From positions 59,367 to 123,366 of the forward strand of contig JAWODM010000014.1 of the NCBI GenBank assembly GCA_046483305.1: a stretch of DNA of 64,000 nucleotides, read 5' to 3'. A program made the position numbers and the translations under genes. Below are positions 1 through 64,000 of the stretch, one piece after another. Within the stretch, counting starts at the first letter, position 1, and every line of letters begins with the position of its first letter. The notes below the pieces were generated by a model. The model saw only the letters and a list, made by a program, of their open reading frames with translations, was not told the origin of the DNA and ran no database searches. Source of the DNA: Candidatus Krumholzibacteriales bacterium. GTDB taxonomy: Bacteria > Krumholzibacteriota > Krumholzibacteriia > Krumholzibacteriales > WJIX01.

Positions 1-2494
1 CTACCCCGAGATTACTCCCCGGATAACAGAGAGGATAGATTATGAACTGAGGGTTATCAGGGAGATGGGGTTCTCCGGTTATTTTCTGATAGTATGGGAT
101 ATTGTTAAATCCGCCAAGAATGCCGGGATCCCGGTGGGGCCGGGGAGAGGTTCCGCCGCGGGAAGCATAATATGCTACATACTGGGGATTACCAGTATAG
201 ACCCGCTTCGGAACGGACTCCTTTTCGAGCGGTTCCTGAACCCGGAGAGAGTTTCCATGCCGGATATCGATATCGACTTCTGCGACGACCGGCGGCAGGA
301 AGTAATCGATCACGTGGTGGAGACTTACGGGAAAGAAAATGTATGCCAGATAATAACTTTTGGGAGGATGGCGGCCAGAGCGGTAATCAGGGATGTGGGA
401 AGAGTTCTGATGGTTCCCTTCGGAGATGTTGACAGGCTGGCAAAGATGGTCCCGCCGCAACCGGGGATAACCCTTACAGAAGCTTTAGAGAACGTGCCGG
501 AACTCAGGGAACTTTACCGGAATGACGAAGAAATAAAAAGATTGCTGGATCTTTCGCTCTCTCTGGAAGGTATGGCCAGGCATGCTTCTACTCATGCCGC
601 CGGACTGGTTATAACACCGACTCCTCTGGTAAACCATGTCCCGCTTTTCAGGTCCAACAAGGGGGAGATCACCACCCAGTACGAGATGAAGATTCTTAAC
701 AGTATCGGCCTTCTCAAGATTGATATACTGGGTCTTAAAACCCTCTCCCACATATCCAACACACTGAAGCTGGTGAAGGGGCCGAAAGAGACCGGAATGA
801 AGCCCGATGAGATCCCCATCGAAGACGAAAAAGCTTTCAAACTGCTTCAGAAGGGTCAGACCGTAGGGATATTTCAGCTGGAGAGCGAAGGGATGCGGAA
901 TCTTCTGAGGCGGATCAGGCCGGCCGCCTTCCAGGATGTGATAGCAATAAACGCCCTCTACAGGCCGGGACCGCTGAGAAGCGGAATGGTTGACAATTTC
1001 ATCGAATGCAAGCACGGAAAGAAGAAAATAACTTATATGGATCCCCGGCTGGAACCGATCCTGAAAGAGACCTACGGGGTGATACTGTATCAGGAGCAGG
1101 TGATGCAGGTGGCCAGCGATCTGGCCGGTTTCTCCCTGGGCGAAGCGGATATATTGAGAAGGGCAATGGGCAAGAAGGACATGAAGGCGATGGGGCGGAT
1201 GCGGGAGCAGTTCATGAAGGGAGCGTCCGAGAGGGGGTTGGGGAAAAAGAAGGCTGAGAAAATCTTCGACCTGATGTCCAGTTTTGCGGAATACGGTTTC
1301 AATAAATCCCACTCTGCCGCTTACGCGATGGTTTCCATGCAGACGGCATACCTGAAGGCTCATTACCCGGCCGCTTTCATGGCGGCGGCAATGACCAATG
1401 ATATGGGTAATACCGACCGGCTGATGTTCCTTCTGGAAGAGTGCCACAGCCTGGGAATCGCGGTGCGCCCCCCTGACGTAAATTCCAGTCTGGTGGAATT
1501 CGGGTTGAGCGGAGGCGAGATAACATACGGGCTGGCGGCGATAAAGAATCTGGGTATACCCGCTGCCGGGGCGATTGTTGAGGCAAGGATGGATGGGCCT
1601 TTCGTGGACCTCTACGAAATGTGCGAAAGGATAAATCTCAGAAGCATAAACCGCAGGGCGATGGAGAGTCTGATCAAGAGCGGAGCTACCGATTCGCTTC
1701 CGGGAACCAGATCTCAGAAAATAGCTACCCTTGACGATGTCATCTCCCAGGCGCAGAAGAGGCAGAACGAGAAGGAGAGAGGGCAGACTATTTTTATTTT
1801 TAACGACGATCCCTCTTCGCCGGATATCTGCAATCTCAAGGACGTGCCTCCCTGGGACGAAGACAAGAAACTGAAGGAGGAGAGGGAATCTCTCGGTTTT
1901 TATTTTTCTGGCCATCCCCTGGACCGGTACAGGGATGTTCTGCGCTCGATAGTAAATACCGGCAGCGCGGACCTGGGCAGAAGGAAGAAGGGAAGAAACG
2001 TTATCATAGCCGGCCTTATTAACGGAGTAAGAGTAATACAGGACAAACGCGGCAACACCATGGCTTTCGTATCCATGGAGGATTTCTACGGTTCATTCGA
2101 AGCTATCGTTTTCGCCAGCTGCTACCGCAAAGCCAGAGAGGAGCTGGTAGAAGAGAACGCAGTAGTGATAAAGGGGAAAATATCAAACCGGGACAGGGGC
2201 GAAACCAAGATAATTGCGGATAACATCTATTCAATCGACAGGGCTCTCTCAGCGCTGGCCAGAAGAGTTGTCCTGACCTTGAAATCGAACAGTTTTAACG
2301 AGAAGAGCCTGGCCTCTCTAAAGGACCTGATGTCCAGATTTCCCGGAAGAAGGGAACTCGTTTTCGACTGGCGCGAGAATGGCAATGCGCTGTTCAGGAT
2401 AAAATCAGGGAACTGCAGCGTGGAACCTTCACTGGAATTTGTTGACAGAATCAGGAAAATAGATGGAGTGGAAAATGTTGAAGTTACGGTATAG
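1..2494 (+). CDS. dnaE: DNA polymerase III alpha subunit, C-terminal ~830 aa (5' end lies outside window)
   Basis: The open frame runs from position 2 with no stop. The product carries a DnaE polymerase core and beta-binding/OB-fold region (GYFLIVWD, NKSHSAAYA, FYFSGHPL motifs) and is collinear with bacterial DnaE. Confidence 0.9.
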   Translation, partial: YPEITPRITERIDYELRVIREMGFSGYFLIVWDIVKSAKNAGIPVGPGRGSAAGSIICYILGITSIDPLRNGLLFERFLNPERVSMPDIDIDFCDDRRQEVIDHVVETYGKENVCQIITFGRMAARAVIRDVGRVLMVPFGDVDRLAKMVPPQPGITLTEALENVPELRELYRNDEEIKRLLDLSLSLEGMARHASTHAAGLVITPTPLVNHVPLFRSNKGEITTQYEMKILNSIGLLKIDILGLKTLSHISNTLKLVKGPKETGMKPDEIPIEDEKAFKLLQKGQTVGIFQLESEGMRNLLRRIRPAAFQDVIAINALYRPGPLRSGMVDNFIECKHGKKKITYMDPRLEPILKETYGVILYQEQVMQVASDLAGFSLGEADILRRAMGKKDMKAMGRMREQFMKGASERGLGKKKAEKIFDLMSSFAEYGFNKSHSAAYAMVSMQTAYLKAHYPAAFMAAAMTNDMGNTDRLMFLLEECHSLGIAVRPPDVNSSLVEFGLSGGEITYGLAAIKNLGIPAAGAIVEARMDGPFVDLYEMCERINLRSINRRAMESLIKSGATDSLPGTRSQKIATLDDVISQAQKRQNEKERGQTIFIFNDDPSSPDICNLKDVPPWDEDKKLKEERESLGFYFSGHPLDRYRDVLRSIVNTGSADLGRRKKGRNVIIAGLINGVRVIQDKRGNTMAFVSMEDFYGSFEAIVFASCYRKAREELVEENAVVIKGKISNRDRGETKIIADNIYSIDRALSALARRVVLTLKSNSFNEKSLASLKDLMSRFPGRRELVFDWRENGNALFRIKSGNCSVEPSLEFVDRIRKIDGVENVEVTV

Positions 2495-3248
2495 GATACT
2501 TACGGCGGTTCTATCACTGTTCATGCTGGCTGCTGTTTCCGGCGCGGCAAACGCTCAGTTCCGGGAAGATATCAAAGTTATCGAGATACCGACGGCCGGT
2601 ATTATCCCTCATAAGAGCTATATGTATTCAGGTTCGATGGGCCCTTTCAACTCCCTTCTGTTCGGATTGGATGTAGGCCTCCACGACCGCCTGATGATGG
2701 GCGGTTCTTTCGGCCTGCAGAATTTTATCGGCAGGGGGGATATAGAATATAATGAGCGGCCGGAATTCAGAATAAGACTGAGATTGCTGGAAGAGATAAT
2801 AGGAGGGCCCGCTCTGGCGGTGGGAGTAAATACCCAGGGCCAGAATGAATGGTTTGAAGACCTGGAACGTTACGAGAGGAAATCGAAGGGCTTTTACGCC
2901 GTTTTCAGCAAAGGTTATAAACTCTGGAGGAGGTTTTCTCTCCATTTTGGGATAAACTATTCAATGGAGGATGAATATGAGGACGGTACCGACCTGTTCG
3001 GCGGCGTCAGCATAGAGACATTTCCGGGGATGATGATCCTGTGCGAATACTCGGCCGCTTTCAATGATGATGATGAGGACAATCCCAACCGGATGACCAG
3101 AGGCAGGGGGTATCTTGATCTGGGAGTCCGCTTCGATTACCGGGAGAATATGAGGGTCAGGTTGAATTTCCAGGACCTGTTGGAAAATTATATACCTGAA
3201 TCCGGGGTTTCCAGGTCGGTGGAAATTTCTTATATTAATTTTTTCTGA
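2463..3248 (+). CDS. hypothetical secreted/outer-membrane-like protein
   Basis: N-terminal signal peptide (LTAVLSLFMLAAVSGAANA) and beta-strand-like alternation, with a C-terminal INFF (terminal Phe typical of outer-membrane barrels). No recognised family. An alternative ATG at 2475 is possible. Confidence 0.4.
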   Translation: MEWKMLKLRYRILTAVLSLFMLAAVSGAANAQFREDIKVIEIPTAGIIPHKSYMYSGSMGPFNSLLFGLDVGLHDRLMMGGSFGLQNFIGRGDIEYNERPEFRIRLRLLEEIIGGPALAVGVNTQGQNEWFEDLERYERKSKGFYAVFSKGYKLWRRFSLHFGINYSMEDEYEDGTDLFGGVSIETFPGMMILCEYSAAFNDDDEDNPNRMTRGRGYLDLGVRFDYRENMRVRLNFQDLLENYIPESGVSRSVEISYINFF

Positions 3249-3260
3249 AGGGTGAGGAGT

Positions 3261-4217
3261 ATGACAGTCGGGAAAAAGAGAAGACTTGATTTTGAGGACC
3301 CGGTGTACGAACTGGAGGAGAAGATCGAAGCGGGAAAGCAGAGGGGGCTGGAACCGGAGTCCGCCGAAATGAAAAAACTGAGGGAGAGGCTGGAGGAGCT
3401 CGAAGCCAGAGTATACAGCGGGCTTTCCCCCTGGGAGGAGGTTCAGCTGGCAAGGCATCCCGACCGGCCCACCGCTGTTCAGTATATGAATGAAATTTTC
3501 GATGAATTCCTTGAATTTCATGGCGACAGGTATTTCGGTGATGACCCGGCGGTGGTTGGGGGGCTGGTTTCCCTGAACGGAAGAAGGATGGCGGTGGTAG
3601 GGCATGAAAAGGGGAGAAATACCAGGGACAGGCTCAAGCGCAATTTCGGAATGGCATCCCCGGAGGGTTTCAGGAAGTCGCTCAGACTGATGAGGCTGGC
3701 CGAAAAATTCGGGCTTCCGATTATCTCTTTCGTGGATACTCCGGGCGCTTATCCGGGGGTAGGGGCCGAGGAGAGGGGCCAGTCGGCGGCTATTGCTTCG
3801 AATCTCAAGAACCTGTTTGATATATCGGTGCCGATTATAGTAATAATTATCGGCGAAGGCGGGAGTGGGGGTGCTCTCGCTCTGGCTGTGGGGGACATAG
3901 TCCTGATGATGGAGCATGCGGTGTACTCGGTAATTTCTCCGGAAGGATGCGCCGCGATACTTTACAAGAACAAGGAAAAGGCGCCGGAGGCCGCGGCTTC
4001 GCTGAAGCTGACCTCGGCCAACTGCCTGAAGCTGGAAGTCATAGACGAGGTCATCAGCGAGTGCCATGGAGCCGCCCACCGGGACCTCCAGGGCAACGCC
4101 CGGAAGATAAAGGGGCTGATTATGCAGAAACTGGCGGAGCTGGACGGGGTGCCGGGTGATACCCTGCTGAAGAAGAGAGTGGATAAGTTCAGCAGAATAG
4201 GTATTTTTAACGGCTGA
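3261..4217 (+). CDS. accA: acetyl-CoA carboxylase carboxyltransferase subunit alpha
   Basis: MTVGKKRRLDFEDPVYELEEKIE N-terminus; GHEKGRNT, FGMASPEGFRKSLRLMRLAEKFGLPIISFVDTPGAYPG and GEGGSGGALA motifs typical of AccA. The ATG at 3261 follows RBS GGGTGAGGAG; the ORF-track start at 3252 is less likely. Confidence 0.9.
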   Translation: MTVGKKRRLDFEDPVYELEEKIEAGKQRGLEPESAEMKKLRERLEELEARVYSGLSPWEEVQLARHPDRPTAVQYMNEIFDEFLEFHGDRYFGDDPAVVGGLVSLNGRRMAVVGHEKGRNTRDRLKRNFGMASPEGFRKSLRLMRLAEKFGLPIISFVDTPGAYPGVGAEERGQSAAIASNLKNLFDISVPIIVIIIGEGGSGGALALAVGDIVLMMEHAVYSVISPEGCAAILYKNKEKAPEAAASLKLTSANCLKLEVIDEVISECHGAAHRDLQGNARKIKGLIMQKLAELDGVPGDTLLKKRVDKFSRIGIFNG

Positions 4218-4265
4218 AACGGATCAGTATAATTACTGAAAAAAGACCTTTGGAAATATTGGCAC

Positions 4266-4295
4266 TTGACCTCGGTATATCTGATGTTCTATAAT
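4266..4295 (+). promoter_or_regulatory. sigma-70-like promoter (TTGACC - 18 nt - TATAAT) upstream of the Trm112-like gene
   Basis: Near-consensus -35 at 4266-4271 and a perfect -10 at 4290-4295 in an AT-rich spacer downstream of accA. Confidence 0.45.
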
Positions 4296-4403
4296 ATATA
4301 TGTCAGCAATAAAATTAATAATTTACTTGAATTGAAACCCCTGAGTTTATGACCTGTGTCTGAATCAGGGTTTTATTATATTGAACCTGCAGAGGTTTTG
4401 AGA

Positions 4404-4574
4404 ATGACTGTGAGTAATGAGCTGCTGAGCATTCTGGCCTGCCCCAGATGTAAACAGGGGGTAAGGCTTGACAGCACGGAAGAATATATCATTTGCGACG
4501 GGTGCGGGCTTAAATATCCGGTAGAAGAGGATATTCCCGTTATGCTGCTGGAAAGAGCAGAAAAAATCGATTAG
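4404..4574 (+). CDS. Trm112/YcaR-like small zinc-ribbon protein (UPF0434)
   Basis: MTVSNELLSILACPRCKQG...CDGCGLKYPVEEDIPVMLLERA shows the CPxC...CxxC pattern and size typical of the Trm112p-like family. The ORF-track start 4356 lies inside an upstream hairpin, so I chose the ATG at 4404. Confidence 0.65.
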   Translation: MTVSNELLSILACPRCKQGVRLDSTEEYIICDGCGLKYPVEEDIPVMLLERAEKID

Positions 4575-4595
4575 ACTGAAAGAAGGGTAGTTCCC

Positions 4596-5003
4596 GTGAC
4601 CGTATTCACCCATTTTTCTGCCGGGGCCCTGCTTGGCTATTTCTCTCCCGGGTTAGCTTTCGCCGCTTTCCTGGGGCTGTTGAGTCATCTGCTGCTCGAT
4701 TATCTGCCGCATTACGACTTTGAGAATGTATGGCTGGAAATATTATTGGGCTGCGCCGTTCTGGGCTTTCTTATAGCGGGCAGGAGCTGCACCGCTAATA
4801 TCTGTATGGGAGGACTGGTGGCGGTGCTGCCGGATGTGGAGAATCTGCTCTGGAAACTGGGAGCGATCAGGCGGGAGAGGCGGATATTTCCATCTCACAC
4901 CGGCCTGATACCCCACGGAAGGGAGGCCGGAAGACTCAATCTGGCGGCACAGGTTGTTTTCTCTGCCACTGTTGTTGGTTTCCTGCTTTGGAGTAATAAA
5001 TGA
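4596..5003 (+). CDS. YdjM-like membrane-bound metal-dependent hydrolase family protein
   Basis: Small polytopic membrane protein with FTHFSAG and SHLLLDYLPH motifs resembling the YdjM/DUF457 family. Its stop overlaps the next gene's start (ATGA at 5000-5003). Confidence 0.45.
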   Translation: MTVFTHFSAGALLGYFSPGLAFAAFLGLLSHLLLDYLPHYDFENVWLEILLGCAVLGFLIAGRSCTANICMGGLVAVLPDVENLLWKLGAIRRERRIFPSHTGLIPHGREAGRLNLAAQVVFSATVVGFLLWSNK

Positions 5004-8000
5004 AAAGATTAATGATCATAATACTTGTTTTTGCCGTATCCACCCCGGCGCTGAGCTCCGAGCCTCAGGTGAGGATTATAGATTCTGACGGCAGGGGAAT
5101 GGTTGTGGAGGTAACCAGCCCTCCTTACCGGAGAATCCCCGGGCCTGGCGGCCCGGCCAGCGGAGGAGAGATAATAGAAGTTCCCGGTTATGAATTGATT
5201 ATGGAAGAAGACAGGCCGGTGCTTCCTCGCCGCAGGCATCTGTTCTCGGTTGGTTCCGTCTCTGAGATAAAAGTAGAAGTTATTGAAACCGAAACGGAAA
5301 TAATTGAGGGCGCCAAACCTGCCATATTCCATTACGGTTTTGAAATCAATCAGAATTTATGGGAGGGGGCCGGAATCCTGCCCGAAAAGGATAACAGCTT
5401 TGTATTTCTCAGAAAAGCCGGACTATACAGGAAGAAACCCCTCGCCCTGGTAGAGGTCCGGCCGGTGATTTTCAATGAGGAAACGGGGCGGATGACATTC
5501 GCTTCCAGGATTTTATTCAGAATCTCTCACAGTTTCTCTGAGCCGGAAAGAGGAGCGGGCCTGCCCGGTTTCATACTGGGCGCAGGGGACGAAAGCCCCG
5601 TTTCGATAAGCAGGCCTGAAGCGCGGCATTCAGATTTCCAGTTTGGAGAATCAGATCAGTGGGTGAGGCTGGAAGTTCCGGAAACGGGGATATACAGGGT
5701 CGATTATGACGCCCTTCATGATAATGGAATAAACCTGATGGGGATCGATCCCTCCGGGATACGAATCTTCTCAGGGGGGCATTTCTCACAGAATACCAAT
5801 CTTTTTCAGCAGCCGGAGTCAGTCGTGGACGGGGGAAGTTTCAAACAGGATTACAGTATGTCCGAGCATGCCATAAGGCTGGTTGGGATGGAGGACGGCA
5901 CCTTCGATCCCGGCAACTATATTCTGTTCTTTGGCGTGGGAGTGGAAGGGTGGACTGATTATCTGGAACCTGAGGCGGAATCTCACGAACGTTACGACAA
6001 TCTCTACGAAAAGAATAATGTCTACTGGCTGAGCCTGGGAGGAAACTTCGCAGGCGAACCGGCCAGAATGGAATCTCTTGATACCGCCCCCTCCGGCAGC
6101 TCGCCGGAGAACACCATTGATTCCTATATCGAGAGGCTCCATCTGGAGGAGGACCGGGAATATTTCCCGCTTATCTCCGACGACAGATGGGTATGGGATT
6201 TCCTGGTATCCGGGGGGAATAAATCCACCAGAAAGGAATTCAGCGTTCATGATATCGTGAGCAGCGGCTGCAGAATCAGAACTATCGGTTTCGGGGGAAA
6301 GGACAGCGTAACCGACCTGGCCAGGTGTTATCTCAATGACGTCCTGGTGGGGGAAATGGCCTGGATCGGCTCCGACGGCAGTTTCAACCCCGATACCCTT
6401 GATGTCAACGTATCCTCACTCAGAGAGAGCAGCAACTACTTTGAATACCGGAAAACAGACAGCGGGATGGAGATGAATATATACTGGTATCAGGTTTTTT
6501 ACGAGAGGTACCTCAGGCCCGATCCCGATTCCGGAGATCTTGATTTTTCCGCTCCGGGCGCCGGCGGATCCACCCGTTTCATCCTCACGGAGTTTTTCGG
6601 AGAAGACCCATTTATCTTCGATGTTACCGACTATTACAATCCGGTATTACTGGAAGGAGCATATTCTTCCAATGATTCGGTGATCTTCGATTACGGGCTC
6701 GGCACATCTTCCGGGCATTTCATGGCGGTTACCCCTTCCGGCATAAAGGAACCCGGGATAGAGAATTCAGGCAGTATTCCTTCGTTGAGGGATGAACAGG
6801 CGCCTTCCTCCATGGTTGTGATATACCACGGCGCCTTCGAGGAAGCCGCTCTCGAGTATGTGGCGCACCGTTCCGGAAATAATTCTCCGGGTGTGATAAG
6901 GGCGGTGGATATAGACGATGTCTATAATAATTTCTCCGGCGGGCTGAAGGATCCCCTGGCAATAAGAAATTATCTGAAATACCTGTATGACAACTATTCA
7001 GAGGGCGGGGAACCGGCGATAGAATACGCCCTGCTGATGGGAAAGGGAACTTTCGATCCCAAGGATATCAAGGGGGCGGGGAAGGATTTCATTCCATTCT
7101 TCTACAGGACCGTGGGGGGATTTAATGTTTTCGTGGAATACGATGACTTCCTGGCCAGGCTGGACGACACCGGCGACGACTTCGTGGATATCGCCATGGG
7201 AAGGCTGCCCTTTCAGAATTCGCAGGGGGCGGGTAATTACATGGACAAGCTCCGGGGTTACGAAGCGGAAGATAACAACGGCGCCTGGAAGAATAAACTC
7301 ATATTCGTGGCCGACGATGAACATCAGGGAGACAGCCACACGCAGTTTGAGCATATGCAGCAGACCGAACGGATGAGTTCCAACGCAATTAAGCGGGATC
7401 ATTTCGATATCAGCGAAGTTTATCTTCACGAATATCCATTTGACGGTTCCACCAAACCGGAGGCCGCGGCGGCTCTCGCGGAGGAATGGAATGAGGGAGG
7501 TCTGCTGGTCTGTTATTTCGGACACGGTTCTCCATACCAGCTGGCGGACGAGCTGGTACTTAAGAAGTCAGATATATATTCTCTGAATAACGGTAACCGG
7601 CTGCCCCTGTTCCTGCCTCTTTCCTGTTCGGTGGGGGATCAGGAAAAGTTATATGATACATCCCTGTCGGAAGATCTGATCCTCGCCGAAGGAAGGGGGG
7701 CTATTGCCTCCATCGCGGCGGTGACCATAACACTGCCCACCTGGAATGAGGATATGTGCCGTCTCTTTCTGCTGAGGTTGTGGCCGGAGGGGACCCTTGA
7801 TTCCGAAACGGTGGGGAAGGCCCTGAGTTACGCTAAAATAAACAGCCTGACCGCGTATCCCTATATCCTTTCCGGCGACCCCTCCATGAAAATGGCAATG
7901 CCCGAGCTCAACGTCAGGCATGATTACTCCACCATCGACACCCTGGTTACCGGGTTCAGATACTCGGAGAGGGGTTCGGTAATGGTGGATGGCTCTCTTG

Positions 8001-8914
8001 ACCCCGGGTTCAACGGAACCGCCGAAATAATCGTTCGGGAAGCAGAAAAGCGGTTTGAAGTTAATAATTATGATTATAACCACGAGGGCGCGGTAATGTA
8101 CCGGGGAACCTCGGAGATAACCGGAGGTATATTCGATTTCCAGTTTGTAGTGCCTCTTCGCTGCAGGATAGGCGACCGGGCCAGGCTTAGAAGTTATGTC
8201 TACAGCGATGATTACCGTGACGGCGTGGGCGCCTGTGATACCCTCAGGATTATCCAGAATTCCACGCCTCCGGCAAACGACGGGCCTCCCAGAGTCAGCA
8301 TGTACTTCAACAATATGGCTACCAGGGTTAAAAAGGGCTCGCGGCTGTTTGTTGATATAGCTGATGATAACGGTATAGCCATACTGGGCAAGGATCCCCA
8401 GAATTCGATATTGCTGGAGTTCGATGACAGCGGATACCCCATACAGGTTACGGATTATTTCCAGTATGATCATAATTCATACACCAGCGGAGGGCTGGAA
8501 TACTCACTGAATGAGGATTTTGATATCGGAGACCACTCGGTTCTCCTGAGGGTATTCGACAATCTCGGGGAGATGTCGACCGATACCCTGAACTTCTCCA
8601 TAGTCGAAGAGGGGGTGCATAAGATAAGTGATGCCTTTAACTTCCCCAATCCGCTGAGTGAGAGCACCAATTTTGTCTTCCAGCTTACCTCGCCGGCGAA
8701 GGTGAAATTTGCGATTTATAATCTTTCCGGAAAGAAGATCTGGGAGAGAAGGATCAGCGCAGTGGAAGGATACAACAGCATTTACTGGGATGGAACGGAT
8801 TATGCGAATAATACTGTCGCTAACGGAACTTATATATACCTGATAGACGCGAAATTCCCCGGAACACTGGGACGAAACGAGAAAGTGAAGGGCAAGGTGG
8901 TAGTTCTCAAATAG
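5000..8914 (+). CDS. porU: PorU-like peptidase C25 (gingipain family) protein with T9SS C-terminal domain
   Basis: Signal peptide. C25-type catalytic dyad context: GHGSPYQ (~7520) followed by LPLSCSVGDQ (~7625). C-terminal ~85 aa (8657-8914) match the T9SS sorting-domain pattern (FNFPNPLSE...YNLSGKKI...NGTYIYLI). Sits immediately upstream of a PorV-like gene, the conserved PorU-PorV arrangement. Confidence 0.65.
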   Translation: MKRLMIIILVFAVSTPALSSEPQVRIIDSDGRGMVVEVTSPPYRRIPGPGGPASGGEIIEVPGYELIMEEDRPVLPRRRHLFSVGSVSEIKVEVIETETEIIEGAKPAIFHYGFEINQNLWEGAGILPEKDNSFVFLRKAGLYRKKPLALVEVRPVIFNEETGRMTFASRILFRISHSFSEPERGAGLPGFILGAGDESPVSISRPEARHSDFQFGESDQWVRLEVPETGIYRVDYDALHDNGINLMGIDPSGIRIFSGGHFSQNTNLFQQPESVVDGGSFKQDYSMSEHAIRLVGMEDGTFDPGNYILFFGVGVEGWTDYLEPEAESHERYDNLYEKNNVYWLSLGGNFAGEPARMESLDTAPSGSSPENTIDSYIERLHLEEDREYFPLISDDRWVWDFLVSGGNKSTRKEFSVHDIVSSGCRIRTIGFGGKDSVTDLARCYLNDVLVGEMAWIGSDGSFNPDTLDVNVSSLRESSNYFEYRKTDSGMEMNIYWYQVFYERYLRPDPDSGDLDFSAPGAGGSTRFILTEFFGEDPFIFDVTDYYNPVLLEGAYSSNDSVIFDYGLGTSSGHFMAVTPSGIKEPGIENSGSIPSLRDEQAPSSMVVIYHGAFEEAALEYVAHRSGNNSPGVIRAVDIDDVYNNFSGGLKDPLAIRNYLKYLYDNYSEGGEPAIEYALLMGKGTFDPKDIKGAGKDFIPFFYRTVGGFNVFVEYDDFLARLDDTGDDFVDIAMGRLPFQNSQGAGNYMDKLRGYEAEDNNGAWKNKLIFVADDEHQGDSHTQFEHMQQTERMSSNAIKRDHFDISEVYLHEYPFDGSTKPEAAAALAEEWNEGGLLVCYFGHGSPYQLADELVLKKSDIYSLNNGNRLPLFLPLSCSVGDQEKLYDTSLSEDLILAEGRGAIASIAAVTITLPTWNEDMCRLFLLRLWPEGTLDSETVGKALSYAKINSLTAYPYILSGDPSMKMAMPELNVRHDYSTIDTLVTGFRYSERGSVMVDGSLDPGFNGTAEIIVREAEKRFEVNNYDYNHEGAVMYRGTSEITGGIFDFQFVVPLRCRIGDRARLRSYVYSDDYRDGVGACDTLRIIQNSTPPANDGPPRVSMYFNNMATRVKKGSRLFVDIADDNGIAILGKDPQNSILLEFDDSGYPIQVTDYFQYDHNSYTSGGLEYSLNEDFDIGDHSVLLRVFDNLGEMSTDTLNFSIVEEGVHKISDAFNFPNPLSESTNFVFQLTSPAKVKFAIYNLSGKKIWERRISAVEGYNSIYWDGTDYANNTVANGTYIYLIDAKFPGTLGRNEKVKGKVVVLK

Positions 8915-9008
8915 TATCCTGAATCTTTCCGGGGAGCGGAATGTTTACTGCTTGACCGGGTAAGGTAACAATTATTATTTTAAGGTGGTATCAAAGAGAG
9001 GAAATGAT

Positions 9009-10007
9009 ATGAAAAAAATTACTGCAGCTTTGTTGTCAGTCTTAACAGCAATTCTTCTGATCCCCGCCGGCGATACCTTCGCTCAGGGACAGGCGGGAGC
9101 ATACTGTCTGAAGATAGCGCCCGGCGCAAGAGCTAATGGAATGGGTGGAAGCAGTGTGGCTATGGTCGAGGACGCTACCAGTCTCTGGTGGAACCCGGCC
9201 GGAATGTCCATGCTGGAATATTCAATGGCGGATATAATGCATACCAAACTGGTACCTACACTGGCCGCCGATGTTTTCTTTGAATATGCCGGCATAGTTC
9301 ACCACCTGGGTAGCGGGATCAGTGTGGGGTTCGCTTTTCAGTACCTCTCCTACGGCGAGTGGGTGGCCACCGATGAAGGCGGAGAAGAGCTCGGAAACGC
9401 CAGCAGTTACGAGATGTCTCCCATGGTAGGCGCCTCCATGAAACTGGGCGAGAATTTCAGCGTGGGTATGAACTTCAAGTTTGTATATATCGATCTGGCG
9501 CCGAAGTGGGCTACGGTGGAGGGAGAAGAAGGTGTGGGGCATTCCGTGGGCCTGGATATAGGATGCCTTTACAGGATCCCTGAATTCAGCTATGCCGGCT
9601 ACAGGGTAACCGGATTGCGGCTGGGAGCGGCCATATCCAACCTGGGGCCGTCCATTACCTATATCGACAGCGATCAGGCGGCCCCTCTGCCCCGGACCGT
9701 CAGGGTAGGGTTCGGTTATACCGCAGTCAGCAGCGAGCTGTTCGAGGTGAACGTGGCAGGTGACGTGGAAAGGCTGCTGATAGACGGAGATATCGATCCG
9801 ATATATCATGCCGGGAGTGAGTTCGTCTATACCGACCTTTTCGCGGTCAGAGTCGGTTATCTGTATGATAAGGACGGCGACGTCAAGGGTGTAAGCTACG
9901 GGCTGGGATTCAATATAAGCAACCGCATCAGGATTGATTACGGTAACGTTCCCCAGCATGAGGACCTTGACAGAGTGCACCGATGGTCACTGGGCCTTAA
10001 TTTCTAG
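9009..10007 (+). CDS. porV: PorV/PorQ-family T9SS outer-membrane shuttle protein
   Basis: Signal peptide, then the hallmark LKIAPGARANGMGGSSVAMVEDATSLWWNPAGM motif (GARxxGMGG...NPAG) of the PorV/LptO family. Size and composition fit a beta-barrel and the C-terminus is LNF. ATG at 9009 follows RBS GAGAGG. Confidence 0.7.
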   Translation: MKKITAALLSVLTAILLIPAGDTFAQGQAGAYCLKIAPGARANGMGGSSVAMVEDATSLWWNPAGMSMLEYSMADIMHTKLVPTLAADVFFEYAGIVHHLGSGISVGFAFQYLSYGEWVATDEGGEELGNASSYEMSPMVGASMKLGENFSVGMNFKFVYIDLAPKWATVEGEEGVGHSVGLDIGCLYRIPEFSYAGYRVTGLRLGAAISNLGPSITYIDSDQAAPLPRTVRVGFGYTAVSSELFEVNVAGDVERLLIDGDIDPIYHAGSEFVYTDLFAVRVGYLYDKDGDVKGVSYGLGFNISNRIRIDYGNVPQHEDLDRVHRWSLGLNF

Positions 10008-10033
10008 AATCCCCTGGAAAGGTTATTATTGAG

Positions 10034-13000
10034 TTGCGCTTAATTCGATATAGATGGTTATCTGCTGCGTTGCTACTGGTATCGTTAATCTTTCCGCGAA
10101 CCGGAAGCGCTTCGGACAAACTGCCGGTTCTGGAAAAACTCCCCTCGGGGAACCTGATCATAACGGGCCGCTACACGGCTGGCCGCCGGGAGAACTATCC
10201 GCGAAGAAGAAGGTTTAATTACGACCGGCCGTCCATGAGGGAATTCAAAAGGAGGGATGCCAGGCCTCCCCTTCGGTCTTCCGCGGAAGTATCCGGAACC
10301 CGGCACGTAGCCCTGATAAGAATAGGATTCAATACTGACCGGAAAGACGGCCTTTCCAGCCTGGATATAAATGCCGGCGAGGGTGGGTTTATCCTGGAGC
10401 CGGATCAAGACTGGATTATAGATCCCCCTCCGCATGACAGAGACTACTTTAACGCACATATGACCTGCCTGAGAAACTATTATCATGCTCAGTCCTGCGG
10501 CAGGCTCGATATTACCTGGGAAATATTCCCCGCCGCCGACAACAGCTGCTACAAGCTCTCCGACCTCGCCGATTACGGGCCCGGAAGCGGGATGTGGACA
10601 ACCGGCCAGCTGGTTGATTTTGTTCACGCCTCTCTGGATGTAGCCGATCCGGATGTTGACTATACCCGGTTCGATGCAGTGATTATAGCTCACGCCGGTC
10701 CAAATCTTCAGAGCGACGTAAACAATGATACCCCCAATGATGTCCCGTCATTCTTCGCCCGGCTGGGAGATGAAGACCGGTTTGAAACCGGCGACGGATT
10801 AATAATTACCGATTGTTCGGTAATTCCGGAGACCGGTATTCAGGATGGTTACTACTCCGGCATTTCGGCTGTTCTGGCCCATGAATTCGGCCATCAGCTG
10901 GGCCTTCCGGACCTGTACGATATTACCAGCGGCGGAACCGGCATAGGGATCTGGGGCAATATGGGAAGCGGCGGCCAGCTGGGAGTATCTCTGGGAGGGG
11001 AGCGGATAGACGGGATTATTCCTGCCGGCCTCAGCGCCTGGTCCCGGTACTACCTGGGATGGGTCGAGGCGGATACCGTGGAATCTTTCAGAGAGGCCAT
11101 GGAGATTCCCGCCGTGGAGAAGGTTCCGGCTGAGATAATAAGGATAGATATATCCAATGACGAATACTTTCTTATAGAGAACAGGTGCGTGGAGATTGAT
11201 CAGTATCTGACTCTCCTGATAGCCGACCAGGAAACCGGTGTGGTGCTGGGTGTCTACAACTGCAAAAACTGCACGGAAGAGAACATTTACGACGATGGAT
11301 TCATTTATGATCTTGAACTCTCCACCGAATATGACTGTCTTCTGCCGGTGGACCCGGATCTTCCCGCGGGGCCGTTTGACATTAAGCCTGATTTCGGGCC
11401 TGGCCTGCTGATATGGCACATAGACGAGAGGCTGATTGCGTCCAGGTGGGAGGATAACACGCTCAACAGCCGAGAACCATTCTCGATAAGGCTTATGGAA
11501 GCCGGGGGGGTTCTGGATATAGGCGATCCCACTTCGCCGCTCAGCTACGGCAATTACGATGACGCTTATTACCAGGGCAACAGCAATAGCTTTTCAGATG
11601 TGACCATACCCGGCGCGTGGAGTAATATGGGAGTCCCTTCGGGGGTGACGGTGGAGAATATCTCGGCCAGGGATACTGTGATGACTTTCGACGGAGGAAG
11701 AAGGGCGGTTCTTGAAGCGGGGAATATATTCGCCGATACGCTCCCTGCTGCCGAATGCCTGTTACCGGTGGGGAGCCAGCCCGGAATGCTGGCGGTTGAT
11801 CATCAGGGAAACGGCTGGCTGGACGGGATGCCATTCCCGGTTTTCAGCATTGGCTCTTCCCCGCTGCTTCCTTCTGCTTACGGGCCGGGTTTCGCGCTTG
11901 GCGGGGATGCGGTAATTATAGGAGATGCGGAAGGGTATATTCACGCGATTTCTATCTCAGACTGGTCTGAGGCTGGCGGGAACTGGCCGGTTGCCACCTC
12001 CGGATTGAGCGCATACCCGGTGGTTATGGAAATGGAAACAGGAATGGCGGTGGCGGCTGCGGATGAGGAGGGCAGAATTTCCGTGTTGAACAGCTCGGGC
12101 GTGGAAGAATATTCGTTTCAGCTGCCGTCAGGACAGGTAAACGCGGCTAACATTTCGGCTGTGGTCGATTCTGCGGGGCTTACCGGCCGGCTGATCTTCT
12201 TATCGGCGGGGGACAATTCGGTATACCTGTGGTGGTGGAATTTCATCCTCGGAGAGTCCGAATCCGTGAGACTTCCGGTTTCAGCTGATGAAGTATCGGG
12301 CGCCGCTGCACTGGCTGCCGGCGATATCCTGCCCGGGAAAACGGGTTTGGAGGTATATCTGACCGCTCTGCGGGCGGGAAAGATCTATCTCTGCTCCGCT
12401 GACGGGGTAATATTCGAGAGAGATCTCGGCCAGGGGGTCCAGCCCCCCGCGGTGGTGGATATCAACGGAGATACCGTTCTGGATATAGTAGTTACCGACG
12501 GAGAGTCCATATATGCCATCTCAGCTTCGGGGGCCAATCTTACCGGCTGGCCCAGGAAGATTAACGGCATGCATAATTTCCGGCGCAGGCAGAAGATAGC
12601 CGTTCCGGTTTCCGCTGTCGGAAGCGGAGGCGGGGCCAGGGTGATTGCCGTTTCGACGGACGGAATTATATTTACTCTGGATCACCGGGGGGAGCTGCTG
12701 GGCGGCGGCTATCCTGAAAGGATAGCCGGATCGGTAAGACAGGCGCCGCTATTTGTCGATATGGGCGGAGAAGGCGCTTTCGGTTTTATCGATGTCCTGG
12801 AGAACGGGACCGGAGAATATTACCAGAACAGGCCTGAGGCAATCAGAGTCAAATGGAGATCCGGGCCTTTCCGGCCGGATGAGATAGCGACTTCCTGGTT
12901 CGGCTCAAGCGCTGATGCAATGCGAAGATCGTTTGCGACTGGAGTGGGTAGATGGAGCAGCCCCTCGGCGAATTGGGCCGCCATGGACGATAACCTGATA

Positions 13001-13258
13001 ATTTATCCGAACCCGGTTGAGGGGGGAAGGGCCGGTTTTCAGTTCAGGGCTCCTTCCGGATCTCACGCTTCTCTGATGGTATTCAATATTTCCGGAGAGA
13101 TCGTGCTCCAGAGGGAAAAGAGGTGTGAGGGAGGAGAGGAACATGAAATACCGGTACAGCTGTCCGGCACCGGTTCCGGGGTTTACATCGCCCGCCTGGT
13201 GATTACCTCCGGAGGAAGAAGCTTCAAGACACTTAAGAAATTTGCTGTAGTAAATTAA
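10034..13258 (+). CDS. M6/immune-inhibitor-A-like zinc metalloprotease with FG-GAP repeats and T9SS C-terminal domain
   Basis: Signal peptide. HExxH zinc site VLAHEFGHQLGLPDLYD (HEFGH at 10880-10894). Downstream FG-GAP/VCBS-like repeats (VVDINGDTVLDIVVTDGES). C-terminus IIYPNPVEGG...MVFNISGEIV...GVYIARLV fits a T9SS sorting domain. Confidence 0.7.
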   Translation: MRLIRYRWLSAALLLVSLIFPRTGSASDKLPVLEKLPSGNLIITGRYTAGRRENYPRRRRFNYDRPSMREFKRRDARPPLRSSAEVSGTRHVALIRIGFNTDRKDGLSSLDINAGEGGFILEPDQDWIIDPPPHDRDYFNAHMTCLRNYYHAQSCGRLDITWEIFPAADNSCYKLSDLADYGPGSGMWTTGQLVDFVHASLDVADPDVDYTRFDAVIIAHAGPNLQSDVNNDTPNDVPSFFARLGDEDRFETGDGLIITDCSVIPETGIQDGYYSGISAVLAHEFGHQLGLPDLYDITSGGTGIGIWGNMGSGGQLGVSLGGERIDGIIPAGLSAWSRYYLGWVEADTVESFREAMEIPAVEKVPAEIIRIDISNDEYFLIENRCVEIDQYLTLLIADQETGVVLGVYNCKNCTEENIYDDGFIYDLELSTEYDCLLPVDPDLPAGPFDIKPDFGPGLLIWHIDERLIASRWEDNTLNSREPFSIRLMEAGGVLDIGDPTSPLSYGNYDDAYYQGNSNSFSDVTIPGAWSNMGVPSGVTVENISARDTVMTFDGGRRAVLEAGNIFADTLPAAECLLPVGSQPGMLAVDHQGNGWLDGMPFPVFSIGSSPLLPSAYGPGFALGGDAVIIGDAEGYIHAISISDWSEAGGNWPVATSGLSAYPVVMEMETGMAVAAADEEGRISVLNSSGVEEYSFQLPSGQVNAANISAVVDSAGLTGRLIFLSAGDNSVYLWWWNFILGESESVRLPVSADEVSGAAALAAGDILPGKTGLEVYLTALRAGKIYLCSADGVIFERDLGQGVQPPAVVDINGDTVLDIVVTDGESIYAISASGANLTGWPRKINGMHNFRRRQKIAVPVSAVGSGGGARVIAVSTDGIIFTLDHRGELLGGGYPERIAGSVRQAPLFVDMGGEGAFGFIDVLENGTGEYYQNRPEAIRVKWRSGPFRPDEIATSWFGSSADAMRRSFATGVGRWSSPSANWAAMDDNLIIYPNPVEGGRAGFQFRAPSGSHASLMVFNISGEIVLQREKRCEGGEEHEIPVQLSGTGSGVYIARLVITSGGRSFKTLKKFAVVN

Positions 13259-13268
13259 GGGAGTCAGG

Positions 13269-14264
13269 ATGTCAAGAGCAGGAAAGCGCATCACGGCGGC
13301 AGCGGTTCTGATACTGTTTCAGGCGGCCGGAAATTTCTCGGAGGCAGAAGGCAGCGGCCTTCTGACGGCTCCTTCCAGTCTGAAACTTTCCCATTCCGAA
13401 AGAATCGAAAGCAGAAGGAACGAAAGACTGGTCTCAATATTCGATCAGAACAGAGATTTCAGAATCGCCTCCGGCGGCAGCTCGGAGGAGGCCCTTCGCC
13501 TCAACGGGGAAAGGATTCTTTCTCCCGGTATGGTGGCACCTGACAGGGATTCCGGGCCATACACCGCTGCCGGCAGGAGAAAAAGGAATATGGCGATATC
13601 GATTATCGGCTCGGCCCTGCTTCCCGGGCTGGGCGAGATGTATATGTATTCCAGAACCGGAGAAAAATCGATCCTTGGCCGGGCTCTGGGGTTTATCGCG
13701 TTCGAAGCGTACCTGTGGTACGGATATTTGCACAATCACGACAGGGGCAAGGATTTCAAGCGTCAGTACGAAGAATACGGCGACGCTCACTGGAGCCAGG
13801 AAAGGTTCCTTCAGAACCATCCGATCTGTTATACTACCTTTCAGGGGGGGTGCGACAGCTGGCAGCAGTACAATGAGATAGGTTCAGATGATCACTCTTC
13901 AGAATATTTCTATTTCTTCTATACCGCCAAAGAGGTGGACAGGGAGGAATATTACGAGAATATGGGCAAATACGATGCCTTCCTCTACGGCTGGGACGAC
14001 TGGAACGGGGAGTACCTGCACGAGGGGGGAGAGCCCAACTACTGGACCCCTCATAGAACGTATTACTGGGACCTTCGGGGAGAGAGTAATAAATACCTGC
14101 TCAGGGCGGATTACCATGTAATGGGAATGATCGCGGCCAGGGTTGTTTCGATGGTCCAGGCCGGATGGATAGCCCACAACCGGGGGTCAGCGCCGGAGGA
14201 ATGGTCTCTGGAGATAGACAAATCACCCCTGGATTACAGATGCAGCATTAACTACAGGTTTTAG
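13269..14264 (+). CDS. hypothetical secreted protein, LPGLGE-motif family, paralog A
   Basis: Signal peptide. Central IIGSALLPGLGEMYMY...GRALGFIAFEAYLWYGY segment and a Y/E/W-rich region, ending INYRF. Shares architecture and motifs with the next gene. Confidence 0.5.
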   Translation: MSRAGKRITAAAVLILFQAAGNFSEAEGSGLLTAPSSLKLSHSERIESRRNERLVSIFDQNRDFRIASGGSSEEALRLNGERILSPGMVAPDRDSGPYTAAGRRKRNMAISIIGSALLPGLGEMYMYSRTGEKSILGRALGFIAFEAYLWYGYLHNHDRGKDFKRQYEEYGDAHWSQERFLQNHPICYTTFQGGCDSWQQYNEIGSDDHSSEYFYFFYTAKEVDREEYYENMGKYDAFLYGWDDWNGEYLHEGGEPNYWTPHRTYYWDLRGESNKYLLRADYHVMGMIAARVVSMVQAGWIAHNRGSAPEEWSLEIDKSPLDYRCSINYRF

Positions 14265-14278
14265 GGAGGAGATAGAAT

Positions 14279-15154
14279 TTGCGTAAAATATTTGTTTTCA
14301 TAACAGTGATTTTCCTGCCGGTAAACCTGTTTTCCTCATCTCTTTCCATGGACCCGGCGCCGGTCCCTGAACCGGAACAGAAAAGGTCGGTTTTCAGAAG
14401 TTCATATTCGATAGGCGGTTCCGGCTCAGGTGGCATCAGGCTCTCTCTGGCCGGCAGGGAAGGGATCAAATTACAGCTCCTGAGCGCCAGGCGGGGCTAT
14501 GGCTTTGACGGCACCTTTGAACCCGGCAGCCGTGATTATTCCACAGGAGGGATTATAGCCCGCAATGTGCTTCTGCCCGGACTGGGCCAGCGGAAGATGG
14601 GACAGAGAATGCGCTCCCGGATATATTTTTTCCTGGAAGGAGCCGCCTGGGTGGGACTGGGCACGTTCTTCTGGCAGAAAATGGCCAGGACCGGCGCGTA
14701 CGAGGAGTACGCGGTGGCCTACGCCGGTGTGGAAGAAAAAGGGCTTTCAGAGGATTACTATGAGACCATCGGCAATTTCATGAGCAGCGACGGCCCGGGC
14801 GGGTATAACGAATATGTTATGAGAGAAGCCAGGGACCTTTACTACCCCGACCAGGAGGCCATACAGGACTATTATGAGGCCAATGCTCTGACTGGCGACC
14901 AGTCCTGGAGATGGCTTTCCGAGAGTACCTATGACAAATATAATTCACTCCGCAAGGGAGCAAACAGCTCCGAGAGAAGGGCGGTTTATTCCCTGTTCTT
15001 TATGCTGGGATTGAGGCTGATCAGCAACATCGATGCGGTCAGGTCTATTATGACCGATGAAGGAGATCAGGAGCAGGCCGGACAGGGCGGGGCAGCCATA
15101 GATATTCATCAGAACGGGGAAGGTATTTCCGTCGTTCTGAAACGGCCCTTCTGA
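14279..15154 (+). CDS. hypothetical secreted protein, LPGLGQ-motif family, paralog B
   Basis: Signal peptide. IIARNVLLPGLGQRKMG...LEGAAWVGLGTFFWQ segment, DYYE/YYP-rich region and C-terminal Phe. Paralogous to 13269-14264. Confidence 0.5.
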   Translation: MRKIFVFITVIFLPVNLFSSSLSMDPAPVPEPEQKRSVFRSSYSIGGSGSGGIRLSLAGREGIKLQLLSARRGYGFDGTFEPGSRDYSTGGIIARNVLLPGLGQRKMGQRMRSRIYFFLEGAAWVGLGTFFWQKMARTGAYEEYAVAYAGVEEKGLSEDYYETIGNFMSSDGPGGYNEYVMREARDLYYPDQEAIQDYYEANALTGDQSWRWLSESTYDKYNSLRKGANSSERRAVYSLFFMLGLRLISNIDAVRSIMTDEGDQEQAGQGGAAIDIHQNGEGISVVLKRPF

Positions 15155-15210
15155 TCGAACCGGCGGCGCCGGCAGCCAGCCCGCCTCTTTCTGCAGGGAC
15201 AGATTCGGAT

Positions 15211-16122
15211 ATGCGGAAATTACACCGGTTGATTCTATTGTTAATTTTTGTTCCGGCGGCGGTTCATGCCGCCGTGCAGGAGGAAGAGCCTGCTGCCGGG
15301 GATTATCCGAATATAGTGGAAGCTGATTCGGTTCTTGCCGGGCTGAAGGAACCGCTGGGAATCTCCGCCGGGGCCCGCGGCGGGATATATGTGGCCGACG
15401 GGATGAGCGGCAAACTTTTCAAATATATGGCCGGCCGGGAAGTTCTCGAATTTCCGGTGCCCCGGTCGCTTGTTTCGATATATCCGGTTGATGTGGCGGC
15501 CGGAGCGGACCCCTTTATATATGTACTGGATTACTCCTCCGGGAATGTACTAAGATACGACTACAGGGGAGGATATCTGGATGTACTTATATCGTTCGAT
15601 GATTTCAAGCCCTCTTCAATATCGGCGGGAGCGGGAGGGAGCTTTATTCTGACAGATATGGAGAATCATTCGGTCCTGGTACTCAATCCCCTCCTGGACA
15701 GAGAGGTGGAGATAGAGGGTTACGGCTGGGAAGCGGGCTTTTTCAATAAACCGGCGAAAGCTGTAATACTGCGGGACGGGAGGCTGGCGGTTGCCGATAC
15801 CGGCAACCGGAGAGTGCAGATATTTTCGTCCTCGGGCCTCTATCTGAGGCAGTTATCCCCGCCGGACAGCCTTGGCTTCAAATCTCCAAGGTCGCTCTGC
15901 TGCGGCCCGGAGGGAAATATATTCGTTGCCGATACCGGGAGGGGTTCGGTTTTTGCCTACTCGCCCGGAGGGGAATATATCACCGCGATAGATTCCTATT
16001 CGGGAAAGAAAATATCGCCTTCCGCCCTCACTGTCGATCTGAATGATAACCTTTTCGTTGCCGATCTGCTTTCCAGGTCGATTCTCATATACAGGCTTGT
16101 TTATCCGGACAATGAGCGATGA
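15211..16122 (+). CDS. NHL-repeat beta-propeller protein, secreted
   Basis: Signal peptide. Repeated VADTGNRRVQIFSSSG and VADTGRGSVFAYSPGGEY segments typical of NHL repeats. Confidence 0.65.
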   Translation: MRKLHRLILLLIFVPAAVHAAVQEEEPAAGDYPNIVEADSVLAGLKEPLGISAGARGGIYVADGMSGKLFKYMAGREVLEFPVPRSLVSIYPVDVAAGADPFIYVLDYSSGNVLRYDYRGGYLDVLISFDDFKPSSISAGAGGSFILTDMENHSVLVLNPLLDREVEIEGYGWEAGFFNKPAKAVILRDGRLAVADTGNRRVQIFSSSGLYLRQLSPPDSLGFKSPRSLCCGPEGNIFVADTGRGSVFAYSPGGEYITAIDSYSGKKISPSALTVDLNDNLFVADLLSRSILIYRLVYPDNER

Positions 16123-19100
16123 AGCGTTACTCCCTTTCTATTATTATCATGGTTGTATTCACCCTCGCGCCTCTGCGGGCAAATCCGCTCGCGGAGCCGG
16201 GAAGAGGTCCGGTTTCGAGTAAGTCTTTTATCCTTTCGCCGGGCCAGAGCCGTATCGATACCGGCATATCTTTCATAAAACCGGGTTCCGATTCCCTTAT
16301 CATTGACGGCAGGGAAATCGAAAGGGGTGCCGGATACCGGATCAGTTCCCTCAGCGGGGTGATTATCCTGAACAACCCCGCTGAAGGCGGAGAGATGGCG
16401 ATCCTGTATTACAGCAGGTTCCATTTCCCCTTTCCCCCAGTGATGGCGAGAAGGTTCCCCGGAACCGGGGAGGCGCCTTTCAGAACTCCCCTCGCGGATA
16501 CTGCGGCGCTGTTCAGCAGTAAGAAAATTAATCCCTACCGCCTCAACGTTTCGGCCAGCAAATCGGTGGGATTCTCGGTAGGTTCCGCGAGAGGGGTGGG
16601 GATAGATCAGAGCCTGAGAGTGACCATTGCTGGAAAACTTGCCGAAGACCTGGAGGTCAAGGCGTTCCTTTCCGATGACGACCTGCCGGTACAGCCGGAA
16701 GGGAACACCGAGGAGCTCAAACGCCTGGACCGGATATCCATAAATATCAGGAGCAGGCATACCGAAGTAAAGCTCGCCGATTTTGCCTCCTCCCTGGACT
16801 GGTCCGTCTTTTCTTCCTTCGACAGGGAGCTCAGGGGAGGGGAGATTACGGTAAAAGCGGCCGGTCAGCGTTTCATGACAGGCGGAGGCATAGCCAAGGG
16901 CAGGTTTGAAACTATCAACATCACGGGGCGCGAAGGCGTTCAGGGCCCCTACCAGCTTCTGTCCGCCCGGAGGTTCAACGGAGTAATAGTGATTCCGGGT
17001 TCAGAGTCTGTATACCTGAATGGCAAATTAATGAAGAGAGGCCAGGAGAACGATTATGTCATAGATTACAACAGGGCGTCGGTTGCCTTTACCGAGAGAG
17101 TGCCGGTAACCGACGATTCGGAAATCGTAATAGAATTCCAGAAGGGCGAGAGCAATTACGAGCGGAATACCTTCATGGGGGGATGGTCCGCCCCCCTCCG
17201 GGAAGGCGCTGTCAATATCAGGGCCTTCTTCCTGACCGAGAGCGATGATAAGGACTCCCCTCTGGCCGGAGAGTTTACCGACGAGGAGATTTCAGCCCTG
17301 GCGGCGGCGGGAGACAACCCTGACAGCGCCTTTGCGTCCGGGGTGGAGAAGACAGATGAAGGGGGCAGCGGCTACATCTATTCGGAGGCGGATTCATATT
17401 TCGTGTTTGTAGAATCAGGCGCTGAATACCAGCTGGATTTCTACAAAGCCGCAGGCGGGGGGGATTATGATACCGACGGGTTTTCTTCCAGCGGAGAGCT
17501 GAAGTACCGTTACGTTGGCGAGGGAGAAGGGGATTACAGAATAGGCAGGCGGCTCCCCCTTCCTGAAAGGAAGGATCTGGTGGCGGTATCCGCCGATGCC
17601 GGGTCCGATCATCTCTTTCTGAGGGCGGAAGGAGATTTCAGCAGGCATGACAGGAATACCCTGTCCGGGCTCGATGACGGCGACAACAACGGGGCCGCCT
17701 ATACAGTGGAGGGGGGCCTGAGAGGGTTCGATTTTCTGGAATCAACCCTCAATCTGAAAGGAAGTTACTCATCGCTGGAGAGCTCGTTTGCCGCTCCCGA
17801 CCGGGTCCGCAGGGCCTATTTCTACAGGAACTGGAACCTGGAGGGAGTAGAGCTTGAAGGAAGGGAGAATATATCGGGCCTGAAGCTGAACTGGGAAAGG
17901 GACCGGTGGTGGAAGCTGGAAGGGAGCTACAGCAGGTTGACCCGAACCGGTGGGACCTCTGCGGGACGGGGGCGGGCTGAGGGAGAACTGGGGAATCCGG
18001 AAAACAGGGGGTTAAGGTTCCAGTGGCTGAGAACGGAGAACTCCGACCGGAGAAAACGGGAATTCGCTCTGGCGAAAGGGGTGTTTGCGATGTGGAAGCT
18101 GGTTCCGGGGATTACCCTGGACCGGGAGAGGTACCGGAGTTTCAGCCCCGCGGGGGCGGATACCGGAAGGTATTACAGGCAGGGAAAAATCTTTCTGGGA
18201 ACCCGGGATCTGAAAGGTTTCGATGCAGGTATCTCTTTCAACCGCAGGCTTACCGATAACCTGAGAGAGAGCGGCGGCGCGTGGTTCAGGGCCAGGGAGA
18301 ACGACGAGATTATTTTGAACGGTTCATACTCCGGTGGAACCAGGATGATAGATTTCTTTCTGAGCCACCGGGAGAGCGATGAGATAGAGTCTGGAAGCTC
18401 CAGCACCTTTGACCTGGCCAGGATCAAGTACCGGGATTCATACAGGCCGCTGGGGGTCGCTACCGACATCGGCTACAGGATCACTTCCGGCGAGGAGAGA
18501 AGAAGAGAAAGAGCTGTTATCTTCGTGGGAGAGAATCAGGGAGATTACGATGAAGAAGGCAACGAAGTGGGCCAGAAGAGGGGCGACTATATGCTTGTGT
18601 ACATCCCCGGAACGGGTACCGAAGGGGTCAGGACGGTTGAGCTGAACTGGAAGCTGAGCTTCGGGGATGGAATCAGGGGGTTCGGTTCAATGACGGATGA
18701 GGATGGCGGCCTGTTCAACCTGATAAAGAAGAATGTATCCCTGGACCAGATATTCTCTCTTTCCGAAAAATCAACCACCGATGAACTCTTCCGGCTCTAC
18801 ATCATGGATCCCGATCTTCTTCAGAGGGATGACGTGACGGTTGAAGGGTACAACCGGCTCAGGCAGGAATGGAACTTCCTCAGGGACGTCAGGAAGTACA
18901 ACCTCGGTTTTACCTTCTCCAGGGAGGACAGGGAGGATAACAGGACTGAAGGGGCTTCATCCAGCAGCTATCTCAGGGAGATGAGGCTTAAATCGGAGTA
19001 TTTGCCGGTTCCCTCACTGAGCATATCCCTGGAAGGAACCAGGACGGACAGAAGCAGTATTTCTGATAACAGGGCGGTACAGAGCTACGATATCCTCGCC

Positions 19101-19487
19101 TATACCCTCTCCAGCGCTCTCGGCTACAGGAGAGGGCCCAACGCCCGTTTCTCGGTGGAATTCTCCGGGCAGGACAGGGAGGATTACCTCTCAGAGTCCA
19201 GGCAGAATTCGTATTCATTCAAACCTTCAGCCAGCATCTCTCCGGCCGGGGATATAAACATAAGGACTTTCTACAAGTTTACCTACACAGATGTGAAGAA
19301 CGACGGGGGGCAGCCCCTGTTCTTCCTGGAGGAGGGGGTAAGGCAGGACTGGAACATCTTCAGCCGTTACCAGGTGGGAAAGCACATAAGCGTGGGACTT
19401 AACTATACCGGCAGAAGGGAAAAGGATTTCAGGGAGGAGGTGAAGACTGTCCATGCGCTCAAGGTTGAAAGCAGGGCTTATTTTTAG
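16119..19487 (+). CDS. large (1122 aa) hypothetical outer-membrane-type protein
   Basis: Cleavable signal peptide. Composition rich in alternating R/E/D/G/S/Y typical of beta-barrel proteins. C-terminal ESRAYF with terminal Phe. Start overlaps the upstream stop (ATGA). No family recognised by eye. Confidence 0.5.
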   Translation: MKRYSLSIIIMVVFTLAPLRANPLAEPGRGPVSSKSFILSPGQSRIDTGISFIKPGSDSLIIDGREIERGAGYRISSLSGVIILNNPAEGGEMAILYYSRFHFPFPPVMARRFPGTGEAPFRTPLADTAALFSSKKINPYRLNVSASKSVGFSVGSARGVGIDQSLRVTIAGKLAEDLEVKAFLSDDDLPVQPEGNTEELKRLDRISINIRSRHTEVKLADFASSLDWSVFSSFDRELRGGEITVKAAGQRFMTGGGIAKGRFETINITGREGVQGPYQLLSARRFNGVIVIPGSESVYLNGKLMKRGQENDYVIDYNRASVAFTERVPVTDDSEIVIEFQKGESNYERNTFMGGWSAPLREGAVNIRAFFLTESDDKDSPLAGEFTDEEISALAAAGDNPDSAFASGVEKTDEGGSGYIYSEADSYFVFVESGAEYQLDFYKAAGGGDYDTDGFSSSGELKYRYVGEGEGDYRIGRRLPLPERKDLVAVSADAGSDHLFLRAEGDFSRHDRNTLSGLDDGDNNGAAYTVEGGLRGFDFLESTLNLKGSYSSLESSFAAPDRVRRAYFYRNWNLEGVELEGRENISGLKLNWERDRWWKLEGSYSRLTRTGGTSAGRGRAEGELGNPENRGLRFQWLRTENSDRRKREFALAKGVFAMWKLVPGITLDRERYRSFSPAGADTGRYYRQGKIFLGTRDLKGFDAGISFNRRLTDNLRESGGAWFRARENDEIILNGSYSGGTRMIDFFLSHRESDEIESGSSSTFDLARIKYRDSYRPLGVATDIGYRITSGEERRRERAVIFVGENQGDYDEEGNEVGQKRGDYMLVYIPGTGTEGVRTVELNWKLSFGDGIRGFGSMTDEDGGLFNLIKKNVSLDQIFSLSEKSTTDELFRLYIMDPDLLQRDDVTVEGYNRLRQEWNFLRDVRKYNLGFTFSREDREDNRTEGASSSSYLREMRLKSEYLPVPSLSISLEGTRTDRSSISDNRAVQSYDILAYTLSSALGYRRGPNARFSVEFSGQDREDYLSESRQNSYSFKPSASISPAGDINIRTFYKFTYTDVKNDGGQPLFFLEEGVRQDWNIFSRYQVGKHISVGLNYTGRREKDFREEVKTVHALKVESRAYF

Positions 19488-21126
19488 TCTGATGCTGTTT
19501 GCGCCGTCAGTTCTGAATGCCGGGCGGGCGGCCAGGGTGGAATATGCCGGTATCGACCTTCTTGATACCGGAAAGCTGAAGGCGGATTCCTACCTGAAGG
19601 AAGGCGGGCGGTTTTCCGATTCGCTTCTTTCCATGGAATTGCAGAGGCTCGATTCGCTCTATTTCAATATAGGTTACCCCGGAGCGGTTATTGATGCCGA
19701 TACCGCCGCCAGTGGCGATCAGTACCTGATAACCATATCGGTAAGCGAAGGCGGGCAGGCCAGTTTCGGTAAAGTCGCTGTTGCGGGTGATAACCCTGTT
19801 GAGGAAAAGGGAGGGATTTACAGCCTGAAGCGGGGCGAAGATTTCCTCCCCGGGAGAGTGGAAGAGGCCATGAAATTTACCCTTTTCTCGATGAACAGGG
19901 CCGGATTCCCCTATGCCCAGGTATGGATCACCGGATTCGACTATATCCGGGCCGATAATTCGGTGGATATATCCTTTTCCGTAGTTACCGGCGAGCGGAT
20001 GACGGCCTCGGAGGTGGTATTCGAAGGGATTTCATCCACCGACACCTCCACCGCCATGATAGCTTCGGGTTTCAGGAAGGGCAGGGAGTATGACGAAAAG
20101 ATGCTGATCTCGGTCAGAAACCGCCTGGAGGCGAGCGGCCTTTTCGAAGAGGTTCTCCCCGGAAGGGTAATCCGCAGGAGCAAAGGGGAGGTTGCCCTGG
20201 TGTTTCCGGTCAGGGAACAGGAGAGAAGAAACCTCTTCCGGGGGGCTTTCGGATTCTCCCGGAAGCAGAACGATGAATACGAAGTTAACGGGAATGTGGA
20301 ACTTGAGCTTAATAATATAGCGGGGACGGGCAGGGGGGCTGAATTCACCTGGATAAACGACGGCAGGGATTATTCCAGGACAGAGGTGAGCTATCTGGAA
20401 CCGTTTCTTTTCTCCAGGAACCTGTCCCTGGAAACCTCCCTGAGGCAGATTGTCAGGGATTCCCTCTACAATATGAGCAGCGGGAGCCTGAGGTTCAGGG
20501 CGCCTTTCGGCCCGGCCGGATTCAGGCTGTCGGTTTCCGCCTCCGCTGACAGGATCGTAATCCAGAACGACGTCGATCTGAGCAGGAGTTTCAGGCAGAG
20601 ATACGGCCTGGGCCTTGAGAAGAGTAGCGGTTCATATCTGAGGTTCGAGACCTCGCTGGAGGGAGGGCTCAGGAACAGTTACTACAAATTCCGGGATGAC
20701 GAGTCTGTCTGGCAGCTGCTGTATAACATTGAGGCCACCTCTGAGATGCCGACTTTCCGGGGCCAGAGCGCTTATCTCAGGGTGGTATCCGAGGGGATAT
20801 TCAGCGGTGGAGAAATACACCCGGCGGAGCTGTTTTCGGTGGGGGGAGCGAGATCGATCAGAGGCTACCGGGAGAACCAGTTCAGGGCCGAGCGGGCGTC
20901 CTACCTCAATCTGGAATACCGGCTGGGAAGAACCAGCAGGGTATTCCTGTTCAACGATACGGGGGTTATTTACCGAGAGGATACCGGCTGGGAGTTCAGG
21001 AACGGCGCAGGATTCGGCATAAGGTCGGTATCAGCGGTAGGAATCATCGAGCTGAGCTTCGGAATGGCGGAGCGCTTCTCCCTGGACGCCGCCAGAATAC
21101 ATGTGTCGCTGGTGGAGAGTTTCTAG
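19453..21126 (+). CDS. Omp85-family (BamA/TamA-like) outer-membrane protein with POTRA domains
   Basis: Signal peptide. N-terminal POTRA-like repeats. C-terminal surface-antigen barrel with FSVGGARSIRGYRENQF motif and terminal VESF. Overlaps the upstream gene by 35 nt. Confidence 0.65.
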   Translation: MRSRLKAGLIFSLMLFAPSVLNAGRAARVEYAGIDLLDTGKLKADSYLKEGGRFSDSLLSMELQRLDSLYFNIGYPGAVIDADTAASGDQYLITISVSEGGQASFGKVAVAGDNPVEEKGGIYSLKRGEDFLPGRVEEAMKFTLFSMNRAGFPYAQVWITGFDYIRADNSVDISFSVVTGERMTASEVVFEGISSTDTSTAMIASGFRKGREYDEKMLISVRNRLEASGLFEEVLPGRVIRRSKGEVALVFPVREQERRNLFRGAFGFSRKQNDEYEVNGNVELELNNIAGTGRGAEFTWINDGRDYSRTEVSYLEPFLFSRNLSLETSLRQIVRDSLYNMSSGSLRFRAPFGPAGFRLSVSASADRIVIQNDVDLSRSFRQRYGLGLEKSSGSYLRFETSLEGGLRNSYYKFRDDESVWQLLYNIEATSEMPTFRGQSAYLRVVSEGIFSGGEIHPAELFSVGGARSIRGYRENQFRAERASYLNLEYRLGRTSRVFLFNDTGVIYREDTGWEFRNGAGFGIRSVSAVGIIELSFGMAERFSLDAARIHVSLVESF

Positions 21127-21163
21127 TAACGGTAAATTCCCGGATGACAGTGTTGGCAGGTAA

Positions 21164-21191
21164 ATTAATTACAGGAAATTCGATTTTTCTG
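21164..21191 (+). repeat. 28-nt direct repeat, copy A (attaattacaggaaattcgatttttctg)
   Basis: About 25 of 28 positions match copy B at 30874-30900 in the same orientation. Copy A lies 38 nt after the Omp85 stop. Confidence 0.5.
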
Positions 21192-21770
21192 TCAATGAGG
21201 GAAGTGTGGGCAGGAGGATTTGCAACCCCATTTATGCTGTGCTTCGCCGCTTTTATCCTCATTTCAGGCATGTTCCGACACCTTAAAGCAAAATTGGCTG
21301 TGGTATGGGGGAAGTAAGGCCGAATCAGATAATAACTCATCCAACTCTCCTCGAGAGATGACACGGTTTACAATGATCCGGGCCGCTTCAGCCGAGCGGT
21401 GAGCCGCAGAGCCGGGGAGGAGGGTGATAGCGGAGAGGAGGTGGGTCACTGTATGTATTTCCAGCCGATGCGTGCGCGGGATTCTATCAATCACCACCGG
21501 ATCGGTGATAAAGGAAATAATCCTCATTTTGCCGCCGTATTTGACACGCGGCAGTGGGTCATTCTTCCAGACTTCAGCTGTCAGCTAAGCCCGGCATATC
21601 AATTATGAAAAAAAACCAATTCGTTTCGAGAAAAGAATAAAGTAGCGCGCAATAGTTGGGTTTTCGCTTTTTGAGGGGCCATAATAATTTCCCGCAATCA
21701 TTTTCTGGTGTTTGGTTATATGGTTTCCCTTTAAACAGCAGGGTATATGGAGGCGGCATATCTGTGGATG

Positions 21771-22250
21771 CTACCGCCCCCCGTAGATTTTCTTCAGAAA
21801 GCCCCAGCTCACCTCGGCGCTTACCGTGCCGCTAGCGGGAGACACCTCGGCAACGTCGATGAAATCGCACGGCACGGCCAGTGTTCCCTGGCATACACGG
21901 GTGAAGGTGTGCCCCGCGACAAGGATCTCCTTGTCGATATACTGGCTCAGGTTTATCGAATCCGCCTCAAGGTAAAAGCTCTGTCGCGGCTCTCGCGCTT
22001 CGAGGTAATACTCTCCGCAAAAACAGATGCAGATCTCGGGCTTCGGCTGAAAGCGCAGATATCCTTTGGAGATGCAAATAGTATCATCACCGTTTATTAC
22101 TATTGACCGGTAATCTCCGGCGCCGGCTTCAGGCAATTCTGGTTCCCCGGACCTTACTCCATCGCCCGGTCCCAGAATCGATAACAGCAGCAGAGAGGTT
22201 GCTATCAGGAATACTTTCCGCAGATTGGTTATCGAATTGTAATCGCTCAT
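21771..22250 (-). CDS. hypothetical small secreted Cys-containing protein (159 aa)
   Basis: Signal peptide/hydrophobic N-terminus and a CxC...CxxC-type Cys cluster. Sits 63 nt downstream of the S8 protease gene on the same strand. Confidence 0.45.
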   Translation of the reverse strand: MSDYNSITNLRKVFLIATSLLLLSILGPGDGVRSGEPELPEAGAGDYRSIVINGDDTICISKGYLRFQPKPEICICFCGEYYLEAREPRQSFYLEADSINLSQYIDKEILVAGHTFTRVCQGTLAVPCDFIDVAEVSPASGTVSAEVSWGFLKKIYGGR

Positions 22251-22272
22251 TTCAATCTCACCCCGGTAAAGT

Positions 22273-22304
22273 CCGGGAGCCTCCCAAAGCGCGGAGGCTC
22301 CCGG
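22273..22304 (-). other. GC-rich 12-bp stem / 8-nt loop hairpin in the protease-to-small-gene spacer
   Basis: ccgggagcctcc (22273-22284) is a perfect reverse complement of ggaggctcccgg (22293-22304). No following U-tract on either strand. Confidence 0.4.
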
Positions 22305-22313
22305 TAATTGTTC

Positions 22314-25300
22314 TCACCTCAATAGAACCATCTTCTTCGTTATCTTGACATCTTCGGTCACGAACCTGGCGAAGTAGATGCCTGTCGCGACCGCCGAGCC
22401 GTTGTCATTAGTCCCTTTCCACTGGAACTCGTGAATTCCGGGTTCCTTCATCCCCTTGAAGACCTTTTTGACCAGTCTTCCTTTCACATCGTAGATCTTC
22501 AGGGACACCTGCCGCTGATCTCCGGCCGGCAGTCCGAAACGGATAGTGGTGACAGGGTTGAACGGGTTCGGATAGTTCTGCCACAGCGTGAACTTTTCGG
22601 GTATCACGTTGTCGCTGTCGCCGACCGCTTCTCTGCCGTCGGCATCCATGGTGATGGTACCTGAAGCTGTGGCCATCCAGTCGAGTGCGCGGTCGAGGAT
22701 CTCCGCACGCCGCGTCTCTTCCTGGATGTAAGTGAAGTTGAAGGTGAAGTAGACCGAAACATGATTGGGACCGATGTACCTCACCGCTGCCGCTGAATCC
22801 GGCCCGGAGGGGGTCATCGGCCACAGTTTCGAATCCCACTCTTTACCTTCCTTGCTGTAGAAGGCGGACATTTCCTCCCTCGATTCGAACATGTCAAGAG
22901 ACGATCCTGTTCCGCTCCACTTGTAAATTACCTGGCCTCCCGAATAGGTGGTGGACAGTTTGACCTCGTCGGGATAGGAGCCCTGAATTGTAAAGGTCTC
23001 GCCGGCGCCTATGGGATCTCCAGGCGTGCTCGAGATCTGTCTCCAGCCCGGGTCGTCCTTGACGTACGCGGTTCCGGTGTACTGCTCCATCCAGGATCTG
23101 GCTGTGGATCCATAGGAGAGGTCTCTGCCGAGGAACCAGATCTTCTGACTTTCACCATCGGAGGCGCTCAGGAAAGCTCCCAGGGTGTCCATCTGGGTGG
23201 TGCTGAGATACCAGGACTCGTCCACTATGACTGCGTCATAGGAATGAAGTATGGCGGTCGCAGGAACTCCAAGTTCGTCCCAATCCCAGATATCCGCGGT
23301 CCGTCCAGCGGCGGTGAAGGCCTGCTGGAAGACTTCGGGAGCGGTATGACCGGCGCCTCCAAGCAGCACCAGGATATCGCCAGAAGGCATGATGCCGAAC
23401 TCATAGTAAGAAGCGGGAGCTCCGGCCGGATCGAACGACGTGTTCGCGCCGTCGTCCTCCGCCTCCAGATACAGTCTTATCCTGGTTCCGGAAGCCTGCC
23501 CGGGGATGTCGCCTGAATACTCGTCGGGATTACCGGTCGGCGACATGGCCACCGCATTCCAGGTGCCGCCCTCGTTGATGCTGTAATGCAGCTGCACCGA
23601 AGAAACTTCGCCCAGGGCGTCGATCACTTCCGTGGTAACAGTGTACGGGCCTGTAGTATCGAACGTTGAAGATGGCACCGTGGTCGACACAAAGTTGGGA
23701 CCTTCTGTGTCTTCGGCGCCCATTATGCTGACGTCATCGATATACCATCCGACCTTGTTGACCCACGAATCGCTTCCGAAATGGAACCTGATGATGACCT
23801 CCTGTCCCTTGTAGGGTGTAAGGTCGCAAGTCACCTGGTGCCAGTTATCATTGTTGTATCCGGTGAAGCACGGTTCGTTCGGTATGCCCGCGTTGTAGCT
23901 CTTGGCCGTTCCGTTATAACCGATATCCGGAGTGAGTATCGACCAGGTGCTTCCTCCGTCGGTGGAAATCTTTATGTTCCCTCCGTCGTAGTTGGTCTCG
24001 ATATAGTACCACTGCCAGAAGGTCAGCATAGCGTAGGAGCTGCCCGCTGGAACTATGACCTCGGGCGTCTCCAGCTTGGAGTTCGAGCTGGAAGAATAGG
24101 TGCCGCCGACCTGTGTCGCCCAGAGGTTGACCCCTGAATTAGCTCCGTCGGGTCCGGTGGTGGGTTCGCCCCATTCCCAGTCGCCTGTCGAGCTGAATCG
24201 GCCGTCAGTAGCTTCGAAATCCCAGGTGTAATAGTCCACGATCTCGAAGGAATGGTATCCGGATTCCGGTTCTCTTGCCGTATTGGGAACGGCCGCTGCA
24301 TCCCGAGCTCTTATATAGTAGTTGAACACATCGCCCAGAGCGGCCGGTCCGGGAATATCTCCCGTGTAGAGGTCTCCTCCGGCGTTTGTCATGGTGATGG
24401 TAGTGTTGGCGCCGCCGTTCTTGTTGTATGTGAGGAATACCCCGGCTGGATCGACACCCACATTGTCGGTCACAGTAGCCTCTACCGTGTAGGGGCCTGT
24501 CTCGTCCGGCGTATTGGGCAGTGGATAGTGGACTATCTCCGGAGGAGTTATATCCGCTGTCACCTCGAACGAATGCTGTACATCCGGCGCTCCCGACGGA
24601 TGGAAGCTGGTGTTTCCGTCGGTGTTGGTGGCGCTGATGTAGTAATGTACGGTAGTGCCGTAGGATTGCGGAGGTATATCCGCTGAGTATTCGTCCGGGT
24701 TGGCCGTGGGGTTCATCTGCAGGCTAACCGGTCCCGCACCGGCGTCGTAGATCAGGTTGATCCGGTTGGGGTCCAGATACTCGGAGTACACGTTGGCGGC
24801 TACGGTGTAGGTGCTCAAGGTGTCTTCGGTATCATGAAGCGGTTCGTGCAGGATCTCCGGGGCGGCGAACCACTTGAGTGTCCTGTCGATGATGCCCGCC
24901 CTTCTCCACGGTTCCTGGATGTAGTTGAAGTTGAAGGTGAAGTACACAGAACGATATTTATCGCCGTTGTACTTGATTCCGGCGGCCGCGTCTATGCTTT
25001 GCGGATCGTGCGGCATCACGCCGTCCCATTCCTTTCCGGCCTTCTGGTAGGTCCCGGCAATCTCCTCTCTGTCAAGGTACGTACCTTCTCCGGTGTACTG
25101 GTAGACAAGCACGCCGCCCGGATAGGCCTCGCTGCGTTGAGTCTCGTCAGGATACGAACCGGAGATTACGAAGGTCTCATTGGCTCCGATCGGTTCGCCG
25201 GGCGCTCCGGTGAGTTCGCGGTATCCGGGATTGTCCTGGACGTAGGCCGCCCGCATGTACTGTTCTATCCAGGGCCTGGTCGAGGAGTAGAATCCCAGAT

Positions 25301-28300
25301 CGCGTCCCAGCAGGAACAGCTTCTTCTTGGCTTCGCTGGTTCCGCTCTCCAGGAAGGCCGCCAGATCGTTCTGCTCGGTGGTGGTGAGACTGCCCGTTTC
25401 GTCGAGTACGATCACCTTGTAAAGACCAAGCTGTTCCGGAGTTAGCCATCCCTGATCGTAGTGGTTCCAGTAATCGGCCTGGTGGCCGTTGGCTTGGAGC
25501 GCCTCGCGGAACATCTCGAGAGGCGTTCCGTAGTTTGTCCCGATCATAACCAGCACGTCCGCCGAAGGCAGTATGGCGAATTCGTGCGTATCATCGGGCG
25601 CGCCGGCGGGATCGAAGCTTACGTTCTCCTCCGAGGAGGTATCCACCGCCTTGATATAGAATTTGACCTTGGTCCCGTTCGCCTGGCCGGGTATGTCGCC
25701 GGACCATTCGTCTCCGGAAACCAGAGTCATGGGGATTTCCATGAAAGAGGCTCCATCGTCCACCGAGTAGAAGATGGATACACCCGCCACGTCCGAAAGC
25801 GGATCCATAACGTGAGTTGCCACGGTGTACGGCCCGGTATTGTCGAAGGTGCTGGGAGGCACTTCCGTACCGCTTATGACCGGCGGAAAATTATCCGCCG
25901 ACGAACTTCTGACCATCACGTCGTCGATGTACCAGCCAGGTTTGTAAACGCTTCCGTCGCTTCCGAAGTGGAAGCGGAATATCACCTCTGATCCGGCGTA
26001 TGAGGAGACGTCGAACAGCTCCTTCTGCCAGAACTGGTTGTCATACCCGGTAAAGCAGTCCTCTCCGGGTATACCGGCGTTTCCGCTTCGCGCGGTTCCG
26101 TCATACCCTCCCATGGGGGTGAGTACCGTCCAGGTCTCTCCTCCGTCGGTGGAGACCTTGACGTTACCGCCGTCGTAATTTGTTTCAATGGAGTACCAGT
26201 GCCAGAACGACAGCATGGCGTAAGGCTGGCTGGCATCCAATGTAATCGGGATAACATCCAGAGTGGCGTTGGACGAATTTGGATAATTGTCTTCCAGGCC
26301 GGTAGCCCAGACGTTCTCTCCCGAATTCGCTCCGCCTGGTCCGGTGGTGGGGGGACCCCATTCCCAGACATCGCCGCTCTGGACGAATCCGCCGTCGTCG
26401 GGCTCGAAATCCCACAGGAAGTACTCCACTATCTCGAAGCTGTAGGTCCCGTTTTCGGGAACTCGTGCGACGTTGCCGTGATACGATTCATCCATAGCCA
26501 GGATGTAGTAATCATAAATGTCCCCGACCTCGGAAGGCCCTGGGATCGCTCCCTGGTATGATCCGTCTCCCATCAGAGTCATCGACTGCCTGTGGAACAT
26601 GCCTCCGTTCTTCGAGTACATCAGAAAGACCGATTCGACTCCCAGGTTGTCCTCGATAAGGGCTTCCACATAGTAAGGCCCTTTAAGGTTATTGGTGTCG
26701 TAATGCCTCTGGTGAGTAACGGCTGGAGCTTCTTCGTCCCAACCTACGGTGAAGGTATGGACGTTCACTGGAGCTCCGATCGGATCGGTTGTGGTATGCC
26801 CTTCAACGTCCGAAGCGGTCAGGTAATAGGCCACTTCCGTGCCCAGGGGCTGGGCCGGAATGCTGGCCGAATATTCATCTGGAACTCCGGTTGGTTCCAG
26901 TGGCACCGTAACCGGTCCCGCCCCGGCGTCGTAGATCAGGGCGAAGGTTGAGGGATCCAGATCAAAGTAGCTGGATGTTATGTACGCCGTGACCGGATAC
27001 GGGTCGGTGGTGTTCTCGGTGCTGCTGAGCGGAGTATGGGCGATATCCGGGTATCCCAGAAGCCAGTCCAGTATCCTTCCCATCATTCCGTGACGGTCGG
27101 CCTCATTGTCTATCGCTTCGAATCCGAAGGCGAAATAGACCAGCTTGTAGGTCCCGTTATCCACAGACAGGGCCGCCGTTCCGGAGCTACTGATGGAACC
27201 GGCTCCGACATCGCCTTTGGACATGTCGTGAGCGGAGACCGCTCCACTGGGAACCGCCTCATCATAGAAGAGAGCCGATATCGCCGGATAGACGGGATCT
27301 ATCTCGGAAGGATAGCCCTGGTTATTGGCTCCGTCGCCTCCCTCTATGCCGAAGGAGAATCCGGCGCCGACCGGGCTGCCTTCTGATCCGGCTACCCCGC
27401 CAAGCCCTACGTCGTCCTGCACGTATTCGGCGTGGAGGTAATTAGAGTAAAAGTCCTCATCCTTGATATCGTATCCGATATCCTGGCCTGATATGAAGAG
27501 CCGTCCTCCCCCATCCAGATACGCCGCGATATTGGACTGATCATCGGCTGAAAGCGTAGTGGTGTAATCGTTTCCTGTCAGCCAGACCACCGATTCGAAC
27601 ATCGACATCTCGGCGGCGCCGGGCGGAGTCGATACTGTCAGGTAAGACCTTCCAGCCGCCGTGATGGCGTCCTCGTACCAGGTCTGGAACGAACCGCCTC
27701 CGTCGTCATCGACCAGGAGGACCTGGGCCGCTCCAAGCTGGATGTCCTGAGTGGTGATCATGCCTTCCAGGACTTCCACTCCGGTAACTGTAGTGGCCGG
27801 ATAGGGGAAAACGGGCGAATAGACCAGGTCGTAGGTGCCCACCGGCAGCGTTATGCTGTATTCGCCTGTTACCGGGTCGGTGCTGCTCCAAACTACCGCT
27901 TCTCCCGCCAGCCTGACGGAAATATCCGCTTCTATTCCTCCTCCTGAATTCTCGTCGGTTACGTACCCGGCGATAGTGCCGGAAGGAAGCTGATTCAGCG
28001 TAACATCAAAGGTCGTCGTCTCGTCGGCCGTTATTGTGACAATATCCGTCCCCGTCTCGTATCCGAACCTTGAGATCTCTATCGGATGGCTTCCGGCGAC
28101 TGCCTGCATACTGAATGTTCCGTCCGGACCGGAGTATACTTTCTGTCCGGTGTCGGTCAGTATTATCATCGCGTTCTCGACGGTTCCTCCCACCGAACTG
28201 TATATGGTCCCCTCCAGGGTTCCCACGCCGGAGAGCGCCGCGGTCACAGCGGCGTAGGCATTGACCCGCCCCCAGCCGTAGGTGTTATCCATTCCTGGAT

Positions 28301-29678
28301 CGCCCAGTTCCAGGGCGGTCTGAGCGACCAGCTGCTTGGCAATCTCGACATCGATGGTGGGATTCGCCTGATACATCAGGGCGGCTGTTCCCGCCATATG
28401 GGGAGCCGCCATGGAGGTTCCGCTCCATTCGAATCCCGCTCCGTACCACTGCCAGTCGCCGCCCGGAACGGAGGAATAGATCTTGACTCCGGGAGCGGAG
28501 ATATCCGGCTTGGTGTACGTTCCGACATACGGCGGATCGTTCCATGTTACCGGCCCGCGGCTGGAGAAACTCGCGATCACGTCAGAGCTATCCGTCGCTC
28601 CGACTCCGAAAGCGCTGGGAACGTTACCCGGACTGCCCGTGGTGGCGGACCCCGGCCCCGCGTTACCTATCGATATCGCGGGAAACACGTTGGCAGCTAT
28701 CATGTTATCAACAGGCGTAATCATAGCCGAATGGGTCCCGGTCGCGCCCAGCGACATATTCACGATATCGCATCCGTCATCTGTGGCGGGGTCGCCGTCG
28801 GGATCGATGATCCATTCCATCCCGCCGATGACCTGGGCGAACGTTCCGCTTCCGCCGGGGAGGACCAGGGCGTGCATCAGCTGAGCGCCCGGAGCCACGC
28901 CGATATCATACCCGCTGGCGTTGCCGCCTATCATGGTTCCCGAGGTATGAGTGCCGTGTTCGTCGGAATCGTGAGGCACCGAACCCGGGACTATATTTCC
29001 GTCCGAGTCGAACTCCGCCCATCCTCCCGGATAGGTTGGATCCGACGGATTACTGGTCACCATCTTCCCTGAAAGATCGGGATGGCTTATGTCCACTCCG
29101 GTGTCGATTCCTCCGATAACAACTCCGGTTCCGTTCAGTCCGTAACTCGACCAGACCTGTTTTGCTCCGATCTTATCAATCGAGTCCCAGAGCTGGTTCT
29201 GGCTCTGTTGCAGAAGAGGCCTGCTGCTTTCCTCTTGCGGGGGAAGCGTGACTGTGAAGTTCTCGAACACTTCCAGCACGTCGGGCCTTTCGGCGAGCTG
29301 TGTGATTACCTCTGGTTTGGCCCGGACCAGCACCAGGTTATCCAGCCAGAACTGTCTTATCTTCTTTACTTTGGGGGATACCCCGGTTGACTTGAGAAAC
29401 CTGACAAGTTGCGCCTGGCTTCTGCGCTTGGTATCCCTCAGCTTGTTCATCACTGCCGGCCCGTTGCCTCTGATCAGCTGGATGTCGGCAGTTTCCTTCA
29501 TCTTTACTATTGCGGTTACTTCACCTGTAGCTCCGGCCGCCTCTATCTGCGTCCTGAGCTTCGGGCTGATCCTGACCTTTTTGCCTTCCTCGGCGTCCGC
29601 CGAATTCAAGGAAGGGAGCACCAGGAGCAGGACCAGAAAAAGCGCCGCACAGCTGAAACGTCTTATACTTGAAAACAT
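22314..29678 (-). CDS. giant (2454 aa) subtilisin-like S8 serine protease, multidomain T9SS cargo
   Basis: Signal peptide. S8 catalytic triad context: Asp (GGIDTGVD), His (HGTHTSGT) and Ser (GTSMAAPHMAG), roughly nt 28256-29171. Two carboxypeptidase-regulatory-like beta-sandwich segments. Two ~730-aa tandem modules each containing a MAM/choice-of-anchor-J-like segment (WEWG...ANSG...FWHWYSIETNYDGGNVKVSTDGG). C-terminal T9SS sorting domain (YPNPFNP...KIYDVKGRLV...GIYFARFV, nt 22314-22586). Confidence 0.8.
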   Translation of the reverse strand: MFSSIRRFSCAALFLVLLLVLPSLNSADAEEGKKVRISPKLRTQIEAAGATGEVTAIVKMKETADIQLIRGNGPAVMNKLRDTKRRSQAQLVRFLKSTGVSPKVKKIRQFWLDNLVLVRAKPEVITQLAERPDVLEVFENFTVTLPPQEESSRPLLQQSQNQLWDSIDKIGAKQVWSSYGLNGTGVVIGGIDTGVDISHPDLSGKMVTSNPSDPTYPGGWAEFDSDGNIVPGSVPHDSDEHGTHTSGTMIGGNASGYDIGVAPGAQLMHALVLPGGSGTFAQVIGGMEWIIDPDGDPATDDGCDIVNMSLGATGTHSAMITPVDNMIAANVFPAISIGNAGPGSATTGSPGNVPSAFGVGATDSSDVIASFSSRGPVTWNDPPYVGTYTKPDISAPGVKIYSSVPGGDWQWYGAGFEWSGTSMAAPHMAGTAALMYQANPTIDVEIAKQLVAQTALELGDPGMDNTYGWGRVNAYAAVTAALSGVGTLEGTIYSSVGGTVENAMIILTDTGQKVYSGPDGTFSMQAVAGSHPIEISRFGYETGTDIVTITADETTTFDVTLNQLPSGTIAGYVTDENSGGGIEADISVRLAGEAVVWSSTDPVTGEYSITLPVGTYDLVYSPVFPYPATTVTGVEVLEGMITTQDIQLGAAQVLLVDDDGGGSFQTWYEDAITAAGRSYLTVSTPPGAAEMSMFESVVWLTGNDYTTTLSADDQSNIAAYLDGGGRLFISGQDIGYDIKDEDFYSNYLHAEYVQDDVGLGGVAGSEGSPVGAGFSFGIEGGDGANNQGYPSEIDPVYPAISALFYDEAVPSGAVSAHDMSKGDVGAGSISSSGTAALSVDNGTYKLVYFAFGFEAIDNEADRHGMMGRILDWLLGYPDIAHTPLSSTENTTDPYPVTAYITSSYFDLDPSTFALIYDAGAGPVTVPLEPTGVPDEYSASIPAQPLGTEVAYYLTASDVEGHTTTDPIGAPVNVHTFTVGWDEEAPAVTHQRHYDTNNLKGPYYVEALIEDNLGVESVFLMYSKNGGMFHRQSMTLMGDGSYQGAIPGPSEVGDIYDYYILAMDESYHGNVARVPENGTYSFEIVEYFLWDFEPDDGGFVQSGDVWEWGPPTTGPGGANSGENVWATGLEDNYPNSSNATLDVIPITLDASQPYAMLSFWHWYSIETNYDGGNVKVSTDGGETWTVLTPMGGYDGTARSGNAGIPGEDCFTGYDNQFWQKELFDVSSYAGSEVIFRFHFGSDGSVYKPGWYIDDVMVRSSSADNFPPVISGTEVPPSTFDNTGPYTVATHVMDPLSDVAGVSIFYSVDDGASFMEIPMTLVSGDEWSGDIPGQANGTKVKFYIKAVDTSSEENVSFDPAGAPDDTHEFAILPSADVLVMIGTNYGTPLEMFREALQANGHQADYWNHYDQGWLTPEQLGLYKVIVLDETGSLTTTEQNDLAAFLESGTSEAKKKLFLLGRDLGFYSSTRPWIEQYMRAAYVQDNPGYRELTGAPGEPIGANETFVISGSYPDETQRSEAYPGGVLVYQYTGEGTYLDREEIAGTYQKAGKEWDGVMPHDPQSIDAAAGIKYNGDKYRSVYFTFNFNYIQEPWRRAGIIDRTLKWFAAPEILHEPLHDTEDTLSTYTVAANVYSEYLDPNRINLIYDAGAGPVSLQMNPTANPDEYSADIPPQSYGTTVHYYISATNTDGNTSFHPSGAPDVQHSFEVTADITPPEIVHYPLPNTPDETGPYTVEATVTDNVGVDPAGVFLTYNKNGGANTTITMTNAGGDLYTGDIPGPAALGDVFNYYIRARDAAAVPNTAREPESGYHSFEIVDYYTWDFEATDGRFSSTGDWEWGEPTTGPDGANSGVNLWATQVGGTYSSSSNSKLETPEVIVPAGSSYAMLTFWQWYYIETNYDGGNIKISTDGGSTWSILTPDIGYNGTAKSYNAGIPNEPCFTGYNNDNWHQVTCDLTPYKGQEVIIRFHFGSDSWVNKVGWYIDDVSIMGAEDTEGPNFVSTTVPSSTFDTTGPYTVTTEVIDALGEVSSVQLHYSINEGGTWNAVAMSPTGNPDEYSGDIPGQASGTRIRLYLEAEDDGANTSFDPAGAPASYYEFGIMPSGDILVLLGGAGHTAPEVFQQAFTAAGRTADIWDWDELGVPATAILHSYDAVIVDESWYLSTTQMDTLGAFLSASDGESQKIWFLGRDLSYGSTARSWMEQYTGTAYVKDDPGWRQISSTPGDPIGAGETFTIQGSYPDEVKLSTTYSGGQVIYKWSGTGSSLDMFESREEMSAFYSKEGKEWDSKLWPMTPSGPDSAAAVRYIGPNHVSVYFTFNFTYIQEETRRAEILDRALDWMATASGTITMDADGREAVGDSDNVIPEKFTLWQNYPNPFNPVTTIRFGLPAGDQRQVSLKIYDVKGRLVKKVFKGMKEPGIHEFQWKGTNDNGSAVATGIYFARFVTEDVKITKKMVLLR
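22668..27038 (-). repeat. internal tandem duplication inside the S8 gene, two ~2.19-kb units (aa 881-1610 and 1611-2337)
   Basis: Collinear motifs recur at a constant ~730-aa offset: IYDAGAGP 916/1644, WEWG 1105/1834, FRFHFGSD 1234/1964, FTFNF 1581/2311. The unit boundary is near nt 24848/24849. Confidence 0.75.
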
Positions 29679-29733
29679 TTTCTTTCCTTTCTGTGCTGAG
29701 CGCCGGCCTCGCTACCGCGCGCCGGCTGCTTTC

Positions 29734-30504
29734 TTAGCTCTTTTTCGTCTTGACGTCCTTGGTCTTTTTCAGGATCTCGAAGTAATTTATCTCAAAATCT
29801 TCGTACTCTCCGTAGATGCACTCTCCATCCGGGCTCGTGTCGGGGTCGTCGTAAGACAACACTCCCCGCGCCCAGACCTTGGTCTCTAGCCGTTCGTTGC
29901 CTTCGGACATTCCATAAAGCAGAGCGGCATCGGGAACCAGGAACATGGTCATATAACTGATTTTCAATACAGCTTCATCCGTCGGGAAATAATCCTGCAG
30001 ATTGATGGACTCGCAGATCATCTTCTCGTTCTGCCCCCAACTATTGTCCTGGTTCCAGTCCACCCAGAGTGAGACAGTAAGGTCCTTTTCGAATTCGCTG
30101 GCTAGCCGGCTGCTGGCATTGGGTATGTTAATATCCCACCATACCAGAGCCCATTTATTGGGAAGCCAGAGATTGGCGTTCACGAACCAGATTCCGTCGC
30201 AGTCATCCGCGGATGCCCCCAGCTGTTCAATTCCCTTTTCCTTCATGTCGATCGTGGGATATGGATCAGGAGCGGGACCGGGAGTGATCCCGGGGGGCAG
30301 GATCTCATCTTCTGATACAGTCTGGATCTCGCCGGACTGCAGAAACGTCTGCAGATCAATTACATTTGAAGGCAAGTTCTCCTGGATCAGATAGATGGAT
30401 TTTCCTGCCGGTTCCTCCAGGGCCATTTCCTGGGTGTGGAGGATGGAAAAGGAAAGAAGCAGACAGAGGAGGCACATGAACAGTAAGCTCAGTTTGTTGC
30501 GCAT
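29734..30504 (-). CDS. hypothetical secreted protein (256 aa), possibly GEVED-like
   Basis: Signal peptide. Trp-rich central region, GEYEDFEINYF near the C-terminus and a Lys-rich tail. Sits 55 nt upstream of the S8 gene on the same strand. Confidence 0.4.
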   Translation of the reverse strand: MRNKLSLLFMCLLCLLLSFSILHTQEMALEEPAGKSIYLIQENLPSNVIDLQTFLQSGEIQTVSEDEILPPGITPGPAPDPYPTIDMKEKGIEQLGASADDCDGIWFVNANLWLPNKWALVWWDINIPNASSRLASEFEKDLTVSLWVDWNQDNSWGQNEKMICESINLQDYFPTDEAVLKISYMTMFLVPDAALLYGMSEGNERLETKVWARGVLSYDDPDTSPDGECIYGEYEDFEINYFEILKKTKDVKTKKS

Positions 30505-30840
30505 CCTGTCACCCTCTTTCTACCGGGTCTCTTTCGAGACCGGTGATTTTGTTTCGAAAGTTCTACTTTCAGCCGTCTCTTTCTTCACCTCCTTTCACGG
30601 TGGGGATACTACGGCCGGGAGACATCGCCGCACATGTAATATCTCTGTTACTGCCGATTTAGTTTCAGGTTTTTTGGCGAAACGATTCTGTAAGGATTCA
30701 ATTAATCACAGCATGCAGCACAGTGTTAATGTCCCTTGATGCGGATTGTCAGATGTTTGTTTCCTGATGAGAGATAACAGAGCTAGTACTCGGCGCAGTC
30801 CCTGGTGCACTTTTCGCTTTCCCTGATTATACGGGAACCG

Positions 30841-30869
30841 ATTGTAAAGTAGAATTTAGTAAATGTCAA
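30841..30869 (-). promoter_or_regulatory. sigma-70-like promoter on the minus strand (TTGACA - 17 nt - TACAAT) facing the 256-aa/S8/159-aa operon
   Basis: The reverse complement of 30841-30869 reads ttgacatttactaaattctactttacaat. A second TATAAT (reverse complement of 30815-30820) lies just downstream. Confidence 0.45.
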
Positions 30870-30873
30870 CTGG

Positions 30874-30900
30874 ATTAATTACAAGAAATTTGATTTCCTG
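30874..30900 (+). repeat. direct repeat, copy B (attaattacaagaaatttgatttcctg)
   Basis: Matches copy A at 21164-21191. Abuts the minus-strand -35 element. Confidence 0.5.
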
Positions 30901-31113
30901 AACAGCATGTATTCATTAACGGGAATAATAATTGTCATTAGCACTGCCGGGTCCGGCAATCCCCGGTTTTCACTGCAAGGATGGTGAAATGTATAAAGAA
31001 GATAACGTAAACGTTATATCGAGCCTGTTCAATTGCTTGAATCATGTCTTGATCCCCTGCCCTGCCACCTTGACTCCGCCCGTTTACGGGATTATAATTA
31101 TATGTTATGACAA

Positions 31114-32442
31114 TTGGAAGGAGAGGAATTGACTGAATTTCAGAAAGCGATAAATGGCGAGATAACTCCCGCTCTCAAAGAGGTAGCCGGGACTGAATCT
31201 GTGGAAGAGGAAAAGCTCCGCAGACTGGTCGCGGAAGGCAGGGTAGTGATCCTGGGGATGCTGCGGAAGCACTGCCGGATGATAGGTATCGGGGAGGGCC
31301 TTACCACCAAGGTTAATACCAATATAGGGACCAGCCCCGATCACGACGACCTTGAGATCGAGCTTGAAAAGCTCCAGGTTTCGCTGAAGATGGGCACCGA
31401 CGCGGTGATGGACCTTTCCACCGGCGGTGATATCGACCGGATCAGGCGGACCGTGCTGGATCAGTGCACCGTGCCGGTAGGGACAGTTCCGGTGTACCAG
31501 GCCGCCGTGGAGGCCTCAGGGCGGGGAGAGTCCATAACTGAATGCAGTGTCGACAATTTTCTTGATGTAGTAAGGCGTCATGCCGAGGACCGTGTGGATT
31601 TTCTGACCATACACTGCGGGCTGGTCTCCAGGCTGGCCAGAGAAGTGGCCAGGACCAGGGTGGCCGGGGTGGTCAGCCGGGGAGGATCTCTTCTTATGCA
31701 GTGGATGGCCAGGAACAACAGGGAAAATCCGTATTACGAATATTATGACTCTCTGCTGGATATCTGCGAAGAGCATGATGTGGCAATCAGCCTGGGCGAC
31801 GGGCTGAGGCCCGGCTGCCTGGCAGATGCCAGCGACAGGCCGCAGATAGGCGAACTGATGATGATAGGCGAACTGGTTGAGAGAGCCAGGGAACGGGGGG
31901 TGGCTGTATTCGTGGAAGGGCCCGGCCATGTACCCATGAACCAGATACAGGCCAACGTGCAGATCCAGAAAGCTGCCTGCGGCAATGCCCCCTTCTACGT
32001 GCTGGGGCCTATAGTTACAGATGTGGCTCCCGGCTACGATCACATAACATCCGCTGTCGGAGGGGCGATCGCCGCCTGGCACGGCGCCGATTTCCTCTGT
32101 TACGTTACACCCGCCGAGCATCTTCGCCTGCCCTCGGTTAACGATGTCCGTATCGGGGTGATCGCGGCCAGAATTGCCGCTCATGCCGGGGATGTCGCCG
32201 CCGGCCTTCCGGGAGCGGAAGAATGGGACCGGGAGGTATCCGGAAAGAGAGCGGAGCTCGACTGGAAGGGATCGCTGGAGAAGAGCATGGATCCTGAAAG
32301 GGCGGAGGAGCTTTACGACAGATCGCCCGGCGGGGAAGAGGAGCTGTGCACCATGTGCGGGGAGTTCTGCGCGATACGTGGCACCAGAAAGAGCAGGGAA
32401 GACTACCGGAAGGCCCGGGAAGCTGCGACGGAAAATAAATGA
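31114..32442 (+). CDS. thiC: phosphomethylpyrimidine synthase
   Basis: TKVNTNIGTSPDHDDLEIELEKL, DAVMDLSTGGDIDRIRR and C-terminal CTMCGEFCA (Fe-S CxxCxxxC-like) are typical of ThiC. TTG start at 31114, or at 31129 after GGAAGGAGAGG. Confidence 0.9.
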   Translation: MEGEELTEFQKAINGEITPALKEVAGTESVEEEKLRRLVAEGRVVILGMLRKHCRMIGIGEGLTTKVNTNIGTSPDHDDLEIELEKLQVSLKMGTDAVMDLSTGGDIDRIRRTVLDQCTVPVGTVPVYQAAVEASGRGESITECSVDNFLDVVRRHAEDRVDFLTIHCGLVSRLAREVARTRVAGVVSRGGSLLMQWMARNNRENPYYEYYDSLLDICEEHDVAISLGDGLRPGCLADASDRPQIGELMMIGELVERARERGVAVFVEGPGHVPMNQIQANVQIQKAACGNAPFYVLGPIVTDVAPGYDHITSAVGGAIAAWHGADFLCYVTPAEHLRLPSVNDVRIGVIAARIAAHAGDVAAGLPGAEEWDREVSGKRAELDWKGSLEKSMDPERAEELYDRSPGGEEELCTMCGEFCAIRGTRKSREDYRKAREAATENK

Positions 32443-32505
32443 ACGGCTGACCGGCTGAACTGATGTTTGAAAATTATTCCAGTTGATATACAGGGGGCGG
32501 TGTGA

Positions 32506-34833
32506 ATGGCAGAGAGAAGCGGTATTGCCGGCAGCGGTATATCTACCAGATTTGAAGCCTTTATTCCTTTTCTTGAAGGGGCCGGTTCTGACCCGGATAA
32601 TCCGGAAAGCTTCATTCTGAGCAGGCTGGCGGAGAGCCCAGTGCCGCCGGCCATGCTGCTCACTCTCGCGGCAAGGGCGGGGTTTGAGGGGATCCCGGTT
32701 CTCAAACAGGCCGCTCTGGCCGCCGGCGACAACAGCCTGTTCGGGCCCCCTGAAAACAGAGAGCCCAATAGCTGTCAGGGCCCTTCGGATCTCTCCGGAT
32801 CCACCGGACAGCACACCCTGGAATCGGTCTTCGAGACCCTGTTTGAGAGGCTGGGAGAGAGAAGGGATCAGCAGATCAGGATGGCCCGGTCGGTAATGGA
32901 TACCCTCCGGGAGGAAAAGATCACCCTGATAGAAGCTGGTACCGGGACCGGAAAATCTCTGGCTTACCTGGTTCCGTCTGCGATATTCGCCATGGAGGCC
33001 GGAGAGAGAATAGTAGTGTCCACCCATACCAGGAACCTCCAGAACCAGCTGTATGAGCGTGAGATAGAACTGGTGCGGGATGCCCTGGCCCCCGGTATCA
33101 GGGCTGCCCGGCTGGTGGGAAGAGAAAACTATATCTGTGCCAAGAGATTGATTTCGGAGGTCAGCCGGCTGGGGGGCTCCGACCCTCCGGAAGCTCTCCG
33201 CCTGGCGCTAAGCGCCGCTTTCGCCTCGGGGGGTACCGTGGATGAAGCGCCGGCGGAATGCCGGGGGAGTATATCCGCGCCTTCAAGGTGCAGGATGAAC
33301 CGCTGCGGTTATTCGGAGAACTGCCCCCTGCTGAAGGCCAGAAAGAAAGCTTCCGAAGCTGATATATTATTCGTCAACCATGCCCTTGCCCTGGCCGACT
33401 ACAGCGGCGGAGGCAGGGTTCTGGGAGGGTATCATTCCATTATCTTCGACGAGGCTCACCACCTGGAGAGGTCTGTAATGGAAAACCTTTCGGTATCGGT
33501 CTCTCCGGGCGATGTCAGTTCCGTTCTGGAGTGGATCAGGCCGATTGACCCGGAAGAGGAAAGGTGGAAGTTCCTGGTCAACGAACTCGAAGCCGCCTCC
33601 CCCGGCGGGGAATGGAAAGAGGTGGTCAAACGGGCCTCGTCGCTGGCTGCGGGGACAGAGCGTCAGTGGAGGAGTATCTTCAGGGATTTGAACTCCGAAC
33701 TCAACAGTTCGGGAGGACTCAGCTCCGTGAAGAAGAGATATTACGACGGGGATGAAACATTCGGCGACGTCAGAGGCCCTATAGATAGTTACTTAAGCTA
33801 CAATAAGCAGTTATGCGATTCACTCAATATGCTTACTAAGGTGGAGGCAGAGTCAGGTATCCGCTCGTTTCAGCAGGAGATAGAGATAGCGGGGAGTCAA
33901 CTGGCCGAGATTTCCGAGGCGGCCGGTTACCTTACCGGCGTGCTGGATGATGAGGTGGTATACTGGATCGAGTGGAACAGCAGAGGCAGGATCGCGGCTA
34001 TCTGCGGGTCCCCCCTCAGGGTGGACAGGCGGTTCGCCGACTTTCTCACGGACAGCTGCAGGTCGGCGGTTCTTACTTCGGCCACCATCTCGCAGAACGG
34101 CTCCTTTGATTATATCAGCGGATGCCTGGGCACCGGGCTCACCGGCAGGGAAGTAAACGGATATATAGAGCCCTCAACCCTGGTAAACGACCGGAATTGC
34201 AGGATAATTCTCAGGTCTGACCTTCAGAACCCCAACCTGGACAGTTTCTCGGAGCGGGTGGCGGAGCTGATCCGGGAGCTTTCCCGTAATCAGGGAAGAA
34301 GGATTCTGGCGCTGTTCACCTCGTACAGAATGTGCAACCTGACCGCTGAACAGCTTAAAGGCGGCAAGCTTGCCGGCCCCCTGCTGGTTCAGGGAGAAGG
34401 GCTCAGCAGGGATCTTCTCTCCGAGCGGTTCAGGAGCAGCAGTGGCGCCGTGCTGCTCGGTGTAGCCAGTTTCTGGGAAGGCGTTGATTTCCCGGGAACC
34501 CAGCTGGAGATACTGATCATTCCCAAGATACCGTTCCCGGTTCCCACTGACCCGATGGTTGAGGCGCGCACGGATATGATCAGAAGAACGGGGGGAAATC
34601 CCTTTACCGGGCTGTTCCTGCCGGAGGCGATTCTCAGGCTCAGGCAGGGGATCGGCCGCCTGATCAGGGGGGCGGCCGACCGCGGAGTAGTAGTGATAAT
34701 GGATTCGAGGATTCAGGTCAAATCTTACGGCAGGCAGATAATTGATTCCCTCCCAACCGAGCCCCTGCTGGTATTTTCAGGAGAGGAGGTAGTCTCGGAG
34801 TCGGAAGCCTTTTTTGATAAGGGAGGATCATAA
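32506..34833 (+). CDS. DinG/Rad3-family ATP-dependent DNA helicase
   Basis: Walker A EAGTGTGKSLAYLVP, DEAH box IIFDEAHHLE and C-terminal helicase_C_2-like region (GVASFWEGVDFPG...IIPKIPFPVP). Confidence 0.75.
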   Translation: MAERSGIAGSGISTRFEAFIPFLEGAGSDPDNPESFILSRLAESPVPPAMLLTLAARAGFEGIPVLKQAALAAGDNSLFGPPENREPNSCQGPSDLSGSTGQHTLESVFETLFERLGERRDQQIRMARSVMDTLREEKITLIEAGTGTGKSLAYLVPSAIFAMEAGERIVVSTHTRNLQNQLYEREIELVRDALAPGIRAARLVGRENYICAKRLISEVSRLGGSDPPEALRLALSAAFASGGTVDEAPAECRGSISAPSRCRMNRCGYSENCPLLKARKKASEADILFVNHALALADYSGGGRVLGGYHSIIFDEAHHLERSVMENLSVSVSPGDVSSVLEWIRPIDPEEERWKFLVNELEAASPGGEWKEVVKRASSLAAGTERQWRSIFRDLNSELNSSGGLSSVKKRYYDGDETFGDVRGPIDSYLSYNKQLCDSLNMLTKVEAESGIRSFQQEIEIAGSQLAEISEAAGYLTGVLDDEVVYWIEWNSRGRIAAICGSPLRVDRRFADFLTDSCRSAVLTSATISQNGSFDYISGCLGTGLTGREVNGYIEPSTLVNDRNCRIILRSDLQNPNLDSFSERVAELIRELSRNQGRRILALFTSYRMCNLTAEQLKGGKLAGPLLVQGEGLSRDLLSERFRSSSGAVLLGVASFWEGVDFPGTQLEILIIPKIPFPVPTDPMVEARTDMIRRTGGNPFTGLFLPEAILRLRQGIGRLIRGAADRGVVVIMDSRIQVKSYGRQIIDSLPTEPLLVFSGEEVVSESEAFFDKGGS

Positions 34834-35021
34834 TTGAAGATATTCTTCGGCGCTGTCCGGCCGCCATTTAAATCTATGTTTTTATTATATGATTTGTTAA
34901 CATTCATGAAAACCTTCTGTATGGGGGGATCAGAAACAGCTGACAGGCCGGACTGCTGTCGCCCCTGCGGCCGGCCTCCCGCCAGGTTCAGAGACAGATT
35001 GATTCCGGAGGTGATAAGTTT

Positions 35022-36683
35022 ATGAGTTCAGTAAATATAAGAGCTCCCAGAGGGAGCGAGATAAGCTGCAAGGGCTGGTTTCAGGAAGCGGCCCTGAGGA
35101 TGCTGATGAACAACCTGGACAGCGAGAACGCAGAGAACCCAGATGAACTGGTAGTATACGGCGGTACCGGCAAAGCCGCCAGAAACTGGGACTGTTATCA
35201 TGCCATAGTCAGAGAGCTGAAGAATCTTGAGAATGACCAGACCCTGCTGATACAGTCCGGGAAACCGGTGGGTGTCTTCGATTCCCATGAAGGCGCTCCC
35301 CGGGTCCTGATCGCCAACTCTCTGCTGGTTCCAAGGTGGGCTACCTGGGAACATTTCTGGGAGCTGGAGACCAAGAACAAGATGATGTACGGCCAGATGA
35401 CGGCCGGCTCATGGATGTATATCGGAACCCAGGGGATACTCCAGGGAACTTACGAGACCTTAGCAGAATGCGCCAGGAAGCACTTCGGGGGAGACCTCAG
35501 GGGGAGGTTCGTTCTTTCCGGCGGGCTTGGCGGGATGAGCGGCGCGCAGCCCCTGGCGGTTACCATGAACGGAGGGGTGTGCCTGATAGTGGAGGTTGAC
35601 GAGAAGCGGATCCGCAAAAGACTGGATACCAGGTACCTGGACGTGATGGAGACAGATCTGGACAGGGCTCTTTCCAGAGTGGACCGGGCGGTCGAAAAAA
35701 AGGAGCCGCTTTCGGTCGGCCTTCTCGGCAATGCCTCCGATGTGTTCAGAGAGCTCGCTGACAGGGGTATAATACCTGACGTGGTTACCGATCAGACCTC
35801 AGCCCACGACGCCCTTAACGGATACATTCCAAGCGGTTACGACGTGGACGAGGCCGCCGAGCTCAGAAGGAAGGATCCGGACAGGTATGTGAAAGAGGCG
35901 ATTGAATCGATAGTCGTTCATGTTCAGGCGATGCTCGATTTCCAGAAGGAAGGGGCGATAGTCTTCGATTACGGCAATAATATCCGGGGCCAGGCCAGAG
36001 AGGGAGGGCTGGAAAACGCCTTCGATTTCCCCGGTTTCGTTCCCGCCTTTATAAGGCCGATGTTCTGTATAGGGAAGGGGCCTTTCCGCTGGCTGGCCCT
36101 CTCCGGCAGGGAAGAGGACCTTTACAGGACCGATGACCTGGTGCTGGAGCTTTTCCCGGAGAAGGAATCACTGGCGAGATGGATTAAGCTGGCCCGCGAA
36201 AAAGTGGCGTTCCAGGGCCTTCCCGCCCGCATCTGCTGGCTGTCATACGGAGAAAGAGAGAAGCTGGGAGTGGCCATGAACGATCTGGTGGCCAGCGGCG
36301 AGATTTCAGCTCCCATTGTAATCGGAAGGGACCATCTGGACAGCGGTTCGGTGGCTTCCCCCTTCCGGGAAACAGAGAGTATGAAGGACGGCACCGACGC
36401 AGTGGCGGACTGGCCGATTCTCAATGCTCTACTGAACGCGGTTAACGGCGCGGCCTGGGTATCGGTGCACCACGGAGGAGGCGTGGGTATGGGCCTTTCC
36501 ATCCATGCGGGGCTGGCAGTGGTGGCCGACGGGACCGAAAAAGGGCGTGAAAAGCTGATAAGGTGCCTGAGGGGAGACCCTGGCACAGGGATTGCACGAC
36601 ACGCTGATGCAGGCTATGAAATAGCCGTTAACAAGGCGAAAGATGCGGGAATAAACATCCCAATGCTTGAAGAGAAAAGCTGA
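35022..36683 (+). CDS. hutU: urocanate hydratase
   Basis: Full-length collinearity with urocanase ([53 protein letters not shown]). Confidence 0.9.
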
Positions 36684-36779
36684 TTGAAGAGATGATTTTT
36701 TTTCAGGCCTTTCGTTTATTTAAGTTATGCATTTTGCTTGAGTTAACTGCTTATTGTTTCATTATGCAAGGAGTGGCGC

Positions 36780-38066
36780 TTGGTCGAAACAGTTGATTTA
36801 TTACTTCTTGGCGCCGGACAATTGATAACCTGCCGGGCTGAAAAGCCCCTGAGAGGGAAAGATCTTTCGGATCCCGGCATCATAGAGGATGGTGCGTTGG
36901 CGGTGCGCGATGGCAGAATTATTGCCACGGGTACTACCGGTGAGCTGGAGAGAAAATTCAGGGACAGCGATCTGTCTGAGATAATAGACGCGGAGGGGAG
37001 AGTTGTAATGCCGGGTTGGGTTGACCCCCACACTCACGCTGTATTCCCGGGATACAGGGCCGATGAATACGAAGCCCGTATCAGGGGCGACAGCTACCTG
37101 GAGATAGAGAAGAGGGGCGGAGGGATAAAGAGGACAGTGAGGGATTTGAGAAGTACCGGCGAAGACAGATTATTCGAACTGAGCAGGAGGCGTCTCCTGA
37201 AGATGATAAGGTCAGGAGTGACCTCTCTGGAGATTAAGAGCGGGTACGGGCTGGACCTTGAGAATGAGTTGAAAATGCTTCGGGTGATATCCAGGCTCTC
37301 GGAGAAGCTCCCACTTGATATCGTGCCTACTTTCATGGGAGCTCATCAGAAGCCGGAAGAGGACCCGGATGGTTACGTTAAACTGCTTGTCGAGGATATG
37401 ATACCGAAAGTGGCGGAAACAGGCCTGGCAGAATATATCGACGTATTCTGCGAGAAAGGCGTTTTCGGCCTGGAAGAGACCAGGGAGGTTCTGGATGCGG
37501 GGAAAAAGCATGGATTCGGGCTTAAAGCCCACACTGACGAGATATTCGCCATAGGGGGGACTGAACTTGCGGTTGAAATGGGAGCGGTGTCGGTGGAACA
37601 TCTGACCAGAATAACACCCGGGGGGATAAGGGCGCTTGCAGAGAGCGAAACCATCGGGATAATTCTTCCCGGGACATCCTTCGGCCTGGCTTCCAGCCAT
37701 TTTGCCCCCGCCAGGGAACTGGTGGACTCCGGAGCGGCTATAGCTATCGCCACTGATTTCAATCCGGGAAGCAATCCCTCTTCCTCGATGCCGCTTGCGG
37801 TATCGATAGCATGTTCTCAGATGGGGTTGATCCCGGCAGAAGCGATAAACGCCGCCACCGTGAATGCAGCCTGGTCAATCGGGCTGGGCGATGAGACCGG
37901 ATCCCTGATGGAGGGGAAAAAGGGCGACCTGGTGGTTTACGATATAGAGGATTACCGCGAGATACCGGCAAGGGCGGGCCTGGATCATTCCGTCATGGTG
38001 GTCAAGGAGGGCAGCCTTGTCTGGGAGAGGGAAGGATTCAGGAGAGAGAGTGAGGTTGGAGTGTGA
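36780..38066 (+). CDS. hutI: imidazolonepropionase (amidohydrolase family)
   Basis: Amidohydrolase metal-binding motifs (DPHTHAVF, KAHTDE, ATDFNPGS), ~420 aa, immediately downstream of hutU. Confidence 0.7.
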   Translation: MVETVDLLLLGAGQLITCRAEKPLRGKDLSDPGIIEDGALAVRDGRIIATGTTGELERKFRDSDLSEIIDAEGRVVMPGWVDPHTHAVFPGYRADEYEARIRGDSYLEIEKRGGGIKRTVRDLRSTGEDRLFELSRRRLLKMIRSGVTSLEIKSGYGLDLENELKMLRVISRLSEKLPLDIVPTFMGAHQKPEEDPDGYVKLLVEDMIPKVAETGLAEYIDVFCEKGVFGLEETREVLDAGKKHGFGLKAHTDEIFAIGGTELAVEMGAVSVEHLTRITPGGIRALAESETIGIILPGTSFGLASSHFAPARELVDSGAAIAIATDFNPGSNPSSSMPLAVSIACSQMGLIPAEAINAATVNAAWSIGLGDETGSLMEGKKGDLVVYDIEDYREIPARAGLDHSVMVVKEGSLVWEREGFRRESEVGV

Positions 38067-39484
38067 GCAAGATAAACAAAAAGAGAAGAGAAGCACAGGA
38101 CCTCATCAAGAAGGGCAAGCTCAGTAAGGCTATTGAGCTGTACCGTAAGATTATTTCCAGGCAGGCCAATAATCCCAATCTGCACAACGAACTCGGAGAT
38201 ATTTACTTCAGGGCGGGAGACCGGGTACAAGCGGTCTCCTCATTTGAGAACGCCATCGAGAATTATGAAAAGATGGGGTTGTATAATAATGCCGTTGCTG
38301 TATGCAAGAAGGTGCTGAGGATATTCCCTGACAGGCTGATAACCATATACGAGCTGGGTGAATTGAAGGCCAAACAGGGGTTTGGCAGCGACGCGGCCGA
38401 ACATTTTTCACACTACCTGAATATGCTGGTCAGCAACTCCAATATGCCACCCGACGGGGTGGAGGAAAGGCTGGAATTAATTCTCGAATACATGAAGGGG
38501 AAATTCGAAGTCCTTGATCTGGTGGTGGACGCTTTCGTGTCGCTGGAGATGAATATGAAGGCCGCGGAAGTGCTGGTGTCCATCCTGAATGATGCGTGCG
38601 GGAGCGGAAGCGAAGCGGTAGGCGGAAATTGCAGGGAAAGGCTGGAGCGCCTTATGCAGTCGCTCACCCCGGACCAGAAAAGCAAGATAGACGAGCAACT
38701 GAGCTCCGCCGACGGGCCGGACCCAGGCGCTGCCGGAGACCGGATGGATATGGAAGATGTGGTTTCGGAGAAAGTGGTGGGGACTGAGGATATCATTTCA
38801 GGTTCGGAATATATAGACGAGGGGGAATCGGATTCCCCTGAAACCCATTCCGGGGGGGATAACACAGCCGGCCAGGAAACAGGAGACTCCCTGTACGATA
38901 TGGATGACCCGGAGACCGGAGACAGTCCCGCTGCCGGTTCCGAGCGGGTGGAGGAGGAAGTTTTCCCCCCGCCGGAGCTGGATGAAGAGGAAGTCGCAGC
39001 CGGGGACCATTCTTCCAGAGCGGATGAAACGCAAAGTTTCGCGGAGCTGATTGATTCTGTCAGCGACGAAAGCGGCGAGTCTCTGGCGGGGCAGATAACC
39101 AGCGATATAGACGACGGGGACCTTAAGAGCCACTATGATATGGGGATGGCTTATATTGAGATGCAGCTCTATGATAAGGCTATAAAGGAGCTTCAGATAG
39201 CGTCCCGGGCCGATGAGATGAAACTGCGCTCACTGGAGATGATAGGGCTGTGCTTCATTTCCAAACAGGAGCCCCGCCTGGCTGTAAAACAGCTGGAGAG
39301 AGGGCTGGAGATATCGGAAAAACTGGGGGCGGAGAACCTGGGAATTCATTACAATCTGGGACTGGCTTACGAAGCCCTCGACGAAACAGAAAAGGCCCGC
39401 GAGCATTTCGAGCAGGTCTATATCGTGGACGTTACCTTCCGCGAAATCAAAGAGAAGATGCAGAAATTCAAAACCCTTACCTGA
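38063..39484 (+). CDS. TPR-repeat protein with long acidic low-complexity linker
   Basis: TPR-like helices at both ends and a D/E/S/G-rich central region. GTG start overlaps the hutI stop. Confidence 0.6.
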   Translation: MSKINKKRREAQDLIKKGKLSKAIELYRKIISRQANNPNLHNELGDIYFRAGDRVQAVSSFENAIENYEKMGLYNNAVAVCKKVLRIFPDRLITIYELGELKAKQGFGSDAAEHFSHYLNMLVSNSNMPPDGVEERLELILEYMKGKFEVLDLVVDAFVSLEMNMKAAEVLVSILNDACGSGSEAVGGNCRERLERLMQSLTPDQKSKIDEQLSSADGPDPGAAGDRMDMEDVVSEKVVGTEDIISGSEYIDEGESDSPETHSGGDNTAGQETGDSLYDMDDPETGDSPAAGSERVEEEVFPPPELDEEEVAAGDHSSRADETQSFAELIDSVSDESGESLAGQITSDIDDGDLKSHYDMGMAYIEMQLYDKAIKELQIASRADEMKLRSLEMIGLCFISKQEPRLAVKQLERGLEISEKLGAENLGIHYNLGLAYEALDETEKAREHFEQVYIVDVTFREIKEKMQKFKTLT

Positions 39485-39495
39485 AAACGGAATTA

Positions 39496-40323
39496 ATGGA
39501 CAAGCCATGTGACCTTCATATTCATTCGGCCTATTCGGATGGAATTCTCTCTCCCGGCGAAATTGTCAAAAGGGCCAGCCGGAAAGGGCTGGCAGCCGTG
39601 GCGGTGACGGATCATGACACTACCGGGGGGCAGGAGGAAGCGGTCGCAGCCGGCCTGGAATACGGAATCGATGTGATCCGCGGGATTGAATTCAGCGCGT
39701 TAGAGGATGGAAGAGGGTTCCATATACTGGGTTACCTTATAGACCTGAATGACCGGGCAATCATCGAGAGCGTGGAGTGGCTCAGGGAGAAGAGGCTGGT
39801 AAGATTCAGAGAGATGCTGGATAAACTGGATGGCCTCGGTTTCCGGATTGACATGGATTATATTCGGGATTCGGAGGAGATCGATTCCTACGGCCGGCCC
39901 CACCTGGCCAGAATGATGCTTGAGAACGGTTTTATATCCCACTATCAGGAAGCTTATTCCAGATACCTGGGCAACGGCCGGGTGGCTCATGTGGCCAAAG
40001 AGGTTCTGCCGCTGCAGAAGGTTATTGAACTGATCAGAAATGCCGGAGGCGTTCCGGTATGGGCTCATCCCGGAGGCAGGATTCTCGCCGGCGGGCATCT
40101 GAAGAATATGATGGAGATGGGGCTGCAGGGCGTGGAAGTATGGCACCCCAACCATAATTCCGATCTGGAGCACAGGATAGCGGCGGTAGCCGCCGAGTAC
40201 GGGCTGGTAGCCACCGGGGGTTCGGACTTCCATTTTGAGGAGGGGATGAAAGTTGATATCGGAGGCAAGCACGCCCCCTTCAGTTCGGTCCAGCGCCTGC
40301 GCGAGCTGGCTGATTTATCTTGA
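39496..40323 (+). CDS. PHP-domain metal-dependent phosphoesterase (TrpH/YciV-like)
   Basis: DLHIHSAYSDG...VAVTDHDT and later WAHPG motifs. The ORF-track start 39250 overlaps the TPR gene; the ATG at 39496 fits family length. Confidence 0.7.
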   Translation: MDKPCDLHIHSAYSDGILSPGEIVKRASRKGLAAVAVTDHDTTGGQEEAVAAGLEYGIDVIRGIEFSALEDGRGFHILGYLIDLNDRAIIESVEWLREKRLVRFREMLDKLDGLGFRIDMDYIRDSEEIDSYGRPHLARMMLENGFISHYQEAYSRYLGNGRVAHVAKEVLPLQKVIELIRNAGGVPVWAHPGGRILAGGHLKNMMEMGLQGVEVWHPNHNSDLEHRIAAVAAEYGLVATGGSDFHFEEGMKVDIGGKHAPFSSVQRLRELADLS

Positions 40324-40397
40324 CCGCCGCGCATTTCTTGCTTAGAGTTTCCATTGACATCAAGCCGCTCTTGTATCGCTCAGCGCCGGGTACAGTT

Positions 40398-40946
40398 ATG
40401 AAACCAGACGGTAAAAGACAGAATATCATTCTAACAGCTCTCTTTACTTCGCTGGCCGTGGTCCTGGGATACGTTATGGCGGCGGTTCCCAATGTGGAAC
40501 TGATGACTCTTACTGTTTTCCTCGGCGGGATATTTACCGGCCCCCGCTACGGAGCGGTCACAGGTTTTCTCTCCATAATCATTTTCTCCCTGTTTAATCC
40601 TTATGGGGCGGCCCTTCCGCCCCTGCTGGCGGCCCAGGTCGCCGGATTCACGGTGGCTGGAGCCGCCGGGGGTATGATGAGGGGGATAATAAGGCGGGGG
40701 GGGATGATGACGGCTGCTCTTTCAGGTTTTTTTATAACGCTGTTTTATGATATCTTAACCACCCTCGCTTCCGCTTATATAGCGTTCGGTCCGGAGAATT
40801 TCATGGATGGGCTGATAGGATTCTTTGCGGCGAGCGGGGTTTTCATACTGGCTCACACGGGGGTGAACACCCTGATATTTTCACAGGCCGTTACGGCCGT
40901 CACGAGGGTTTCTTTTTTTGACGATGCGTATAACAGGATATTGTAA
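40398..40946 (+). CDS. small polytopic membrane protein, ECF-transporter-S-component-like
   Basis: About 180 aa with 5-6 hydrophobic helices (LTALFTSLAVVLGYV...PNVELMTLTVFLGGIFTGPRYGAVTGF). The resemblance to ThiW/BioY-like S components is weak. Confidence 0.35.
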   Translation: MKPDGKRQNIILTALFTSLAVVLGYVMAAVPNVELMTLTVFLGGIFTGPRYGAVTGFLSIIIFSLFNPYGAALPPLLAAQVAGFTVAGAAGGMMRGIIRRGGMMTAALSGFFITLFYDILTTLASAYIAFGPENFMDGLIGFFAASGVFILAHTGVNTLIFSQAVTAVTRVSFFDDAYNRIL

Positions 40947-42717
40947 GCTCGCGGGCCTGATTCTGCTGATGTGGTGGGCTGCGGCCGCGGAGTGCCGGGC
41001 GGCGGCAGGTTCAGACTACTCCGCCTCTTCGGATTCATTGCTGATGCCGGGGGATATCTATGTAATTGAGTGGGAATACCTGAGGCGGCTGAATATAGAT
41101 ACTTTCGACGACATTCTCCAGATAGCGCCGGGGGTTTCTTCATGGCGGGAGGGAGTTCCCGGATCCACAACCGGATTTTCGGTTGACGGCTCGAAAACGG
41201 CGCTTCTGGTAAACGGCCGGCTGACAGATAATATCTATACCTCCGAACCTCTGGAGAAGTATGTTGACCTGGGCAGGATGATACGGGTGGAGGTAATTCG
41301 CCGGGGGCTTTTTTCTCTCACCGGTGAAATCGGTTCCGGAAACGCCATAAATCTGGTGGTGGAGAGGGGGGGAAGAGAATCTCCATTCACCCGGGCTGAT
41401 TTCACGTACGGCGGAAGCAACCGGAGGGCGCGGAGGATATGGTTCTCCACCCCAAGGTCTCATGTGAGCGCGGCCATATCCTACAATGAATACCTTCAGG
41501 ATGCCATTGAAGCCCTGGATTACGGCCAGAACAGGCTGATCGGAGACGACCATATGAAATCGGTCTCCTTCGATCTGTCGCTGGGAGGGGACCGGGGCGC
41601 GCTGGTTCACCTGACCCGGTTCGAGGATTCATTCAACCGTACTGCCTGCCTCCGTTCCGAGGATATACGCACCAGCGGGTTTGATTCATGGATCGACTAT
41701 TCAGGAAGCGGATTCCGGGGCTCTGTCAGGCACCGGGGGATTGAGCGGCTTCGCGCTTACGGGAGAATGGCCGGGCTCTGCTCCAGCCTCGGGCTGGAGC
41801 TGGACCGCAGCCTGGGAAACCTTCACCTGAGAACTTTCCTTAAAGGAAGAAATTATCTCTTCGAGAACCGCTTCAGCGGAGTGGAAACCGACCCTGAGAT
41901 ACATAACTACTTCGGAGGCGCAACTCTGTTTTCCAGGCTTGCCGGACATTTCCCTCTGCGGGGTTCCGTATTTCTGGGGGATCACAGCGTATCCGGGAAT
42001 TATCTGGGGTGGGAGATGGGAGCTGCGCGGGAGGGGGGTGGTGGTTCCTATCAGAGCCTCACTCTTTCCAGGAAGCCGCAGCTGCCTTCAGCGGCCATGT
42101 TCTTTCATCCGGTCTCGGGTCTATCCGCTCCCGAATGCTTCGATATAGTAAGCGCCGGCTCGGGGGGCCTGAATCCTCAGATGGTCGAAGAGGTATCCGC
42201 GGAGAGTTCATCGGGGTTCGGATTGATCCTTAATTTATTCTACCGGAGAATTCATGACCTGATCGAACCGGAAGGCCCTGCAGGGGCCTTCGGTAATGCG
42301 CCGGGGTTCGAAGAGGTGTCGGGGATCAGGGCCCGGTTCGGAGAGGACCTGAGCTGGCGGCGGTTTACCCTGGAACTGGAGGCGGGCGGAGAATATTTCT
42401 TCGAAACCGGAGGGATAGGAGCGGGGGTGCCCGAATACACGGCCACGGGAAATCTGTACCTGAGGTTTCCGATGTTCAGGCGGACCGAAATCATGACCCT
42501 GCACCTGAACAGTATGGCGTTCGGGAGGCGTCATTGGTACGGTGAGTCTACAGACCCCGATTCGGTGCATAACTTTTCCCTCTCGCTGACTCTGATGTCG
42601 GCGGTGATAAGGTTTCAGTATAAAAATATACTGGACACCGAATACCAGACTGTTCCGGGATTCAACATGGCCGAAAGGCACTTCAGGGTCGGAATCCTGT
42701 GGAACCTTCCCAATTGA
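40918..42717 (+). CDS. TonB-dependent-receptor-like outer-membrane protein (short, 599 aa)
   Basis: Signal peptide and plug-like N-terminus (DTFDDILQIAPGVS...FSVDGSKTALLVNGRLTDN). Beta-rich remainder, though the C-terminus (WNLPN) is atypical. Confidence 0.45.
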   Translation: MTMRITGYCKLAGLILLMWWAAAAECRAAAGSDYSASSDSLLMPGDIYVIEWEYLRRLNIDTFDDILQIAPGVSSWREGVPGSTTGFSVDGSKTALLVNGRLTDNIYTSEPLEKYVDLGRMIRVEVIRRGLFSLTGEIGSGNAINLVVERGGRESPFTRADFTYGGSNRRARRIWFSTPRSHVSAAISYNEYLQDAIEALDYGQNRLIGDDHMKSVSFDLSLGGDRGALVHLTRFEDSFNRTACLRSEDIRTSGFDSWIDYSGSGFRGSVRHRGIERLRAYGRMAGLCSSLGLELDRSLGNLHLRTFLKGRNYLFENRFSGVETDPEIHNYFGGATLFSRLAGHFPLRGSVFLGDHSVSGNYLGWEMGAAREGGGGSYQSLTLSRKPQLPSAAMFFHPVSGLSAPECFDIVSAGSGGLNPQMVEEVSAESSSGFGLILNLFYRRIHDLIEPEGPAGAFGNAPGFEEVSGIRARFGEDLSWRRFTLELEAGGEYFFETGGIGAGVPEYTATGNLYLRFPMFRRTEIMTLHLNSMAFGRRHWYGESTDPDSVHNFSLSLTLMSAVIRFQYKNILDTEYQTVPGFNMAERHFRVGILWNLPN

Positions 42718-42720
42718 TCC

Positions 42721-42747
42721 TGCAGTGGCAAAATATTTGTCACTGCA
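42721..42747 (+). other. 11-bp-stem hairpin (tgcagtggcaa / ttgtcactgca, one G-U pair) 4 nt after the receptor stop
   Basis: Seen directly in the sequence. No U-tract follows. Confidence 0.4.
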
Positions 42748-43099
42748 AACCCCTTAATTAACGGTTAATTATAATTTGCAATAATTTCGCATAATGCGAA
42801 TTGGGTGTCCCTCATTATTTTTTATTCCCTCCGGCGAGATTTTCCGATTATGGGGGCTGCCTGCGCCAGCGGCGGAGTTCATAAATAAGATAATTGAATA
42901 TTTTTAGGTGGACGGCAGGCGGGCCGATTAACCGCTTATCTTTCCCGCGGGCCCAATAATGATAATAACCTTAATAATGGCATATAACTTGCGGCTGAAC
43001 TTATTCTGTAAATGTGTGGAATAATCAGCCGATTAATAAGCGAAAAAGATTTTAAATATTTGATAGATATTTCAGATCCCGGCCCAGTGGAGGAGATTT

Positions 43100-44785
43100 T
43101 TGAAAGGTGAAATAGCAGATCAGCTCCTGAGCAAAAGTCTGATTACACAGGATCAGCTGACCCTCGCCCTAAAGGAACAGGGAAAGTCAGGGGGCAGTGT
43201 AGGTTATAATCTCGTAAAGACAGGGGCTATATCGGAAAAGGCGTTATCGGAATTTCTTTCCCAGGCCTACCAGGTGGAAGCGGTTGACCTGGAAGAGGTC
43301 GATGCTGACGATCACGCCATAGAACTGATCCCGTCGGAAGTGGCCACCAAGTTCCAGGTGGTTCCTGTCAGGAGAGAGGGCAGGACCCTGACGGTGGCGA
43401 TGGCCAACCCTGACAACATCTTTGCCATAGACGACATCAAGTTCATAACCGGCCTGGATGTCCGTCCGGTAGTGGCCACCGAAACGGCCATCAAGAAGAC
43501 CATTGACCGGTTCTATGATTCGGCGGACTCTCTTGCCGATGTGATGAAGGATATGGAAGACGACCTGGAGCTGGTCGAGGATGAAGAAGAAGATGAAAAT
43601 GCCGGGTTCGCCGAAGCGCAGGACGAAGACGCCCCGGTGGTCAAACTGGTGAACTCCCTCATCGCCGACGCTGTTAAAAGGGAGGCCAGCGATATCCATA
43701 TAGAGCCCTTCGAAAAGACTATCAGGGTCAGGTTCAGAATAGACGGTGTCCTTCACGAGATGATGTCTCCTCCCTACAAGATGAAGGCCGCCATTACTTC
43801 CCGCCTCAAGATCATGGCCGAGCTTGACATTGCCGAAAAGCGGGTGCCGCAGGACGGAAGAATAAGGATCAGGATAGGGAAAAAGAAGATCGATCTGCGA
43901 GTCAGCACTCTCCCTACCATATTCGGCGAGAAGGTGGTGATGAGAATTCTGGACAAGAGCAATCTGGAGATAGACCTTACCAAGCTGGGATTTCAGAAGG
44001 ATGCCCTGAAGATATTTACCGATGCGATCGATTCTCCTTACGGGATGGTACTGGTAACCGGCCCCACCGGAAGCGGGAAAACTACCACCCTGTACTCCGC
44101 GCTGAACAGGATAAACGAACCCCACCACAATATTATGACAGCCGAGGACCCGGTTGAGTACAACCTGGAAGGGATCAACCAGGTCAACGTTCATGAGGAG
44201 ATAGGCCTGACCTTTGCCTCGGCGCTCAAGGCTTTCCTGCGCCAGGACCCCAATATCGTGATGGTCGGTGAGATACGTGACCTCGAAACCGGTTCTATTG
44301 CGGTAAAGGCCGCTCTGACCGGGCATCTTGTTCTAAGCACACTCCACACAAACGACGCCCCCAGTACCATTAACAGGATGATCGATATGGGTATTGAACC
44401 TTTCCTGGTCGCCAGCTCCACAAACCTCATCCTGGCCCAGCGGCTGGTCCGGCGGCTCTGCGGCGAGTGCAAGAAAAAGAAGGAGATACATCCCGAGGTG
44501 ATGAATGAGCTGGGGATCACCGATGGCACTCCTTTCGAAATCTATGAACCGGTCGGCTGCTCCAGATGCAGTAACACCGGTTACAAGGGAAGGGCCGGTC
44601 TGTACGAAGTTCTGAATGTATCGGAAATAATCCGGCAGATGGTACTGGACCGCAGTTCCACCGCGGAGATCAGAGAGCAGGCGGTCAAGGAGGGTATGAT
44701 AACCCTGAGAAAGGACGGGATACGGAAAATCAGGGACGGAATTACGTCCGTAGGAGAAGTATTGAAGGAAACCAGCAACAATTAG
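43100..44785 (+). CDS. pilB: type IV pilus assembly ATPase PilB (GspE family)
   Basis: N-terminal GspE_N-like domain, Walker A LVTGPTGSGKTTTLYS, and tetracysteine CGEC...CSRC. Confidence 0.85.
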   Translation: MKGEIADQLLSKSLITQDQLTLALKEQGKSGGSVGYNLVKTGAISEKALSEFLSQAYQVEAVDLEEVDADDHAIELIPSEVATKFQVVPVRREGRTLTVAMANPDNIFAIDDIKFITGLDVRPVVATETAIKKTIDRFYDSADSLADVMKDMEDDLELVEDEEEDENAGFAEAQDEDAPVVKLVNSLIADAVKREASDIHIEPFEKTIRVRFRIDGVLHEMMSPPYKMKAAITSRLKIMAELDIAEKRVPQDGRIRIRIGKKKIDLRVSTLPTIFGEKVVMRILDKSNLEIDLTKLGFQKDALKIFTDAIDSPYGMVLVTGPTGSGKTTTLYSALNRINEPHHNIMTAEDPVEYNLEGINQVNVHEEIGLTFASALKAFLRQDPNIVMVGEIRDLETGSIAVKAALTGHLVLSTLHTNDAPSTINRMIDMGIEPFLVASSTNLILAQRLVRRLCGECKKKKEIHPEVMNELGITDGTPFEIYEPVGCSRCSNTGYKGRAGLYEVLNVSEIIRQMVLDRSSTAEIREQAVKEGMITLRKDGIRKIRDGITSVGEVLKETSNN

Positions 44786-44801
44786 AAATTGAGGAATTTT
44801 T

Positions 44802-45881
44802 ATGAATCTCAGAACTTTACTGAAGGAAATGATCGAAAGAAAGGCGAGTGATCTGCATATTTCAGCGGGCGCGCCTCCGGTGTTCAGGATCGACGGGCAG
44901 ATAGTCAGGTCGTCATACGATAATGTTAATCCGGAAACCTGCAAGCAGATCGCCTACAGCGTTCTCACCGAAAACCAGCAGAAGAGGTTCGAGAATGAAA
45001 AGGAACTGGATTTTTCATTCGGGATTCAGGGACTGTCCCGCTTCAGGGCGAACGTCTTTCAGCAGAGGGGGGTGGTCAGCCTGGCCATCAGGAAGATCCC
45101 TTTTGAAATACTCGATTTTGACAAACTTGGCCTTCCGGAGGCGGTCCGCACGTTCTCCGAAAAACAGAAGGGGCTGATTCTGGTAACCGGCCCCACCGGA
45201 AGCGGAAAATCAACCACCCTGGCCAGCATGATAGATAAGATAAACAACGAGAGGGCCGCTCATGTGATCACCATAGAGGATCCCATAGAGTATATTCACA
45301 AGCACAAGAAGTGTATCGTCAACCAGCGGGAAGTAAAGGCGGATACCGAGACCTTTGCCCAGGCCCTCAAGTATGTTCTCCGTCAGGATCCGGACGTTAT
45401 ACTGATAGGCGAGATGAGGGACCGGGAGACCATGCAGGCCGCCCTGACCATATCCGAGACCGGGCACCTCGCCTTTGCCACTCTCCACACCAATTCTACT
45501 TTCGAATCTATAAACAGGATAGTGGATACCTTTCCCCCCGGCCAGCAGGGACAGGTCAGGGCCCAGCTCGCATTTGTGCTGAAGGGAGTGGTTACGCAGC
45601 AGCTGATACCGCACCTTTCCGGGACCGGAAGGGTACTGGTGGCCGAAGTGATGGTATGTACGCCGGCGATCAGCGCTATCATAAGAGACGACAAGATTCA
45701 TCAGATATACGGTTTGATGCAGGCCGGGCATAAACACGGCATGCAGACCATGAACCAGGCGCTGTTCGCGGCTGTCAGGAACAGGCAGATATCCAAGAAC
45801 GAAGCGCTGGTCAGGAGTACCGACCCGGCTGAACTTACCCAGATGCTGGGAAAGAAGCAGGTAATGAGCGACAGGATATAG
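44802..45881 (+). CDS. pilT: twitching-motility retraction ATPase PilT
   Basis: ASDLHISAGAPPVFRIDG, Walker A ILVTGPTGSGKSTTLASMID, about 359 aa. Confidence 0.9.
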   Translation: MNLRTLLKEMIERKASDLHISAGAPPVFRIDGQIVRSSYDNVNPETCKQIAYSVLTENQQKRFENEKELDFSFGIQGLSRFRANVFQQRGVVSLAIRKIPFEILDFDKLGLPEAVRTFSEKQKGLILVTGPTGSGKSTTLASMIDKINNERAAHVITIEDPIEYIHKHKKCIVNQREVKADTETFAQALKYVLRQDPDVILIGEMRDRETMQAALTISETGHLAFATLHTNSTFESINRIVDTFPPGQQGQVRAQLAFVLKGVVTQQLIPHLSGTGRVLVAEVMVCTPAISAIIRDDKIHQIYGLMQAGHKHGMQTMNQALFAAVRNRQISKNEALVRSTDPAELTQMLGKKQVMSDRI

Positions 45882-45911
45882 TTGAACGGTTCAATCAGGG
45901 AGTGATCAATA

Positions 45912-47123
45912 ATGGCTACTACATTTGTTTGGAAAGGCAAGACGCCGGCAGGTGAGTCCGTCTCCGGTGAATACAACGCCGATGACAAGAATGAGCTGAT
46001 GGGCCATCTCCGGCGCCGGCGGATCATCGTCACCCAGGTCCGCCAGAAGCCGAAGGACCTCAATATCAATATTGGAATCGGGAACAGGATAACTACCAAA
46101 GACCTTGCAATCTTCACCAGGCAGTTCTCCACCATGATAAATGCCGGGCTGCCCCTGGTGCAGTGCCTGGATATTCTATCCAGCCAGATGGAGAAGGAGC
46201 ATTTCAAGAAGGTAGTAACCGAGGTGACGGAGGATGTGGAGTCAGGTTCGACCCTGGCCGAAGCTCTTCAGAAGCACGACTGCTTCAGCGAGCTGTATGT
46301 CAATATGGTCGGCGCCGGGGAATCGGGGGGTATTCTGGACCTGATTCTCAACAGGCTGGCTGTATTCCTGGAGAAAAATGACGCACTGAAGAGAAAGATC
46401 AAGGGCGCCCTGACCTATCCGACCATCATTTTCCTGGTGGCGGGAGGCGCTACTATCTTTATGCTTCTTTTCATTATTCCGACCTTTGCTCAGATGTTTA
46501 CCGATTTCGGAGGAACCCTTCCGCTTCCTACCAGGATAGTGATGGGGCTGAGCAATTTTCTCAGGGCGAACTGGTGGATCCTGCTGATCGCAGTCGCCGG
46601 AGCGGTTTTCGGACTCAGGAAGTACTACAAGACCGAAAACGGGCATTACAGAATCGACAAGTTCATGCTGAAGATCCCGATCCTGGGCGGCGTTATACGA
46701 AAGGGCGCTATCGCTCTTTTCACCAGAACCCTGGGTACCCTTACCGCCAGCGGTGTTCCGATCATCGACGGGCTGGATATTACAGCCAGGACCGCGGGAA
46801 ACAAGGTAATCGAAGAAGCGGTCATGAATACTAAGGAGAGTATCAGCCAGGGTAACACCATCGCGGAGCCCCTGGGCAAAAGCGGGGTGTTTCCGCCGAT
46901 GGTGGTCCAGATGATCGGAGTGGGGGAGCAGACCGGGGCTCTCGACGAGATGCTCGAGAAGGTCGCCGATTTCTACGATGATGAGGTCGACTCCGCTGTG
47001 GACGCTCTCACTTCGGCGATCGAGCCCATAATGATAGTAATAATGGGTGTAGTGGTGGGCGGTATGCTCATCGCCATGTATCTGCCCATGTTCGAACTGA
47101 TTTCTGTTGTCTCGGGTGGTTAA
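45912..47123 (+). CDS. pilC: type IV pilus inner-membrane platform protein PilC (GspF family)
   Basis: Duplicated GspF-type domains, about 400 aa, three TM segments. Confidence 0.85.
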   Translation: MATTFVWKGKTPAGESVSGEYNADDKNELMGHLRRRRIIVTQVRQKPKDLNINIGIGNRITTKDLAIFTRQFSTMINAGLPLVQCLDILSSQMEKEHFKKVVTEVTEDVESGSTLAEALQKHDCFSELYVNMVGAGESGGILDLILNRLAVFLEKNDALKRKIKGALTYPTIIFLVAGGATIFMLLFIIPTFAQMFTDFGGTLPLPTRIVMGLSNFLRANWWILLIAVAGAVFGLRKYYKTENGHYRIDKFMLKIPILGGVIRKGAIALFTRTLGTLTASGVPIIDGLDITARTAGNKVIEEAVMNTKESISQGNTIAEPLGKSGVFPPMVVQMIGVGEQTGALDEMLEKVADFYDDEVDSAVDALTSAIEPIMIVIMGVVVGGMLIAMYLPMFELISVVSGG

Positions 47124-47147
47124 GAAGGAACCAGAGGTAATTCAAAG

Positions 47148-48884
47148 ATGAAAGTAAATCCGCGTGCCGTCAACCTGCAGGACGAAGATAAGATCAGAAA
47201 GATGATCTTTGTCAGGCTGGTGGTAGCCACTCTGGTAGTGGGAGCCGCTACCATAGCGCTCCAGGCCCAGAGCAGGGAGCTGGCCTCGGCCGTCCTCTAT
47301 TCCCTTCTTGGGGTTATATACCTGAGTACCGGAGCTGTCTATCTGGGGCACCGGCGGGGAGTCCCCTTCAAGTTACTGGTCAGTATTCTTATCGGCGTTG
47401 ATATAGCGGTACTGACCCTGATAGTCCATTACAGCGGCGGATCCGAGTCTATCTTTACCAATCTGTACATACTGACCATATTCATGGGGGGTTTTTACTT
47501 CCAGGTTTCCGGCGGGCTGGTAACCTCCCTGCTGGCCGCCACCGCTTATATAATATACACGCTCCTGGAGCTGAAGGGGGGGGTCAGGTCTCCGGAGGGA
47601 GCCATACTGTTCACCCACCAGAACCTCTTCGATTCACTGATCAACGGGTATGTTCACCTGGCTGTGTTTGTCTCCAGCGGGCTGATCAGCGGATATTTCT
47701 CCCGCAGGATTATCAGCAGCAGGGAAATACTTGCCGACCGGGAAGAGGAGATAAAGCAGATCCAGATAAATAACGATTCCATATTCAGGAATATGAGCAG
47801 CGGGCTGGTGGTTATGAACCTGGAGAGAGAAGTTATATCGATGAATCCCGCGGCCAGGAGGATCCTCGGCGTAGATGAAGGAATGGATGTGGAGGGCAGG
47901 CCTCTCGGAGAAGTTATGGACGGGATGGATCCCCTGCTGCAGGAGCTGGTACTGGTCCAGGAGACCGGGATTCAGAAAAAGAGGCATGAGATCGAACTGG
48001 TCAGGCCGGACGGGACGGAACTTCCGCTCGGTATCAGCATATCCCTGCTCATCGGGAGCGGGGGACAGAAGATGGGAGTAATAGCCCTTTTCCAGGACCT
48101 CACCGAGGTACACATGATGAGAAAGAAGGTAAGGCAGTCGGACAAACTTGCCGCTGTGGGGGAGATATCGGCGGCGATAGCGCATGAAATCAGGGCTCCC
48201 CTGGCCTCCATTTGCGGTTCCACCGAGATGCTGAAGCAGGAACTGGAAGTGGACGAAGAAAATATGGAGCTGATGGACCTTATAATAAGAGAGTCCGACC
48301 GGCTGGACGGAATGATCACCGAGTTTCTGGAGTATTCAAAGATACGCCAGCCGGAGTTCGAATCGGTCAATATCGAGAACTGCCTCAGGGAGACCGTAAT
48401 GCTGATCAAGCACGGCTCTCATCTGAAGGACTCCTGTACCCTCACCTTCGAAGCGGAGGCCGGGGGGATCAGGGTTTTCGCCGACGAGCAGCAGATAAGA
48501 CAGGTATTCCTCAATATCGCTCTGAACGCCTGCCAGGCGGTGGAATGCAACGGGAGCATCAATATCGACCTGAAAACCGTGAAGAAGCGTGCGGAGAACG
48601 GCGAAGGGGAAGTGGAGGAGTACGCCCAGGTCAGATTCATCAACGACGGAGAGCCCATATCAGAGAAGGACAGGGCGCATATATTCGATCCGTTTTTCAC
48701 CACCAAGGAGGGCGGTACCGGCCTGGGCCTGGCCACCGCCGCCAGGATAGTGGAAAGCCATTCAGGATCGATTCACGTGGAAAGCAATAATTTCAGGACA
48801 GTATTTACGCTTCTGCTGCCGCTGAAGCATTTCGAGGGTCAGATAGGAATCAAGGAAATACAGAATCAATTTGAGAAAGTTTAG
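47148..48884 (+). CDS. sensor histidine kinase, PilS-like (multi-TM N-terminus, PAS, HisKA, HATPase)
   Basis: H-box ISAAIAHEIRAPLASI, GTGLGLA G-box, six N-terminal hydrophobic helices. Confidence 0.75.
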   Translation: MKVNPRAVNLQDEDKIRKMIFVRLVVATLVVGAATIALQAQSRELASAVLYSLLGVIYLSTGAVYLGHRRGVPFKLLVSILIGVDIAVLTLIVHYSGGSESIFTNLYILTIFMGGFYFQVSGGLVTSLLAATAYIIYTLLELKGGVRSPEGAILFTHQNLFDSLINGYVHLAVFVSSGLISGYFSRRIISSREILADREEEIKQIQINNDSIFRNMSSGLVVMNLEREVISMNPAARRILGVDEGMDVEGRPLGEVMDGMDPLLQELVLVQETGIQKKRHEIELVRPDGTELPLGISISLLIGSGGQKMGVIALFQDLTEVHMMRKKVRQSDKLAAVGEISAAIAHEIRAPLASICGSTEMLKQELEVDEENMELMDLIIRESDRLDGMITEFLEYSKIRQPEFESVNIENCLRETVMLIKHGSHLKDSCTLTFEAEAGGIRVFADEQQIRQVFLNIALNACQAVECNGSINIDLKTVKKRAENGEGEVEEYAQVRFINDGEPISEKDRAHIFDPFFTTKEGGTGLGLATAARIVESHSGSIHVESNNFRTVFTLLLPLKHFEGQIGIKEIQNQFEKV

Positions 48885-48892
48885 TCAGGGAG

Positions 48893-50278
48893 TTGGAATT
48901 CATGGTAAATGGAAAAGTATTAATCGCTGATGACGAGAAGAGTATGTGCAAGTATCTGTCCATTATGCTCAAGAAGGAAGGGTATGAAGTCGAAACCGTG
49001 TATGACGGAAAGGATGCCATAGAGAAGATCAGGGAGGGCGGCCTTGATGTGGTAATAACCGACATCAGGATGAAGGAGGCCGACGGGCTGGAGGTCCTAT
49101 CCGCCGCCCGCGAGGCCGAATCAAACCTTCCGGTGGTGATAATGACCGCTTACGCCTCCCAGAAGACCGCCATAGAGGCCCTGAACAAGGGCGCTTTCTA
49201 TTACCTGGTCAAAAGGGCCGCCAAGAATGACGAGATAAAGATGGTGGTAAAGAACGCTATCGATATGCGCAGGGTAACCAGTGAAAACGTCTTTCTCAAG
49301 AGGCAGCTGAAGGGTAACGGCGATTTCAAGAATATCATAGGCAAAAGCGAGGAGATGCAGAAGGTGTTCGAGAGGGTAAGGAAGGTAGCCAACTCGGACA
49401 GCACCATCCTGATCAACGGCGAGAGCGGTACCGGGAAGGAGCTGGTGGCAAAATCGATACATTACCAGAGCAGGCGCTCCAAGAATGCCTTCGTTTCGAT
49501 CAACTGCGGAGCTCTTCCTGAAAACCTCCTGGAGAGCGAGCTTTTCGGGCACAGGAAGGGAAGCTTCACCGGAGCGATTAGAGAGAAGGACGGCCTTTTC
49601 AAGGTCGCCTGCGGAGGTACCTTCTTCCTTGACGAGGTGGGAGAGACCTCCCCCGCCATCCAGGTAAAGCTTCTCAGGGTCCTGCAGGAGAGAGAAATCA
49701 TCCCGGTGGGAGGGACCAGGCCCATAAAGGTCGATGTGCGGCTGATAGCTGCCACCAACGCCGACCTGGAGGAGAACGTCAAGAACGGCAGTTTCAGGCC
49801 TGACCTCTATTACCGCCTGAATGTAATACCTATCACGATACCCCCTCTGAGGAAAAGACAGAGCGATATCCCTCTGCTGGTCGATCACTTCCTGAAAAAG
49901 GCCTCCGAGAAGACCAATCAGAAGAAGACCATCTCAAAGAAGGCCCTGGAACTGATGGTCGAGTACGACTGGCCCGGCAACGTCAGGGAGCTGGAGAATA
50001 TAGTGGAGCGTGCGATAGTGCTTCAGGAGGGGGACAGGATCATGCCCCACGACCTGCCCGACAAGATCAGGTTCCACTCCAGGTCGAGCAGGAATATCGT
50101 CCTGGACGATACCCAGATGACGCTGGAGGAACTGGAGAAGGAGTATGTGATCTCGGTGCTGGACGAAACCGGATGGCAAAAGAAGAAAGCGAGCGAGATA
50201 CTTGGGATTAATGCTTCCACGTTGTACCGTAAGATTCAGCGTTATGGCCTGAAACGGGAGAAAGAGACTGTCGAGTAA
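48893..50278 (+). CDS. sigma-54-dependent response regulator (NtrC family, PilR-like)
   Basis: Receiver domain (LIADDEKSM...DVVITDIRM), AAA+ sigma-54 activator domain (GESGTGKELVA, GAFTGA-like GSFTGA, ESELFGH) and C-terminal Fis-type HTH. Confidence 0.85.
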   Translation: MEFMVNGKVLIADDEKSMCKYLSIMLKKEGYEVETVYDGKDAIEKIREGGLDVVITDIRMKEADGLEVLSAAREAESNLPVVIMTAYASQKTAIEALNKGAFYYLVKRAAKNDEIKMVVKNAIDMRRVTSENVFLKRQLKGNGDFKNIIGKSEEMQKVFERVRKVANSDSTILINGESGTGKELVAKSIHYQSRRSKNAFVSINCGALPENLLESELFGHRKGSFTGAIREKDGLFKVACGGTFFLDEVGETSPAIQVKLLRVLQEREIIPVGGTRPIKVDVRLIAATNADLEENVKNGSFRPDLYYRLNVIPITIPPLRKRQSDIPLLVDHFLKKASEKTNQKKTISKKALELMVEYDWPGNVRELENIVERAIVLQEGDRIMPHDLPDKIRFHSRSSRNIVLDDTQMTLEELEKEYVISVLDETGWQKKKASEILGINASTLYRKIQRYGLKREKETVE

Positions 50279-50409
50279 TCTTTACAGTTGATTGCATTAC
50301 GAAACGAGAGAGAGCGAATTAGGATTGGAGCGGATAATAAGCCGGAAAGACAGATGATACAAGTGGTTGTTATAAATGTACTTAACCTCCAAGCCAGCTG
50401 TAACATTCT

Positions 50410-50424
50410 TGGCATATTATTTGC
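50410..50424 (+). promoter_or_regulatory. sigma-54 (-24/-12) promoter TGGCAT-N5-TTGC upstream of pilA
   Basis: TGGCATATTATTTGC has GG and GC at exactly the canonical spacing. It lies 120 nt upstream of the pilin start and immediately downstream of a sigma-54 activator gene. Confidence 0.55.
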
Positions 50425-50545
50425 CCCTATAGTTAGCGGGGCCGCAAAAAGGGCCCGTAAAATGGAAATTAGACGGCTGAGACGCCGTATATAACGATTT
50501 TCGAAGCATGGTCGCTTTGAATCGAGCACACAAAGGAGGTGCAGG

Positions 50546-50980
50546 ATGAATAACAAGGGTTTTACCCTGATCGAGCTGATGATCGTAGTAGTGATTATCG
50601 GTATTCTGGCAGCAATAGCGATCCCGAACTTTATCAACATGCAGGCGAGGGCAAAGGAAGCTGCAACCAAGTCTAACTGTCATACAGTTCAGCTTGCCGC
50701 GGAGGACTTTGCCGTACAGAATGATGGAGTATACGCAGCGGACAATACCTCAGCGCTGCCAAACGGTGACACAGTTGTGGATCTGTTCCCCGGTGGAGCG
50801 CTTCTGGAGAATCCGTTCACCAAGATCGCCTCTGAGCCCAATGTATGGGGCGGAAATGCTGCTCAGGCCGGAGAGATCGGATACGCAGCTATTCTTCTCA
50901 ACGGTATTAATGTAGGCTATAACATCACCGGCGGTGACAAGGATGGCGCCGTTATGATCACTCTCTCGAGTGGACAGTAA
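50546..50980 (+). CDS. pilA: type IV major pilin (PilA-like)
   Basis: N-terminal class III signal MNNKGFTLIELMIVVVIIGILAAIAIPNF (prepilin peptidase site G|FTLIE). Confidence 0.85.
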   Translation: MNNKGFTLIELMIVVVIIGILAAIAIPNFINMQARAKEAATKSNCHTVQLAAEDFAVQNDGVYAADNTSALPNGDTVVDLFPGGALLENPFTKIASEPNVWGGNAAQAGEIGYAAILLNGINVGYNITGGDKDGAVMITLSSGQ

Positions 50981-51003
50981 GATCAGTACAAGTTGACTTT
51001 CGC

Positions 51004-51038
51004 GGGCGGCTCACACACGGGCCGCCCTTTTTGTTTTT
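51004..51038 (+). terminator. rho-independent terminator after pilA
   Basis: gggcggc (51004-51010) pairs with gccgccc (51021-51027), followed by tttttgttttt. Confidence 0.7.
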
Positions 51039-51040
51039 GA

Positions 51041-51178
51041 TACCCTGTATTGGAAAAACCGCTGTCAGTTTCCCCGGCGAGGAAACTGCAGCTCCCGCCT
51101 CGGGCTCGCTCTTTCTGCCCCTGCGGGCCAGAAATCCGTGCCCGCTCGCCCTGCGGAGGGTTTTTCCAATACAGGGTA
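51041..51178 (+). repeat. structured repeat element, copy 1 (perfect 20-bp terminal inverted repeats enclosing 98 bp)
   Basis: taccctgtattggaaaaacc (51041-51060) is the exact reverse complement of ggtttttccaatacagggta (51159-51178). Internal hairpins cagtttcc/ggaaactg and tttctg/cagaaa. Confidence 0.55.
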
Positions 51179-51247
51179 TCAAGATTAAATAACTATAGCT
51201 GGTTGCCCGATTCTTAGTATTGATATTTTTATTATTTAGTTTATTGA

Positions 51248-51332
51248 CCGCTGTCGGTTACTCGCCGGCCGGGGAAACCGCAGCTCTGAGCCTCGCACAT
51301 CGCTCTTTCCGGCCCTGGCGGGCCGGAAATCC
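51248..51332 (+). repeat. structured repeat element, copy 2 (core only, no terminal IR)
   Basis: Aligns to the copy-1 core (ccgctgtc...ctctttc...gggcc.gaaatcc). Both stems are preserved through compensatory changes (cggtt/aaccg; tttccggccc/gggccggaaa). Confidence 0.5.
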
Positions 51333-51617
51333 ATTAACTGTATGAACCAGAATATAAAACGAAATATATATACTTTGCGACTATAAACAGTCTATAATAT
51401 TGACATCGGCGGCGCTGATTGATATATTTAAACCAAGAAAAGGGGTATTTATAGAAGAAACGCTACAGTTTTCTTTTTGTGTTAAATTCAAGGTTTTAAC
51501 TTACAGGAAGGGAGCGGGTAGCGTCTTTTTATATTTTATGATTATACTGTTTGATTTTTTTTCAGGCTGTAGTATTTTCATAAAAAACTAATAATTGACC
51601 CCGCAAAGAAAGCTGTG

Positions 51618-52868
51618 ATGGAAACGATCCTGATAATATTGATAACGGTTCTTATGGGAGCGGTTTTCTACACCTACGCAGGTTATCCGATAATACTTTT
51701 CCTTGTGGGCCTTTTCAGCGGCAGGCAGAGGCGGGGAGGATCGGATGAACTACCCTCCGTGGCCCTTATTATTTCAGCTCACAACGAAAGCAGGATAATA
51801 AGGGACAAGATAGAGAATTCCCTTCAGCTCGATTACCCTTCAGATAAACTGAGGATAATCGTCGCCAGCGACGGTTCCGATGACGGTACCAACAGCATAG
51901 TCAGGGAATACCCGGGAGTTACCCTGAAGGCGTTCGATAACCGGAGCGGAAAGAGCGCCACTCTGAACAGGGCGGTGGTCGGACTTGAAGACGATATACT
52001 GATATTCTCCGACGCGAACGCTTTTTACCGCGGGGATGCGGTCAGGAAGCTGGTCCGTAACTTCGATGACCCCGATGTAGGGTGCGTGGTGGGGAAGCTC
52101 GTCTATATGGACGGCGAATCCAGCGTGGGAAAGGGGGAGAGCCTGTACTGGAGGTACGAAGCTCTGCTTAACTGGCTGGAGAGCCGCAGGAAATCGGTGC
52201 TGGTGGCGACCGGCACCATCTTCGCGATAAGAAGAAAACTGTACCGGCCCGTTCAGAGCGATGTGGCCAACGACCTTCAGATCCCGGCCGATATAGCTTC
52301 CCAGGGGTACGGGGTAGTCTATGAGAAGGAAGCGGTCGCCAGCGAAAAGGCGACTTCATACTACCGCGAGGAATTCATGCGCAAGTACAGGATAATAGTG
52401 AGGGGCCTGACCGGTTACAGGCACCTGAAAGGCGATTTCGGAAACAGTTTCAGGAATTTCCAGTTTGTTTCCAGAAAACTGCTTCGCTGGTGGGTGGGCC
52501 CGATACTGACCTTGGCCTACCTCCTGAATATCTTTCTACTCGGCAATCCAATATTTCTGGCCCTGTTTATCCTCCAGACCGTTTTCTATCTTCTGGCGCT
52601 GGCCGGTTTTGTGACCGGAAGGGGAAACAGGCAGAGCAAGTTTCTATACATACCTTTCTATTTTGTCACCGTTAACGCGGCCTCTTTCTACGCCATAGCC
52701 ACTTTCCTTTCCGGAAAGAGGTATGCCGCCTGGGACAAGGCGGAAACCACCAGGGATATCAGGGAGGACCAGCCATACGTACCCGAACTCAGGATTGTGG
52801 GGAGCGGGGATAATGACCGCCCTGAGGGTAAGAAGAAAAAACGGGGCAAAATGGAAAGGATCACCTGA
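51618..52868 (+). CDS. family 2 glycosyltransferase (membrane-integrated, processive-type)
   Basis: N-terminal TM. SAHNE...DYPSDKLRIIVASDGSDDGT (DxD region), FSDANAF, C-terminal TM helices and a QxxRW-like region. Confidence 0.8.
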   Translation: METILIILITVLMGAVFYTYAGYPIILFLVGLFSGRQRRGGSDELPSVALIISAHNESRIIRDKIENSLQLDYPSDKLRIIVASDGSDDGTNSIVREYPGVTLKAFDNRSGKSATLNRAVVGLEDDILIFSDANAFYRGDAVRKLVRNFDDPDVGCVVGKLVYMDGESSVGKGESLYWRYEALLNWLESRRKSVLVATGTIFAIRRKLYRPVQSDVANDLQIPADIASQGYGVVYEKEAVASEKATSYYREEFMRKYRIIVRGLTGYRHLKGDFGNSFRNFQFVSRKLLRWWVGPILTLAYLLNIFLLGNPIFLALFILQTVFYLLALAGFVTGRGNRQSKFLYIPFYFVTVNAASFYAIATFLSGKRYAAWDKAETTRDIREDQPYVPELRIVGSGDNDRPEGKKKKRGKMERIT

Positions 52869-52876
52869 CTCTATAA

Positions 52877-54040
52877 ATGAAATCTATCAGGATTCTCTTT
52901 TTTATCAGCTCACTGAATTGCGGCGGAGCGGAAAATCATCTTCTCAACATCTGCCGGTTTCTTTCGGGACAGGGGCATTATGCGGCTGTCTGTTCACTCT
53001 CCGGCGGCGGGGACGACCTGGAGGAAAAGTTCAGGGAGCTGGGGACCGGGCTTTCCTATCTTAACCTTCCCTCGCTGGCGTCCTTCTGCAACCCGGCCCG
53101 TGTCGGAAGGCTGAGGCGGATCGTAAAAACAGCCGCCCCGGATATCATTCACGCCCATCTGTATCATGCTGAAGCTACCGCCGCGCTGGGGTCTCTCTTT
53201 TGTGACGCTCCCCTGATAGTTACCAGGCACAGCTCCGGGCTGGAGTTCAACGGTTTCAGGAGGCTGGTGACCGGAGCGGCATCCTCGAGAATAGACCGCC
53301 TGATAGCGGTGAGCTCCCAGGCCGCCGATGAGGCCTCAAAGACCGGAACAGACAGAGAACGGATTTCAGTGATTGAAAGCGGTATAGATACGGATCTCTT
53401 CAGGCCCCTTTCAGGCGATCAGAGGGAGAAAGAGAGAAGAAATTACTTGAACCGGCTGTTCGGAAGCGACGGGGAAAAGCCCCTGATCCTGATCGGTTCG
53501 GTGGGAGGCCTAAGGCCGGTGAAGAACTTTGAGCTTTTTCTCCGGATGGCCGGGCGGCTTACAAACAGCGGAAGCGGTCTGTCTCAGCGGCTGAGGTTCG
53601 TAATCACAGGGGAGGGCGGGCAGAGAGAACGGCTCCGTAAACTGATCGATGAACTGGATATCGGTGATGTGACCGCAATGCCCGGCAGAACCGAAAGCCC
53701 CGAGAAGGTGATCCCGCTCTTTGACATATTCGTCCTGACTTCGGATTCGGAAGGGGTGCCGGTTGCCTTCCTGGAAGCGATGTCATGCGGGGTTCCATGT
53801 GTGGCCAGCAGGGTGGGAGGGATCCCGGATGCGGCTGCCGGAAATTCGCTTCTCCCCGAGGCCGGGGACCTGGACGGATTTGTCCGGAGCGTAAGCTCCC
53901 TGGCAGAAGACGGCCGGCAGCGGGACCGGATAGGAGCCAGAAACAGGGAAATCGCCGTTGAGCGATACGGCCTGGAAGGCTGGGGCAGCCGGATCCTCTC
54001 GGTTTATTCCTCCGCTCTGAAAACTTCCCAGGCAGAATAG
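52877..54040 (+). CDS. family 4 (GT-B) glycosyltransferase
   Basis: N-terminal GGAENHL motif and C-terminal EGVPVAFLEAMSCGVPCVASRVGGIPD (EX7E region) typical of GT4. Confidence 0.8.
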   Translation: MKSIRILFFISSLNCGGAENHLLNICRFLSGQGHYAAVCSLSGGGDDLEEKFRELGTGLSYLNLPSLASFCNPARVGRLRRIVKTAAPDIIHAHLYHAEATAALGSLFCDAPLIVTRHSSGLEFNGFRRLVTGAASSRIDRLIAVSSQAADEASKTGTDRERISVIESGIDTDLFRPLSGDQREKERRNYLNRLFGSDGEKPLILIGSVGGLRPVKNFELFLRMAGRLTNSGSGLSQRLRFVITGEGGQRERLRKLIDELDIGDVTAMPGRTESPEKVIPLFDIFVLTSDSEGVPVAFLEAMSCGVPCVASRVGGIPDAAAGNSLLPEAGDLDGFVRSVSSLAEDGRQRDRIGARNREIAVERYGLEGWGSRILSVYSSALKTSQAE

Positions 54041-54195
54041 AAATATTTCATTTTATTCACATGAAAATTGAAACTTTCGGGTGACTGGAGACTATATATC
54101 AGTAGAGTCATCAGAGAAAACTTAAGATAATACCCGCCGGCGGAATCAAAGCCGGCCGATACAGGATCAACAGAACCGGAAAGAGAGGAACCGCC

Positions 54196-55209
54196 ATGAA
54201 AAAGGGATTACTCGTAGTCCTGGCAGTTGTTGTGGGAACTGCCCTGCTGTCAGCCTGCGGCGCGCAGGCGGGAAGGACAGCGGTGAAAGCGGCCAGCGGT
54301 GAGGAAGCCAGAAAAGAGAAGGCGTTTCTCGGTATTTTCATGTCTGATCTTACTGAGGAGGCGATCAAGGAAAAGGGTTACCGGATTGAAAAAGGCGTTA
54401 TTATCAGCGGGGTGATTGATGGAAGTCCCGCCGATGAAGCTGATATTGAAGAAGGGGACATAGTTATCAGTATCGACGGAATCGAGATCGGGGATACCAG
54501 GCAACTGGCCGGTCAGGTGGCCGCCAGAAAGCCGGGAGACCGGGTGAAGATAGAGCTTTTCAGGAATGGCGAAAAGAAGAGTATCGAGGTGGAACTCGGT
54601 GAGAAGGAAGAGGATGAATGGGTGATTTCCTGGGACGATGATGACCTGAGCAAATACTATATCCAGATGTCCAGGATGGGCAAGCACCTGGGAAAGTCTA
54701 TCGGGGGGATGTTTGAAAGCTACAATTGGAAACTGAGCGGGATGGAAGTTTCGGAAATCGACGGGGACCTGGCGGATTACTTCGAAGTGGATGAGGGGGA
54801 AGGGGTTCTGGTCACCGAAGTTGACGAAGAGGGTGTGGCAGGCCAGATAGGGATAAGGAGCGGCGATATCATCGTGGAGGTAGGGGGAAAGAAGATTGAA
54901 TCGGTGGACGACCTGAATGAAGCCGTGGGAGATTGCGAAGGCGAATTTAAAGTGGTAGTGGTGAGAAAGGGCCGCCGGAAGGAGTTCGAGGTAGATCTGG
55001 AAGATTATGATGCCGGCTATAATATTCACAGGCTTCCCGAAGACAGAGAGCTGAAGATAAAGATTCCCCGCAGGGATATAATCGATATCAAAACCATGAA
55101 ACTGGCCAGAGAGTTCGAGGAGGACCTCGAGAAGGAACTCCAGGAGCTGAAGTTGAAGCTGGAGGAGCTGAAGAAGAGGCTGGAAAGGATGGAAAAAGAC
55201 CGGGAATAA
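54196..55209 (+). CDS. lipoprotein with two PDZ domains and C-terminal coiled coil
   Basis: Lipobox LLSAC. Two PDZ-like segments (GVIISGVIDGSPADEADIEEGDIVISIDG; GVLVTEVDEEGVAGQIGIRSGDIIVEVGG). C-terminal EELKLKLEELKKRLERMEK coiled coil. Confidence 0.65.
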   Translation: MKKGLLVVLAVVVGTALLSACGAQAGRTAVKAASGEEARKEKAFLGIFMSDLTEEAIKEKGYRIEKGVIISGVIDGSPADEADIEEGDIVISIDGIEIGDTRQLAGQVAARKPGDRVKIELFRNGEKKSIEVELGEKEEDEWVISWDDDDLSKYYIQMSRMGKHLGKSIGGMFESYNWKLSGMEVSEIDGDLADYFEVDEGEGVLVTEVDEEGVAGQIGIRSGDIIVEVGGKKIESVDDLNEAVGDCEGEFKVVVVRKGRRKEFEVDLEDYDAGYNIHRLPEDRELKIKIPRRDIIDIKTMKLAREFEEDLEKELQELKLKLEELKKRLERMEKDRE

Positions 55210-55232
55210 TGTTTCTCTGAACCTTTCAGACC

Positions 55233-55264
55233 GGGGTGTTCCGCAGCGGAACACCCCTTTTTTT
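55233..55264 (+). terminator. rho-independent terminator after the PDZ lipoprotein gene
   Basis: ggggtgttcc-gcagc-ggaacacccc followed by ttttttt. Confidence 0.7.
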
Positions 55265-55552
55265 GCCCTTTAACCGGCTGCCGTGATGAGACTGGACCCT
55301 TACGTATTTGAATTGGATTTTCCCCAATATTTCATCAATCAGCCGCAGATGGCAGTTCAGTTACACTGATTCCAGCTCTTATTTTCTGCAGTACAGTATC
55401 GTATGGTTACTCAGTAGAATTACTGTGATGTTTTTGGGGAAACTCCAGGTATTTAAACCTTTGACAGTAACAATAAAGTAGTCTATTTTATTTATCACCG
55501 GAATAGATATCAGGCGGGACATTCCGGGAATTATTAACTGGGAGAGAGAAAT

Positions 55553-56284
55553 ATGGAAGAGAACAGGCAGGAGTTCGAGGTCGATACTGTTAAAGCGGAG
55601 CCTGATAAGAAGTTTCTTGCTTCAATAGCTGACATTTTCGTTGATCCGGGAAAGGTTTTCAACCGTATAGACGCCGGGCTTGAATGGTGGAAGCCGTTCA
55701 TACTGGTAGCTGCTGTCATGATCATCATGGTGTGGGCTCAAGCGCCGGTCAATATGCAGGTAATGTCTCTGAATGAAAGGGGCCTGAGTGAAGAGCAGCT
55801 TCAGATGGCCCTGGACAGAATGGGGACCTTTCAGGTAGTAGGGTATATCGTGGCTCCGATAGCCGCCATTACCATTTACCTGCTCAGCGCGTTGGTGATT
55901 AATATCACCGCCAACCTGATGAGCGGGCGCTCCGATTACAGGAAAGCGCTCAGCCTCTCTATATTTGTTGGCCTGATACCGCTGGTGGAACAGATAATTT
56001 CGGTGGTGGTGGTCCGGATGCGGGGAATAGAGGCTATACAGTCCACCCAGGATGCCCAGATATCTCTCAGCCTGGCTCCTCTTTTTTCGGACGCCGGGAA
56101 TTTTGTCAACTCAATCCTGAAGAGTCTCAGTATTTTCAGTATATGGTATTATATAGTCATGGCCCTGGGTATAGCCGCCATATACAGGATAAATGTCAAG
56201 AAATCCGCGGTTCCGGTGGTTATTCTTTGGATAATTTCCTTCCTGTTCATATATTTAGGTAGTCTGTTCAGCGTGAGCGCGTGA
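55553..56284 (+). CDS. Yip1-family integral membrane protein
   Basis: About 240 aa with five hydrophobic helices after a ~40-aa soluble N-terminus, the typical DUF1282/Yip1 architecture. Confidence 0.55.
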   Translation: MEENRQEFEVDTVKAEPDKKFLASIADIFVDPGKVFNRIDAGLEWWKPFILVAAVMIIMVWAQAPVNMQVMSLNERGLSEEQLQMALDRMGTFQVVGYIVAPIAAITIYLLSALVINITANLMSGRSDYRKALSLSIFVGLIPLVEQIISVVVVRMRGIEAIQSTQDAQISLSLAPLFSDAGNFVNSILKSLSIFSIWYYIVMALGIAAIYRINVKKSAVPVVILWIISFLFIYLGSLFSVSA

Positions 56285-56373
56285 AGGGGTGGCGGCAGGG
56301 AACAGATTTTTTATGATACTGAACTGGAGATTTGCTGGAACTTTTGAAGATTTAAATTCAATGGAGGTCAGGT

Positions 56374-58452
56374 TTGAAGCAGTACAATATCGAAGATTTA
56401 AGAAATGTGGTGTTCGTGGGGCACCAGTCTTCAGGGAAAACATCCCTTTGTGAAGCGATACTTTTCAATACCGGGATTATCAACAGAATGGGAAGCGTTG
56501 AAAACGGCAATACCGTTATGGATTCCGACCCGGAAGAGAAGGAACGTAACATATCGGTTTCGATGAGCATAGCCGCCATCGAAAAGGACGGAAAGAAGAT
56601 AAACCTGATCGATACTCCCGGGTATGCCGATTTCATTGGGCAGATGCTTTCCGGGATAAGTGTCGCTGAAAGCGGCGTGATAGTGATCCCCGCTGACGGA
56701 GGGATTGAAGCCGGTTCCGAGGTCGCCAACAGCTACCTCAGGGATAAGGGAGCCCCCCGTTTCGTATGCGTAAACAAGATGGACAAGGAGCACGCCGATT
56801 TCGATAAATGCGTTCAGGAAGCCCAGAACGTCCTTGGAAAGGAAGTGATGCCGCTGATTCTTCCGGCAGGCAGCGGAGCGCAGTTCAGGGGTGTTGTCAA
56901 TATTCTGGAGAACAAGGCGTATATTTACAGCGAAGGCGGAAAATTCAGCGAGGAGGAAGTCCCCTCCGAACTTGAGGATAAGGTAAATTCTATCCGCGAG
57001 GAGCTTCGTGATTTTGCGGCCGAGAGCGATGATTCCCTGCTGGAGAAGTATCTGGAGACCGGCGAGCTGTCCGGCGAGGAGCTGGTGAGGGGGTTGAGCG
57101 CCGGATGCCGCCAGGGCACCCTGGTGCCGCTGGTGGTGACCTCGGCTGCAGAGAATGTAGGAGTACAGCAGCTTGTCGATATGATGATCAACATGTTTCC
57201 CTCTCCGGCATACTTCGAAGAGGTCAAGGTCCTCAAGGGAGGCGAAGAGACCGCTGTCAGTATAGATCCGGATTCGACTCCTCTGGCCTTTGTGTTCAAA
57301 TCGTATTCCGAGAAGAACGTGGGCAAACTCTCATATCTGAAAGTCCTCTCCGGCAGGATTACCAGCGGTATGGATATGTTCAACTCGACCGCCGAGACAT
57401 CCGTCCGGATCGGGCAGCTGTATTATGCCATGGGAAGCGAGAAGATCGAAACAGACGAAATTTCAACCGGCGATATCGGGGTGGCGGTAAAACTGAAGGA
57501 AGCAAGGGTTAATGATACTCTCTGCGACAAGGACAACCCGGTCCAGATCCCTGAGATAGAATATCCTGAACCTTCCATCAGAACCGGGATCGTGCCCAGG
57601 GATGAAAGCAACATGGACAAGGTCGGTATCGGCCTGAATAAACTGGCTGAAGAGGACCCCAGCTTCACCGTGGAGATCAGCCAGCAGCTGAACCAGACCA
57701 TACTTTCCGGCCAGGGAGAGCTCCATTTCAATGTTATACTGAGCAGGCTCAAGGACCGGCAGGGGGTGGAAGTGGACATGGTGGAACCGGGAGTGGAGTA
57801 TCTTGAGACCATTACCTCGACCAGCCAGGCCCAGGGTAAACACAAGAAGCAGAGCGGGGGAAGGGGCCAGTACGGAGATGTCTGGATCAAGCTGGAACCG
57901 CAGCCCCGCGGGGAAGGGTTTGAGTTCGTGAATGAGATCGTGGGAGGGGTTGTCCCCAGCAAGTTCGTTCCGGCGGTGGAAAAAGGTATAGTCGAAGCGA
58001 TGCAGAAGGGAGTGATCGCCGGATACAGGATGGTGGATGTGCGGGCCACTCTCTACGACGGGACCCATCACAGCGTGGATTCGTCCGAAGCGGCATTCAA
58101 GGCCGCCGGGTCCAAGGGATTCAAGGCCGCGGTAAAGGATGCCAAACCGGTGCTTCTGGAGCCGATAATGGAAGTGACGGTAAGGGTGCCGGAGAATTAT
58201 ATGGGTGATGTGATGGGCGATCTTTCCATGAGAAGGGGGAAGATACAGGGCACCGAACAGGACAACACCATGCAGATAATAAAGGCCCAGGTTCCGCTGG
58301 CTGAACTGTACAGGTATTCCACCTCCCTGAGGTCAATGACTCAGGGGCGGGCCAGTCATACCAGGGTATTCTCTCATTATGAGATAGTGCCTCACGAGCA
58401 GGCGCAGAAGTTAATAGCCCGGGCGAACATAGACGAAGAGGAATCTGATTGA
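56374..58452 (+). CDS. elongation factor G paralog with degenerate GTPase motifs
   Basis: Full EF-G domain order, including domains IV-V (HSVDSSEAAFKAAGS...LLEPIMEVTVRVPENYMGDVMGDLSMRRGKIQG). G1 is GHQSSGKT and switch II reads DTPGY rather than DTPGH. Not in a str operon. Confidence 0.8.
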   Translation: MKQYNIEDLRNVVFVGHQSSGKTSLCEAILFNTGIINRMGSVENGNTVMDSDPEEKERNISVSMSIAAIEKDGKKINLIDTPGYADFIGQMLSGISVAESGVIVIPADGGIEAGSEVANSYLRDKGAPRFVCVNKMDKEHADFDKCVQEAQNVLGKEVMPLILPAGSGAQFRGVVNILENKAYIYSEGGKFSEEEVPSELEDKVNSIREELRDFAAESDDSLLEKYLETGELSGEELVRGLSAGCRQGTLVPLVVTSAAENVGVQQLVDMMINMFPSPAYFEEVKVLKGGEETAVSIDPDSTPLAFVFKSYSEKNVGKLSYLKVLSGRITSGMDMFNSTAETSVRIGQLYYAMGSEKIETDEISTGDIGVAVKLKEARVNDTLCDKDNPVQIPEIEYPEPSIRTGIVPRDESNMDKVGIGLNKLAEEDPSFTVEISQQLNQTILSGQGELHFNVILSRLKDRQGVEVDMVEPGVEYLETITSTSQAQGKHKKQSGGRGQYGDVWIKLEPQPRGEGFEFVNEIVGGVVPSKFVPAVEKGIVEAMQKGVIAGYRMVDVRATLYDGTHHSVDSSEAAFKAAGSKGFKAAVKDAKPVLLEPIMEVTVRVPENYMGDVMGDLSMRRGKIQGTEQDNTMQIIKAQVPLAELYRYSTSLRSMTQGRASHTRVFSHYEIVPHEQAQKLIARANIDEEESD

Positions 58453-58473
58453 TAGTATAGCGGGAGGCATATA

Positions 58474-59229
58474 GTGTCAGGCCATTCCAAGTGGAGTACC
58501 ATAAAGAGGAAAAAGGCGAAGGAAGACGCCAAGCGCGGTAAGATATATACCAAGCTCATTAAGCAGATAGTGATTGCCGCCAAGGAGGGCGGTGGCGATC
58601 CGGAGGCCAACCCGGTTCTGAGAACCGCTGTCCAGAATGCCCGCGACAATAATATGCCGAAAAAGAATATCGCCAAGGCTATTAAGCGTGGCACCGGCGA
58701 GCTTCCCGGAATCAATTACGAACGGTGCTCCTTCGAGGGGTACGCCCCGGGGGGAGTGGCGGTATTCGTCAACTGCCTTACCGATAACCACAACCGGACC
58801 AGCGCCGAGGTCAGGCATATCTTCAATAAGTACAGCGGCCACCTTGGAGAACCTCACTCGGTTTCATACCTGTTTGAGCGGAAGGGGCAGATCGTATTCG
58901 AAGCATCGGAGATGGACGAGGAGACGGTGTACGAAATAGCGTTGGAGAACGGGGCTGAAGATATAAGCCTGGATAACGGTTACTATGAAATAATATCCGC
59001 ACCGGAAAACTTCGAGGCGCTTCATCAGAATATCGTCAAAGCGGGTATTGAATGCGAAACCGCCGAGATAACCCTCATCCCGAATTCAGAGGTTAAGCTG
59101 GACGCTTCTAACGCAGTGGGCGTTCTCAAGCTGCTGGACGCCCTGGAAGACCATGACGATGTGGAGAATGTCAGCTCGAATTTCGATATACCGGATGAGA
59201 TTCTGGAGCAGATACAGGATGAAATCTGA
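58474..59229 (+). CDS. yebC: YebC/PmpR-family transcriptional regulator
   Basis: MSGHSKWSTIKRKKAKEDAKRGKIYTKL N-terminus, about 250 aa. Confidence 0.9.
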   Translation: MSGHSKWSTIKRKKAKEDAKRGKIYTKLIKQIVIAAKEGGGDPEANPVLRTAVQNARDNNMPKKNIAKAIKRGTGELPGINYERCSFEGYAPGGVAVFVNCLTDNHNRTSAEVRHIFNKYSGHLGEPHSVSYLFERKGQIVFEASEMDEETVYEIALENGAEDISLDNGYYEIISAPENFEALHQNIVKAGIECETAEITLIPNSEVKLDASNAVGVLKLLDALEDHDDVENVSSNFDIPDEILEQIQDEI

Positions 59230-59306
59230 ATGATTTTCAACCCGGTCCTCCGCCGTTCGGACCGTGAGACCATGGATATATCTTTTGAAACAGGGATGAG
59301 GACGTT

Positions 59307-59801
59307 ATGTCACTGACGCTCGGTATCGATCCCGGCAGTTACTGTACCGGATACGGACTGGCCCGCTCCGAGGGCCGCAGGAATATCTACGTCGATTCCG
59401 GTGTTATCAGGGTCGGGAAGAACAAAAACAGGGCTGCGCGGCTGAAGGAGATCAAGGAGAAGGTAGACCGGGTGATAGAAATACACGATCCGGATGATGT
59501 GGCTATAGAGGGAATCTTCATATCAAAGAACCCTAAAAGCGCTTTTGCCCTGGGAGAGACCCGGGGGGTAATCCTTCTGGCCGCGGCACAGGCGGGGAAG
59601 GATATTTTCGAATATTCGCCCCGGGAAGTTAAAAGGAGCGTTGCCGGATCGGGCAACGCCCACAAGTCACAGGTAGCCGCCATGATAAGCAAGCTTCTGA
59701 ATCTGGAGCATCAGCCGGAGGTCACCGACGAAACGGACGCTCTGGCGATCGCGTTCTGCCACCTGGCCAGGCGGGCAGGCAGGCTGAAGGGGTTGATCTG
59801 A
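59307..59801 (+). CDS. ruvC: Holliday junction resolvase RuvC
   Basis: LGIDPGSYCTGYGL and ETDALAIAFCH motifs, 164 aa. Confidence 0.9.
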   Translation: MSLTLGIDPGSYCTGYGLARSEGRRNIYVDSGVIRVGKNKNRAARLKEIKEKVDRVIEIHDPDDVAIEGIFISKNPKSAFALGETRGVILLAAAQAGKDIFEYSPREVKRSVAGSGNAHKSQVAAMISKLLNLEHQPEVTDETDALAIAFCHLARRAGRLKGLI

Positions 59802-59802
59802 T

Positions 59803-60420
59803 TTGATAGCGACCATTGAAGGGGTTCTCAGGGCCAGAATGCCCGACAGTATCATTCTGGAAACCGGAAACTTCGGAATACAGGTTTTCGTTCCCGAAAA
59901 ACTGCTGCTGCGTCTCGGCCCGGAGGGAGAACCTCTCCGGCTCTTTACCTACATGCATGTCAGAGAGGATGCCATTACCCTGTACGGTTTCAGCGCCGAG
60001 AGCGAAAAGAGAATGTTCCTGGCCCTGCTGGGAGTAAGCGGAATCGGCCCCAGGGTTGCCATGGGTATCATATCGGCGTCCGGGGCTCCCGAAATAGCGT
60101 CCTTCATCACTTCCGAAGATACCGCCGCTCTGACCAGGTTCCCCGGGGTTGGCAAGAAGACCGCCGAGAGGATCGTGCTGGAGCTGAAGGACCGGCTGGA
60201 GCCGGCCGATTACGGGGTGGAGGAAATGCCCGGGGCCCCCTCTCTGGACAGCGAACTTATCGAAGATGTGGTGGCGGCCCTATGCTCTCTGGGGTTTTCC
60301 CGGAGGAGAGCCGCTATGGCGGTAACCGAGCTTGAACCGGCCGATATATCAGATTCGATGGAGGTGGGGGATATCGTCAGGGAAGTTCTCAGAAGGAACC
60401 CTCCGGGAGGAGTGAGATAG
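59803..60420 (+). CDS. ruvA: Holliday junction branch-migration protein RuvA
   Basis: MIATIEGVL...GVSGIGPRVAMGI HhH motifs, about 205 aa, adjacent to ruvC and ruvB. Confidence 0.9.
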   Translation: MIATIEGVLRARMPDSIILETGNFGIQVFVPEKLLLRLGPEGEPLRLFTYMHVREDAITLYGFSAESEKRMFLALLGVSGIGPRVAMGIISASGAPEIASFITSEDTAALTRFPGVGKKTAERIVLELKDRLEPADYGVEEMPGAPSLDSELIEDVVAALCSLGFSRRRAAMAVTELEPADISDSMEVGDIVREVLRRNPPGGVR

Positions 60421-60422
60421 TT

Positions 60423-61451
60423 ATGGAAAGACCGATCACCGGCCCTGACGCGGCCCCGGAAGAAATCAAGGCGGAATCCCTGCTCCGTCCCAGGACCCTT
60501 TCGGAATTCGTGGGGCAGGAGCGGCTGAAGGAGAACCTGCGGGTATACATAGAGGCCGCCAGGCAGCGCGGGGAACAGCTGGACCACGTACTTCTTCACG
60601 GCCCGCCCGGGCTGGGCAAGACCACCCTGGCCCATATCATAGCCAGGGAGTTGGGCTCCAACATCAACGTGGCCTCCGGGCCGGTATTTCAGAGCCCCGC
60701 CGAGCTCCTCTCCATCCTGACCCAGCTGGAGGAGAGAGATGTGGTATTCATAGACGAGATCCACCGGCTGAACAAGGTGGTGGAGGAGCATCTCTACCCG
60801 GCGATGGAGGAATTCCGCTGTGAGCTGATCGTGGACAAGGGGCCGCACGCCAGGCATTATTCGCTGAATATCGAACCGTTTACCATAGTGGGAGCCACCA
60901 CCAGGGCGGGGATGCTGACTCCCCCCATGAGAAGCAGGTTCGGGGTGGTGGCCCGCCTGGAGTTCTATTCCCCGGAGGAAATTATGGCGATAGTACTCCG
61001 CTCTGCCGGGGTGCTGGGGGTAAAGATAGACGAGCAGGGAGCAGAGGAGATTGCCAAGCGGTCGAGGGGAACACCCCGGATCGCCAACCGGATACTGAGA
61101 AGGGTCCGTGACTTCTCCCAGGTGGAGGGAACCGGAGAGATCGACAGGGAGATAGTGGAATATTCGCTGAACCGGCTTAATATAGACGGGCTGGGCCTGG
61201 ACGAGATGGACAGAAAGATACTGAGGGTCATCGCGGAGCAGTTCTGCGGCGGGCCGGCGGGGATAAAGTCGATAGCGGTGGCGGTCTCGGAGGAAGAGGA
61301 GACCATCGAGGATGTATATGAACCCTTCCTGATACAGAAAGGTTTCGTACAGAGGACAGCCAGAGGAAGAAAGATCACCGGAAGGGGGCTCCGGCATATC
61401 GGCCTGGATCCGTCCAGCTTTGCGGATAAGCAGCAGGACTTTTTCGAGTGA
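60423..61451 (+). CDS. ruvB: Holliday junction helicase RuvB
   Basis: LRPRTLSEFVGQE, Walker A LLHGPPGLGKTTLAHIIA, FIDEIHRL. Confidence 0.95.
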   Translation: MERPITGPDAAPEEIKAESLLRPRTLSEFVGQERLKENLRVYIEAARQRGEQLDHVLLHGPPGLGKTTLAHIIARELGSNINVASGPVFQSPAELLSILTQLEERDVVFIDEIHRLNKVVEEHLYPAMEEFRCELIVDKGPHARHYSLNIEPFTIVGATTRAGMLTPPMRSRFGVVARLEFYSPEEIMAIVLRSAGVLGVKIDEQGAEEIAKRSRGTPRIANRILRRVRDFSQVEGTGEIDREIVEYSLNRLNIDGLGLDEMDRKILRVIAEQFCGGPAGIKSIAVAVSEEEETIEDVYEPFLIQKGFVQRTARGRKITGRGLRHIGLDPSSFADKQQDFFE

Positions 61452-61466
61452 ATGCCCTGATCGGAT

Positions 61467-62525
61467 ATGATGAAGATTGAAGATTTCGATTACGAACTGC
61501 CTGACGAACTGATAGCTCAGTACCCCTCCCAGAAGCGCGAGCACAGCCGCCTGATAGTCTTCCGGCGAAAAAGCGGCAATATATCCGAGACCATTTTCTC
61601 GAATTTCATCAATTATCTTCAGCCCGGCGACCTTCTGGTGATCAACGACACCGAGGTTATCCCGGCCAGAATACTGGGAAACAAGGGCAGCGGCGGCGAG
61701 GTGGAGGTTTTCCTGGTAAGAAGAACCGGCGAGAGGAAATGGGCCGCCCTGGTGAAACCGTCCAGGAGGATCAGGGAGGGAACGGTTATAGAAATCGAGG
61801 GGGGCGAAGACAGTATAACCATAACCGGCGAGATAGGAAGGGGAAGCTGGGAGGTGGAGCTGGGAGGAGAGCTCCCCGAATACGAATTCATCGAGCGTTA
61901 CGGCCACGTGCCCCTTCCGCCCTATATAAAGAGGACGGATGAAGATATAGATTCCAGAAGGTATCAGACGGTATACGCGGAGAGAAAGGGGTCGGTGGCG
62001 GCCCCCACCGCCGGGCTTCACTTCAGCGAGGATATTCTCGGAGCCATCCGGCGGAAGGGATGCATGGTTCTGCCGGTAACCCTGCATATAGGCCCCGGCA
62101 CCTTCAGGCCCCTGGAGAATGAAAAGGTGGAAGATAACCGCCTCTCTCCCGAGGAGTTCAGGATCGACAGGGAGTACTGGGATATAATCAGGATGGCCCG
62201 GCGGGAGAGGCGAAGGGTGATTGCGGTGGGCACCACCACTACCAGGGTGCTGGAATCGATGGCTCACGGGGAATTCACCGAAAGAAGAGAGGAGAATGAG
62301 GGCGGCAGGGAGTATATCTGCGGCTCTACCGGGCTGTTCATCTACCCGGGATTCGAATTCCGGGCGGTGGACGCCCTGCTGACCAACCTGCACCTTCCCC
62401 GCTCTTCGCTTTTTCTGCTGGTAAGCGCCTTCGCGGGCAGGGAGAATATGCTACGGGTATACGAGTGGGCGGTTAGAAGAAAGATCAGATTCTACAGTTA
62501 CGGCGACGTTATGTTCATCACCTGA
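61467..62525 (+). CDS. queA: S-adenosylmethionine:tRNA ribosyltransferase-isomerase
   Basis: FDYELPDELIAQYP, HVPLPPYIKR, VAAPTAGLHFSE. Confidence 0.9.
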   Translation: MMKIEDFDYELPDELIAQYPSQKREHSRLIVFRRKSGNISETIFSNFINYLQPGDLLVINDTEVIPARILGNKGSGGEVEVFLVRRTGERKWAALVKPSRRIREGTVIEIEGGEDSITITGEIGRGSWEVELGGELPEYEFIERYGHVPLPPYIKRTDEDIDSRRYQTVYAERKGSVAAPTAGLHFSEDILGAIRRKGCMVLPVTLHIGPGTFRPLENEKVEDNRLSPEEFRIDREYWDIIRMARRERRRVIAVGTTTTRVLESMAHGEFTERREENEGGREYICGSTGLFIYPGFEFRAVDALLTNLHLPRSSLFLLVSAFAGRENMLRVYEWAVRRKIRFYSYGDVMFIT

Positions 62526-63665
<1,140 letters not shown>

Positions 63666-63693
63666 GTTCGAACTTTTTTTAAAGGGAGGAAAT

Positions 63694-64000
63694 ATGTCAT
63701 ACCTGTTTTTTGCGTTCAGCAACCCCTCAGCGGAGGGTGGCGGATCAACCTTTACCATGCTGATACCCCTGATAGCTATCTTCGTGATTTTCTACTTCGT
63801 GCTGCTGAGGCCTCAGCAGAAGAAGCAGAAGGAGCACCAGAAGATGGTTTCGGAACTAGGCAGGGGGGACATGATTATAACCAATGGAGGGCTTTACGGA
63901 AAGGTCTTCGACGTGAAGGAACACATCATCGTTCTCAAACTGACCGATGACGTAAAGGTGGAACTGGTCAAGAACGCCGTTGCCACCGTGGTGGAGAAAA
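63694..64000 (+). CDS. yajC: preprotein translocase subunit YajC (3' end outside window)
   Basis: ATG at 63694 after AAAGGGAGGA. The TM helix LIPLIAIFVIFYFVLLRPQQKKQKE is YajC-typical, and the tgt-yajC arrangement is conserved. No stop within the window. Confidence 0.8.
   Translation, partial: MSYLFFAFSNPSAEGGGSTFTMLIPLIAIFVIFYFVLLRPQQKKQKEHQKMVSELGRGDMIITNGGLYGKVFDVKEHIIVLKLTDDVKVELVKNAVATVVEK

What the first reader, a model, noticed from the sequence alone, without database searches (positions are those of the whole stretch)
16119..21126. 1122-aa outer-membrane-type protein overlapping a downstream POTRA/Omp85 barrel gene
The large protein has a cleavable signal peptide, barrel-like amino-acid alternation and a terminal ...RAYF. 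Its 3' end overlaps by 35 nt the start of a TamA/BamA-like protein, which has 2-3 POTRA repeats and the GGARSIRGY barrel motif. The order, large substrate-like protein followed by an Omp85 protein, resembles two-partner or TAM-like pairings. However, the large protein has neither a TPS domain nor a TamB-like signal-anchor. This may be a dedicated assembly pair for a new surface protein.
Basis: partly seen in the sequence, partly recalled or inferred. Interest (0 to 1): 0.65.

Follow-up and report, generated by a model that had tools for sequence, protein, structure and literature searches.

The report
Giant outer-membrane barrel with dedicated BamA-like partner
A Krumholzibacteria genome encodes a very large, unnamed outer-membrane barrel protein directly followed by its own short BamA-like assembly protein, inside a type IX secretion (PorU/PorV) operon; the barrel belongs to a widespread family that no database describes, and its function is still unknown.

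Summary
ORFs 16119-19487 (1122 aa) and 19453-21126 (557 aa) overlap by 35 nt. Both have signal peptides, and the RAYF terminus and GGARSIRGY motif are present.

The large protein is not a TpsA-like passenger or a TamB. AlphaFold (pLDDT 83.6) predicts an integral giant beta-barrel of about 36-38 strands. It matches no Pfam, NCBIfam or PDB sequence family. SprA, the T9SS translocon, is the only solved barrel of comparable size.

The family has 5,011 cluster representatives, almost all 1,100-1,200 aa. Every named locus recovered comes from the FCB superphylum, apart from two MAG labels that look wrong, and includes cultured Flavobacteriia. It is annotated "hypothetical" everywhere.

The 557-aa protein has three POTRA domains and a 16-strand barrel. 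By sequence it is closer to BamA than to TamA or TpsB, but it fails the BamA and TamA equivalog cutoffs.

The pair ends an eight-gene operon-like run: PorU, PorV, M6 protease, two unknowns, NHL propeller, barrel, Omp85. Outside Bacteroidota the Omp85 follows the barrel in 32 of 36 assessable loci. In the Bacteroidota, Ignavibacteria and Balneolales loci it never does (0 of 29).

Most likely this is a T9SS-linked giant barrel with a dedicated BamA-type insertase or partner. Function is inferred, not shown.

The parts
5000..8914 (+). PorU, the T9SS C-terminal-signal sortase (peptidase C25), with its own T9SS C-terminal domain. First gene of the run.
   Evidence: NCBIfam NF033707 543.5 bits (cutoff 420); Pfam Peptidase_C25 2e-70. 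Conserved upstream of the pair in 11 of 21 loci with at least 8 kb of upstream flank.
8985..10007 (+). PorV/PorQ-family outer-membrane barrel (T9SS shuttle/anchor family). Ends in F.
   Evidence: NF033709 210 bits (cutoff 90); Pfam PorV 3.7e-22. The PorV equivalog scores 146 bits, below its cutoff of 250.
10034..13258 (+). M6-like metalloprotease with a T9SS type A C-terminal sorting domain (a T9SS cargo). HEFGH zinc motif intact at residue 283.
   Evidence: NF052323 233 bits (below cutoff 600), TIGR04183 27.4 bits (cutoff 23); HEFGH found.
13269..14264 (+). Unknown 331-aa secreted or membrane protein with an LLPGLGE motif followed by a hydrophobic segment. Ends in ...YRF. Conserved member of the cluster.
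   Evidence: No Pfam or NCBIfam hit. Orthologues found in L001, L004, L009, L010, L012, L014 and L016-L021.
14279..15154 (+). Unknown 291-aa protein, DUF5683-like (LLPGLGQ motif). Ends in ...RPF. Conserved member of the cluster.
   Evidence: The L004 orthologue hits PF18935 DUF5683 at 28.4 bits (cutoff 26.7). The motif is shared with the preceding gene. Synteny.
15211..16122 (+). NHL-repeat beta-propeller, 303 aa, Sec signal peptide, no lipobox, no T9SS C-terminal domain. Its stop overlaps the start of the large gene (ATGA).
   Evidence: Pfam NHL 1.1e-22; ATGA overlap. Upstream of the barrel gene in 26 of 37 assessable non-Bacteroidota loci.
16119..19487 (+). The 1122-aa giant outer-membrane beta-barrel protein (here called protein A). 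Member of an unannotated FCB-wide family.
   Evidence: No Pfam, NCBIfam or PDB sequence hit. AF2 pLDDT 83.6, pTM 0.74, about 38 long strands. Family of 5,011 cluster representatives.
16119..16181 (+). Signal peptide of protein A (residues 1-21, ...APLRA|NP; cleavage site read by eye).
   Evidence: Sequence; helix at 3-15 with low pLDDT in the model.
16215..16412 (+). Small N-terminal beta domain of protein A (residues 33-98), followed by a disordered linker (residues 103-136).
   Evidence: Secondary structure and pLDDT from AF2.
16542..19481 (+). Barrel region of protein A (residues 142-1121). It has 39 DSSP strand segments, which corresponds to about 36-38 transmembrane strands, interrupted by two inserted domains.
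16659..16718 (+). The most conserved segment of the family: loop KAFLSDDDLPVQPEGNTEEL (residues 181-200). It has low pLDDT, so it is probably a flexible functional loop.
   Evidence: 3.6 bits per column against a mean of 2.27; D186, G195 and T197 are invariant; pLDDT below 50 at residues 189-202.
16899..17156 (+). Conserved inserted beta domain (residues 261-346; motifs EGVQGPY and RGxENDYxIDY). Weak, sub-threshold resemblance to DUF2460/TIGR02217.
   Evidence: Conservation. DUF2460 hits of 4.8e-5 and 5.4e-3 in relatives and TIGR02217 9e-5 in Nonlabens, all below their cutoffs.
17262..17567 (+). Second inserted domain (residues 382-483): one helix and short strands.
   Evidence: AF2 secondary structure.
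19455..19484 (+). C-terminal beta-signal of protein A (ALKVESRAYF). A1120 and F1122 are invariant.
19434..19441 (+). Shine-Dalgarno-like GAGGAGGT for the Omp85 gene, lying inside the end of gene A.
19453..19487 (+). The 35-nt overlap of gene A and the Omp85 gene (+1 frame). Suggests translational coupling.
19453..21126 (+). The 557-aa Omp85-superfamily protein (here called protein B), BamA-type, with three POTRA domains.
   Evidence: Pfam POTRA 3e-12. Family profile against PDB: BamA 4.5e-57, TamA 7e-22. AF2 pLDDT 84.1. Foldseek: TamA and BamA, TM 0.62-0.74.
19528..20217 (+). Three POTRA domains of protein B (residues 26-98, 104-178 and 184-255), each beta-alpha-alpha-beta-beta.
   Evidence: They align to POTRA3-5 of BamA (TIGR03303 positions 181-464; BamA residues 205-662).
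20227..21117 (+). 16-strand Omp85 barrel of protein B (residues 259-555). The protein ends in ...LVESF.
20842..20868 (+). Loop-6 motif GGARSIRGY (residues 464-472), the conserved (V/I)RG(Y/F) of Omp85 proteins.
   Evidence: G464, G465, R470 and G471 are invariant and Y472 nearly invariant in 50 family members.
22314..29678 (-). 2454-aa subtilase (S8) with MAM-like domains and a T9SS type A C-terminal domain. A T9SS cargo gene convergent with the run. It is absent at this position in the syntenic genome L001.
   Evidence: Pfam Peptidase_S8 1.2e-50; TIGR04183 33.7 bits. L001 goes straight from the Omp85 to thiC.

Best explanation
Gene A encodes a Sec-exported giant outer-membrane beta-barrel of about 36-38 strands, a size so far seen only in SprA, the T9SS translocon. 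Gene B encodes a short BamA-type Omp85 with three POTRA domains and a 16-strand barrel. Together with the upstream NHL beta-propeller they form a conserved three-gene module.

In Krumholzibacteriota and several sister phyla this module is the distal end of an operon that begins with the T9SS sortase PorU and the shuttle barrel PorV.

The proposed mechanism is as follows. All eight products are exported by Sec. The C-terminal beta-signal of A (...SRAYF) is captured by the POTRA domains and lateral seam of B, which folds and inserts this unusually large barrel by beta-augmentation, as BamA does. The NHL propeller may act as a periplasmic accessory, a role analogous to BamB. The tight gene overlaps (ATGA, then 35 nt) would keep the components in a fixed ratio. 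Once in the membrane, A works with PorU/PorV as a channel or platform in the export or surface attachment of cargo that carries a T9SS C-terminal domain, such as the neighbouring M6 protease and subtilase.

Shown here: gene structure, fold class, family size, conserved gene order and Omp85 subtype. Inferred: that B assembles A, as opposed to merely working beside it, and that A acts in type IX secretion or sorting.

For: Omp85 type: three POTRA domains, 16 strands and the loop-6 RGY motif. The family profile hits BamA at 4.5e-57 and TamA at 7e-22, with no TpsB among the 60 matches listed. Foldseek TM is 0.62-0.74 to TamA and BamA.

Linkage: B lies directly downstream of A in 32 of 36 assessable non-Bacteroidota loci. 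NHL is upstream in 26 of 37, PorV in 12 of 21 and PorU in 11 of 21, at identities down to about 25% and across at least six phyla. NCBI locus tags for A and B are adjacent in independent MAGs, namely KAV42_01785/01780 and KOO63_06870/06875.

Operon: intergenic gaps are 70, 26, 10, 14, 56, -4 and -35 nt, and all eight products have signal peptides. There is an SD site before B.

T9SS context: PorU scores above its equivalog cutoff. PorU, the M6 protease and the downstream subtilase all carry T9SS C-terminal domains.

The taxa named for family A match the FCB superphylum to which T9SS and SprA are restricted according to PMC12611786 and PMC11285876. One Bacteroidia MAG has the A homologue 2.5 kb from a PorU2-PorV2 pair that scores above cutoff.
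Against: There are no experimental data, and no detectable sequence homology between A and any characterised protein.

In KSB1, Zixibacteria and Calditrichota the module stands alone, without PorU/PorV nearby.

In about 40 Bacteroidota, Ignavibacteria and Balneolales loci the A homologue has neither the Omp85, nor NHL, nor T9SS neighbours (0 of 29, 0 of 39, 1 of 30). Its neighbours there are unrelated: an SBP_bac_5 protein, an OmpA-family protein and MacB/FtsX proteins. So A can evidently be assembled without B, and it need not be tied to T9SS.

Decades of T9SS genetics and interactomics in Bacteroidota have not reported such a protein; PorD, for example, is periplasmic.

The structural matches to SprA have low TM-scores (0.22-0.26) and may only reflect shared barrel size.

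I could not see the model coordinates, so the strand count and barrel closure are read from secondary structure alone.

I could not establish that a separate housekeeping BamA exists in this organism.
Confidence: 0.45

Rival explanations
1. The NHL-A-B module is a general outer-membrane biogenesis or transport machine unrelated to type IX secretion, for example a large channel for another substrate or a structural envelope protein. Its position behind PorU/PorV would then reflect only co-regulation of envelope genes. B would still be a dedicated insertase or partner of A.
For: The module occurs without PorU/PorV in KSB1, Zixibacteria and Calditrichota loci. Bacteroidota homologues of A sit among unrelated genes. 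Ignavibacteria keep the B orthologue next to ubiA and the mlaEFD genes, far from A. No T9SS screen has reported such a protein.
Against: The eight-gene order with PorU/PorV is kept across Krumholzibacteriota, Latescibacterota, Eisenbacteria and other MAGs at 26-50% identity. The taxa named for the family coincide with the T9SS-bearing FCB superphylum. PorU2/PorV2 or PorQ and a T9SS cargo lie near the A homologue in two Bacteroidota loci.
Confidence: 0.3
2. B is the organism's housekeeping BamA in a shortened three-POTRA form, and A is an accessory barrel subunit of the BAM complex, comparable to the extra barrel BamG in the Bacteroidota BAM complex. A would then not be a client of B.
For: The B family profile is closest to BamA. 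No second Omp85 gene occurs in the 64-kb window or in any fetched locus. FCB BAM complexes are known to contain additional barrel subunits (PMC12611786).
Against: B scores 93 bits on the BamA equivalog TIGR03303 (cutoff 297) and lacks the equivalents of POTRA1-2. It is not next to skp, lpxD or other usual bamA neighbours; a canonical example of that context is L087. Phyla that hold B orthologues (Ignavibacteria, Calditrichota) have a separately identified canonical BamA in cultured members, IALB_0497 and Calab_3667. No Bacteroidota-labelled protein appeared among the 98 hits of the word-indexed search with B, although Bacteroidota keep A.
Confidence: 0.1
3. This is the first reader's reading: a two-partner-secretion-like or TAM-like pair in which the 1122-aa protein is a secreted or surface-displayed substrate moved across the membrane by the Omp85.
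For: The gene order is large protein then Omp85. A Pfam ShlB hit of 25.5 bits (cutoff 22.7) on the C-terminal 90 residues of B led PGAP to name it 'ShlB/FhaC/HecB family'. B has the three-POTRA architecture of TamA.
Against: A has no TPS domain, no beta-helix and no DUF490 domain. It is predicted to be a membrane barrel with a beta-signal. TpsB proteins have two POTRA domains, whereas B has three. The B profile lists no FhaC or ShlB chain among the 60 PDB matches shown, and the TamA equivalog scores 34 bits against a cutoff of 625. No tamB gene is in any neighbourhood.
Confidence: 0.04

Closest known systems
SprA/Sov, the T9SS outer-membrane translocon (36-strand barrel; PDB 6H3I, 8GL6, 8GL8)
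   Different: SprA is about 2,400 aa, with more than 150 kDa of extracellular cap; A is 1,122 aa with short loops. There is no sequence similarity by Pfam, NCBIfam or a profile search of PDB sequences at E<=10. TM-scores are only 0.22-0.26. Bacteroidota, where SprA was characterised (PMC12611786), also carry A homologues, although I did not check both genes in one genome. If they co-occur, A is not the SprA orthologue.
BamA, the central Omp85 insertase of the BAM complex
   Same: B has POTRA domains, a 16-strand barrel, the loop-6 RGY motif and a C-terminal aromatic residue. The family profile aligns to BamA POTRA3-5 plus barrel at E 4.5e-57, and Foldseek TM reaches 0.74.
   Different: B has three POTRA domains, not five, and is 557 aa, not about 800. 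It scores 93 bits against a cutoff of 297 on TIGR03303. Its neighbours are the giant barrel and T9SS genes, not skp, lpxD or other BAM-associated genes.
TamA/TamB translocation and assembly module
   Same: A three-POTRA Omp85 of about 560 aa paired with a very large envelope protein of more than 1,000 aa. Foldseek TM to TamA is 0.62 in both directions.
   Different: The partner is a signal-peptide-bearing barrel, not an inner-membrane-anchored beta-taco with DUF490. The gene order is reversed. The TamA equivalog scores 34 bits against a cutoff of 625, and the sequence profile prefers BamA.
LptD/LptE, a large barrel that needs a partner inside or beside it
   Same: A large barrel with a periplasmic N-terminal beta domain, encoded with small partner proteins. 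A barrel this wide with short loops would need something to plug it.
PorU-PorV-PorQ-PorZ attachment complex of the T9SS, and the NCBIfam 'PorU2/PorV2/M6-like' putative type IX sorting system
   Same: The operon starts with PorU and a PorV/PorQ-family barrel followed by an M6-like protease with a T9SS C-terminal domain. A propeller protein (NHL) is present, as PorZ is a propeller protein. One Bacteroidia locus has a true PorU2-PorV2 pair next to an A homologue.
   Different: No PorZ or PorQ equivalog hit. The NHL protein has no C-terminal sorting domain. The window's PorU matches PorU (543 bits) and not PorU2 (176 bits, below its cutoff of 450). The M6 protein keeps HEFGH, so it is not the 'inactivated' form. 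A giant barrel and an Omp85 are not known parts of either system.

Membership tests
Omp85 superfamily (protein B) | N-terminal POTRA domain(s) | tested here: met
   Pfam POTRA 47.5 bits (cutoff 21.3), two stretches. The AF2 model shows three beta-alpha-alpha-beta-beta units at residues 26-98, 104-178 and 184-255.
Omp85 superfamily (protein B) | C-terminal 16-strand barrel with the conserved loop-6 (V/I)RG(Y/F) motif | tested here: met
   16 strands at residues 259-555. SIRGY lies within GGARSIRGY at 464-472; R470 and G471 are invariant and Y472 nearly invariant in 50 sequences. Foldseek TM is 0.62-0.74 to TamA and BamA. The Pfam Omp85 hit itself is 23.6 bits, just below its cutoff of 24.
BamA (housekeeping insertase) | Scores above the equivalog model cutoff (TIGR03303, 297 bits) | tested here: not met
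   93.4 bits, aligned only to model positions 181-464 of 741. PRK11067 scores 40 bits against a cutoff of 1181.
BamA (housekeeping insertase) | Five POTRA domains | tested here: not met
   Three POTRA domains. They correspond to POTRA3-5 of N. gonorrhoeae and E. coli BamA.
BamA (housekeeping insertase) | Single essential copy per genome, typically near skp, lpxD or similar genes | not testable with these tools
   The context here is the giant barrel plus T9SS genes. There is no second Omp85 in the window or loci, but the rest of the genome could not be read. My attempt through P0247 returned Rokubacteria BamA only.
TamA | Scores above the equivalog model cutoff (NF047950, 625 bits) | tested here: not met
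   34.4 bits, C-terminal 100 residues only.
TamA | Adjacent tamB (DUF490, AsmA-like) partner gene | tested here: not met
   No DUF490 or AsmA hit in the window genes or in the called genes of L001, L002, L004, L085 and L086.
TpsB (FhaC/ShlB two-partner secretion transporter) | Two POTRA domains and a ShlB-type barrel | tested here: inconclusive
   Pfam ShlB scores 25.5 bits (cutoff 22.7) on residues 432-524 only, the region common to all Omp85 barrels. However, B has three POTRA domains, and no FhaC, ShlB or CdiB chain is among the 60 profile matches listed or the top 50 Foldseek hits.
TpsB (FhaC/ShlB two-partner secretion transporter) | Partner TpsA with an N-terminal TPS domain (PF05860) | tested here: not met
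   The neighbouring 1122-aa protein has no Pfam hit at E<=0.01 and none of seven relatives has one at E<=1.
TamB/AsmA-like (protein A) | N-terminal signal anchor, DUF490 domain and open beta-taco fold | tested here: not met
   The signal peptide looks cleavable. There is no DUF490 hit.
SprA/Sov T9SS translocon (protein A) | Sequence membership (SprA models of Pfam and NCBIfam; which models those libraries hold is from memory, not from a tool output) | tested here: not met
   No family hit of any kind for A, for seven relatives or for the Nonlabens homologue. The A1 profile does not reach SprA in PDB sequences at E<=10.
SprA/Sov T9SS translocon (protein A) | 36-strand barrel with a large extracellular cap (about 2,400 aa) | tested here: inconclusive
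SprA/Sov T9SS translocon (protein A) | Physical association with PorV or Plug; required for secretion | not testable with these tools
   Only genomic linkage to a PorV-family gene is available: 12 of 21 assessable loci.
LptD (protein A) | OstA_N jellyroll plus LptD barrel models | tested here: not met

The most novel reading that the evidence does not exclude
Protein A is a compact, cap-less counterpart of SprA. It would be the outer-membrane channel of a PorU/PorV-dependent type IX export or sorting pathway in Krumholzibacteriota, Latescibacterota and allied FCB phyla, and possibly of the uncharacterised PorU2/PorV2 system in Bacteroidota. It would be built by its own BamA paralogue (B) and gated or plugged by the co-encoded NHL propeller.
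Probability: 0.13. Interest if true: 0.85.

Novelty: new variant of a known kind. Interest (0 to 1): 0.62.

Why it matters
Single-chain outer-membrane barrels of more than 30 strands are very rare, and SprA is the only one of about this size among the solved structures the model matched. Here is a second family of similar size. It has more than 5,000 sequence clusters, it is present in cultured Flavobacteriia, and no name, Pfam or NCBIfam model, or paper for it turned up in my searches.

In several little-studied phyla the family is genetically tied to the T9SS sortase and shuttle genes and to a private BamA-type insertase. If the link is functional, it would show how type IX secretion or sorting is organised outside Bacteroidota. 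It would also give a natural example of a substrate-dedicated BamA paralogue for a giant barrel.

Both ideas can be tested, because homologues of the barrel exist in cultivable bacteria. Even if the T9SS link turns out to be incidental, the family deserves a database model. RefSeq currently calls it 'hypothetical', and one Nonlabens record wrongly calls it a 'DUF2460 domain-containing protein'.

Tried and rejected
1. TPS and TAM readings. I looked for TPS and DUF490 domains and found none. Rejected.

2. SprA homology by sequence. Pfam, NCBIfam and an A1 profile search of PDB sequences at E<=10 all gave nothing. I could not obtain a SprA sequence to run a profile-profile comparison. The three ORFs longer than 1,500 aa in the fetched loci turned out to be a SprB-repeat adhesin, a PorU2 and a PKD-repeat protein.

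3. AFDB Foldseek search for named orthologues. The library was unavailable.

4. 'Sole BamA' test. My last homology search went on P0247, a canonical-context BamA that shared words with B. It proved to be from Rokubacteria/Methylomirabilota and says nothing about Krumholzibacteriota. Looking up clusters of the longer Omp85 hits gave no useful taxonomy. tblastn found no second Omp85 in any locus.

5. PorU2/PorV2 linkage in Bacteroidota. It is real in L073 but was found in no other of about 40 Bacteroidota loci, so I treat it as anecdotal.

6. Conserved neighbours of the Bacteroidota and Ignavibacteria homologues. These are SBP_bac_5, OmpA-family, coiled-coil, Exo_endo_phos, MacB/FtsX and ABC-F proteins, which are not informative.

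7. Known T9SS accessory proteins as candidates. PorD is periplasmic, and 'PorU2'/'PorV2' do not occur as gene names in the papers found.

8. Literature on T9SS in Krumholzibacteriota or Latescibacteria, and on SprA-like proteins. Nothing relevant.

9. The weak DUF2460/TIGR02217 (phage distal tail protein) hits. They cover about 50 residues, fall below all cutoffs and lie in an inserted domain. I regard them as chance or a shared small beta motif, not a phage relationship.

Full report
OBSERVATION. They overlap by 35 nt, with B in the +1 frame. A GAGGAGGT Shine-Dalgarno-like site lies 11 nt before B's ATG. That ATG yields a normal signal peptide, so the overlap is genuine. A has a signal peptide and ends in ...ESRAYF. 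B contains GGARSIRGY at residues 464-472. A has no TPS domain and no DUF490 domain; it has no Pfam or NCBIfam hit at all.

WHAT PROTEIN A IS. A search of 5.8 billion proteins returned over 200 homologues of 1,110-1,190 aa, all called 'hypothetical' and none with a Pfam domain. The window itself comes from a Candidatus Krumholzibacteriales MAG, where A is MFO7914384.1, 'hypothetical protein'. An exhaustive profile search found 5,011 cluster representatives at E<=1e-3 and 2,365 at E<=1e-30. The best 150 were nearly all 1,080-1,240 aa and matched end to end.

The 80 loci kept were named Krumholzibacteriota, Latescibacterota, Calditrichota, Zixibacteria, Eisenbacteria, Ignavibacteria, Balneolales, Chloroherpetonaceae and many Bacteroidota, including cultured Nonlabens tegetincola. 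Two labels fall outside the FCB superphylum (Patescibacteria for L005, Alphaproteobacteria for L063), and both look like binning or labelling errors. The Bacteroidota homologues are also about 1,135-1,160 aa and unannotated.

AlphaFold2 on a 44-sequence alignment gave a confident model (pLDDT 83.6, pTM 0.74). It has a small N-terminal beta domain (residues 33-98) and a disordered linker. From residue 142 to 1121 there are 39 long strand segments, interrupted by two inserted domains at 261-346 and 382-483. Across the family, 33 of 38 strands show an alternating hydrophobic/polar pattern, against 14.5 +/- 2.8 when residues are shuffled within strands. The C-terminal A-x-F is invariant.

So A is a giant outer-membrane barrel of roughly SprA's strand number, with short loops and no detectable sequence relationship to any described family. 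I could not see the coordinates, so the strand count (about 36-38) and barrel closure are inferred from secondary structure. The best-conserved part is residues 141-340, especially the loop LSDDDLPVQPEGNTEEL at 181-200 and the inserted domain at 261-346.

WHAT PROTEIN B IS. The AF2 model (pLDDT 84.1) shows three POTRA domains and a 16-strand barrel, with the RGY motif in loop 6. The family profile (50 sequences) matches BamA at E 4.5e-57, covering POTRA3-5 plus the barrel. It matches TamA only at 7e-22, and no TpsB chain is among the 60 matches listed. Foldseek gives TamA at TM 0.62 and BamA at up to 0.74.

B fails the BamA equivalog model (93 bits against 297) and the TamA equivalog model (34 against 625). 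PGAP's name for it, 'ShlB/FhaC/HecB family', rests on a 25.5-bit Pfam hit to the C-terminal 90 residues. B is therefore a short BamA-type Omp85 with TamA-like architecture and belongs to none of the three named subfamilies. Its orthologues (545-600 aa) occur in Krumholzibacteriota, Calditrichota and Ignavibacteria.

CONTEXT. The pair is the end of a tight run of eight genes on one strand, with gaps of 70, 26, 10, 14, 56, -4 and -35 nt. Every product has a signal peptide. The genes are:
- PorU sortase (NF033707, 543 bits, above cutoff)
- a PorV/PorQ-family barrel
- an M6-like metalloprotease with a T9SS C-terminal domain
- two unknown proteins sharing an LLPGLG(Q/E) motif, one of them DUF5683-like
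- an NHL beta-propeller
- A
- B

A 2,454-aa subtilase with a T9SS C-terminal domain lies convergently downstream. The same eight-gene order occurs in a complete Krumholzibacteriota genome whose A homologue is 50% identical, and in loci whose A homologues are only 26-33% identical.

I counted linkage across the 84 loci.

| Neighbour of A | L001-L039 plus L058, L063, L070, L083 (mostly non-Bacteroidota FCB) | Remaining loci (mostly Bacteroidota, Ignavibacteria, Balneolales) |
|---|---|---|
| B directly downstream | 32 of 36 assessable | 0 of 29 |
| NHL upstream | 26 of 37 | 0 of 39 |
| PorV family upstream | 12 of 21 | 1 of 30 |
| PorU upstream | 11 of 21 | 0 of 30 |

KSB1, Zixibacteria and Calditrichota keep NHL-A-B or A-B without PorU/PorV. 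Ignavibacteria keep a B orthologue elsewhere in the genome. It is identified as an orthologue by the shared ubiA neighbour also seen in L004. One Bacteroidia MAG has its A homologue 2.5 kb from a PorU2-PorV2 pair that scores above cutoff, but that was the only such case.

MECHANISM. The best-supported reading is that NHL, A and B are one functional module. A is a giant barrel. B is a BamA-type insertase or partner dedicated to it, recognising A's C-terminal beta-signal and templating its folding at the lateral seam as BamA does (mechanism as reviewed in PMC12611786). NHL may be a periplasmic accessory. The module works with PorU/PorV in export or attachment of cargo that carries the T9SS C-terminal domain. 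The gene structure, folds, family size and linkage are shown. The assembly role of B and the T9SS role of A are inferred. Overall confidence is about 0.45.

The main rival (0.3) keeps the module but drops the T9SS role. Its support is the free-standing modules and the unlinked Bacteroidota homologues. A further rival (0.1) makes B the housekeeping BamA and A a BAM subunit. Against this are B's sub-cutoff score, its three POTRA domains, its unusual context, and the published canonical BamA genes in cultured Ignavibacterium and Caldithrix. I could not search the rest of this genome, so it remains open. The two-partner-secretion and TAM reading is essentially excluded (0.04).

COMPARISON WITH KNOWN SYSTEMS. 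A works most like SprA/Sov in size, membrane location and company, but it fails every sequence test for membership and is half the length. Bacteroidota, where SprA was characterised, also carry A homologues, so A is unlikely to be simply the SprA orthologue; I did not check both genes in one genome. B works like BamA or TamA but fails both equivalog tests. The operon resembles the T9SS attachment module (PorU/PorV), but with an unprecedented barrel, Omp85 and propeller in place of PorQ and PorZ.

NOVELTY. Seven literature searches found no description of this family, of a T9SS-linked Omp85, or of T9SS in Krumholzibacteriota. The known accessory protein PorD is periplasmic. I rate it a new variant of a known kind: a giant outer-membrane barrel plus a dedicated Omp85. 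Interest is 0.62. A specialist would be surprised that a family this large and this unusual is unnamed, and the T9SS link makes a clear, testable prediction, but no function has been demonstrated.

The most novel reading not excluded is that A is a compact SprA-like channel for PorU/PorV-dependent export. I put its probability at about 0.13 and its interest, if true, at 0.85.

LIMITS. The AFDB library was unavailable. No SprA sequence could be obtained for a profile-profile test. The whole-genome content of relatives (canonical BamA, SprA, GldKLMN) could not be examined.

Noticed in passing
window 22314-29678 (-): A 2,454-aa subtilase (S8) with InhA-like MAM domains, carboxypeptidase-regulatory domains and a T9SS type A C-terminal domain. 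It sits, together with a GEVED-domain gene (29734-30504, -), between the Omp85 and thiC. In the syntenic complete genome L001 the Omp85 is followed directly by thiC and hutU, so this looks like an inserted cargo block.
   Followed up: partly
window 10034-13258 (+): The M6-like protein's best match is the NCBIfam 'T9SS-dependent M6-like inactivated metalloprotease' (233 bits, below its cutoff of 600). It nevertheless retains an intact HEFGH zinc motif at residue 283, so here it is probably an active protease.
   Followed up: partly
window 13269-14264 and 14279-15154 (+): Two adjacent unknown proteins share an LLPGLG(Q/E) motif followed by a hydrophobic stretch, and both end in an aromatic F, like outer-membrane proteins. 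The second is DUF5683-like. Both are conserved members of the PorU...Omp85 cluster in at least 10 loci.
   Followed up: partly
L073 963-13084 (Bacteroidia MAG JAGYKL010000011.1): PorU2 (NF052324, 738 bits) and PorV2 (NF052325, 494 bits) both score above cutoff. They are divergently oriented 2.5 kb from the homologue of the giant barrel. This was the only Bacteroidota locus of about 40 with that arrangement.
   Followed up: yes
L080 1563-2618 and 13309-16884 (Saprospiraceae MAG): A PorQ scoring above cutoff (352 bits) lies about 7 kb upstream of the barrel homologue, and a 1,191-aa protein with a T9SS C-terminal domain lies immediately downstream.
   Followed up: no
protein A residues 289-339 (window about 16983-17135) and homologues: There are recurrent sub-threshold hits to DUF2460/TIGR02217 (phage distal tail protein) in an inserted beta domain. 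They have caused one RefSeq record (WP_167342858.1, Nonlabens) to be named 'DUF2460 domain-containing protein', which is probably a misannotation.
   Followed up: partly
L005 (DATKWS010000134.1) and L063 (CAZHAK010000016.1): These contigs carry the NHL-barrel-Omp85 module at 52% and about 29% identity, but are labelled 'Patescibacteria group bacterium' and 'uncultured Alphaproteobacteria bacterium'. These are probably binning or labelling errors, since all other carriers are FCB lineages.
   Followed up: no
L012, L019, L021 versus L001, L005-L008: MAGs all labelled Krumholzibacteriota carry the full eight-gene cluster at two very different divergence levels from the window, 47-52% and 26-29% identity for the barrel. 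This is either deep divergence within the phylum or two paralogous clusters. It is not resolved.
   Followed up: no
window 43100-50278 (+): A type IV pilus and regulation block: PilB-like and PilT-like ATPases, a PilC-like platform protein, a PilS-like histidine kinase and a sigma-54 response regulator.
   Followed up: no
window 22273-22304: A strong 12-bp, GC-rich hairpin lies between the end of the + strand run and the convergent subtilase gene. It is likely a bidirectional terminator.
   Followed up: no
L085 and L086 (Ignavibacteria complete or near-complete genomes): The orthologue of the short Omp85 lies in a conserved block: GWxTD-domain protein, PfkB, Omp85, UbiA, RNase HII, then MlaE/F/D. 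The UbiA neighbour is shared with L004, where the giant barrel is still adjacent.
   Followed up: partly

Follow-up and report, generated by a model that had tools for sequence, protein, structure and literature searches.

Background

Integration hotspots are known from the comparative genomics of horizontal transfer as variable regions located between conserved core genes. Direct repeats are a familiar boundary of integrated DNA: Xer-integrated elements, for example the gonococcal genetic island, are flanked by dif-like 28-bp direct repeats. The dif site itself is 28 bp long, with a 6-bp centre between two partly symmetric 11-bp arms, and lies at the replication terminus. The usual target duplications of transposons are shorter than 23-28 nt. 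A short AT-rich sequence next to a promoter can have a regulatory role instead, as in the UP element, an AT-rich stretch at -40 to -60 through which the alpha subunit of RNA polymerase increases the activity of sigma-70 promoters.

We analyzed a stretch of 64,000 nucleotides from a Candidatus Krumholzibacteriales bacterium (hereafter the window, meaning this whole stretch of DNA) in which a 9.7-kb block of minus-strand genes occupies the interval, or slot, between an Omp85-family gene and thiC and is bracketed by two copies, A and B, of a short direct repeat. The sequencing run SRR31818007 contains a contig identical to that of the window. The slot resembles an integration hotspot in having conserved syntenic flanks and at least four different gene contents in relatives, and it differs from one in that its content here is a conserved operon of the lineage, apparently relocated, with no foreign composition and no mobile-element genes. 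As in the islands of tyrosine integrases with their attL and attR sites, imperfect direct repeats of ~25 nt bracket 9.7 kb that is missing from the relatives' site, but no integrase, tRNA target, compositional signature or empty site with a single complete copy was found here. With Xer/dif elements the block shares a repeat of ~28 bp, its direct orientation and the lack of an integrase within the element; unlike them, the motif as read in the sequence has no 11-6-11 dyad structure, and cumulative GC skew climbs steadily from one end of the window to the other, so that the window is not a replication terminus. A dif-like site was rejected for the missing arm symmetry and the missing terminus. 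Copy B is like a sigma-70 UP element in position and AT content only, being AT-rich at -41 to -67 of a near-consensus promoter, whereas its sequence is not conserved with the homologous promoter of L009 and a second copy, 9.7 kb away, is left over.

Results and discussion

The minus-strand operon

The original prediction described the block as three genes and as the only minus-strand coding in the window. The three genes proved to be real, and the other long minus-strand ORFs that we tested have no Pfam match and overlap well-supported plus-strand genes. Together they form a self-contained, conserved operon of a GEVED protein, a giant S8 peptidase and a protein of ~160 aa. The first gene (29734..30504, minus strand) encodes a 256-aa protein with a Pfam GEVED domain and a signal-peptide-like N-terminus; a protein of 252-258 aa precedes the S8 gene in L009, L010, L027 and L028, with a GEVED match in L009, L010 and L028 and homology in L027. 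The second gene (22314..29678, minus strand) encodes an S8 serine peptidase of 2454 aa in which Pfam identifies Peptidase_S8, two InhA-like_MAM modules, CarboxypepD_reg, FlgD_ig and Por_Secre_tail. The FlgD_ig and Por_Secre_tail matches, at residues 2369-2451, constitute the C-terminal sorting domain by which a type IX secretion cargo is recognized, and PorU-like and PorV genes are present in the window at 5000-10007. Full-length orthologues of the peptidase, with 56-84% identity, were found in sequences labelled Krumholzibacteria, Latescibacteria, TA06 and Eisenbacteria. The third gene (21771..22250, minus strand) encodes a 159-aa protein with an N-terminal hydrophobic segment that is homologous, at 39-41% identity, to the genes that follow S8 in L027 (163 aa, E 2e-25) and L028 (162 aa, E 4e-24); P0220 and P0221 are further homologues. 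This protein has no Pfam or NCBIfam family, and its AlphaFold2 model, built from a 3-sequence alignment, was unusable (pLDDT 36). The order GEVED then S8 is found in L009, L010 and L011, and in L027 and L028 the two genes are followed by the 162-163-aa gene and then by Fur, so that relatives hold the same trio at another address, beside a Fur/rubrerythrin cluster.

The regulatory and non-coding parts of the operon are conserved as well. A promoter scan found the operon's own sigma-70 promoter, TTGACA-17-TACAAT, at 30841..30869 on the minus strand, with 11 of 12 positions matching the consensus, and L009 has identical hexamers with identical spacing ~325 nt upstream of its GEVED gene. The 5' leader that follows (30505..30840, minus strand) is ~335 nt long and can be aligned with L009 and L010 over its last ~130 nt; promoter hexamers and leader length are therefore common to the window and L009. 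Between the S8 and 159-aa genes, the terminator scan placed a hairpin with a 12-bp stem (22273..22304, minus strand) that is kept in L029, as read by eye. Homology with L029 extends past the 159-aa gene to window position 21601 (81% over 68 nt) and defines a conserved operon tail of ~170 nt (21601..21770, minus strand). The tail contains a promoter-like site, TCGAAA-16-CATAAT (21629-21602); the L029 version of the site is TTGACA-16-CATAAT.

The slot between Omp85 and thiC

The conserved left flank of the slot is a gene for an Omp85/POTRA-family outer-membrane protein (19453..21126, plus strand; Pfam POTRA, ShlB and Omp85) that closes a cluster associated with type IX secretion, and this side is syntenic to the stop codon in L004, L005, L007, L008, L012 and L013. 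The right flank starts with the conserved thiC promoter region (31042..31113, plus strand; TTGACT-17-TATAAT at 31070-31098), from which point onward the window is 81-87% identical to L007, and continues with thiC itself (31114..32442, plus strand; Pfam ThiC_Rad_SAM, E 1.7e-181), whose synteny extends to L004 and L005. Collinearity between the window and L004 spans 9447-21126 on the left (~11.7 kb) and 31113-39384 on the right (~8 kb).

Between these flanks the slot is hypervariable, with other genes in every related genome that we fetched and at least four gene contents of the same interval. The cargo is an alpha/beta-hydrolase in L007 and L012, an HNH gene in L004 and an FG-GAP type IX secretion protein in L005; the slots of L006 and L013 each open, at the same position, with a minus-strand gene that is cut by the contig end. 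L004 and L005 encode an identical 557-aa Omp85 protein but carry different cargo, and the gene contents of the slot include two alleles within one species. A comparison with related genomes for an empty site with one repeat copy was part of the original prediction. In none of the relatives does the slot contain the block, and it is filled there with other genes. The sister species shows no more than ATTATTTAC at the corresponding position, and no empty site with one complete motif copy was present among the relatives examined.

The block is compositionally native. GC3 of its three genes is 0.63-0.69 versus 0.55-0.76 in the flanking genes, and GC, GC3 and synonymous codon usage are all within the flanking-gene range; the compositional difference between 21.2-30.9 kb and its flanks that an acquired island might have carried is absent. 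Identity to the nearest relatives is 84% for S8 and 85% for the flanking Omp85, and from this agreement between the two sequences the inheritance of the operon looks vertical. No integrase or recombinase is encoded in the three genes or in any spacer ORF, no tRNA or tmRNA was found in the 64 kb by ARAGORN or Rfam, and no transposase was found in or beside the block, which does not have the features of a transposon or IS element. No sign was seen that it can still move. The proposal of an inserted island is thus upheld as far as insertion relative to the relatives and repeats at both edges are concerned, and it fails as regards a foreign island with att remnants; recent capture of foreign DNA was probably not the route by which the operon came into the slot.

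The repeat pair

The repeat has the consensus ATTAATTACA[G/A]GAAATT[C/T]GATTT and is located on the plus strand at 21164-21186 and 30874-30896, and the presence of two copies in the same orientation is borne out by the sequence. Copy A (ATTAATTACAGGAAATTCGATTTTTCTG; 21164-21191, plus strand) lies at the left junction of the block. Copy B (ATTAATTACAAGAAATTTGATTTCCTG; 30874-30900, plus strand) lies at the right junction and precedes the -35 hexamer of the operon by 4 nt, covering about -41 to -67 of the operon strand, as expected from the earlier observation that it abuts a minus-strand TTGACA/TACAAT promoter. The copies are identical at 21 of their first 23 nt and at 24 of 28 with a 1-nt indel, a figure that replaces the earlier "about 25 of 28". 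The motif contains a dyad, GAAAT-N3-ATTTC, that is imperfect in copy A. The two copies fold differently and have no common fold, and a known RNA at the motif was rejected, Rfam giving nothing at gathering thresholds and noise at permissive E-values.

There is no third copy of the motif in the window at ≤3 mismatches and no further copy at ≤6 mismatches in 214 kb comprising the window and related loci. Within the window GAAATNNNATTT is confined to copies A and B (3 matches, two of which are both strands of copy B, versus 0.76 expected). Pattern scans returned 2 matches in a collection of species-representative genomes and 13 in the JGI metagenome collection, with exact matches to 20-21 specified bases of the motif. 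They include a coding region in a Bacteriovorax genome and contigs of 20-37% GC, and the source genome is not among them; being unrelated AT-rich DNA with no similarity in the flanks, they were treated as chance, and the motif was rejected as a widespread element. A generic promoter element, the outcome named beforehand as contrary to the island, was not seen in the 214 kb of related DNA examined.

The statistical weight of the pair depends on the comparison that is made. In a window-wide self-comparison the A/B pair ties with two other 21/23 pairs, both in coding DNA, and among matches between different intergenic regions of the window it ranks first. Windows shuffled in 500-nt blocks have a mean of 0.83 pairs at or above the A/B score. 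Markov shuffles of the two flanking spacers never reach 21/23 (0/2000), and the gapped local alignment of the two spacers scores 19 versus a null of 12.2 +/- 1.4, a score reached by 0/1000 shuffles. Because a shuffled window holds ~0.8 such pairs and the spacer-specific p is ~1e-3, non-randomness rests on location and not on similarity alone. The gapped alignment yields the 23-mer alone, with no longer duplication around it, and the best inverted match between the spacers (11.5) is at null level.

Junctions and spacers

Downstream of the Omp85 stop, the window is homologous to the sister species as far as ATTAATTAC inside copy A, and the BLAST alignment with L012 extends to window position 21172. 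Over the 46 nt after Omp85 this homology is weak (~60% identity) and is significant in the anchored test only: anchored global alignment to L012 scores 11 versus a null of 3.5 +/- 1.6 (p ~5e-4) and that to L007 gives p ~0.02, whereas the unanchored local p is 0.08. On the other side, homology with the L009 promoter reaches the -35 hexamer and goes no further, stopping 4 nt short of copy B. Since homology ends within copy A and promoter homology ends 4 nt from copy B, the copies are positioned on the insertion junctions. As a candidate for ancestral homology on the right side, we considered a weak match of the sister spacer to the window that falls inside the operon leader (p 0.03-0.09), and it was not used. 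A partial parallel is found in L004, where the HNH cargo is flanked by a diverged duplicate of ~57 nt of thiC-upstream DNA (score 15 versus a null of 10.5, with 2/300 shuffles reaching the score). No flanking repeats were found around the operon in L027 and L028 or around the cargo in L005 and L007, and the repeats are therefore not a general property of either the operon or the slot.

The spacers on the two sides of the block are 644 bp (21127-21770) and 609 bp (30505-31113) long. They had been described as unusually long for this window; they are long but not unique, given a third spacer of 634 bp at 50981-51614. The left spacer opens with ancestral post-Omp85 DNA (21127..21173, plus strand), collinear with that of the sister species; from copy A to the conserved operon end it consists of orphan non-coding DNA (21192..21600, no strand assigned) for which no homology was found. 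This orphan DNA contains an 87-aa ORF (21264-21527, minus strand). Neither the ORF nor the left spacer has a Pfam, NCBIfam or plasmid tblastn match, and an exhaustive HMMER search with the ORF returned tandem-repeat artefacts alone and no true homologues; a suspected likeness to the C-terminus of an IS91-family transposase was rejected on the tblastn and HMMER results. As RNA, the left spacer has no Rfam match and its 644-nt fold is not unusual (z -1.2). A gene remnant was likewise rejected, because tblastn finds in the left spacer no Fur, DUF2400 (the gene after Fur in L027 and L028), serpin, hydrolase, HNH or FG-GAP. On the right, a genome-specific spacer extends from copy B to the thiC promoter region (30901..31041, no strand assigned) without similarity to relatives; a palindrome, ATAACGT-AA-ACGTTAT, can be read in it at 31002-31017. 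The three-hairpin element of L004 and L005 is absent from the window.

Origin of the repeat

The reading that we tentatively put forward as the best for the whole is that the repeat arose as a junction duplication when DNA recombined at a short sequence common to both partners. Within the lineage, the operon would have been relocated to the slot or brought there by recombinational replacement, and the inserted DNA would have entered the chromosome through a Campbell-type or short-homology crossover at a short AT-rich sequence that the two shared. The direct repeat of 23-28 nt would then be a by-product of the joining event, with one hybrid copy at each junction; the left part of copy A would be ancestral DNA from just after Omp85, and copy B, now upstream of the operon promoter, may serve it as an AT-rich upstream element. 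Several observations stand against a junction duplication. No relative has an empty site with one complete motif, the 21/23 similarity is a level reached ~0.8 times in a shuffled 64-kb window, the 410 nt at 21192-21600 have no explanation by homology, and nothing in the relatives corresponds to the 140 nt on the right of copy B. The weak homology after Omp85 and the lack of repeats around the operon in L027 and L028 and around the cargo in L005 and L007 likewise count against it.

One alternative is that two AT-rich stretches resemble each other by chance and that there is no meaningful flanking repeat. The pair was selected after inspection when the original prediction was made, it ties window-wide with two coding pairs, shuffled windows have on average 0.83 pairs that match at least as well, and exact matches of 20-21 bases turn up in unrelated AT-rich public DNA. 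We nevertheless consider chance somewhat unlikely, since no shuffle of the flanking spacers (0/2000 and 0/1000) reaches the observed match, no other pair of intergenic regions matches as well, and both copies coincide with homology breakpoints that were mapped independently. A shared regulatory site, either an AT-rich UP-like element or an operator built on the dyad, would have copy B act on the operon promoter and copy A be a second site, e.g., for transcription that runs out of Omp85 or for the orphan 87-aa ORF. The place of copy B relative to an 11/12 consensus promoter agrees with this, as do the AT-rich phased A-tracts that L009 also has upstream of its homologous -35 hexamer and the restriction of GAAATNNNATTT to the two copies in the window. 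The motif, however, does not occur upstream of the L009 promoter or, at ≤6 mismatches, in the 214 kb of related sequence. Beside copy A neither strand carries a credible promoter, this copy lies downstream of all genes on both strands, its dyad is imperfect and no regulator gene is adjacent. The shared operator that had been offered as the alternative to an island thus finds no support in conservation, and a regulatory origin is in our judgment unlikely.

Two further explanations invoke site-specific recombination. A protease island acquired horizontally by means of a site-specific recombinase, with the repeats as attL/attR remnants, would account for direct repeats of att-like length around a block that is absent from the slot in relatives. 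It is highly improbable in view of the native composition, of the absence of an integrase or recombinase in or beside the block and of any tRNA or tmRNA, and of an operon that is a conserved component of the lineage with an identity tracking that of the flanking genes; moreover, the copies are not identical, and the operon stands without flanking repeats in L027 and L028. It is also conceivable, though very unlikely, that the 27-nt motif is the recombination site of a recombinase-less operon cassette that is moved in trans, in which case the slot beside the type IX cluster (PorU, PorV and Omp85-like) would be a docking site that collects secreted-cargo genes, such as the S8 operon here and the FG-GAP gene in L005.

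Conclusions

We conclude that the block is a conserved secreted-protease operon in a variable slot, a case of ordinary genome plasticity and, most probably, not a mobile island. Such plasticity is hereby documented in a little-studied candidate phylum, where a conserved giant-protease operon can change its chromosomal address and where the interval next to the type IX secretion genes exchanges its gene content even among members of one species. If the repeat were a working recombination site, there would be a means of moving whole operons without an element-encoded recombinase. The conserved promoter, the long leader and the three-gene architecture together make the operon a defined unit for studying the expression of very large secreted proteases.

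The minus-strand operon and its control regions

The minus-strand block encodes, in order of transcription, a 256-aa GEVED-domain protein (29734-30504), a 2454-aa S8 peptidase (22314-29678) with two InhA-like MAM modules and, at its C-terminus, a type IX secretion sorting domain, and a 159-aa protein of no family (21771-22250). All three genes, as named in the original prediction, are real; the other long minus-strand ORFs tested gave no Pfam match and overlap well-supported plus-strand genes such as those for EF-G, RuvB, QueA and Tgt. Full-length orthologues of the S8 protein, about 2450 aa long, are numerous (56-84% identity) and carry labels that include Krumholzibacteria, Latescibacteria, TA06 and Eisenbacteria. 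The S8 gene is preceded by a GEVED gene in three related loci (L009, L010 and L011). Two others, L028 and the 4.1-Mb chromosome L027, have a GEVED-like gene ahead of S8 and, after S8, a 162-163-aa gene, next Fur and finally oxidative-stress genes. The proteins of 162-163 aa are homologous to our 159-aa protein (39-41% identity, E 2e-25 and 4e-24). Gene order in these relatives, together with this homology, makes the trio a conserved operon. L010 has, after S8 and in the place of the window's 159-aa gene, a serpin (8677-9927), which is a protease inhibitor; this is a hint that the protease might be modulated by the small gene downstream of it. The S8 gene also contains an internal duplication (22671-26443, period about 2187 nt, 72-80% identity), probably the two InhA-like MAM modules.

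The operon promoter, TTGACA-17-TACAAT, lies on the minus strand at 30869-30841, and L009 has identical hexamers and spacing about 325 nt upstream of its GEVED gene. The 5' leader is about 325-335 nt long (window 30505-30840, minus; L009 109-432; L010 1-279). Its last ~130 nt can be aligned among the three loci and contain a hairpin just before the ribosome-binding site; the leader has no Rfam match and may act in cis as a regulatory RNA. Between the S8 stop and the start of the 159-aa gene lies a GC-rich hairpin (22273-22304; 12-bp stem), which the related locus L029 (about 1184-1215) keeps with a changed loop; it may be an intra-operon terminator, attenuator or processing site. Beyond the operon, L029 homology (78% nucleotide identity) extends 170 nt past the 159-aa gene, to window position 21601. 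This stretch includes a promoter-like site (21602-21629), also conserved with L029, that in the window faces only orphan DNA with an 87-aa ORF (21264-21527, minus); it may be a promoter left stranded when the operon moved, one that served the next gene at the former address. The shared promoter and leader and the L029 tail homology indicate a transplanted unit of at least 21601-30869, and on these alignments the operon's own control regions move along with it.

A slot with variable contents

The operon occupies, on the minus strand, the slot between an Omp85-family gene (19453-21126, plus) and thiC (31114-32442, plus). The left flank (5000-21126) is a type IX secretion-associated cluster of a PorU-like C25 peptidase, PorV, an M6 secreted cargo protein, an NHL protein, a 1122-aa protein of no family and the Omp85-family gene; the right flank comprises thiC, a DinG-like helicase, hutU, hutI and a TPR protein. 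Both flanks are collinear with relatives, to which homology ends at the Omp85 stop codon and restarts about 70 nt before thiC. The relatives fill the slot with an alpha/beta-hydrolase on the plus strand (L007 and L012, Omp85 85-89% identical to ours), a 342-aa HNH protein on the plus strand (L004, 68%), or a 910-aa FG-GAP protein with a type IX secretion tail on the minus strand (L005, 68%). A minus-strand gene is cut by the contig end in L006 (68%), where L005 has the FG-GAP gene, and in L013 (73%), where it starts 18 nt after Omp85. Type IX cargo genes occur in two of the four identified states. Slot contents turn over within one species, since the Omp85 proteins of L004 and L005 are identical and their slot contents are different.

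Several smaller features were seen in this region. A ~105-nt three-hairpin element (RNA fold z -3.0), with no Rfam match and absent from the window, is conserved in the slot of L004 (11720-11830) and L005 (6040-6145), with the cargo on opposite sides of it: HNH to the right, FG-GAP to the left. L004 also has a 13/14 repeat, TTGACAGA[T/A]CAGAA, at 11813 and 13262. Only 15 nt separate the near-consensus thiC promoter from the start codon, and about 50 nt upstream of the promoter's -35 hexamer lies the perfect palindrome ATAACGT-AA-ACGTTAT (31002-31017). The Rfam search found no TPP riboswitch for thiC even at permissive thresholds.

The spacers flanking the block, 644 and 609 bp, had been called unusually long; the lengths are confirmed, and the ORF table gives a third long spacer of 634 bp (50981-51614). 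Two repeats lie in the latter: a perfect inverted one of 24 nt, at 51037-51060 and 51159-51182, and a direct one of 32-33 nt, at 51106-51137 and 51300-51332. Self-comparison of the window also found a near-perfect 25-nt palindrome (55233-55257) and a perfect one of 18 nt (63802-63819), both at gene ends and probably terminators, and a 42-nt direct repeat of 93% identity (44051-44092 and 45180-45221) between adjacent PilB-like and PilT-like T2SSE-family ATPase genes, probably a conserved paralogous motif or gene-conversion tract.

Origin of the flanking direct repeat

The repeat flanks the block on the plus strand as originally described. Copy A, on the left (21164-21191), reads ATTAATTACAGGAAATTCGATTTTTCTG and copy B, on the right (30874-30900), reads ATTAATTACAAGAAATTTGATTTCCTG; they are identical at 21/23 positions over the first 23 nt and at 24/28 with a 1-nt indel. 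No third copy was found in the window at ≤3 mismatches, and recurrence of the motif upstream of unrelated genes, named as grounds for refuting the original prediction, did not appear in 214 kb of window and related loci at ≤6 mismatches. A widespread conserved element is excluded as far as the public collections reach: all 15 matches there are to unrelated DNA, mostly AT-rich, whose flanks show no similarity. The motif is not supported as an RNA hairpin or terminator.

The similarity of the copies by itself proves nothing. All-against-all comparison of the window gave two other 21/23 pairs, both in coding DNA, and windows shuffled in 500-nt blocks held a mean of 0.83 pairs equal or better, so that chance resemblance is plausible on window-wide statistics. 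For a repeat flanking this particular block, p is about 1e-3 on spacer-specific shuffles (0/2000 Markov shuffles of the two spacers reach 21/23; their gapped local alignment scores 19 against a null of 12.2 +/- 1.4, which 0/1000 shuffles reach), and we regard chance as somewhat unlikely. The main argument for an origin in the insertion event is position. On the right, promoter homology between the window and L009 stops at the -35 hexamer (30869), and copy B, rightly described as abutting it, starts 4 nt beyond. On the left, collinearity with the sister species covers the first 46 nt beyond the Omp85 stop, a weak homology (anchored score 11 vs 3.5 +/- 1.6, p about 5e-4 with L012; not significant when unanchored, p 0.08) that stops inside copy A, after ATTAATTAC; the sister species has ATTATTTAC at this point, within the loop of what by eye is an apparent terminator hairpin. 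Because these homologies end near copy B and inside copy A, both copies coincide with independently mapped junctions of inserted DNA. We therefore tentatively read the repeat as a junction scar, at somewhat below an even chance: incoming DNA and chromosome would recombine where they share a short AT-rich sequence and would leave one hybrid motif copy at each end of the insert. The HNH cargo of L004 is a partly parallel case, flanked by a diverged ~57-nt direct duplicate of thiC-promoter-upstream DNA (11843-11899 and 13262-13320; score 15 vs null 10.5, reached by 2/300 shuffles). As weaknesses, the junction reading does not account for the 410 nt that separate copy A from the end of the conserved module, or for the 140 nt right of copy B. 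No relative has the empty site with a single complete motif that had been proposed as a check, and flanking repeats are absent around the operon in L027 and L028 and around the cargo in L005 and L007.

That the copies are a regulatory site, as alternatively proposed, seems unlikely to us. Copy B does lie at -41 to -67 of a strong promoter, a position at which AT-rich A-tracts are found in L009 as well, but conservation of the promoter does not extend to the motif, and copy A has neither a promoter nor a gene on which to act. A classical att-flanked foreign island is very improbable. Neither integrase, transposase, tRNA nor known RNA lies in or beside the block, and the 87-aa ORF, the sole sizeable one of the left spacer, finds no true homologue in a set of 1.84 billion representative proteins. 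The suggested comparison of composition with the flanks places GC, GC3 (0.63-0.69) and synonymous codon usage of all three genes inside the flanking-gene range, and att-like remnants find no support here. The nearest S8 relative is in L011 (84%) and the nearest Omp85 relatives are in L007 and L012 (85-89%); from the adjacent ENA accession numbers of their samples we infer one sister population that keeps the operon outside this slot. These observations fit an operon that was inherited vertically and changed its address, not one imported recently. Of the inserted protease island, then, the insertion stands and the foreign origin does not: what lies in this variable slot is a conserved operon, and the case adds a new example to a kind of genome plasticity that is already known.

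Follow-up and report, generated by a model that had tools for sequence, protein, structure and literature searches.

Our analysis revealed a giant gene for a secreted protease in the 64,000-nucleotide stretch of Krumholzibacteriales DNA examined here (the window). The reading we favour, with a probability of roughly 0.7, is that its product is a subtilisin-family endopeptidase exported via Sec and T9SS, that it carries non-catalytic α/β domains and two five-domain modules derived from one old duplication, and that it works in the steps proposed below. The gene occupies positions 22314..29678 of the minus strand, and the open reading frame list and translation give an ATG start and bear out the 2454 amino acids of the initial annotation. 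A protein from an NCBI metagenome-assembled genome (P0001) is 100% identical and is named 'S8 family serine peptidase [Candidatus Krumholzibacteriales bacterium]'.

All parts of the protein described in this and the next paragraph are encoded on the minus strand. The hydrophobic N-terminus was read from the sequence as a Sec signal peptide (residues 1-29, 29592..29678) with a putative cleavage site between LPSLNSADA and EE, and this region is helical with low pLDDT in the structural model. It is followed by an I9-like propeptide (residues ~30-160, 29199..29591) and by the Peptidase S8 catalytic domain (28233..29198), which matches the Peptidase_S8 profile (PF00082) over residues 183-470 and profile positions 1-288 of 288, with 172.9 bits against a cut-off of 21.8. 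The Asp-His-Ser triad of S8 peptidases occurs in order as D192 (GIDTG), H241 (HGTH) and S422 (GTSMA), and the oxyanion hole is represented by N339 (IGNAG). Among 78 sequences the three triad residues are invariant and N339 is nearly so (at least 90%). With its triad intact, the product is predicted to be an active subtilisin-family endopeptidase. The S8 domain is also the most conserved part of the protein among orthologues (78% mean identity) and, since the catalytic residues are intact as well, catalysis appears to be under the strongest selection. Two CarboxypepD_reg (transthyretin-like) β-sandwich domains come next (residues 483-648, 27735..28232), matched by PF13620 in two stretches within residues 487-645 at 45.4 bits (cut-off 32.3), as expected from the previously claimed order of an S8 domain and two carboxypeptidase-regulatory-like domains.

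Ahead of the modules lies α/β0 (residues 649-880, 27039..27734), a GATase1-like (ThuA/GIFT-fold) domain with the motifs VDDD, G-Q-D-I-G and GANNQxYPxE, which appears to be the third and oldest copy of its kind. The motif VLLVDD...GGRLFISGQD, which had been assigned to each of the two modules, was found here instead, at residues ~653-733, while the α/β domains of the modules carry VLVMIG...LFLLGRD and ILVLLG...IWFLGRD. Module A (residues 881-1610, 24849..27038) consists of two Ig-like domains (881-982 and 983-1085), an InhA-type MAM domain (1086-1262), another Ig-like domain (1263-1372) and a GATase1-like α/β domain (1373-1610). Module B (residues 1611-2337, 22668..24848) is borne out by BLASTP, has the same domains in the same order, and shows Pfam matches to MAM and Reelin_subrepeat-B. 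Each module had been described as three segments; the MAM and α/β parts of that description hold, but the count does not, and five domains are seen from an AF2 model (pLDDT 89.9) and from an alignment of the six Ig-like domains. The segment described as Greek-key-like comprises two β-sandwiches, and a third β-sandwich is located between the MAM and α/β domains. The remaining segment had been called MAM/choice-of-anchor-J-like. It has the MAM jelly-roll fold, and InhA-like_MAM (PF20773) matched in two stretches with 88.7 bits, above its cut-off, while the choice-of-anchor J model NF038128 gave a borderline 28.9 bits, below its cut-off of 30, so that InhA-like_MAM appears to describe the region better. 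The isolated Ig-like domains had no Pfam match, and a sequence search of the PDB with module A returned as its sole match the Ig-like domain of the P. gingivalis peptidylarginine deiminase (E 0.085).

The protein ends in a T9SS type A C-terminal sorting domain (CTD; residues 2366-2454, 22317..22583, minus strand), in agreement with the initial annotation. Over residues 2369-2451 of 2454 it scored 33.7 bits with TIGR04183 (cut-off 23) and 30.0 bits with PF18962 Por_Secre_tail (cut-off 27), and a FlgD_ig match of 43.7 bits was also detected at the C-terminus. The window additionally encodes the T9SS sortase PorU (5000..8914, plus strand; Peptidase_C25; NF033707 543.5 bits, cut-off 420) and a PorV-family outer-membrane shuttle protein (8985..10007, plus strand; NF033709 210 bits, cut-off 90), the latter reaching 146 of the required 250 with the equivalog model for PorV, NF033710. 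Both genes are 13-17 kb away from the subtilase gene. T9SS machinery was judged by PorU and the PorV-family protein; together with a CTD above the curated cut-offs, these two genes support a putative T9SS type A cargo.

By analogy with RgpA and Kgp, the protein might also be a polyprotein that is cut at its domain borders after export, with the modules kept on the surface in a non-covalent complex of adhesin and protease. We consider this unlikely. The borders showed no conserved cleavage motif, and the junctions between domains are short and well conserved, in contrast to the linker preceding the CTD (residues 2338-2365), which shows only 34% identity among orthologues. Such processing would be compatible with our main explanation and would differ from it in the end product.

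The α/β domains were compared with each other and with known folds. α/β0 is the more divergent one, sharing 25-28% identity with the copies in modules A and B (E 3e-15 and 1.6e-10). In the model, the domains show the three-layer class I glutamine-amidotransferase-like (ThuA/GIFT) fold of the GATase1 superfamily and resemble known GIFT domains (the GldG/IFT52/OST48/S1P group). The best structural matches were STM3548 (2gk3), ThuA-like proteins, the GIFT domains from IFT52 and OST48, and the trimerisation domain of GH42. Pfam and NCBIfam contained no matching family at E ≤ 0.1, the best being DUF4159 (E 0.13). The position equivalent to the nucleophile elbow, as judged by sequence pattern, reads G-Q-D-I-G, G-R-D-L-G and G-R-D-L-S in the three copies instead of G-x-C-x-G; no Cys or His is common to all three and the Cys-His-Glu triad is absent. 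With the catalytic Cys missing, the domains are predicted to be non-catalytic as class I glutamine amidotransferases.

A different possibility is that all three α/β domains are active hydrolases or amidases that accompany the S8 domain and use Asp or another unusual nucleophile. The fold class is rich in enzymes (GATases, PfpI/DJ-1, peptidases S51 and C26), an Asp is present at the elbow of every copy, and YPDE retains its D and E in all of 67 orthologues. We nevertheless regard a multi-enzyme protein as rather improbable, given the absent triad, an H749 in α/β0 that is not retained in the module copies, closest structural neighbours that are non-catalytic or uncharacterised, and sequence searches that led to no enzyme family. 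The strictly conserved acidic motifs VDDD, GQD and YPxE could serve to bind metals or sugars, or to catalyse a reaction, instead of belonging to a pure scaffold.

A second gene appears to belong to the system. It is located at 29734..30504 on the minus strand, stops 55 nt before the subtilase gene begins, and encodes a conserved protein of 256 amino acids with a signal peptide, a C-terminal GEVED domain (PF20009, 29.2 bits) and no CTD. The gene was found immediately upstream and co-oriented in 15 of 15 orthologous loci, whereas the other neighbours vary. Its family has only 54 members, all of 153-263 amino acids, whose signal peptides terminate at A-x-A-type sites and have no lipobox Cys, indicating an ordinary signal peptide and not that of a lipoprotein. 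A profile of 25 members retrieved no PDB chain at E ≤ 1, potempins included, and NCBIfam contained no matching family. Upstream of the partner gene, a consensus scan detected a promoter-like TTGACA-17-TACAAT with 11 of 12 matches (30841..30869, minus strand), from which partner and subtilase might be transcribed as a two-gene operon; it is weak evidence, since such sites are no more frequent in the region than in shuffled sequences. Likewise, a 12-bp G+C-rich hairpin 10 nt past the subtilase stop codon (22273..22304, no strand assigned) may mark the transcript end, but it has no clear T-run and is weak evidence for this reason. The GEVED gene, the third and older α/β copy, and the presence of PorU and PorV in the window had escaped the initial annotation.

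The pair could be extended into a more far-reaching picture, in which the GEVED protein and the subtilase form a new cognate regulator-protease system. Here α/β0 would pack on the S8 domain in the way the GIFT domain does in S1P, activation would be governed by the small protein, which would inhibit the enzyme or displace the propeptide (compare potempins and SPRING), and the GATase1-like domain that recurs in big secreted subtilases across several phyla would constitute a new ligand-binding family with a conserved acidic site. We offer this as speculation that is probably wrong in its full form. The partner also bears on the idea that the subtilase serves mainly in structure or adhesion, forming a surface fibril or attaching to particles or prey, with proteolysis being secondary: the GEVED domain was originally described from fibrillar adhesins (PMC10952558), non-catalytic Ig-like, MAM or α/β sequence makes up about 1700 of the 2454 residues of the subtilase, and the closest solved homologue by sequence, Vpr, was deposited in a fibril form (8jmw). 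The S8 domain, however, exceeds all other parts in conservation and keeps its catalytic residues, which makes a primarily adhesive role very unlikely.

The duplication of the modules is evident from direct comparison. Residues 881-1610 and 1611-2337, which had been proposed as two collinear copies, align in BLASTP as one collinear HSP (1-725 against 1-726) with 49.7% identity over 733 columns, 15 gaps and 684 bits. The corresponding Smith-Waterman score was 1868, compared to 53.6±8.0 (maximum 83) for 100 shuffles, and domain by domain the copies are 46-59% identical. BLASTP of the whole protein against itself returned the identity match only, and the relationship was seen after splitting the protein. 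A self dot-plot had been suggested as a check, with an off-diagonal expected at ~2.19 kb; nucleotide self-comparison indeed gave off-diagonals at offsets of 2184-2193 nt, or about 730 amino acids, in patches only and with 67-84% identity, consistent with the predicted constant offset of 729-730 residues and moderate conservation. Identity at the three codon positions was 60%, 70% and 41%, and four-fold sites of identical residues were 38% identical against 30% expected from composition. Synonymous sites thus appear to be nearly saturated. An assembly artefact, in which a repeat was mis-expanded or collapsed or two genes were joined, might be suspected for a contig from a metagenome-assembled genome but is refuted in practice, because copies that are about 67% identical in DNA, and this in patches, are too divergent for an assembler to collapse or expand, the reading frame stays open across the A/B junction, and 70 independent assemblies from different sources, two of which are one-contig records listed as chromosomes (4.1 and 4.3 Mb), contain the same two-copy protein.

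All of the 70 full-length orthologues (2380-2490 amino acids, mostly labelled Krumholzibacteria) carry module A followed by module B at the same positions. Among them, A copies share a mean identity of 62.8% (minimum 51.5) and B copies of 62.9% (minimum 52.8), whereas A and B are on average 47.1% identical between proteins and 48.0% within one protein. In neighbour-joining trees, A was monophyletic in 26 of 30 bootstraps and B in 30 of 30, and the B clade was still recovered in 29 of 30 when a 48%-identical lineage (P0076/P0077) was included. The two copies evolve at equal rates, and orthologue trees and identities gave no sign of gene conversion between them. All domains in both copies are 58-69% conserved among orthologues, so that neither copy is decaying. 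Taken together, the two-copy orthologues, the separate clades, the equal rates and the lack of conversion indicate that the duplication is old and has been maintained, in line with the in-frame event suggested beforehand.

For an outgroup, the Ig-Ig-MAM-Ig cassette of T9SS M14 carboxypeptidases was used. It is equidistant from A and B (35-42% identity), and the split between S8 modules and M14 cassettes was found in 20 of 20 bootstraps. This supports A and B as probable mutual closest relatives, sisters with respect to the M14 cassette; the direction and date of the duplication are read solely from the trees. Among the best 150 of 9509 representatives, coverage of a whole module was confined to the family itself, and no single-module relative from before the duplication was found. 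Two shorter proteins considered as such, P0074 (1754 amino acids) and P0078 (1685 amino acids), enter module B and have out-of-frame-looking tails, and were set aside as truncations. A protein of 2074 amino acids with ~30% identity (P0083, on the contig of locus L020) seems to combine module A with a second module lacking a recognisable MAM; it roots inside the A clade and was rejected as a clean outgroup. Locus L018, with a module of 35% identity, was left out because of its broken reading frames.

On this basis we propose that the modules arose by a single intragenic tandem duplication of ~2.19 kb that would predate the divergence of the known family members, and that purifying selection has since acted equally on both, with no gene conversion between them. 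The precursor would fold in the periplasm together with its propeptide, where the presumably co-transcribed GEVED-domain protein may act as a dedicated partner, either inhibitor or chaperone, by analogy with the potempins and Aeromonas ORF2. The CTD would route the protein through the T9SS pore, and PorU would then cut the CTD off, leaving the enzyme bound to the surface or released. The ten-domain arm would keep the catalytic head distant from the cell, and may offer two MAM-type binding sites and three α/β domains to polymeric substrates or particles. The resulting peptides would feed amino-acid catabolism. We infer that the enzyme resides at the surface, that its MAM and α/β domains serve in binding and that the partner acts as described.

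Krumholzibacteria are uncultivated, and our literature search found nothing specific on their peptidases. The giant subtilase is among the largest and best conserved of their secreted proteins and is probably central to their attack on polymeric protein in sediments and soils. It is a clean case of a 730-residue, five-domain unit that was duplicated within a gene and whose copies are equally constrained lineage-wide, and it can be used for studying how very large surface enzymes grow. The dedicated partner protein of ~250 amino acids and the extracellular GATase1-like domain, which recurs in big subtilases without family assignment, are uncharacterised pieces. T9SS multi-domain proteases with repeated accessory domains are already well known. 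The protein with its duplicated modules does not overturn current ideas; its anatomy is sound and unsurprising.

Among such proteases, the gingipains RgpA and Kgp and other multi-domain T9SS cargo proteases of Bacteroidota are C25 cysteine peptidases in which the repeat is a single domain, as opposed to the five-domain module described here, and no homology with the gingipains was shown outside the fold. Human S1P (MBTPS1, 8uw8), whose S8 domain is braced by a GIFT subdomain (PMC11231238), has the same domain order, but no rigid-body match was found beyond S8. STM3548, a Planctomyces GATase1-like protein (3rht), ThuA-like proteins and DUF4159, all of unknown function, have the GATase1-like fold in common with the α/β domains at 12-14% identity, whereas the latter have no Pfam family and are predicted to be extracellular and embedded in a protease. 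Potempin genes are located immediately upstream of T9SS peptidase genes and are co-transcribed with them (PMC9890683). The partner gene resembles the potempin/KLIKK-peptidase operons of Tannerella forsythia in its position directly ahead of a T9SS peptidase gene and in the same orientation, but potempins are lipoproteins of 98-132 residues, whereas the partner is larger, has a GEVED domain, is not a lipoprotein and lacks a sequence match in the PDB. A further analogue proposed for subtilase and partner is the serine protease ASP of Aeromonas sobria with its chaperone ORF2. The T9SS M14 zinc carboxypeptidases from metagenomes (P0138, P0141, P0163 and others) combine the Ig-Ig-MAM-Ig cassette, over ~490 residues, with a T9SS CTD, but differ in having another catalytic domain, one cassette and no α/β domain. 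Bacillopeptidase F-like S8 proteins of Bacillota (P0103 'bacillopeptidase-like protein', P0107 of Thermicanus aegyptius) share with the subtilase an S8 domain followed by β-sandwiches and two MAM domains, with 32-38% identity to module residues ~85-435 and 39-46% in the second MAM. These proteins are 1760-1850 amino acids long, without the GATase1-like α/β domains and the T9SS CTD, and their two MAM domains are located outside any duplicated five-domain unit.

Our analysis revealed an intact subtilase gene on the minus strand (29678 to 22314, ATG start) encoding a giant protein of 2454 residues with a predicted signal peptide and type IX secretion (T9SS) C-terminal sorting domain (CTD). Pfam and NCBIfam profile searches identified a Peptidase_S8 domain (residues 183-470), two CarboxypepD_reg domains (residues 487-645), two InhA-like MAM domains, one in each of two modules, and a FlgD_ig/Por_Secre_tail C-terminal domain (residues 2369-2451). 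The S8 catalytic residues D192, H241, N339 and S422 are present and conserved. The initial annotation had proposed an old in-frame duplication of a moderately conserved module with an offset of about 2.19 kb, and the coordinates it gave for modules A (residues 881-1610) and B (1611-2337) were correct, since both align collinearly in a single BLASTP alignment (733 columns, 49.7% identity, 15 gaps, 684 bits). The Smith-Waterman score between the modules was 1868 as compared to 53.6±8.0 for 100 shuffles. In a DNA self-comparison, off-diagonal matches occurred only at offsets of 2184-2193 nt, in patches that are 56-538 nt long and 67-84% identical. The duplication is thus real, and that interpretation was right, but the domain content is richer than had been described. 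Modelled with AF2 (pLDDT 89.9), module A comprises five domains, namely two β-sandwiches (residues 881-982 and 983-1085), a jelly roll (1086-1262), a third β-sandwich (1263-1372) and an α/β domain (1373-1610). The six β-sandwiches of both modules align as one family, for which a Pfam search returned no matching model. The α/β domains of the two modules (α/βA and α/βB) share 46% identity, whereas each is only about 25% identical to a third copy preceding the modules (α/β0, residues 649-880). The duplicated unit is therefore Ig-Ig-MAM-Ig-α/β and not α/β-Ig-Ig-MAM-Ig, in agreement with the repeat frame chosen initially.

Several observations speak for a high age of the duplication and against an artefact. 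Identity between modules A and B at codon positions 1, 2 and 3 is 60%, 70% and 41%, and four-fold sites of identical residues are 38% identical versus 30% expected from base composition, which indicates that synonymous sites are close to saturation. An identical protein comes from a 'Candidatus Krumholzibacteriales' MAG at NCBI, and searches of NCBI, ENA, JGI and Logan assemblies recovered about 75 near-full-length relatives (2380-2490 aa, 56-84% identity). Module A is followed by module B at the same positions in all 70 full-length proteins analysed; a single-module precursor was not found among the relatives. In an alignment of 144 modules, mean identity was 62.8% between A modules (minimum 51.5), 62.9% between B modules (minimum 52.8) and 47.1% between A and B (range 40-54). 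The mean A-B identity inside one protein (48.0%) is essentially equal to the between-protein value. These figures show equal rates of change in A and B and no concerted evolution. The two copies form separate clades in neighbor-joining bootstraps (A monophyletic in 26/30, B in 30/30, and B in 29/30 once modules of the distant P0076/P0077 lineage, whose proteins are 48% identical, were included). As outgroup we used a homologous cassette, the Ig-Ig-MAM-Ig stretch of M14 carboxypeptidases, which was split from the S8 modules in 20/20 bootstraps and is equidistant from A and B (35-42% identity), so that A and B are seen as sister copies from an intragenic duplication. Judging by these trees, the duplication is older than all family members found. 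Among orthologues, conservation was 58-69% for every domain of A and B and 34% for the linker before the CTD; by this measure neither copy is decaying and both appear equally constrained. Scanning GTDB with one genome for each species added at least 14 further species representatives with a full module (52-70% identity); among the matches listed, five were labelled Krumholzibacteriota or Krumholzibacteriia, and the remaining ones 'Latescibacteria', 'Latescibacterota', 'Patescibacteria group' or just 'bacterium'.

The S8-CarboxypepD_reg-α/β core occurs without modules in further large secreted subtilases, for example P0080, P0081 and P0084 (labelled Elusimicrobiota), P0096, P0111 and P0086, and P0239 (3934 aa) combines S8 with MAM-Ig-α/β. 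The Ig-Ig-MAM-Ig cassette is common to different peptidase classes, as it is found in T9SS M14 zinc carboxypeptidases (P0138-P0146, P0161, P0163, from metagenomes), and bacillopeptidase F-like enzymes of Bacillota contain Ig-MAM pairs. It thus seems that the giant protein was built from parts circulating among secreted peptidases, with the tandem duplication as the sole lineage-specific step. One relative of 2074 aa (P0083 in locus L020, labelled 'Candidatus Eisenbacteria', ~30% identical) contains module A and an apparent second module without recognisable MAM, and might represent either an intermediate or a derived state.

The three α/β domains are GATase1-like, and no Pfam family covers them. 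Conservation is highest in α/β0 (67.5% versus 59-60%), whose motifs VDDD, G-Q-D-I-G and GANNQxYPxE show no variation across 67 orthologues, while α/βA and α/βB kept G-R-D-L-G and the D-E of YPDE and lost VDDD. G-[QR]-D-[IL]-G is shaped like the nucleophile elbow of GATases, G-x-C-x-G, except that Asp replaces Cys, and the alignment contains no His common to all three copies. These domains are therefore regarded as probably non-catalytic, with a conserved acidic site as putative ligand site. Further large secreted S8 peptidases (P0239, P0086, P0096, P0080, P0081, P0084) also contain such a domain, usually directly after CarboxypepD_reg.

A partner gene (29734-30504, minus strand, 256 aa) lies upstream of the subtilase gene, its end 55 nt away from the subtilase start, and encodes a signal peptide and a GEVED domain, which was originally described from the fibrillar adhesin CshA (PMC10952558). 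In three loci retrieved by exact protein match (L001 5156-5896, L002 4229-4963, L003 4239-4988), one of them from the P0077 lineage, a homologue of about 245 aa is encoded directly upstream on the same strand, while all other neighbours differ. The partner gene was present in 15/15 orthologous loci with enough upstream DNA and absent next to more distant subtilases, and is strictly linked to the giant subtilase gene. Its family comprises 54 proteins among 5.8 billion searched, all of 153-263 aa, with no match in the PDB. Several of these proteins come from contigs equal in length to contigs with subtilase orthologues. Tentative signals are a near-consensus promoter-like site before the partner gene (30869-30841) and a G+C-rich hairpin after the subtilase stop codon (22273-22304).

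A T9SS route for the giant subtilase is supported by plus-strand genes predicted to encode a PorU sortase (5000-8914; NF033707, 543.5 bits, cut-off 420), a PorV-family protein (8985-10007) and an M6-like T9SS cargo protein (10034-13258), the latter scoring 233 bits and thus well below the cut-off of 600 of the 'inactivated M6' equivalog model. Plus-strand genes for histidine utilisation, a urocanase (35022-36683) and an imidazolonepropionase-like amidohydrolase (36780-38066), would be in keeping with a lifestyle of amino-acid consumption but are no proof of it. A 1122-aa ORF that matches neither Pfam nor NCBIfam models extends into the beginning of the gene for a POTRA/Omp85 protein (19453-21126; pair 16119-21126, plus strand), a layout that recalls a TamB/TamA-type pair. 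ThiC (31114-32442, plus strand) is overlapped on the opposite strand by a 503-aa ORF (31516-33027) without family match that is probably spurious. The giant subtilase is the main minus-strand gene, with 29 of 31 other long ORFs checked on the plus strand, and along the window GC skew and AT skew become negative only over this gene (22001-30000).

We propose that periplasmic folding of the precursor would involve an I9-like propeptide, with the partner protein serving as inhibitor or chaperone, and that T9SS export would be followed by CTD removal by PorU, leaving the mature enzyme attached to the surface or released. The ten-domain arm would act as a spacer that offers polymeric substrates two MAM binding sites.

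Among T9SS proteases, multi-domain forms with repeated accessory domains are well known, and the giant subtilase is of this kind; the partner protein and the GATase1-like domain are the parts of the system that merit follow-up. Human S1P is ordered as propeptide, S8, β-sandwich and GIFT subdomain, the latter packing on S8 loops and stabilising the oxyanion-hole Asn (PMC11231238). Residues 1-880 of the giant subtilase share this domain order, which is the level at which the likeness is shown, and hypothetically α/β0 might likewise buttress the S8 catalytic domain. For the gene pair, the nearest precedent is given by the potempin/KLIKK-peptidase operons of Tannerella forsythia, whose small upstream genes are co-transcribed with those of T9SS peptidases and code for inhibitors specific to the latter (PMC9890683). 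The partner is larger than potempins, not a lipoprotein and without detectable similarity to them, and a possible role as cognate inhibitor, or else as chaperone, of the giant subtilase is suggested by analogy only.

Follow-up and report, generated by a model that had tools for sequence, protein, structure and literature searches.

A hairpin-rich, possibly invertible cassette downstream of pilA belongs to an undescribed family in Krumholzibacteria

The locus downstream of pilA

In the window, that is, the whole 64-kb stretch of Krumholzibacteria DNA that was analysed, pilB, pilT, pilC, pilS and pilR precede pilA, the gene for a type IV pilin. A glycosyltransferase operon of two genes starts at 51615, and between pilA and this operon lies a cassette with a total length of 146 bp (51037-51182), in which a hairpin-rich core is enclosed by perfect inverted repeats. 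A second, degenerate copy of the core (copy 2) follows the first.

47148-48884: pilS, upstream of pilA
48893-50278: pilR, upstream of pilA
50410-50424: sigma-54-type promoter TGGCAT-N5-TTGC, upstream of pilA and next to pilS/pilR
50546-50980, plus strand: pilA, type IV pilin with an N_methyl domain
51004-51037, plus strand: intrinsic terminator of pilA, a 9-bp stem and then a T-run, at whose final T the cassette begins
51037-51060, no strand: left repeat arm TTGATACCCTGTATTGGAAAAACC, with its exact part at 51039-51060
51061-51158, plus strand: conserved, GC-rich core of 98 nt, in the orientation named forward
51061-51092, within the core: hairpin P2 (hairpin 1)
51102-51105 with 51140-51143, within the core: short helix P3a, GGGC with GCCC
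51112-51134, within the core: hairpin P4 (hairpin 2)
51159-51182, no strand: right repeat arm GGTTTTTCCAATACAGGGTATCAA, whose inner GGTTTTT forms a T-run immediately 3' of the core
51247-51332, plus strand: copy 2, a degenerate direct duplicate of the core in which P2 and P4 are kept
51400-51428, plus strand: sigma-70-like promoter TTGACA-17-TATATT of the glycosyltransferase operon

The placement of the element between the terminator of pilA and the promoter region of the glycosyltransferase operon, as given in the first-pass annotation, is borne out. The sigma-54-type promoter at pilA implies strong, regulated transcription into the cassette, while the promoter of the operon is downstream of both copies, so that neither of them is located between this promoter and the operon genes. 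No sigma-70 promoter was found in the core, no Bacteroidetes-type -7/-33 promoter was seen in it on reading the sequence, and the stretch immediately ahead of the cassette revealed no promoter-like site. A candidate sigma-54 promoter in the reversed core (GGGCAYGG ... CTGC) was rejected, as its spacing from GG to GC is 11-12 nt and not 10.

The leader of the operon (51460-51539) holds a long hairpin of its own (ACGCTAC...GTAGCGT, with 28 predicted pairs), followed by CTTTTTATATTTT. In its predicted structure it looks like a transcription attenuator. Its stems are invariant over five aligned loci from three species, and thus show no covariation, and a weak Rfam match to FopS (18.8 bits) falls under the threshold. 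In a species lacking the cassette (contig L132, 13887-13948), a 10-nt inverted repeat, AGATTCATGT / ACATGAATCT, surrounds 42 nt, and its right arm overlaps the -35 element TTGACA of the operon promoter.

The exact inverted repeats first described around copy 1 are real, although they measure 22 nt and not 20: the arms of GATACCCTGTATTGGAAAAACC occupy 51039-51060 and 51159-51180, and reach 24 nt when the outer TT/AA is included. With up to three mismatches permitted, GATACCCTGTATTGGAAAAACC matches twice in the window and not once in 100 shuffles. The AAAACC at the inner end of the left arm is kept in all full copies. Both hairpins claimed for the core are present in the two copies. In copy 1, hairpin 1 reads GCTG-T-CAGTTTCC / GGAAACTG-CAGC and hairpin 2 reads TTTCTGCCCC / GGGCCAGAAA with a single C·C mismatch; in copy 2, the counterparts are GCTG-T-CGGTT / AACCG-CAGC and a perfect TTTCCGGCCC / GGGCCGGAAA. 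The unpaired parts of the core that are nonetheless conserved comprise the loop of P2 (CCGGCGA), a TCGCTC stretch, and the 3' tail GCTCGCCCTGCGGAG.

The earlier statement that an element of about 85 nt is present twice also holds, with copy 2 recovered as a degenerate homologue of the core both by nhmmer (E = 7e-7 to 1e-5) and by covariance models (31.7 bits with model R1; 48.6 bits with model R2 and filters off; footprint 51232-51369). Copy 2 has lost the 3' quarter of the core, its tail, and has no intact repeats; a vestigial repeat at 51227-51244 / 51342-51359 is 72% complementary. It is a decaying tandem duplicate. A third copy is absent from the 64-kb window by blastn, nhmmer and the covariance model run with its filters off. 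At 57250, a stretch of 12 matching nt falls within the EF-G gene and was set aside as a chance hit.

Another contig from the species of the window (L002, 10494-10595) holds a hybrid version of copy 1. Its 5' half corresponds to copy 1, 36 nt in the middle are identical to copy 2 of the window, and hairpin 2 takes a new, perfectly paired form, TTTCTGACCC/GGGTCAGAAA. Such a make-up implies that the tandem copies have undergone gene conversion or recombined with each other.

Related copies and their common fold

Copies of the element were sought in the pilS-pilR-pilA neighbourhoods of relatives, on the glycosyltransferase side and at the L014 locus, covering about 0.3 Mb (307 kb) of related Krumholzibacteria DNA; the PilS of the window is identical to a protein that NCBI assigns to 'Candidatus Krumholzibacteriales bacterium', and the relatives identified through PilS belong to the Krumholzibacteriota or former Latescibacteria. 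This search of related genomes with a covariance model found further copies, bringing the family to nine distinct copies in four related genomes, all with the same fold. Every one of them is intergenic.

Downstream of pilA in the window: copy 1 (176 bits) and, 189 nt further on, the degenerate copy 2
Downstream of pilA in L127 and in L128: copies 1 and 2 of each
PDZ-Yip1 spacer of L127 (18317-18468): copy 3, 143 bits
L129: the L128 locus in a different sample
L014: one locus, seen in five assemblies
L036: a copy in a different genomic setting
L140: a fragment where a contig starts
L002: the hybrid described above

A wider pattern scan returned 28 stretches from genome contigs, of which only L014 was a real match, and 96 from metagenome contigs, of which only L036 and L125 were real, the latter being the L014 locus again. 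Viral contigs gave no stretch, and the plasmid and phage collections held no match to the element. No copies were found in 68 kb of DNA from two more distant genera, nor, in particular, after pilA in L133-L138.

All six full-length copies have repeats of 22-27 nt. The inner 6-16 nt of these repeats are conserved, and AAAACC/GGTTTT, the CCGGCGA loop and the junction stretches are nearly invariant. The outer 18-20 nt of the arms, on the other hand, are only 29-42% identical between the type found at the pilA locus and the other type, and still keep their self-complementarity. Among L014, L036 and the third copy of L127, the outer arms are 61-82% identical, and the three share a similar repeat, TGATTGAT..TCAAAACC. 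The cores have lengths of 98, 98, 99, 100 and 101 nt, with indels at differing places, so no ORF is conserved among them. A small protein was considered and rejected, as the frame is not preserved and the overlapping ORFs are not conserved among copies.

The identities among cores, from 74% to 98%, do not follow the relatedness of the species in these sequences. The core of the window is 90% identical to that of L014, which comes from another genus, shares its metagenome-assembled genome with L133, and is accompanied by a PilS (P0006) only 61% identical to that of the window. The L128 copy, which occupies the orthologous site, has a core only 78% identical to that of the window, though its PilS is 86% identical. 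The element is a member of an undescribed family found at several loci in two genera. That it might be a chance palindrome next to a local duplication of no wider meaning, or that its flipped copies might be assembly artefacts, is very improbable: the shuffles yield no match to the repeat, and homologous copies exist in at least four genomes of two genera with scores of 143-176 bits. For the element itself, a reading as chance or artefact is effectively refuted.

Covariation was counted on the model alignment of nine sequences, with five helices: P1, formed by the repeats, and P2, P3, P3a and P4. Complementary bases occupy 94.2% of the paired cells (93% in P1), compared to 38-52% when the partners are slid by 1-3 columns. 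Changes on both sides affect 24 of the 53 pairs (16 of 24 in P1, 6 of 12 in P2 and 2 of 10 in P4), and none of 500 shuffles reaches the observed values on four of five measures. The compensatory change that had been claimed from the two copies of the window is weak on those two, but strong on the nine distinct copies.

The helices that had been taken as a mark of selection on RNA structure do covary, but they lack the bias of G·U over A·C that would assign them to one strand. Among the cells without Watson-Crick pairs, there are ten G·T and six A·C, mostly in two decaying second copies; the full-length copies together with L002 account for two G·T and five A·C. Equally rare G·T and A·C are expected if both strands of the element must function, as they would in an element used in either orientation, and covariation with no strand polarity fits a constraint at the DNA level, or folding of both strands, as well as it fits an RNA gene. 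The cassette folds far more stably than its shuffles on either strand (z of -8.4 on the plus and -8.7 on the minus strand), and the core alone does so modestly (z of -2.8 and -3.2).

A structured non-coding or cis-acting RNA, built as a three-way junction on a long P1 stem of free sequence and transcribed as a 3'-UTR element or small RNA, possibly as a substrate of RNase III, is one alternative. Variable stems next to conserved junctions and loop are the kind of covariation typical of functional RNAs, the predicted fold is very stable, and the core is co-oriented with the flanking genes at three independent loci. The same helices, however, fold equally well from both strands and show no excess of G·U, and the core has been seen in both orientations beside identical flanks (see below), where an RNA would become its own complement. 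The cassette of the window follows a terminator and has no promoter-like site right upstream, and a close relative lacks the element at the same locus. A search of the whole window against Rfam 15 gave no match at the gathering score, and at E <= 10 the best hit over the region was VA RNA, whose 24 bits fall short of the gathering score of 62 and reflect a generic long hairpin. We consider this reading improbable. The structured RNA family suggested by the first-pass annotation thus stands as a real, repeated and structured family, but one that has no Rfam match and no strand polarity.

Orientation and distribution of the core

One sign that the core can be found in two orientations comes from L128 and L129, two assemblies of one species from different samples, which encode the same PilS protein. 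Their DNA is identical from pilA through the left repeat (170 of 170 positions). Past this repeat, L129 agrees at 89 of 89 positions with the L128 core when the latter is reverse-complemented, and at only 17 of 89 with the forward core; the L128 core has the orientation of the window, and that of L129 the opposite one. The flip in L129 is read from the final 89 nt of one MEGAHIT contig and could be a graph artefact at the 25-bp repeat.

A second case involves L014 and L036. Here, repeat, core and repeat align plus/plus at 88%, while both immediate flanks, of about 100 nt on one side and 40 nt on the other, align plus/minus (83% and 88%). The breakpoints coincide exactly with the outer ends of the repeats, and both copies are internal to their contigs. 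This layout would result from an inversion of the inner unit or from a second insertion in the opposite sense at the same point, and excludes an inversion of the enclosing segment. At the L014 locus, the same orientation was recovered in five independent assemblies, which therefore add no third independent flip and count against a switch.

The element also coincides with breaks in assemblies. The contigs L001, L002, L129, L132 and L140 each have one of their ends in the interval from pilA to the glycosyltransferase gene, and in four of the five this end falls inside a copy. The contig L130 ends within pilA, and the species of L132 has no element at that place. These breaks fit a mixture of orientations as well as a loss of coverage related to the hairpins. 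Contig ends of this kind, along with the position of the L129 flip at one of them, are what favours an assembly artefact as the origin of the flipped copies; the L014/L036 inversion lies inside contigs, and the L014 state was seen again in five assemblies.

In L127, the region 13899-14232 consists of a left arm, core 1, a right arm, an AT-rich spacer of 65 nt, core 2 and another right arm. With three repeat arms present, inversion could also involve a longer stretch, about 290 bp in length, in the manner of a shufflon.

Several observations point to a distribution like that of mobile elements. L132, whose PilS is 85% identical, has no element after pilA, and its terminator is followed almost at once by the operon promoter. 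The site of the third L127 copy, in the PDZ-Yip1 spacer, holds no full copy in the window or in L128; the window carries there a solo remnant of 12 nt from the right arm of that copy (ATCAATCAGCCG, 55334-55345), and L128 carries none. L147, with a neighbour protein 95% identical, lacks the entire composite of the L014 type. These empty orthologous sites are too diverged for exact junctions to be defined.

A selfish, non-autonomous mobile element of the MITE or REPIN kind would explain these differences in presence, if a transposase acting in trans recognised the repeats and the sub-terminal hairpins, possibly in a folded, single-stranded form of the DNA. Inversion would in that case be no programmed switch, but a rare by-product of perfect repeats separated by 98 bp, caused by template switching or RecA. 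Besides the presence and absence at orthologous sites (L132, the third L127 copy and L147), this explanation is favoured by the incongruence of core similarity with relatedness (L014 against L128), the similar repeat of three copies at unrelated loci, the intergenic position of all copies, and the lack of a flip across five assemblies of one locus.

Against it, no target-site duplication was noticed when the flanks were read by eye at the copies of the window, at copies 1 and 3 of L127, or at those of L128 and L036, and the flanks of L014 show only an offset GAAGG; the duplication looked for around copy 1 is thus missing from its flanks as read. The two types of repeat have no conserved tips in common. 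A Pfam scan that took in 20 of the 38 ORFs of 90 aa or more in the window revealed no transposase domain, and no parent IS came to light. The copy number is also low, with two copies per 64 kb and none in the 68 kb from two other genera. The compensatory changes within copies, together with the conserved unpaired residues, indicate long-term purifying selection on each resident copy, a pattern that neutral decay would not yield. An insertion of the core into the centre of pre-existing palindromes was also considered and is unsupported, there being no uninterrupted AAAACC/GGTTTT palindrome in the 307 kb of related DNA. The MITE-like mobility proposed at first therefore retains the presence or absence at orthologous sites, and lacks both the target-site duplication, as judged by eye, and, among the 20 ORFs scanned, the transposase domain. 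A selfish mobile element is rather unlikely, though a more serious candidate than an RNA gene.

A separate AT-rich unit of about 100 nt recurs at L125 (173-276), L014 (1178-1278) and L036 (4326-4427). It contains a promoter-like TTGAAC-17-TAAAGT/TAAATT and occurs without the cassette at one of the three loci.

A candidate switch and its known counterparts

The first-pass annotation had offered a choice between a structured RNA family and a miniature mobile element. It was partly right, in that a family with a mobile-like distribution does exist, but the two orientations at the same site point to an invertible cassette. The element resembles a small invertible switch more than it does a plain RNA gene or a MITE of the classical type, and an invertible cassette of a new family is its best-supported description. 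That these are invertible DNA cassettes of about 150 bp in Krumholzibacteria, perhaps acting as terminators of switchable polarity, is held here with moderate confidence.

As proposed, each cassette would comprise a core of 98-101 bp, with two hairpins and a short helix, bounded by inverted repeats of 22-27 bp whose inner ends, AAAACC / GGTTTT, are conserved and whose outer parts drift yet stay mutually complementary. Recombination between both arms would flip the core in place, and the flip would change the hairpin that an RNA polymerase entering from one side encounters immediately ahead of the distal arm's T-run. With the core reversed, the strong, GC-rich P2 hairpin of 12-14 bp would lie 2 nt before U4-5, the canonical layout of an intrinsic terminator, whereas in the forward state, which is that of the window, only a weak hairpin of 4-7 bp would abut the U-run. 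The cassette of the window would in this way gate the read-through from the strongly driven pilA into the glycosyltransferase operon. Flipping would be frequent and driven by an enzyme (phase variation), with termination as its possible mode of action.

The repeats put an A-run ahead of the core and a T-run behind it. In predicted folding, orientation determines in each of the six full copies which hairpin precedes the T-run, and in the reverse orientation the 47-nt 3' segment with P2 folds at about -20 to -27 kcal/mol. Some hairpin precedes a rather short U-run in both orientations, and the contrast between an ON and an OFF state is a prediction of these folding models. The cassette of the window comes after a good terminator and before the promoter of the operon itself, so a switch at this place would act on read-through only. 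At L036, the best promoter-like site is downstream of the cassette, which counts against a terminator switch. A simple terminator does not explain the highly conserved unpaired stretches of the core either. With regard to inversion, no recombinase or invertase domain was detected in the same Pfam scan of 20 of the 38 ORFs, and the 98 bp between the crossover sites are very short for the synapse of a site-specific recombinase, which counts against an inversion switch.

A more speculative proposal, to which we give a low probability, is that of a portable switch module, self-contained and of a new kind, in which the 98-nt core would be no cargo but the part that a recombinase recognises as folded DNA, either as a cruciform or as a single strand. 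Recognition of this kind would account for the covarying stems, the conserved unpaired residues and the free outer repeats, and would allow a segment of 98 bp to invert and to be seeded at new intergenic sites. If true, it would represent a system of structure-guided inversion and mobility in an uncultured phylum.

The closest counterparts of such a cassette are the cwpV (Cdi1) and flgB switches of Clostridioides difficile, invertible leader segments without a promoter which are acted on by RecV. The cwpV switch has 195 bp and 21-bp repeats, contains no promoter, and has been proposed to act via an intrinsic terminator formed in one orientation (PMC2784873). Like it, the cassette is a short segment with neither promoter nor ORF, whose orientation would set a terminator-type structure by one repeat, although at 98-101 bp its core is shorter than the 195 bp of cwpV. 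The cwpV and flgB switches are situated between a mapped promoter and the regulated gene, whereas the copy in the window follows a terminator and comes ahead of the next promoter. For those switches the recombinase is known, while the scan of 20 ORFs in the window gave none. Unlike the Krumholzibacteria cassette, they do not form a family that shares a conserved, structured core at several loci.

In Bacteroides fragilis, a comparable family is known, with related invertible regions at several loci. More generally, the invertons of Bacteroides (polysaccharide loci, Mpi, PhaseFinder) have repeats of 19-25 bp and occur at several loci per genome, near genes for surface structures, where they are served by a remote master invertase. 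The host of the cassette presumably belongs, like Bacteroides, to the FCB superphylum. The Bacteroides cassettes carry a promoter, whereas neither a sigma-70 nor a sigma-54 promoter was found in the Krumholzibacteria core, which is instead rich in GC and hairpins and has covarying stems.

Other elements share the architecture of the cassette. Correia/NEMIS elements of Neisseria, ERIC, RUP and REPINs are intergenic, about 100-170 bp in length, bounded by inverted repeats and able to form long hairpins; the stems of REPINs show compensatory change, and Correia transcripts are substrates of RNase III. These elements reach tens to hundreds of copies, some with TA or other target duplications, in contrast to the two copies per 64 kb of the cassette, for which no duplication was seen, whose outer repeat is free in sequence, and for which inversion in place was observed. 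The attC sites of integrons are imperfect palindromes of 57-141 bp in which structure is conserved over sequence, with extrahelical bases and defining core sites R''/R' (RYYYAAC ... GTTRRRY). An attC identity was rejected, since the ends of the element (TTGATACC...GGTATCAA or CAGTTGATTG...CAATCAACTG) hold no R''/R' sites; unlike attC, the cassette has a perfect stem without extrahelical bases and a conserved central core, and forms no cassette array.

To our knowledge, phase-variable DNA inversion has been documented almost entirely from cultured, host-associated bacteria, and we know of no inverton reported from the Krumholzibacteria, a phylum known only via environmental metagenome-assembled genomes; the literature searched contained no paper linking Krumholzibacteria with the term 'inverted repeat'. 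If confirmed, the cassette, with its 98 bp, would rank with the smallest known segments that invert, would belong to the rare class without a promoter that is thought to work through termination, and would show an unusual pairing of a strongly conserved, covarying fold with a sporadic, mobile-like distribution. On the practical side, the element breaks short-read assemblies of Krumholzibacteria genomes beside pilA, and the covariance model can be used for charting the family and for tracing a recombinase through co-occurrence.

The PDZ-Yip1 spacer of the window contains a second segment flanked by repeats (55315-55327 / 55434-55446, GGATTTTCCCCAA ... TTGGGGAAACTCC), with a 13-nt repeat that has one mismatch and 106 nt between its arms. 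The motif GGAGTTTCCCC / GGGAAACTCC of this segment also bounds a composite of about 290 nt around the L014 and L036 cassettes. Judging from its sequence, the segment in the spacer may be another, nested invertible unit.
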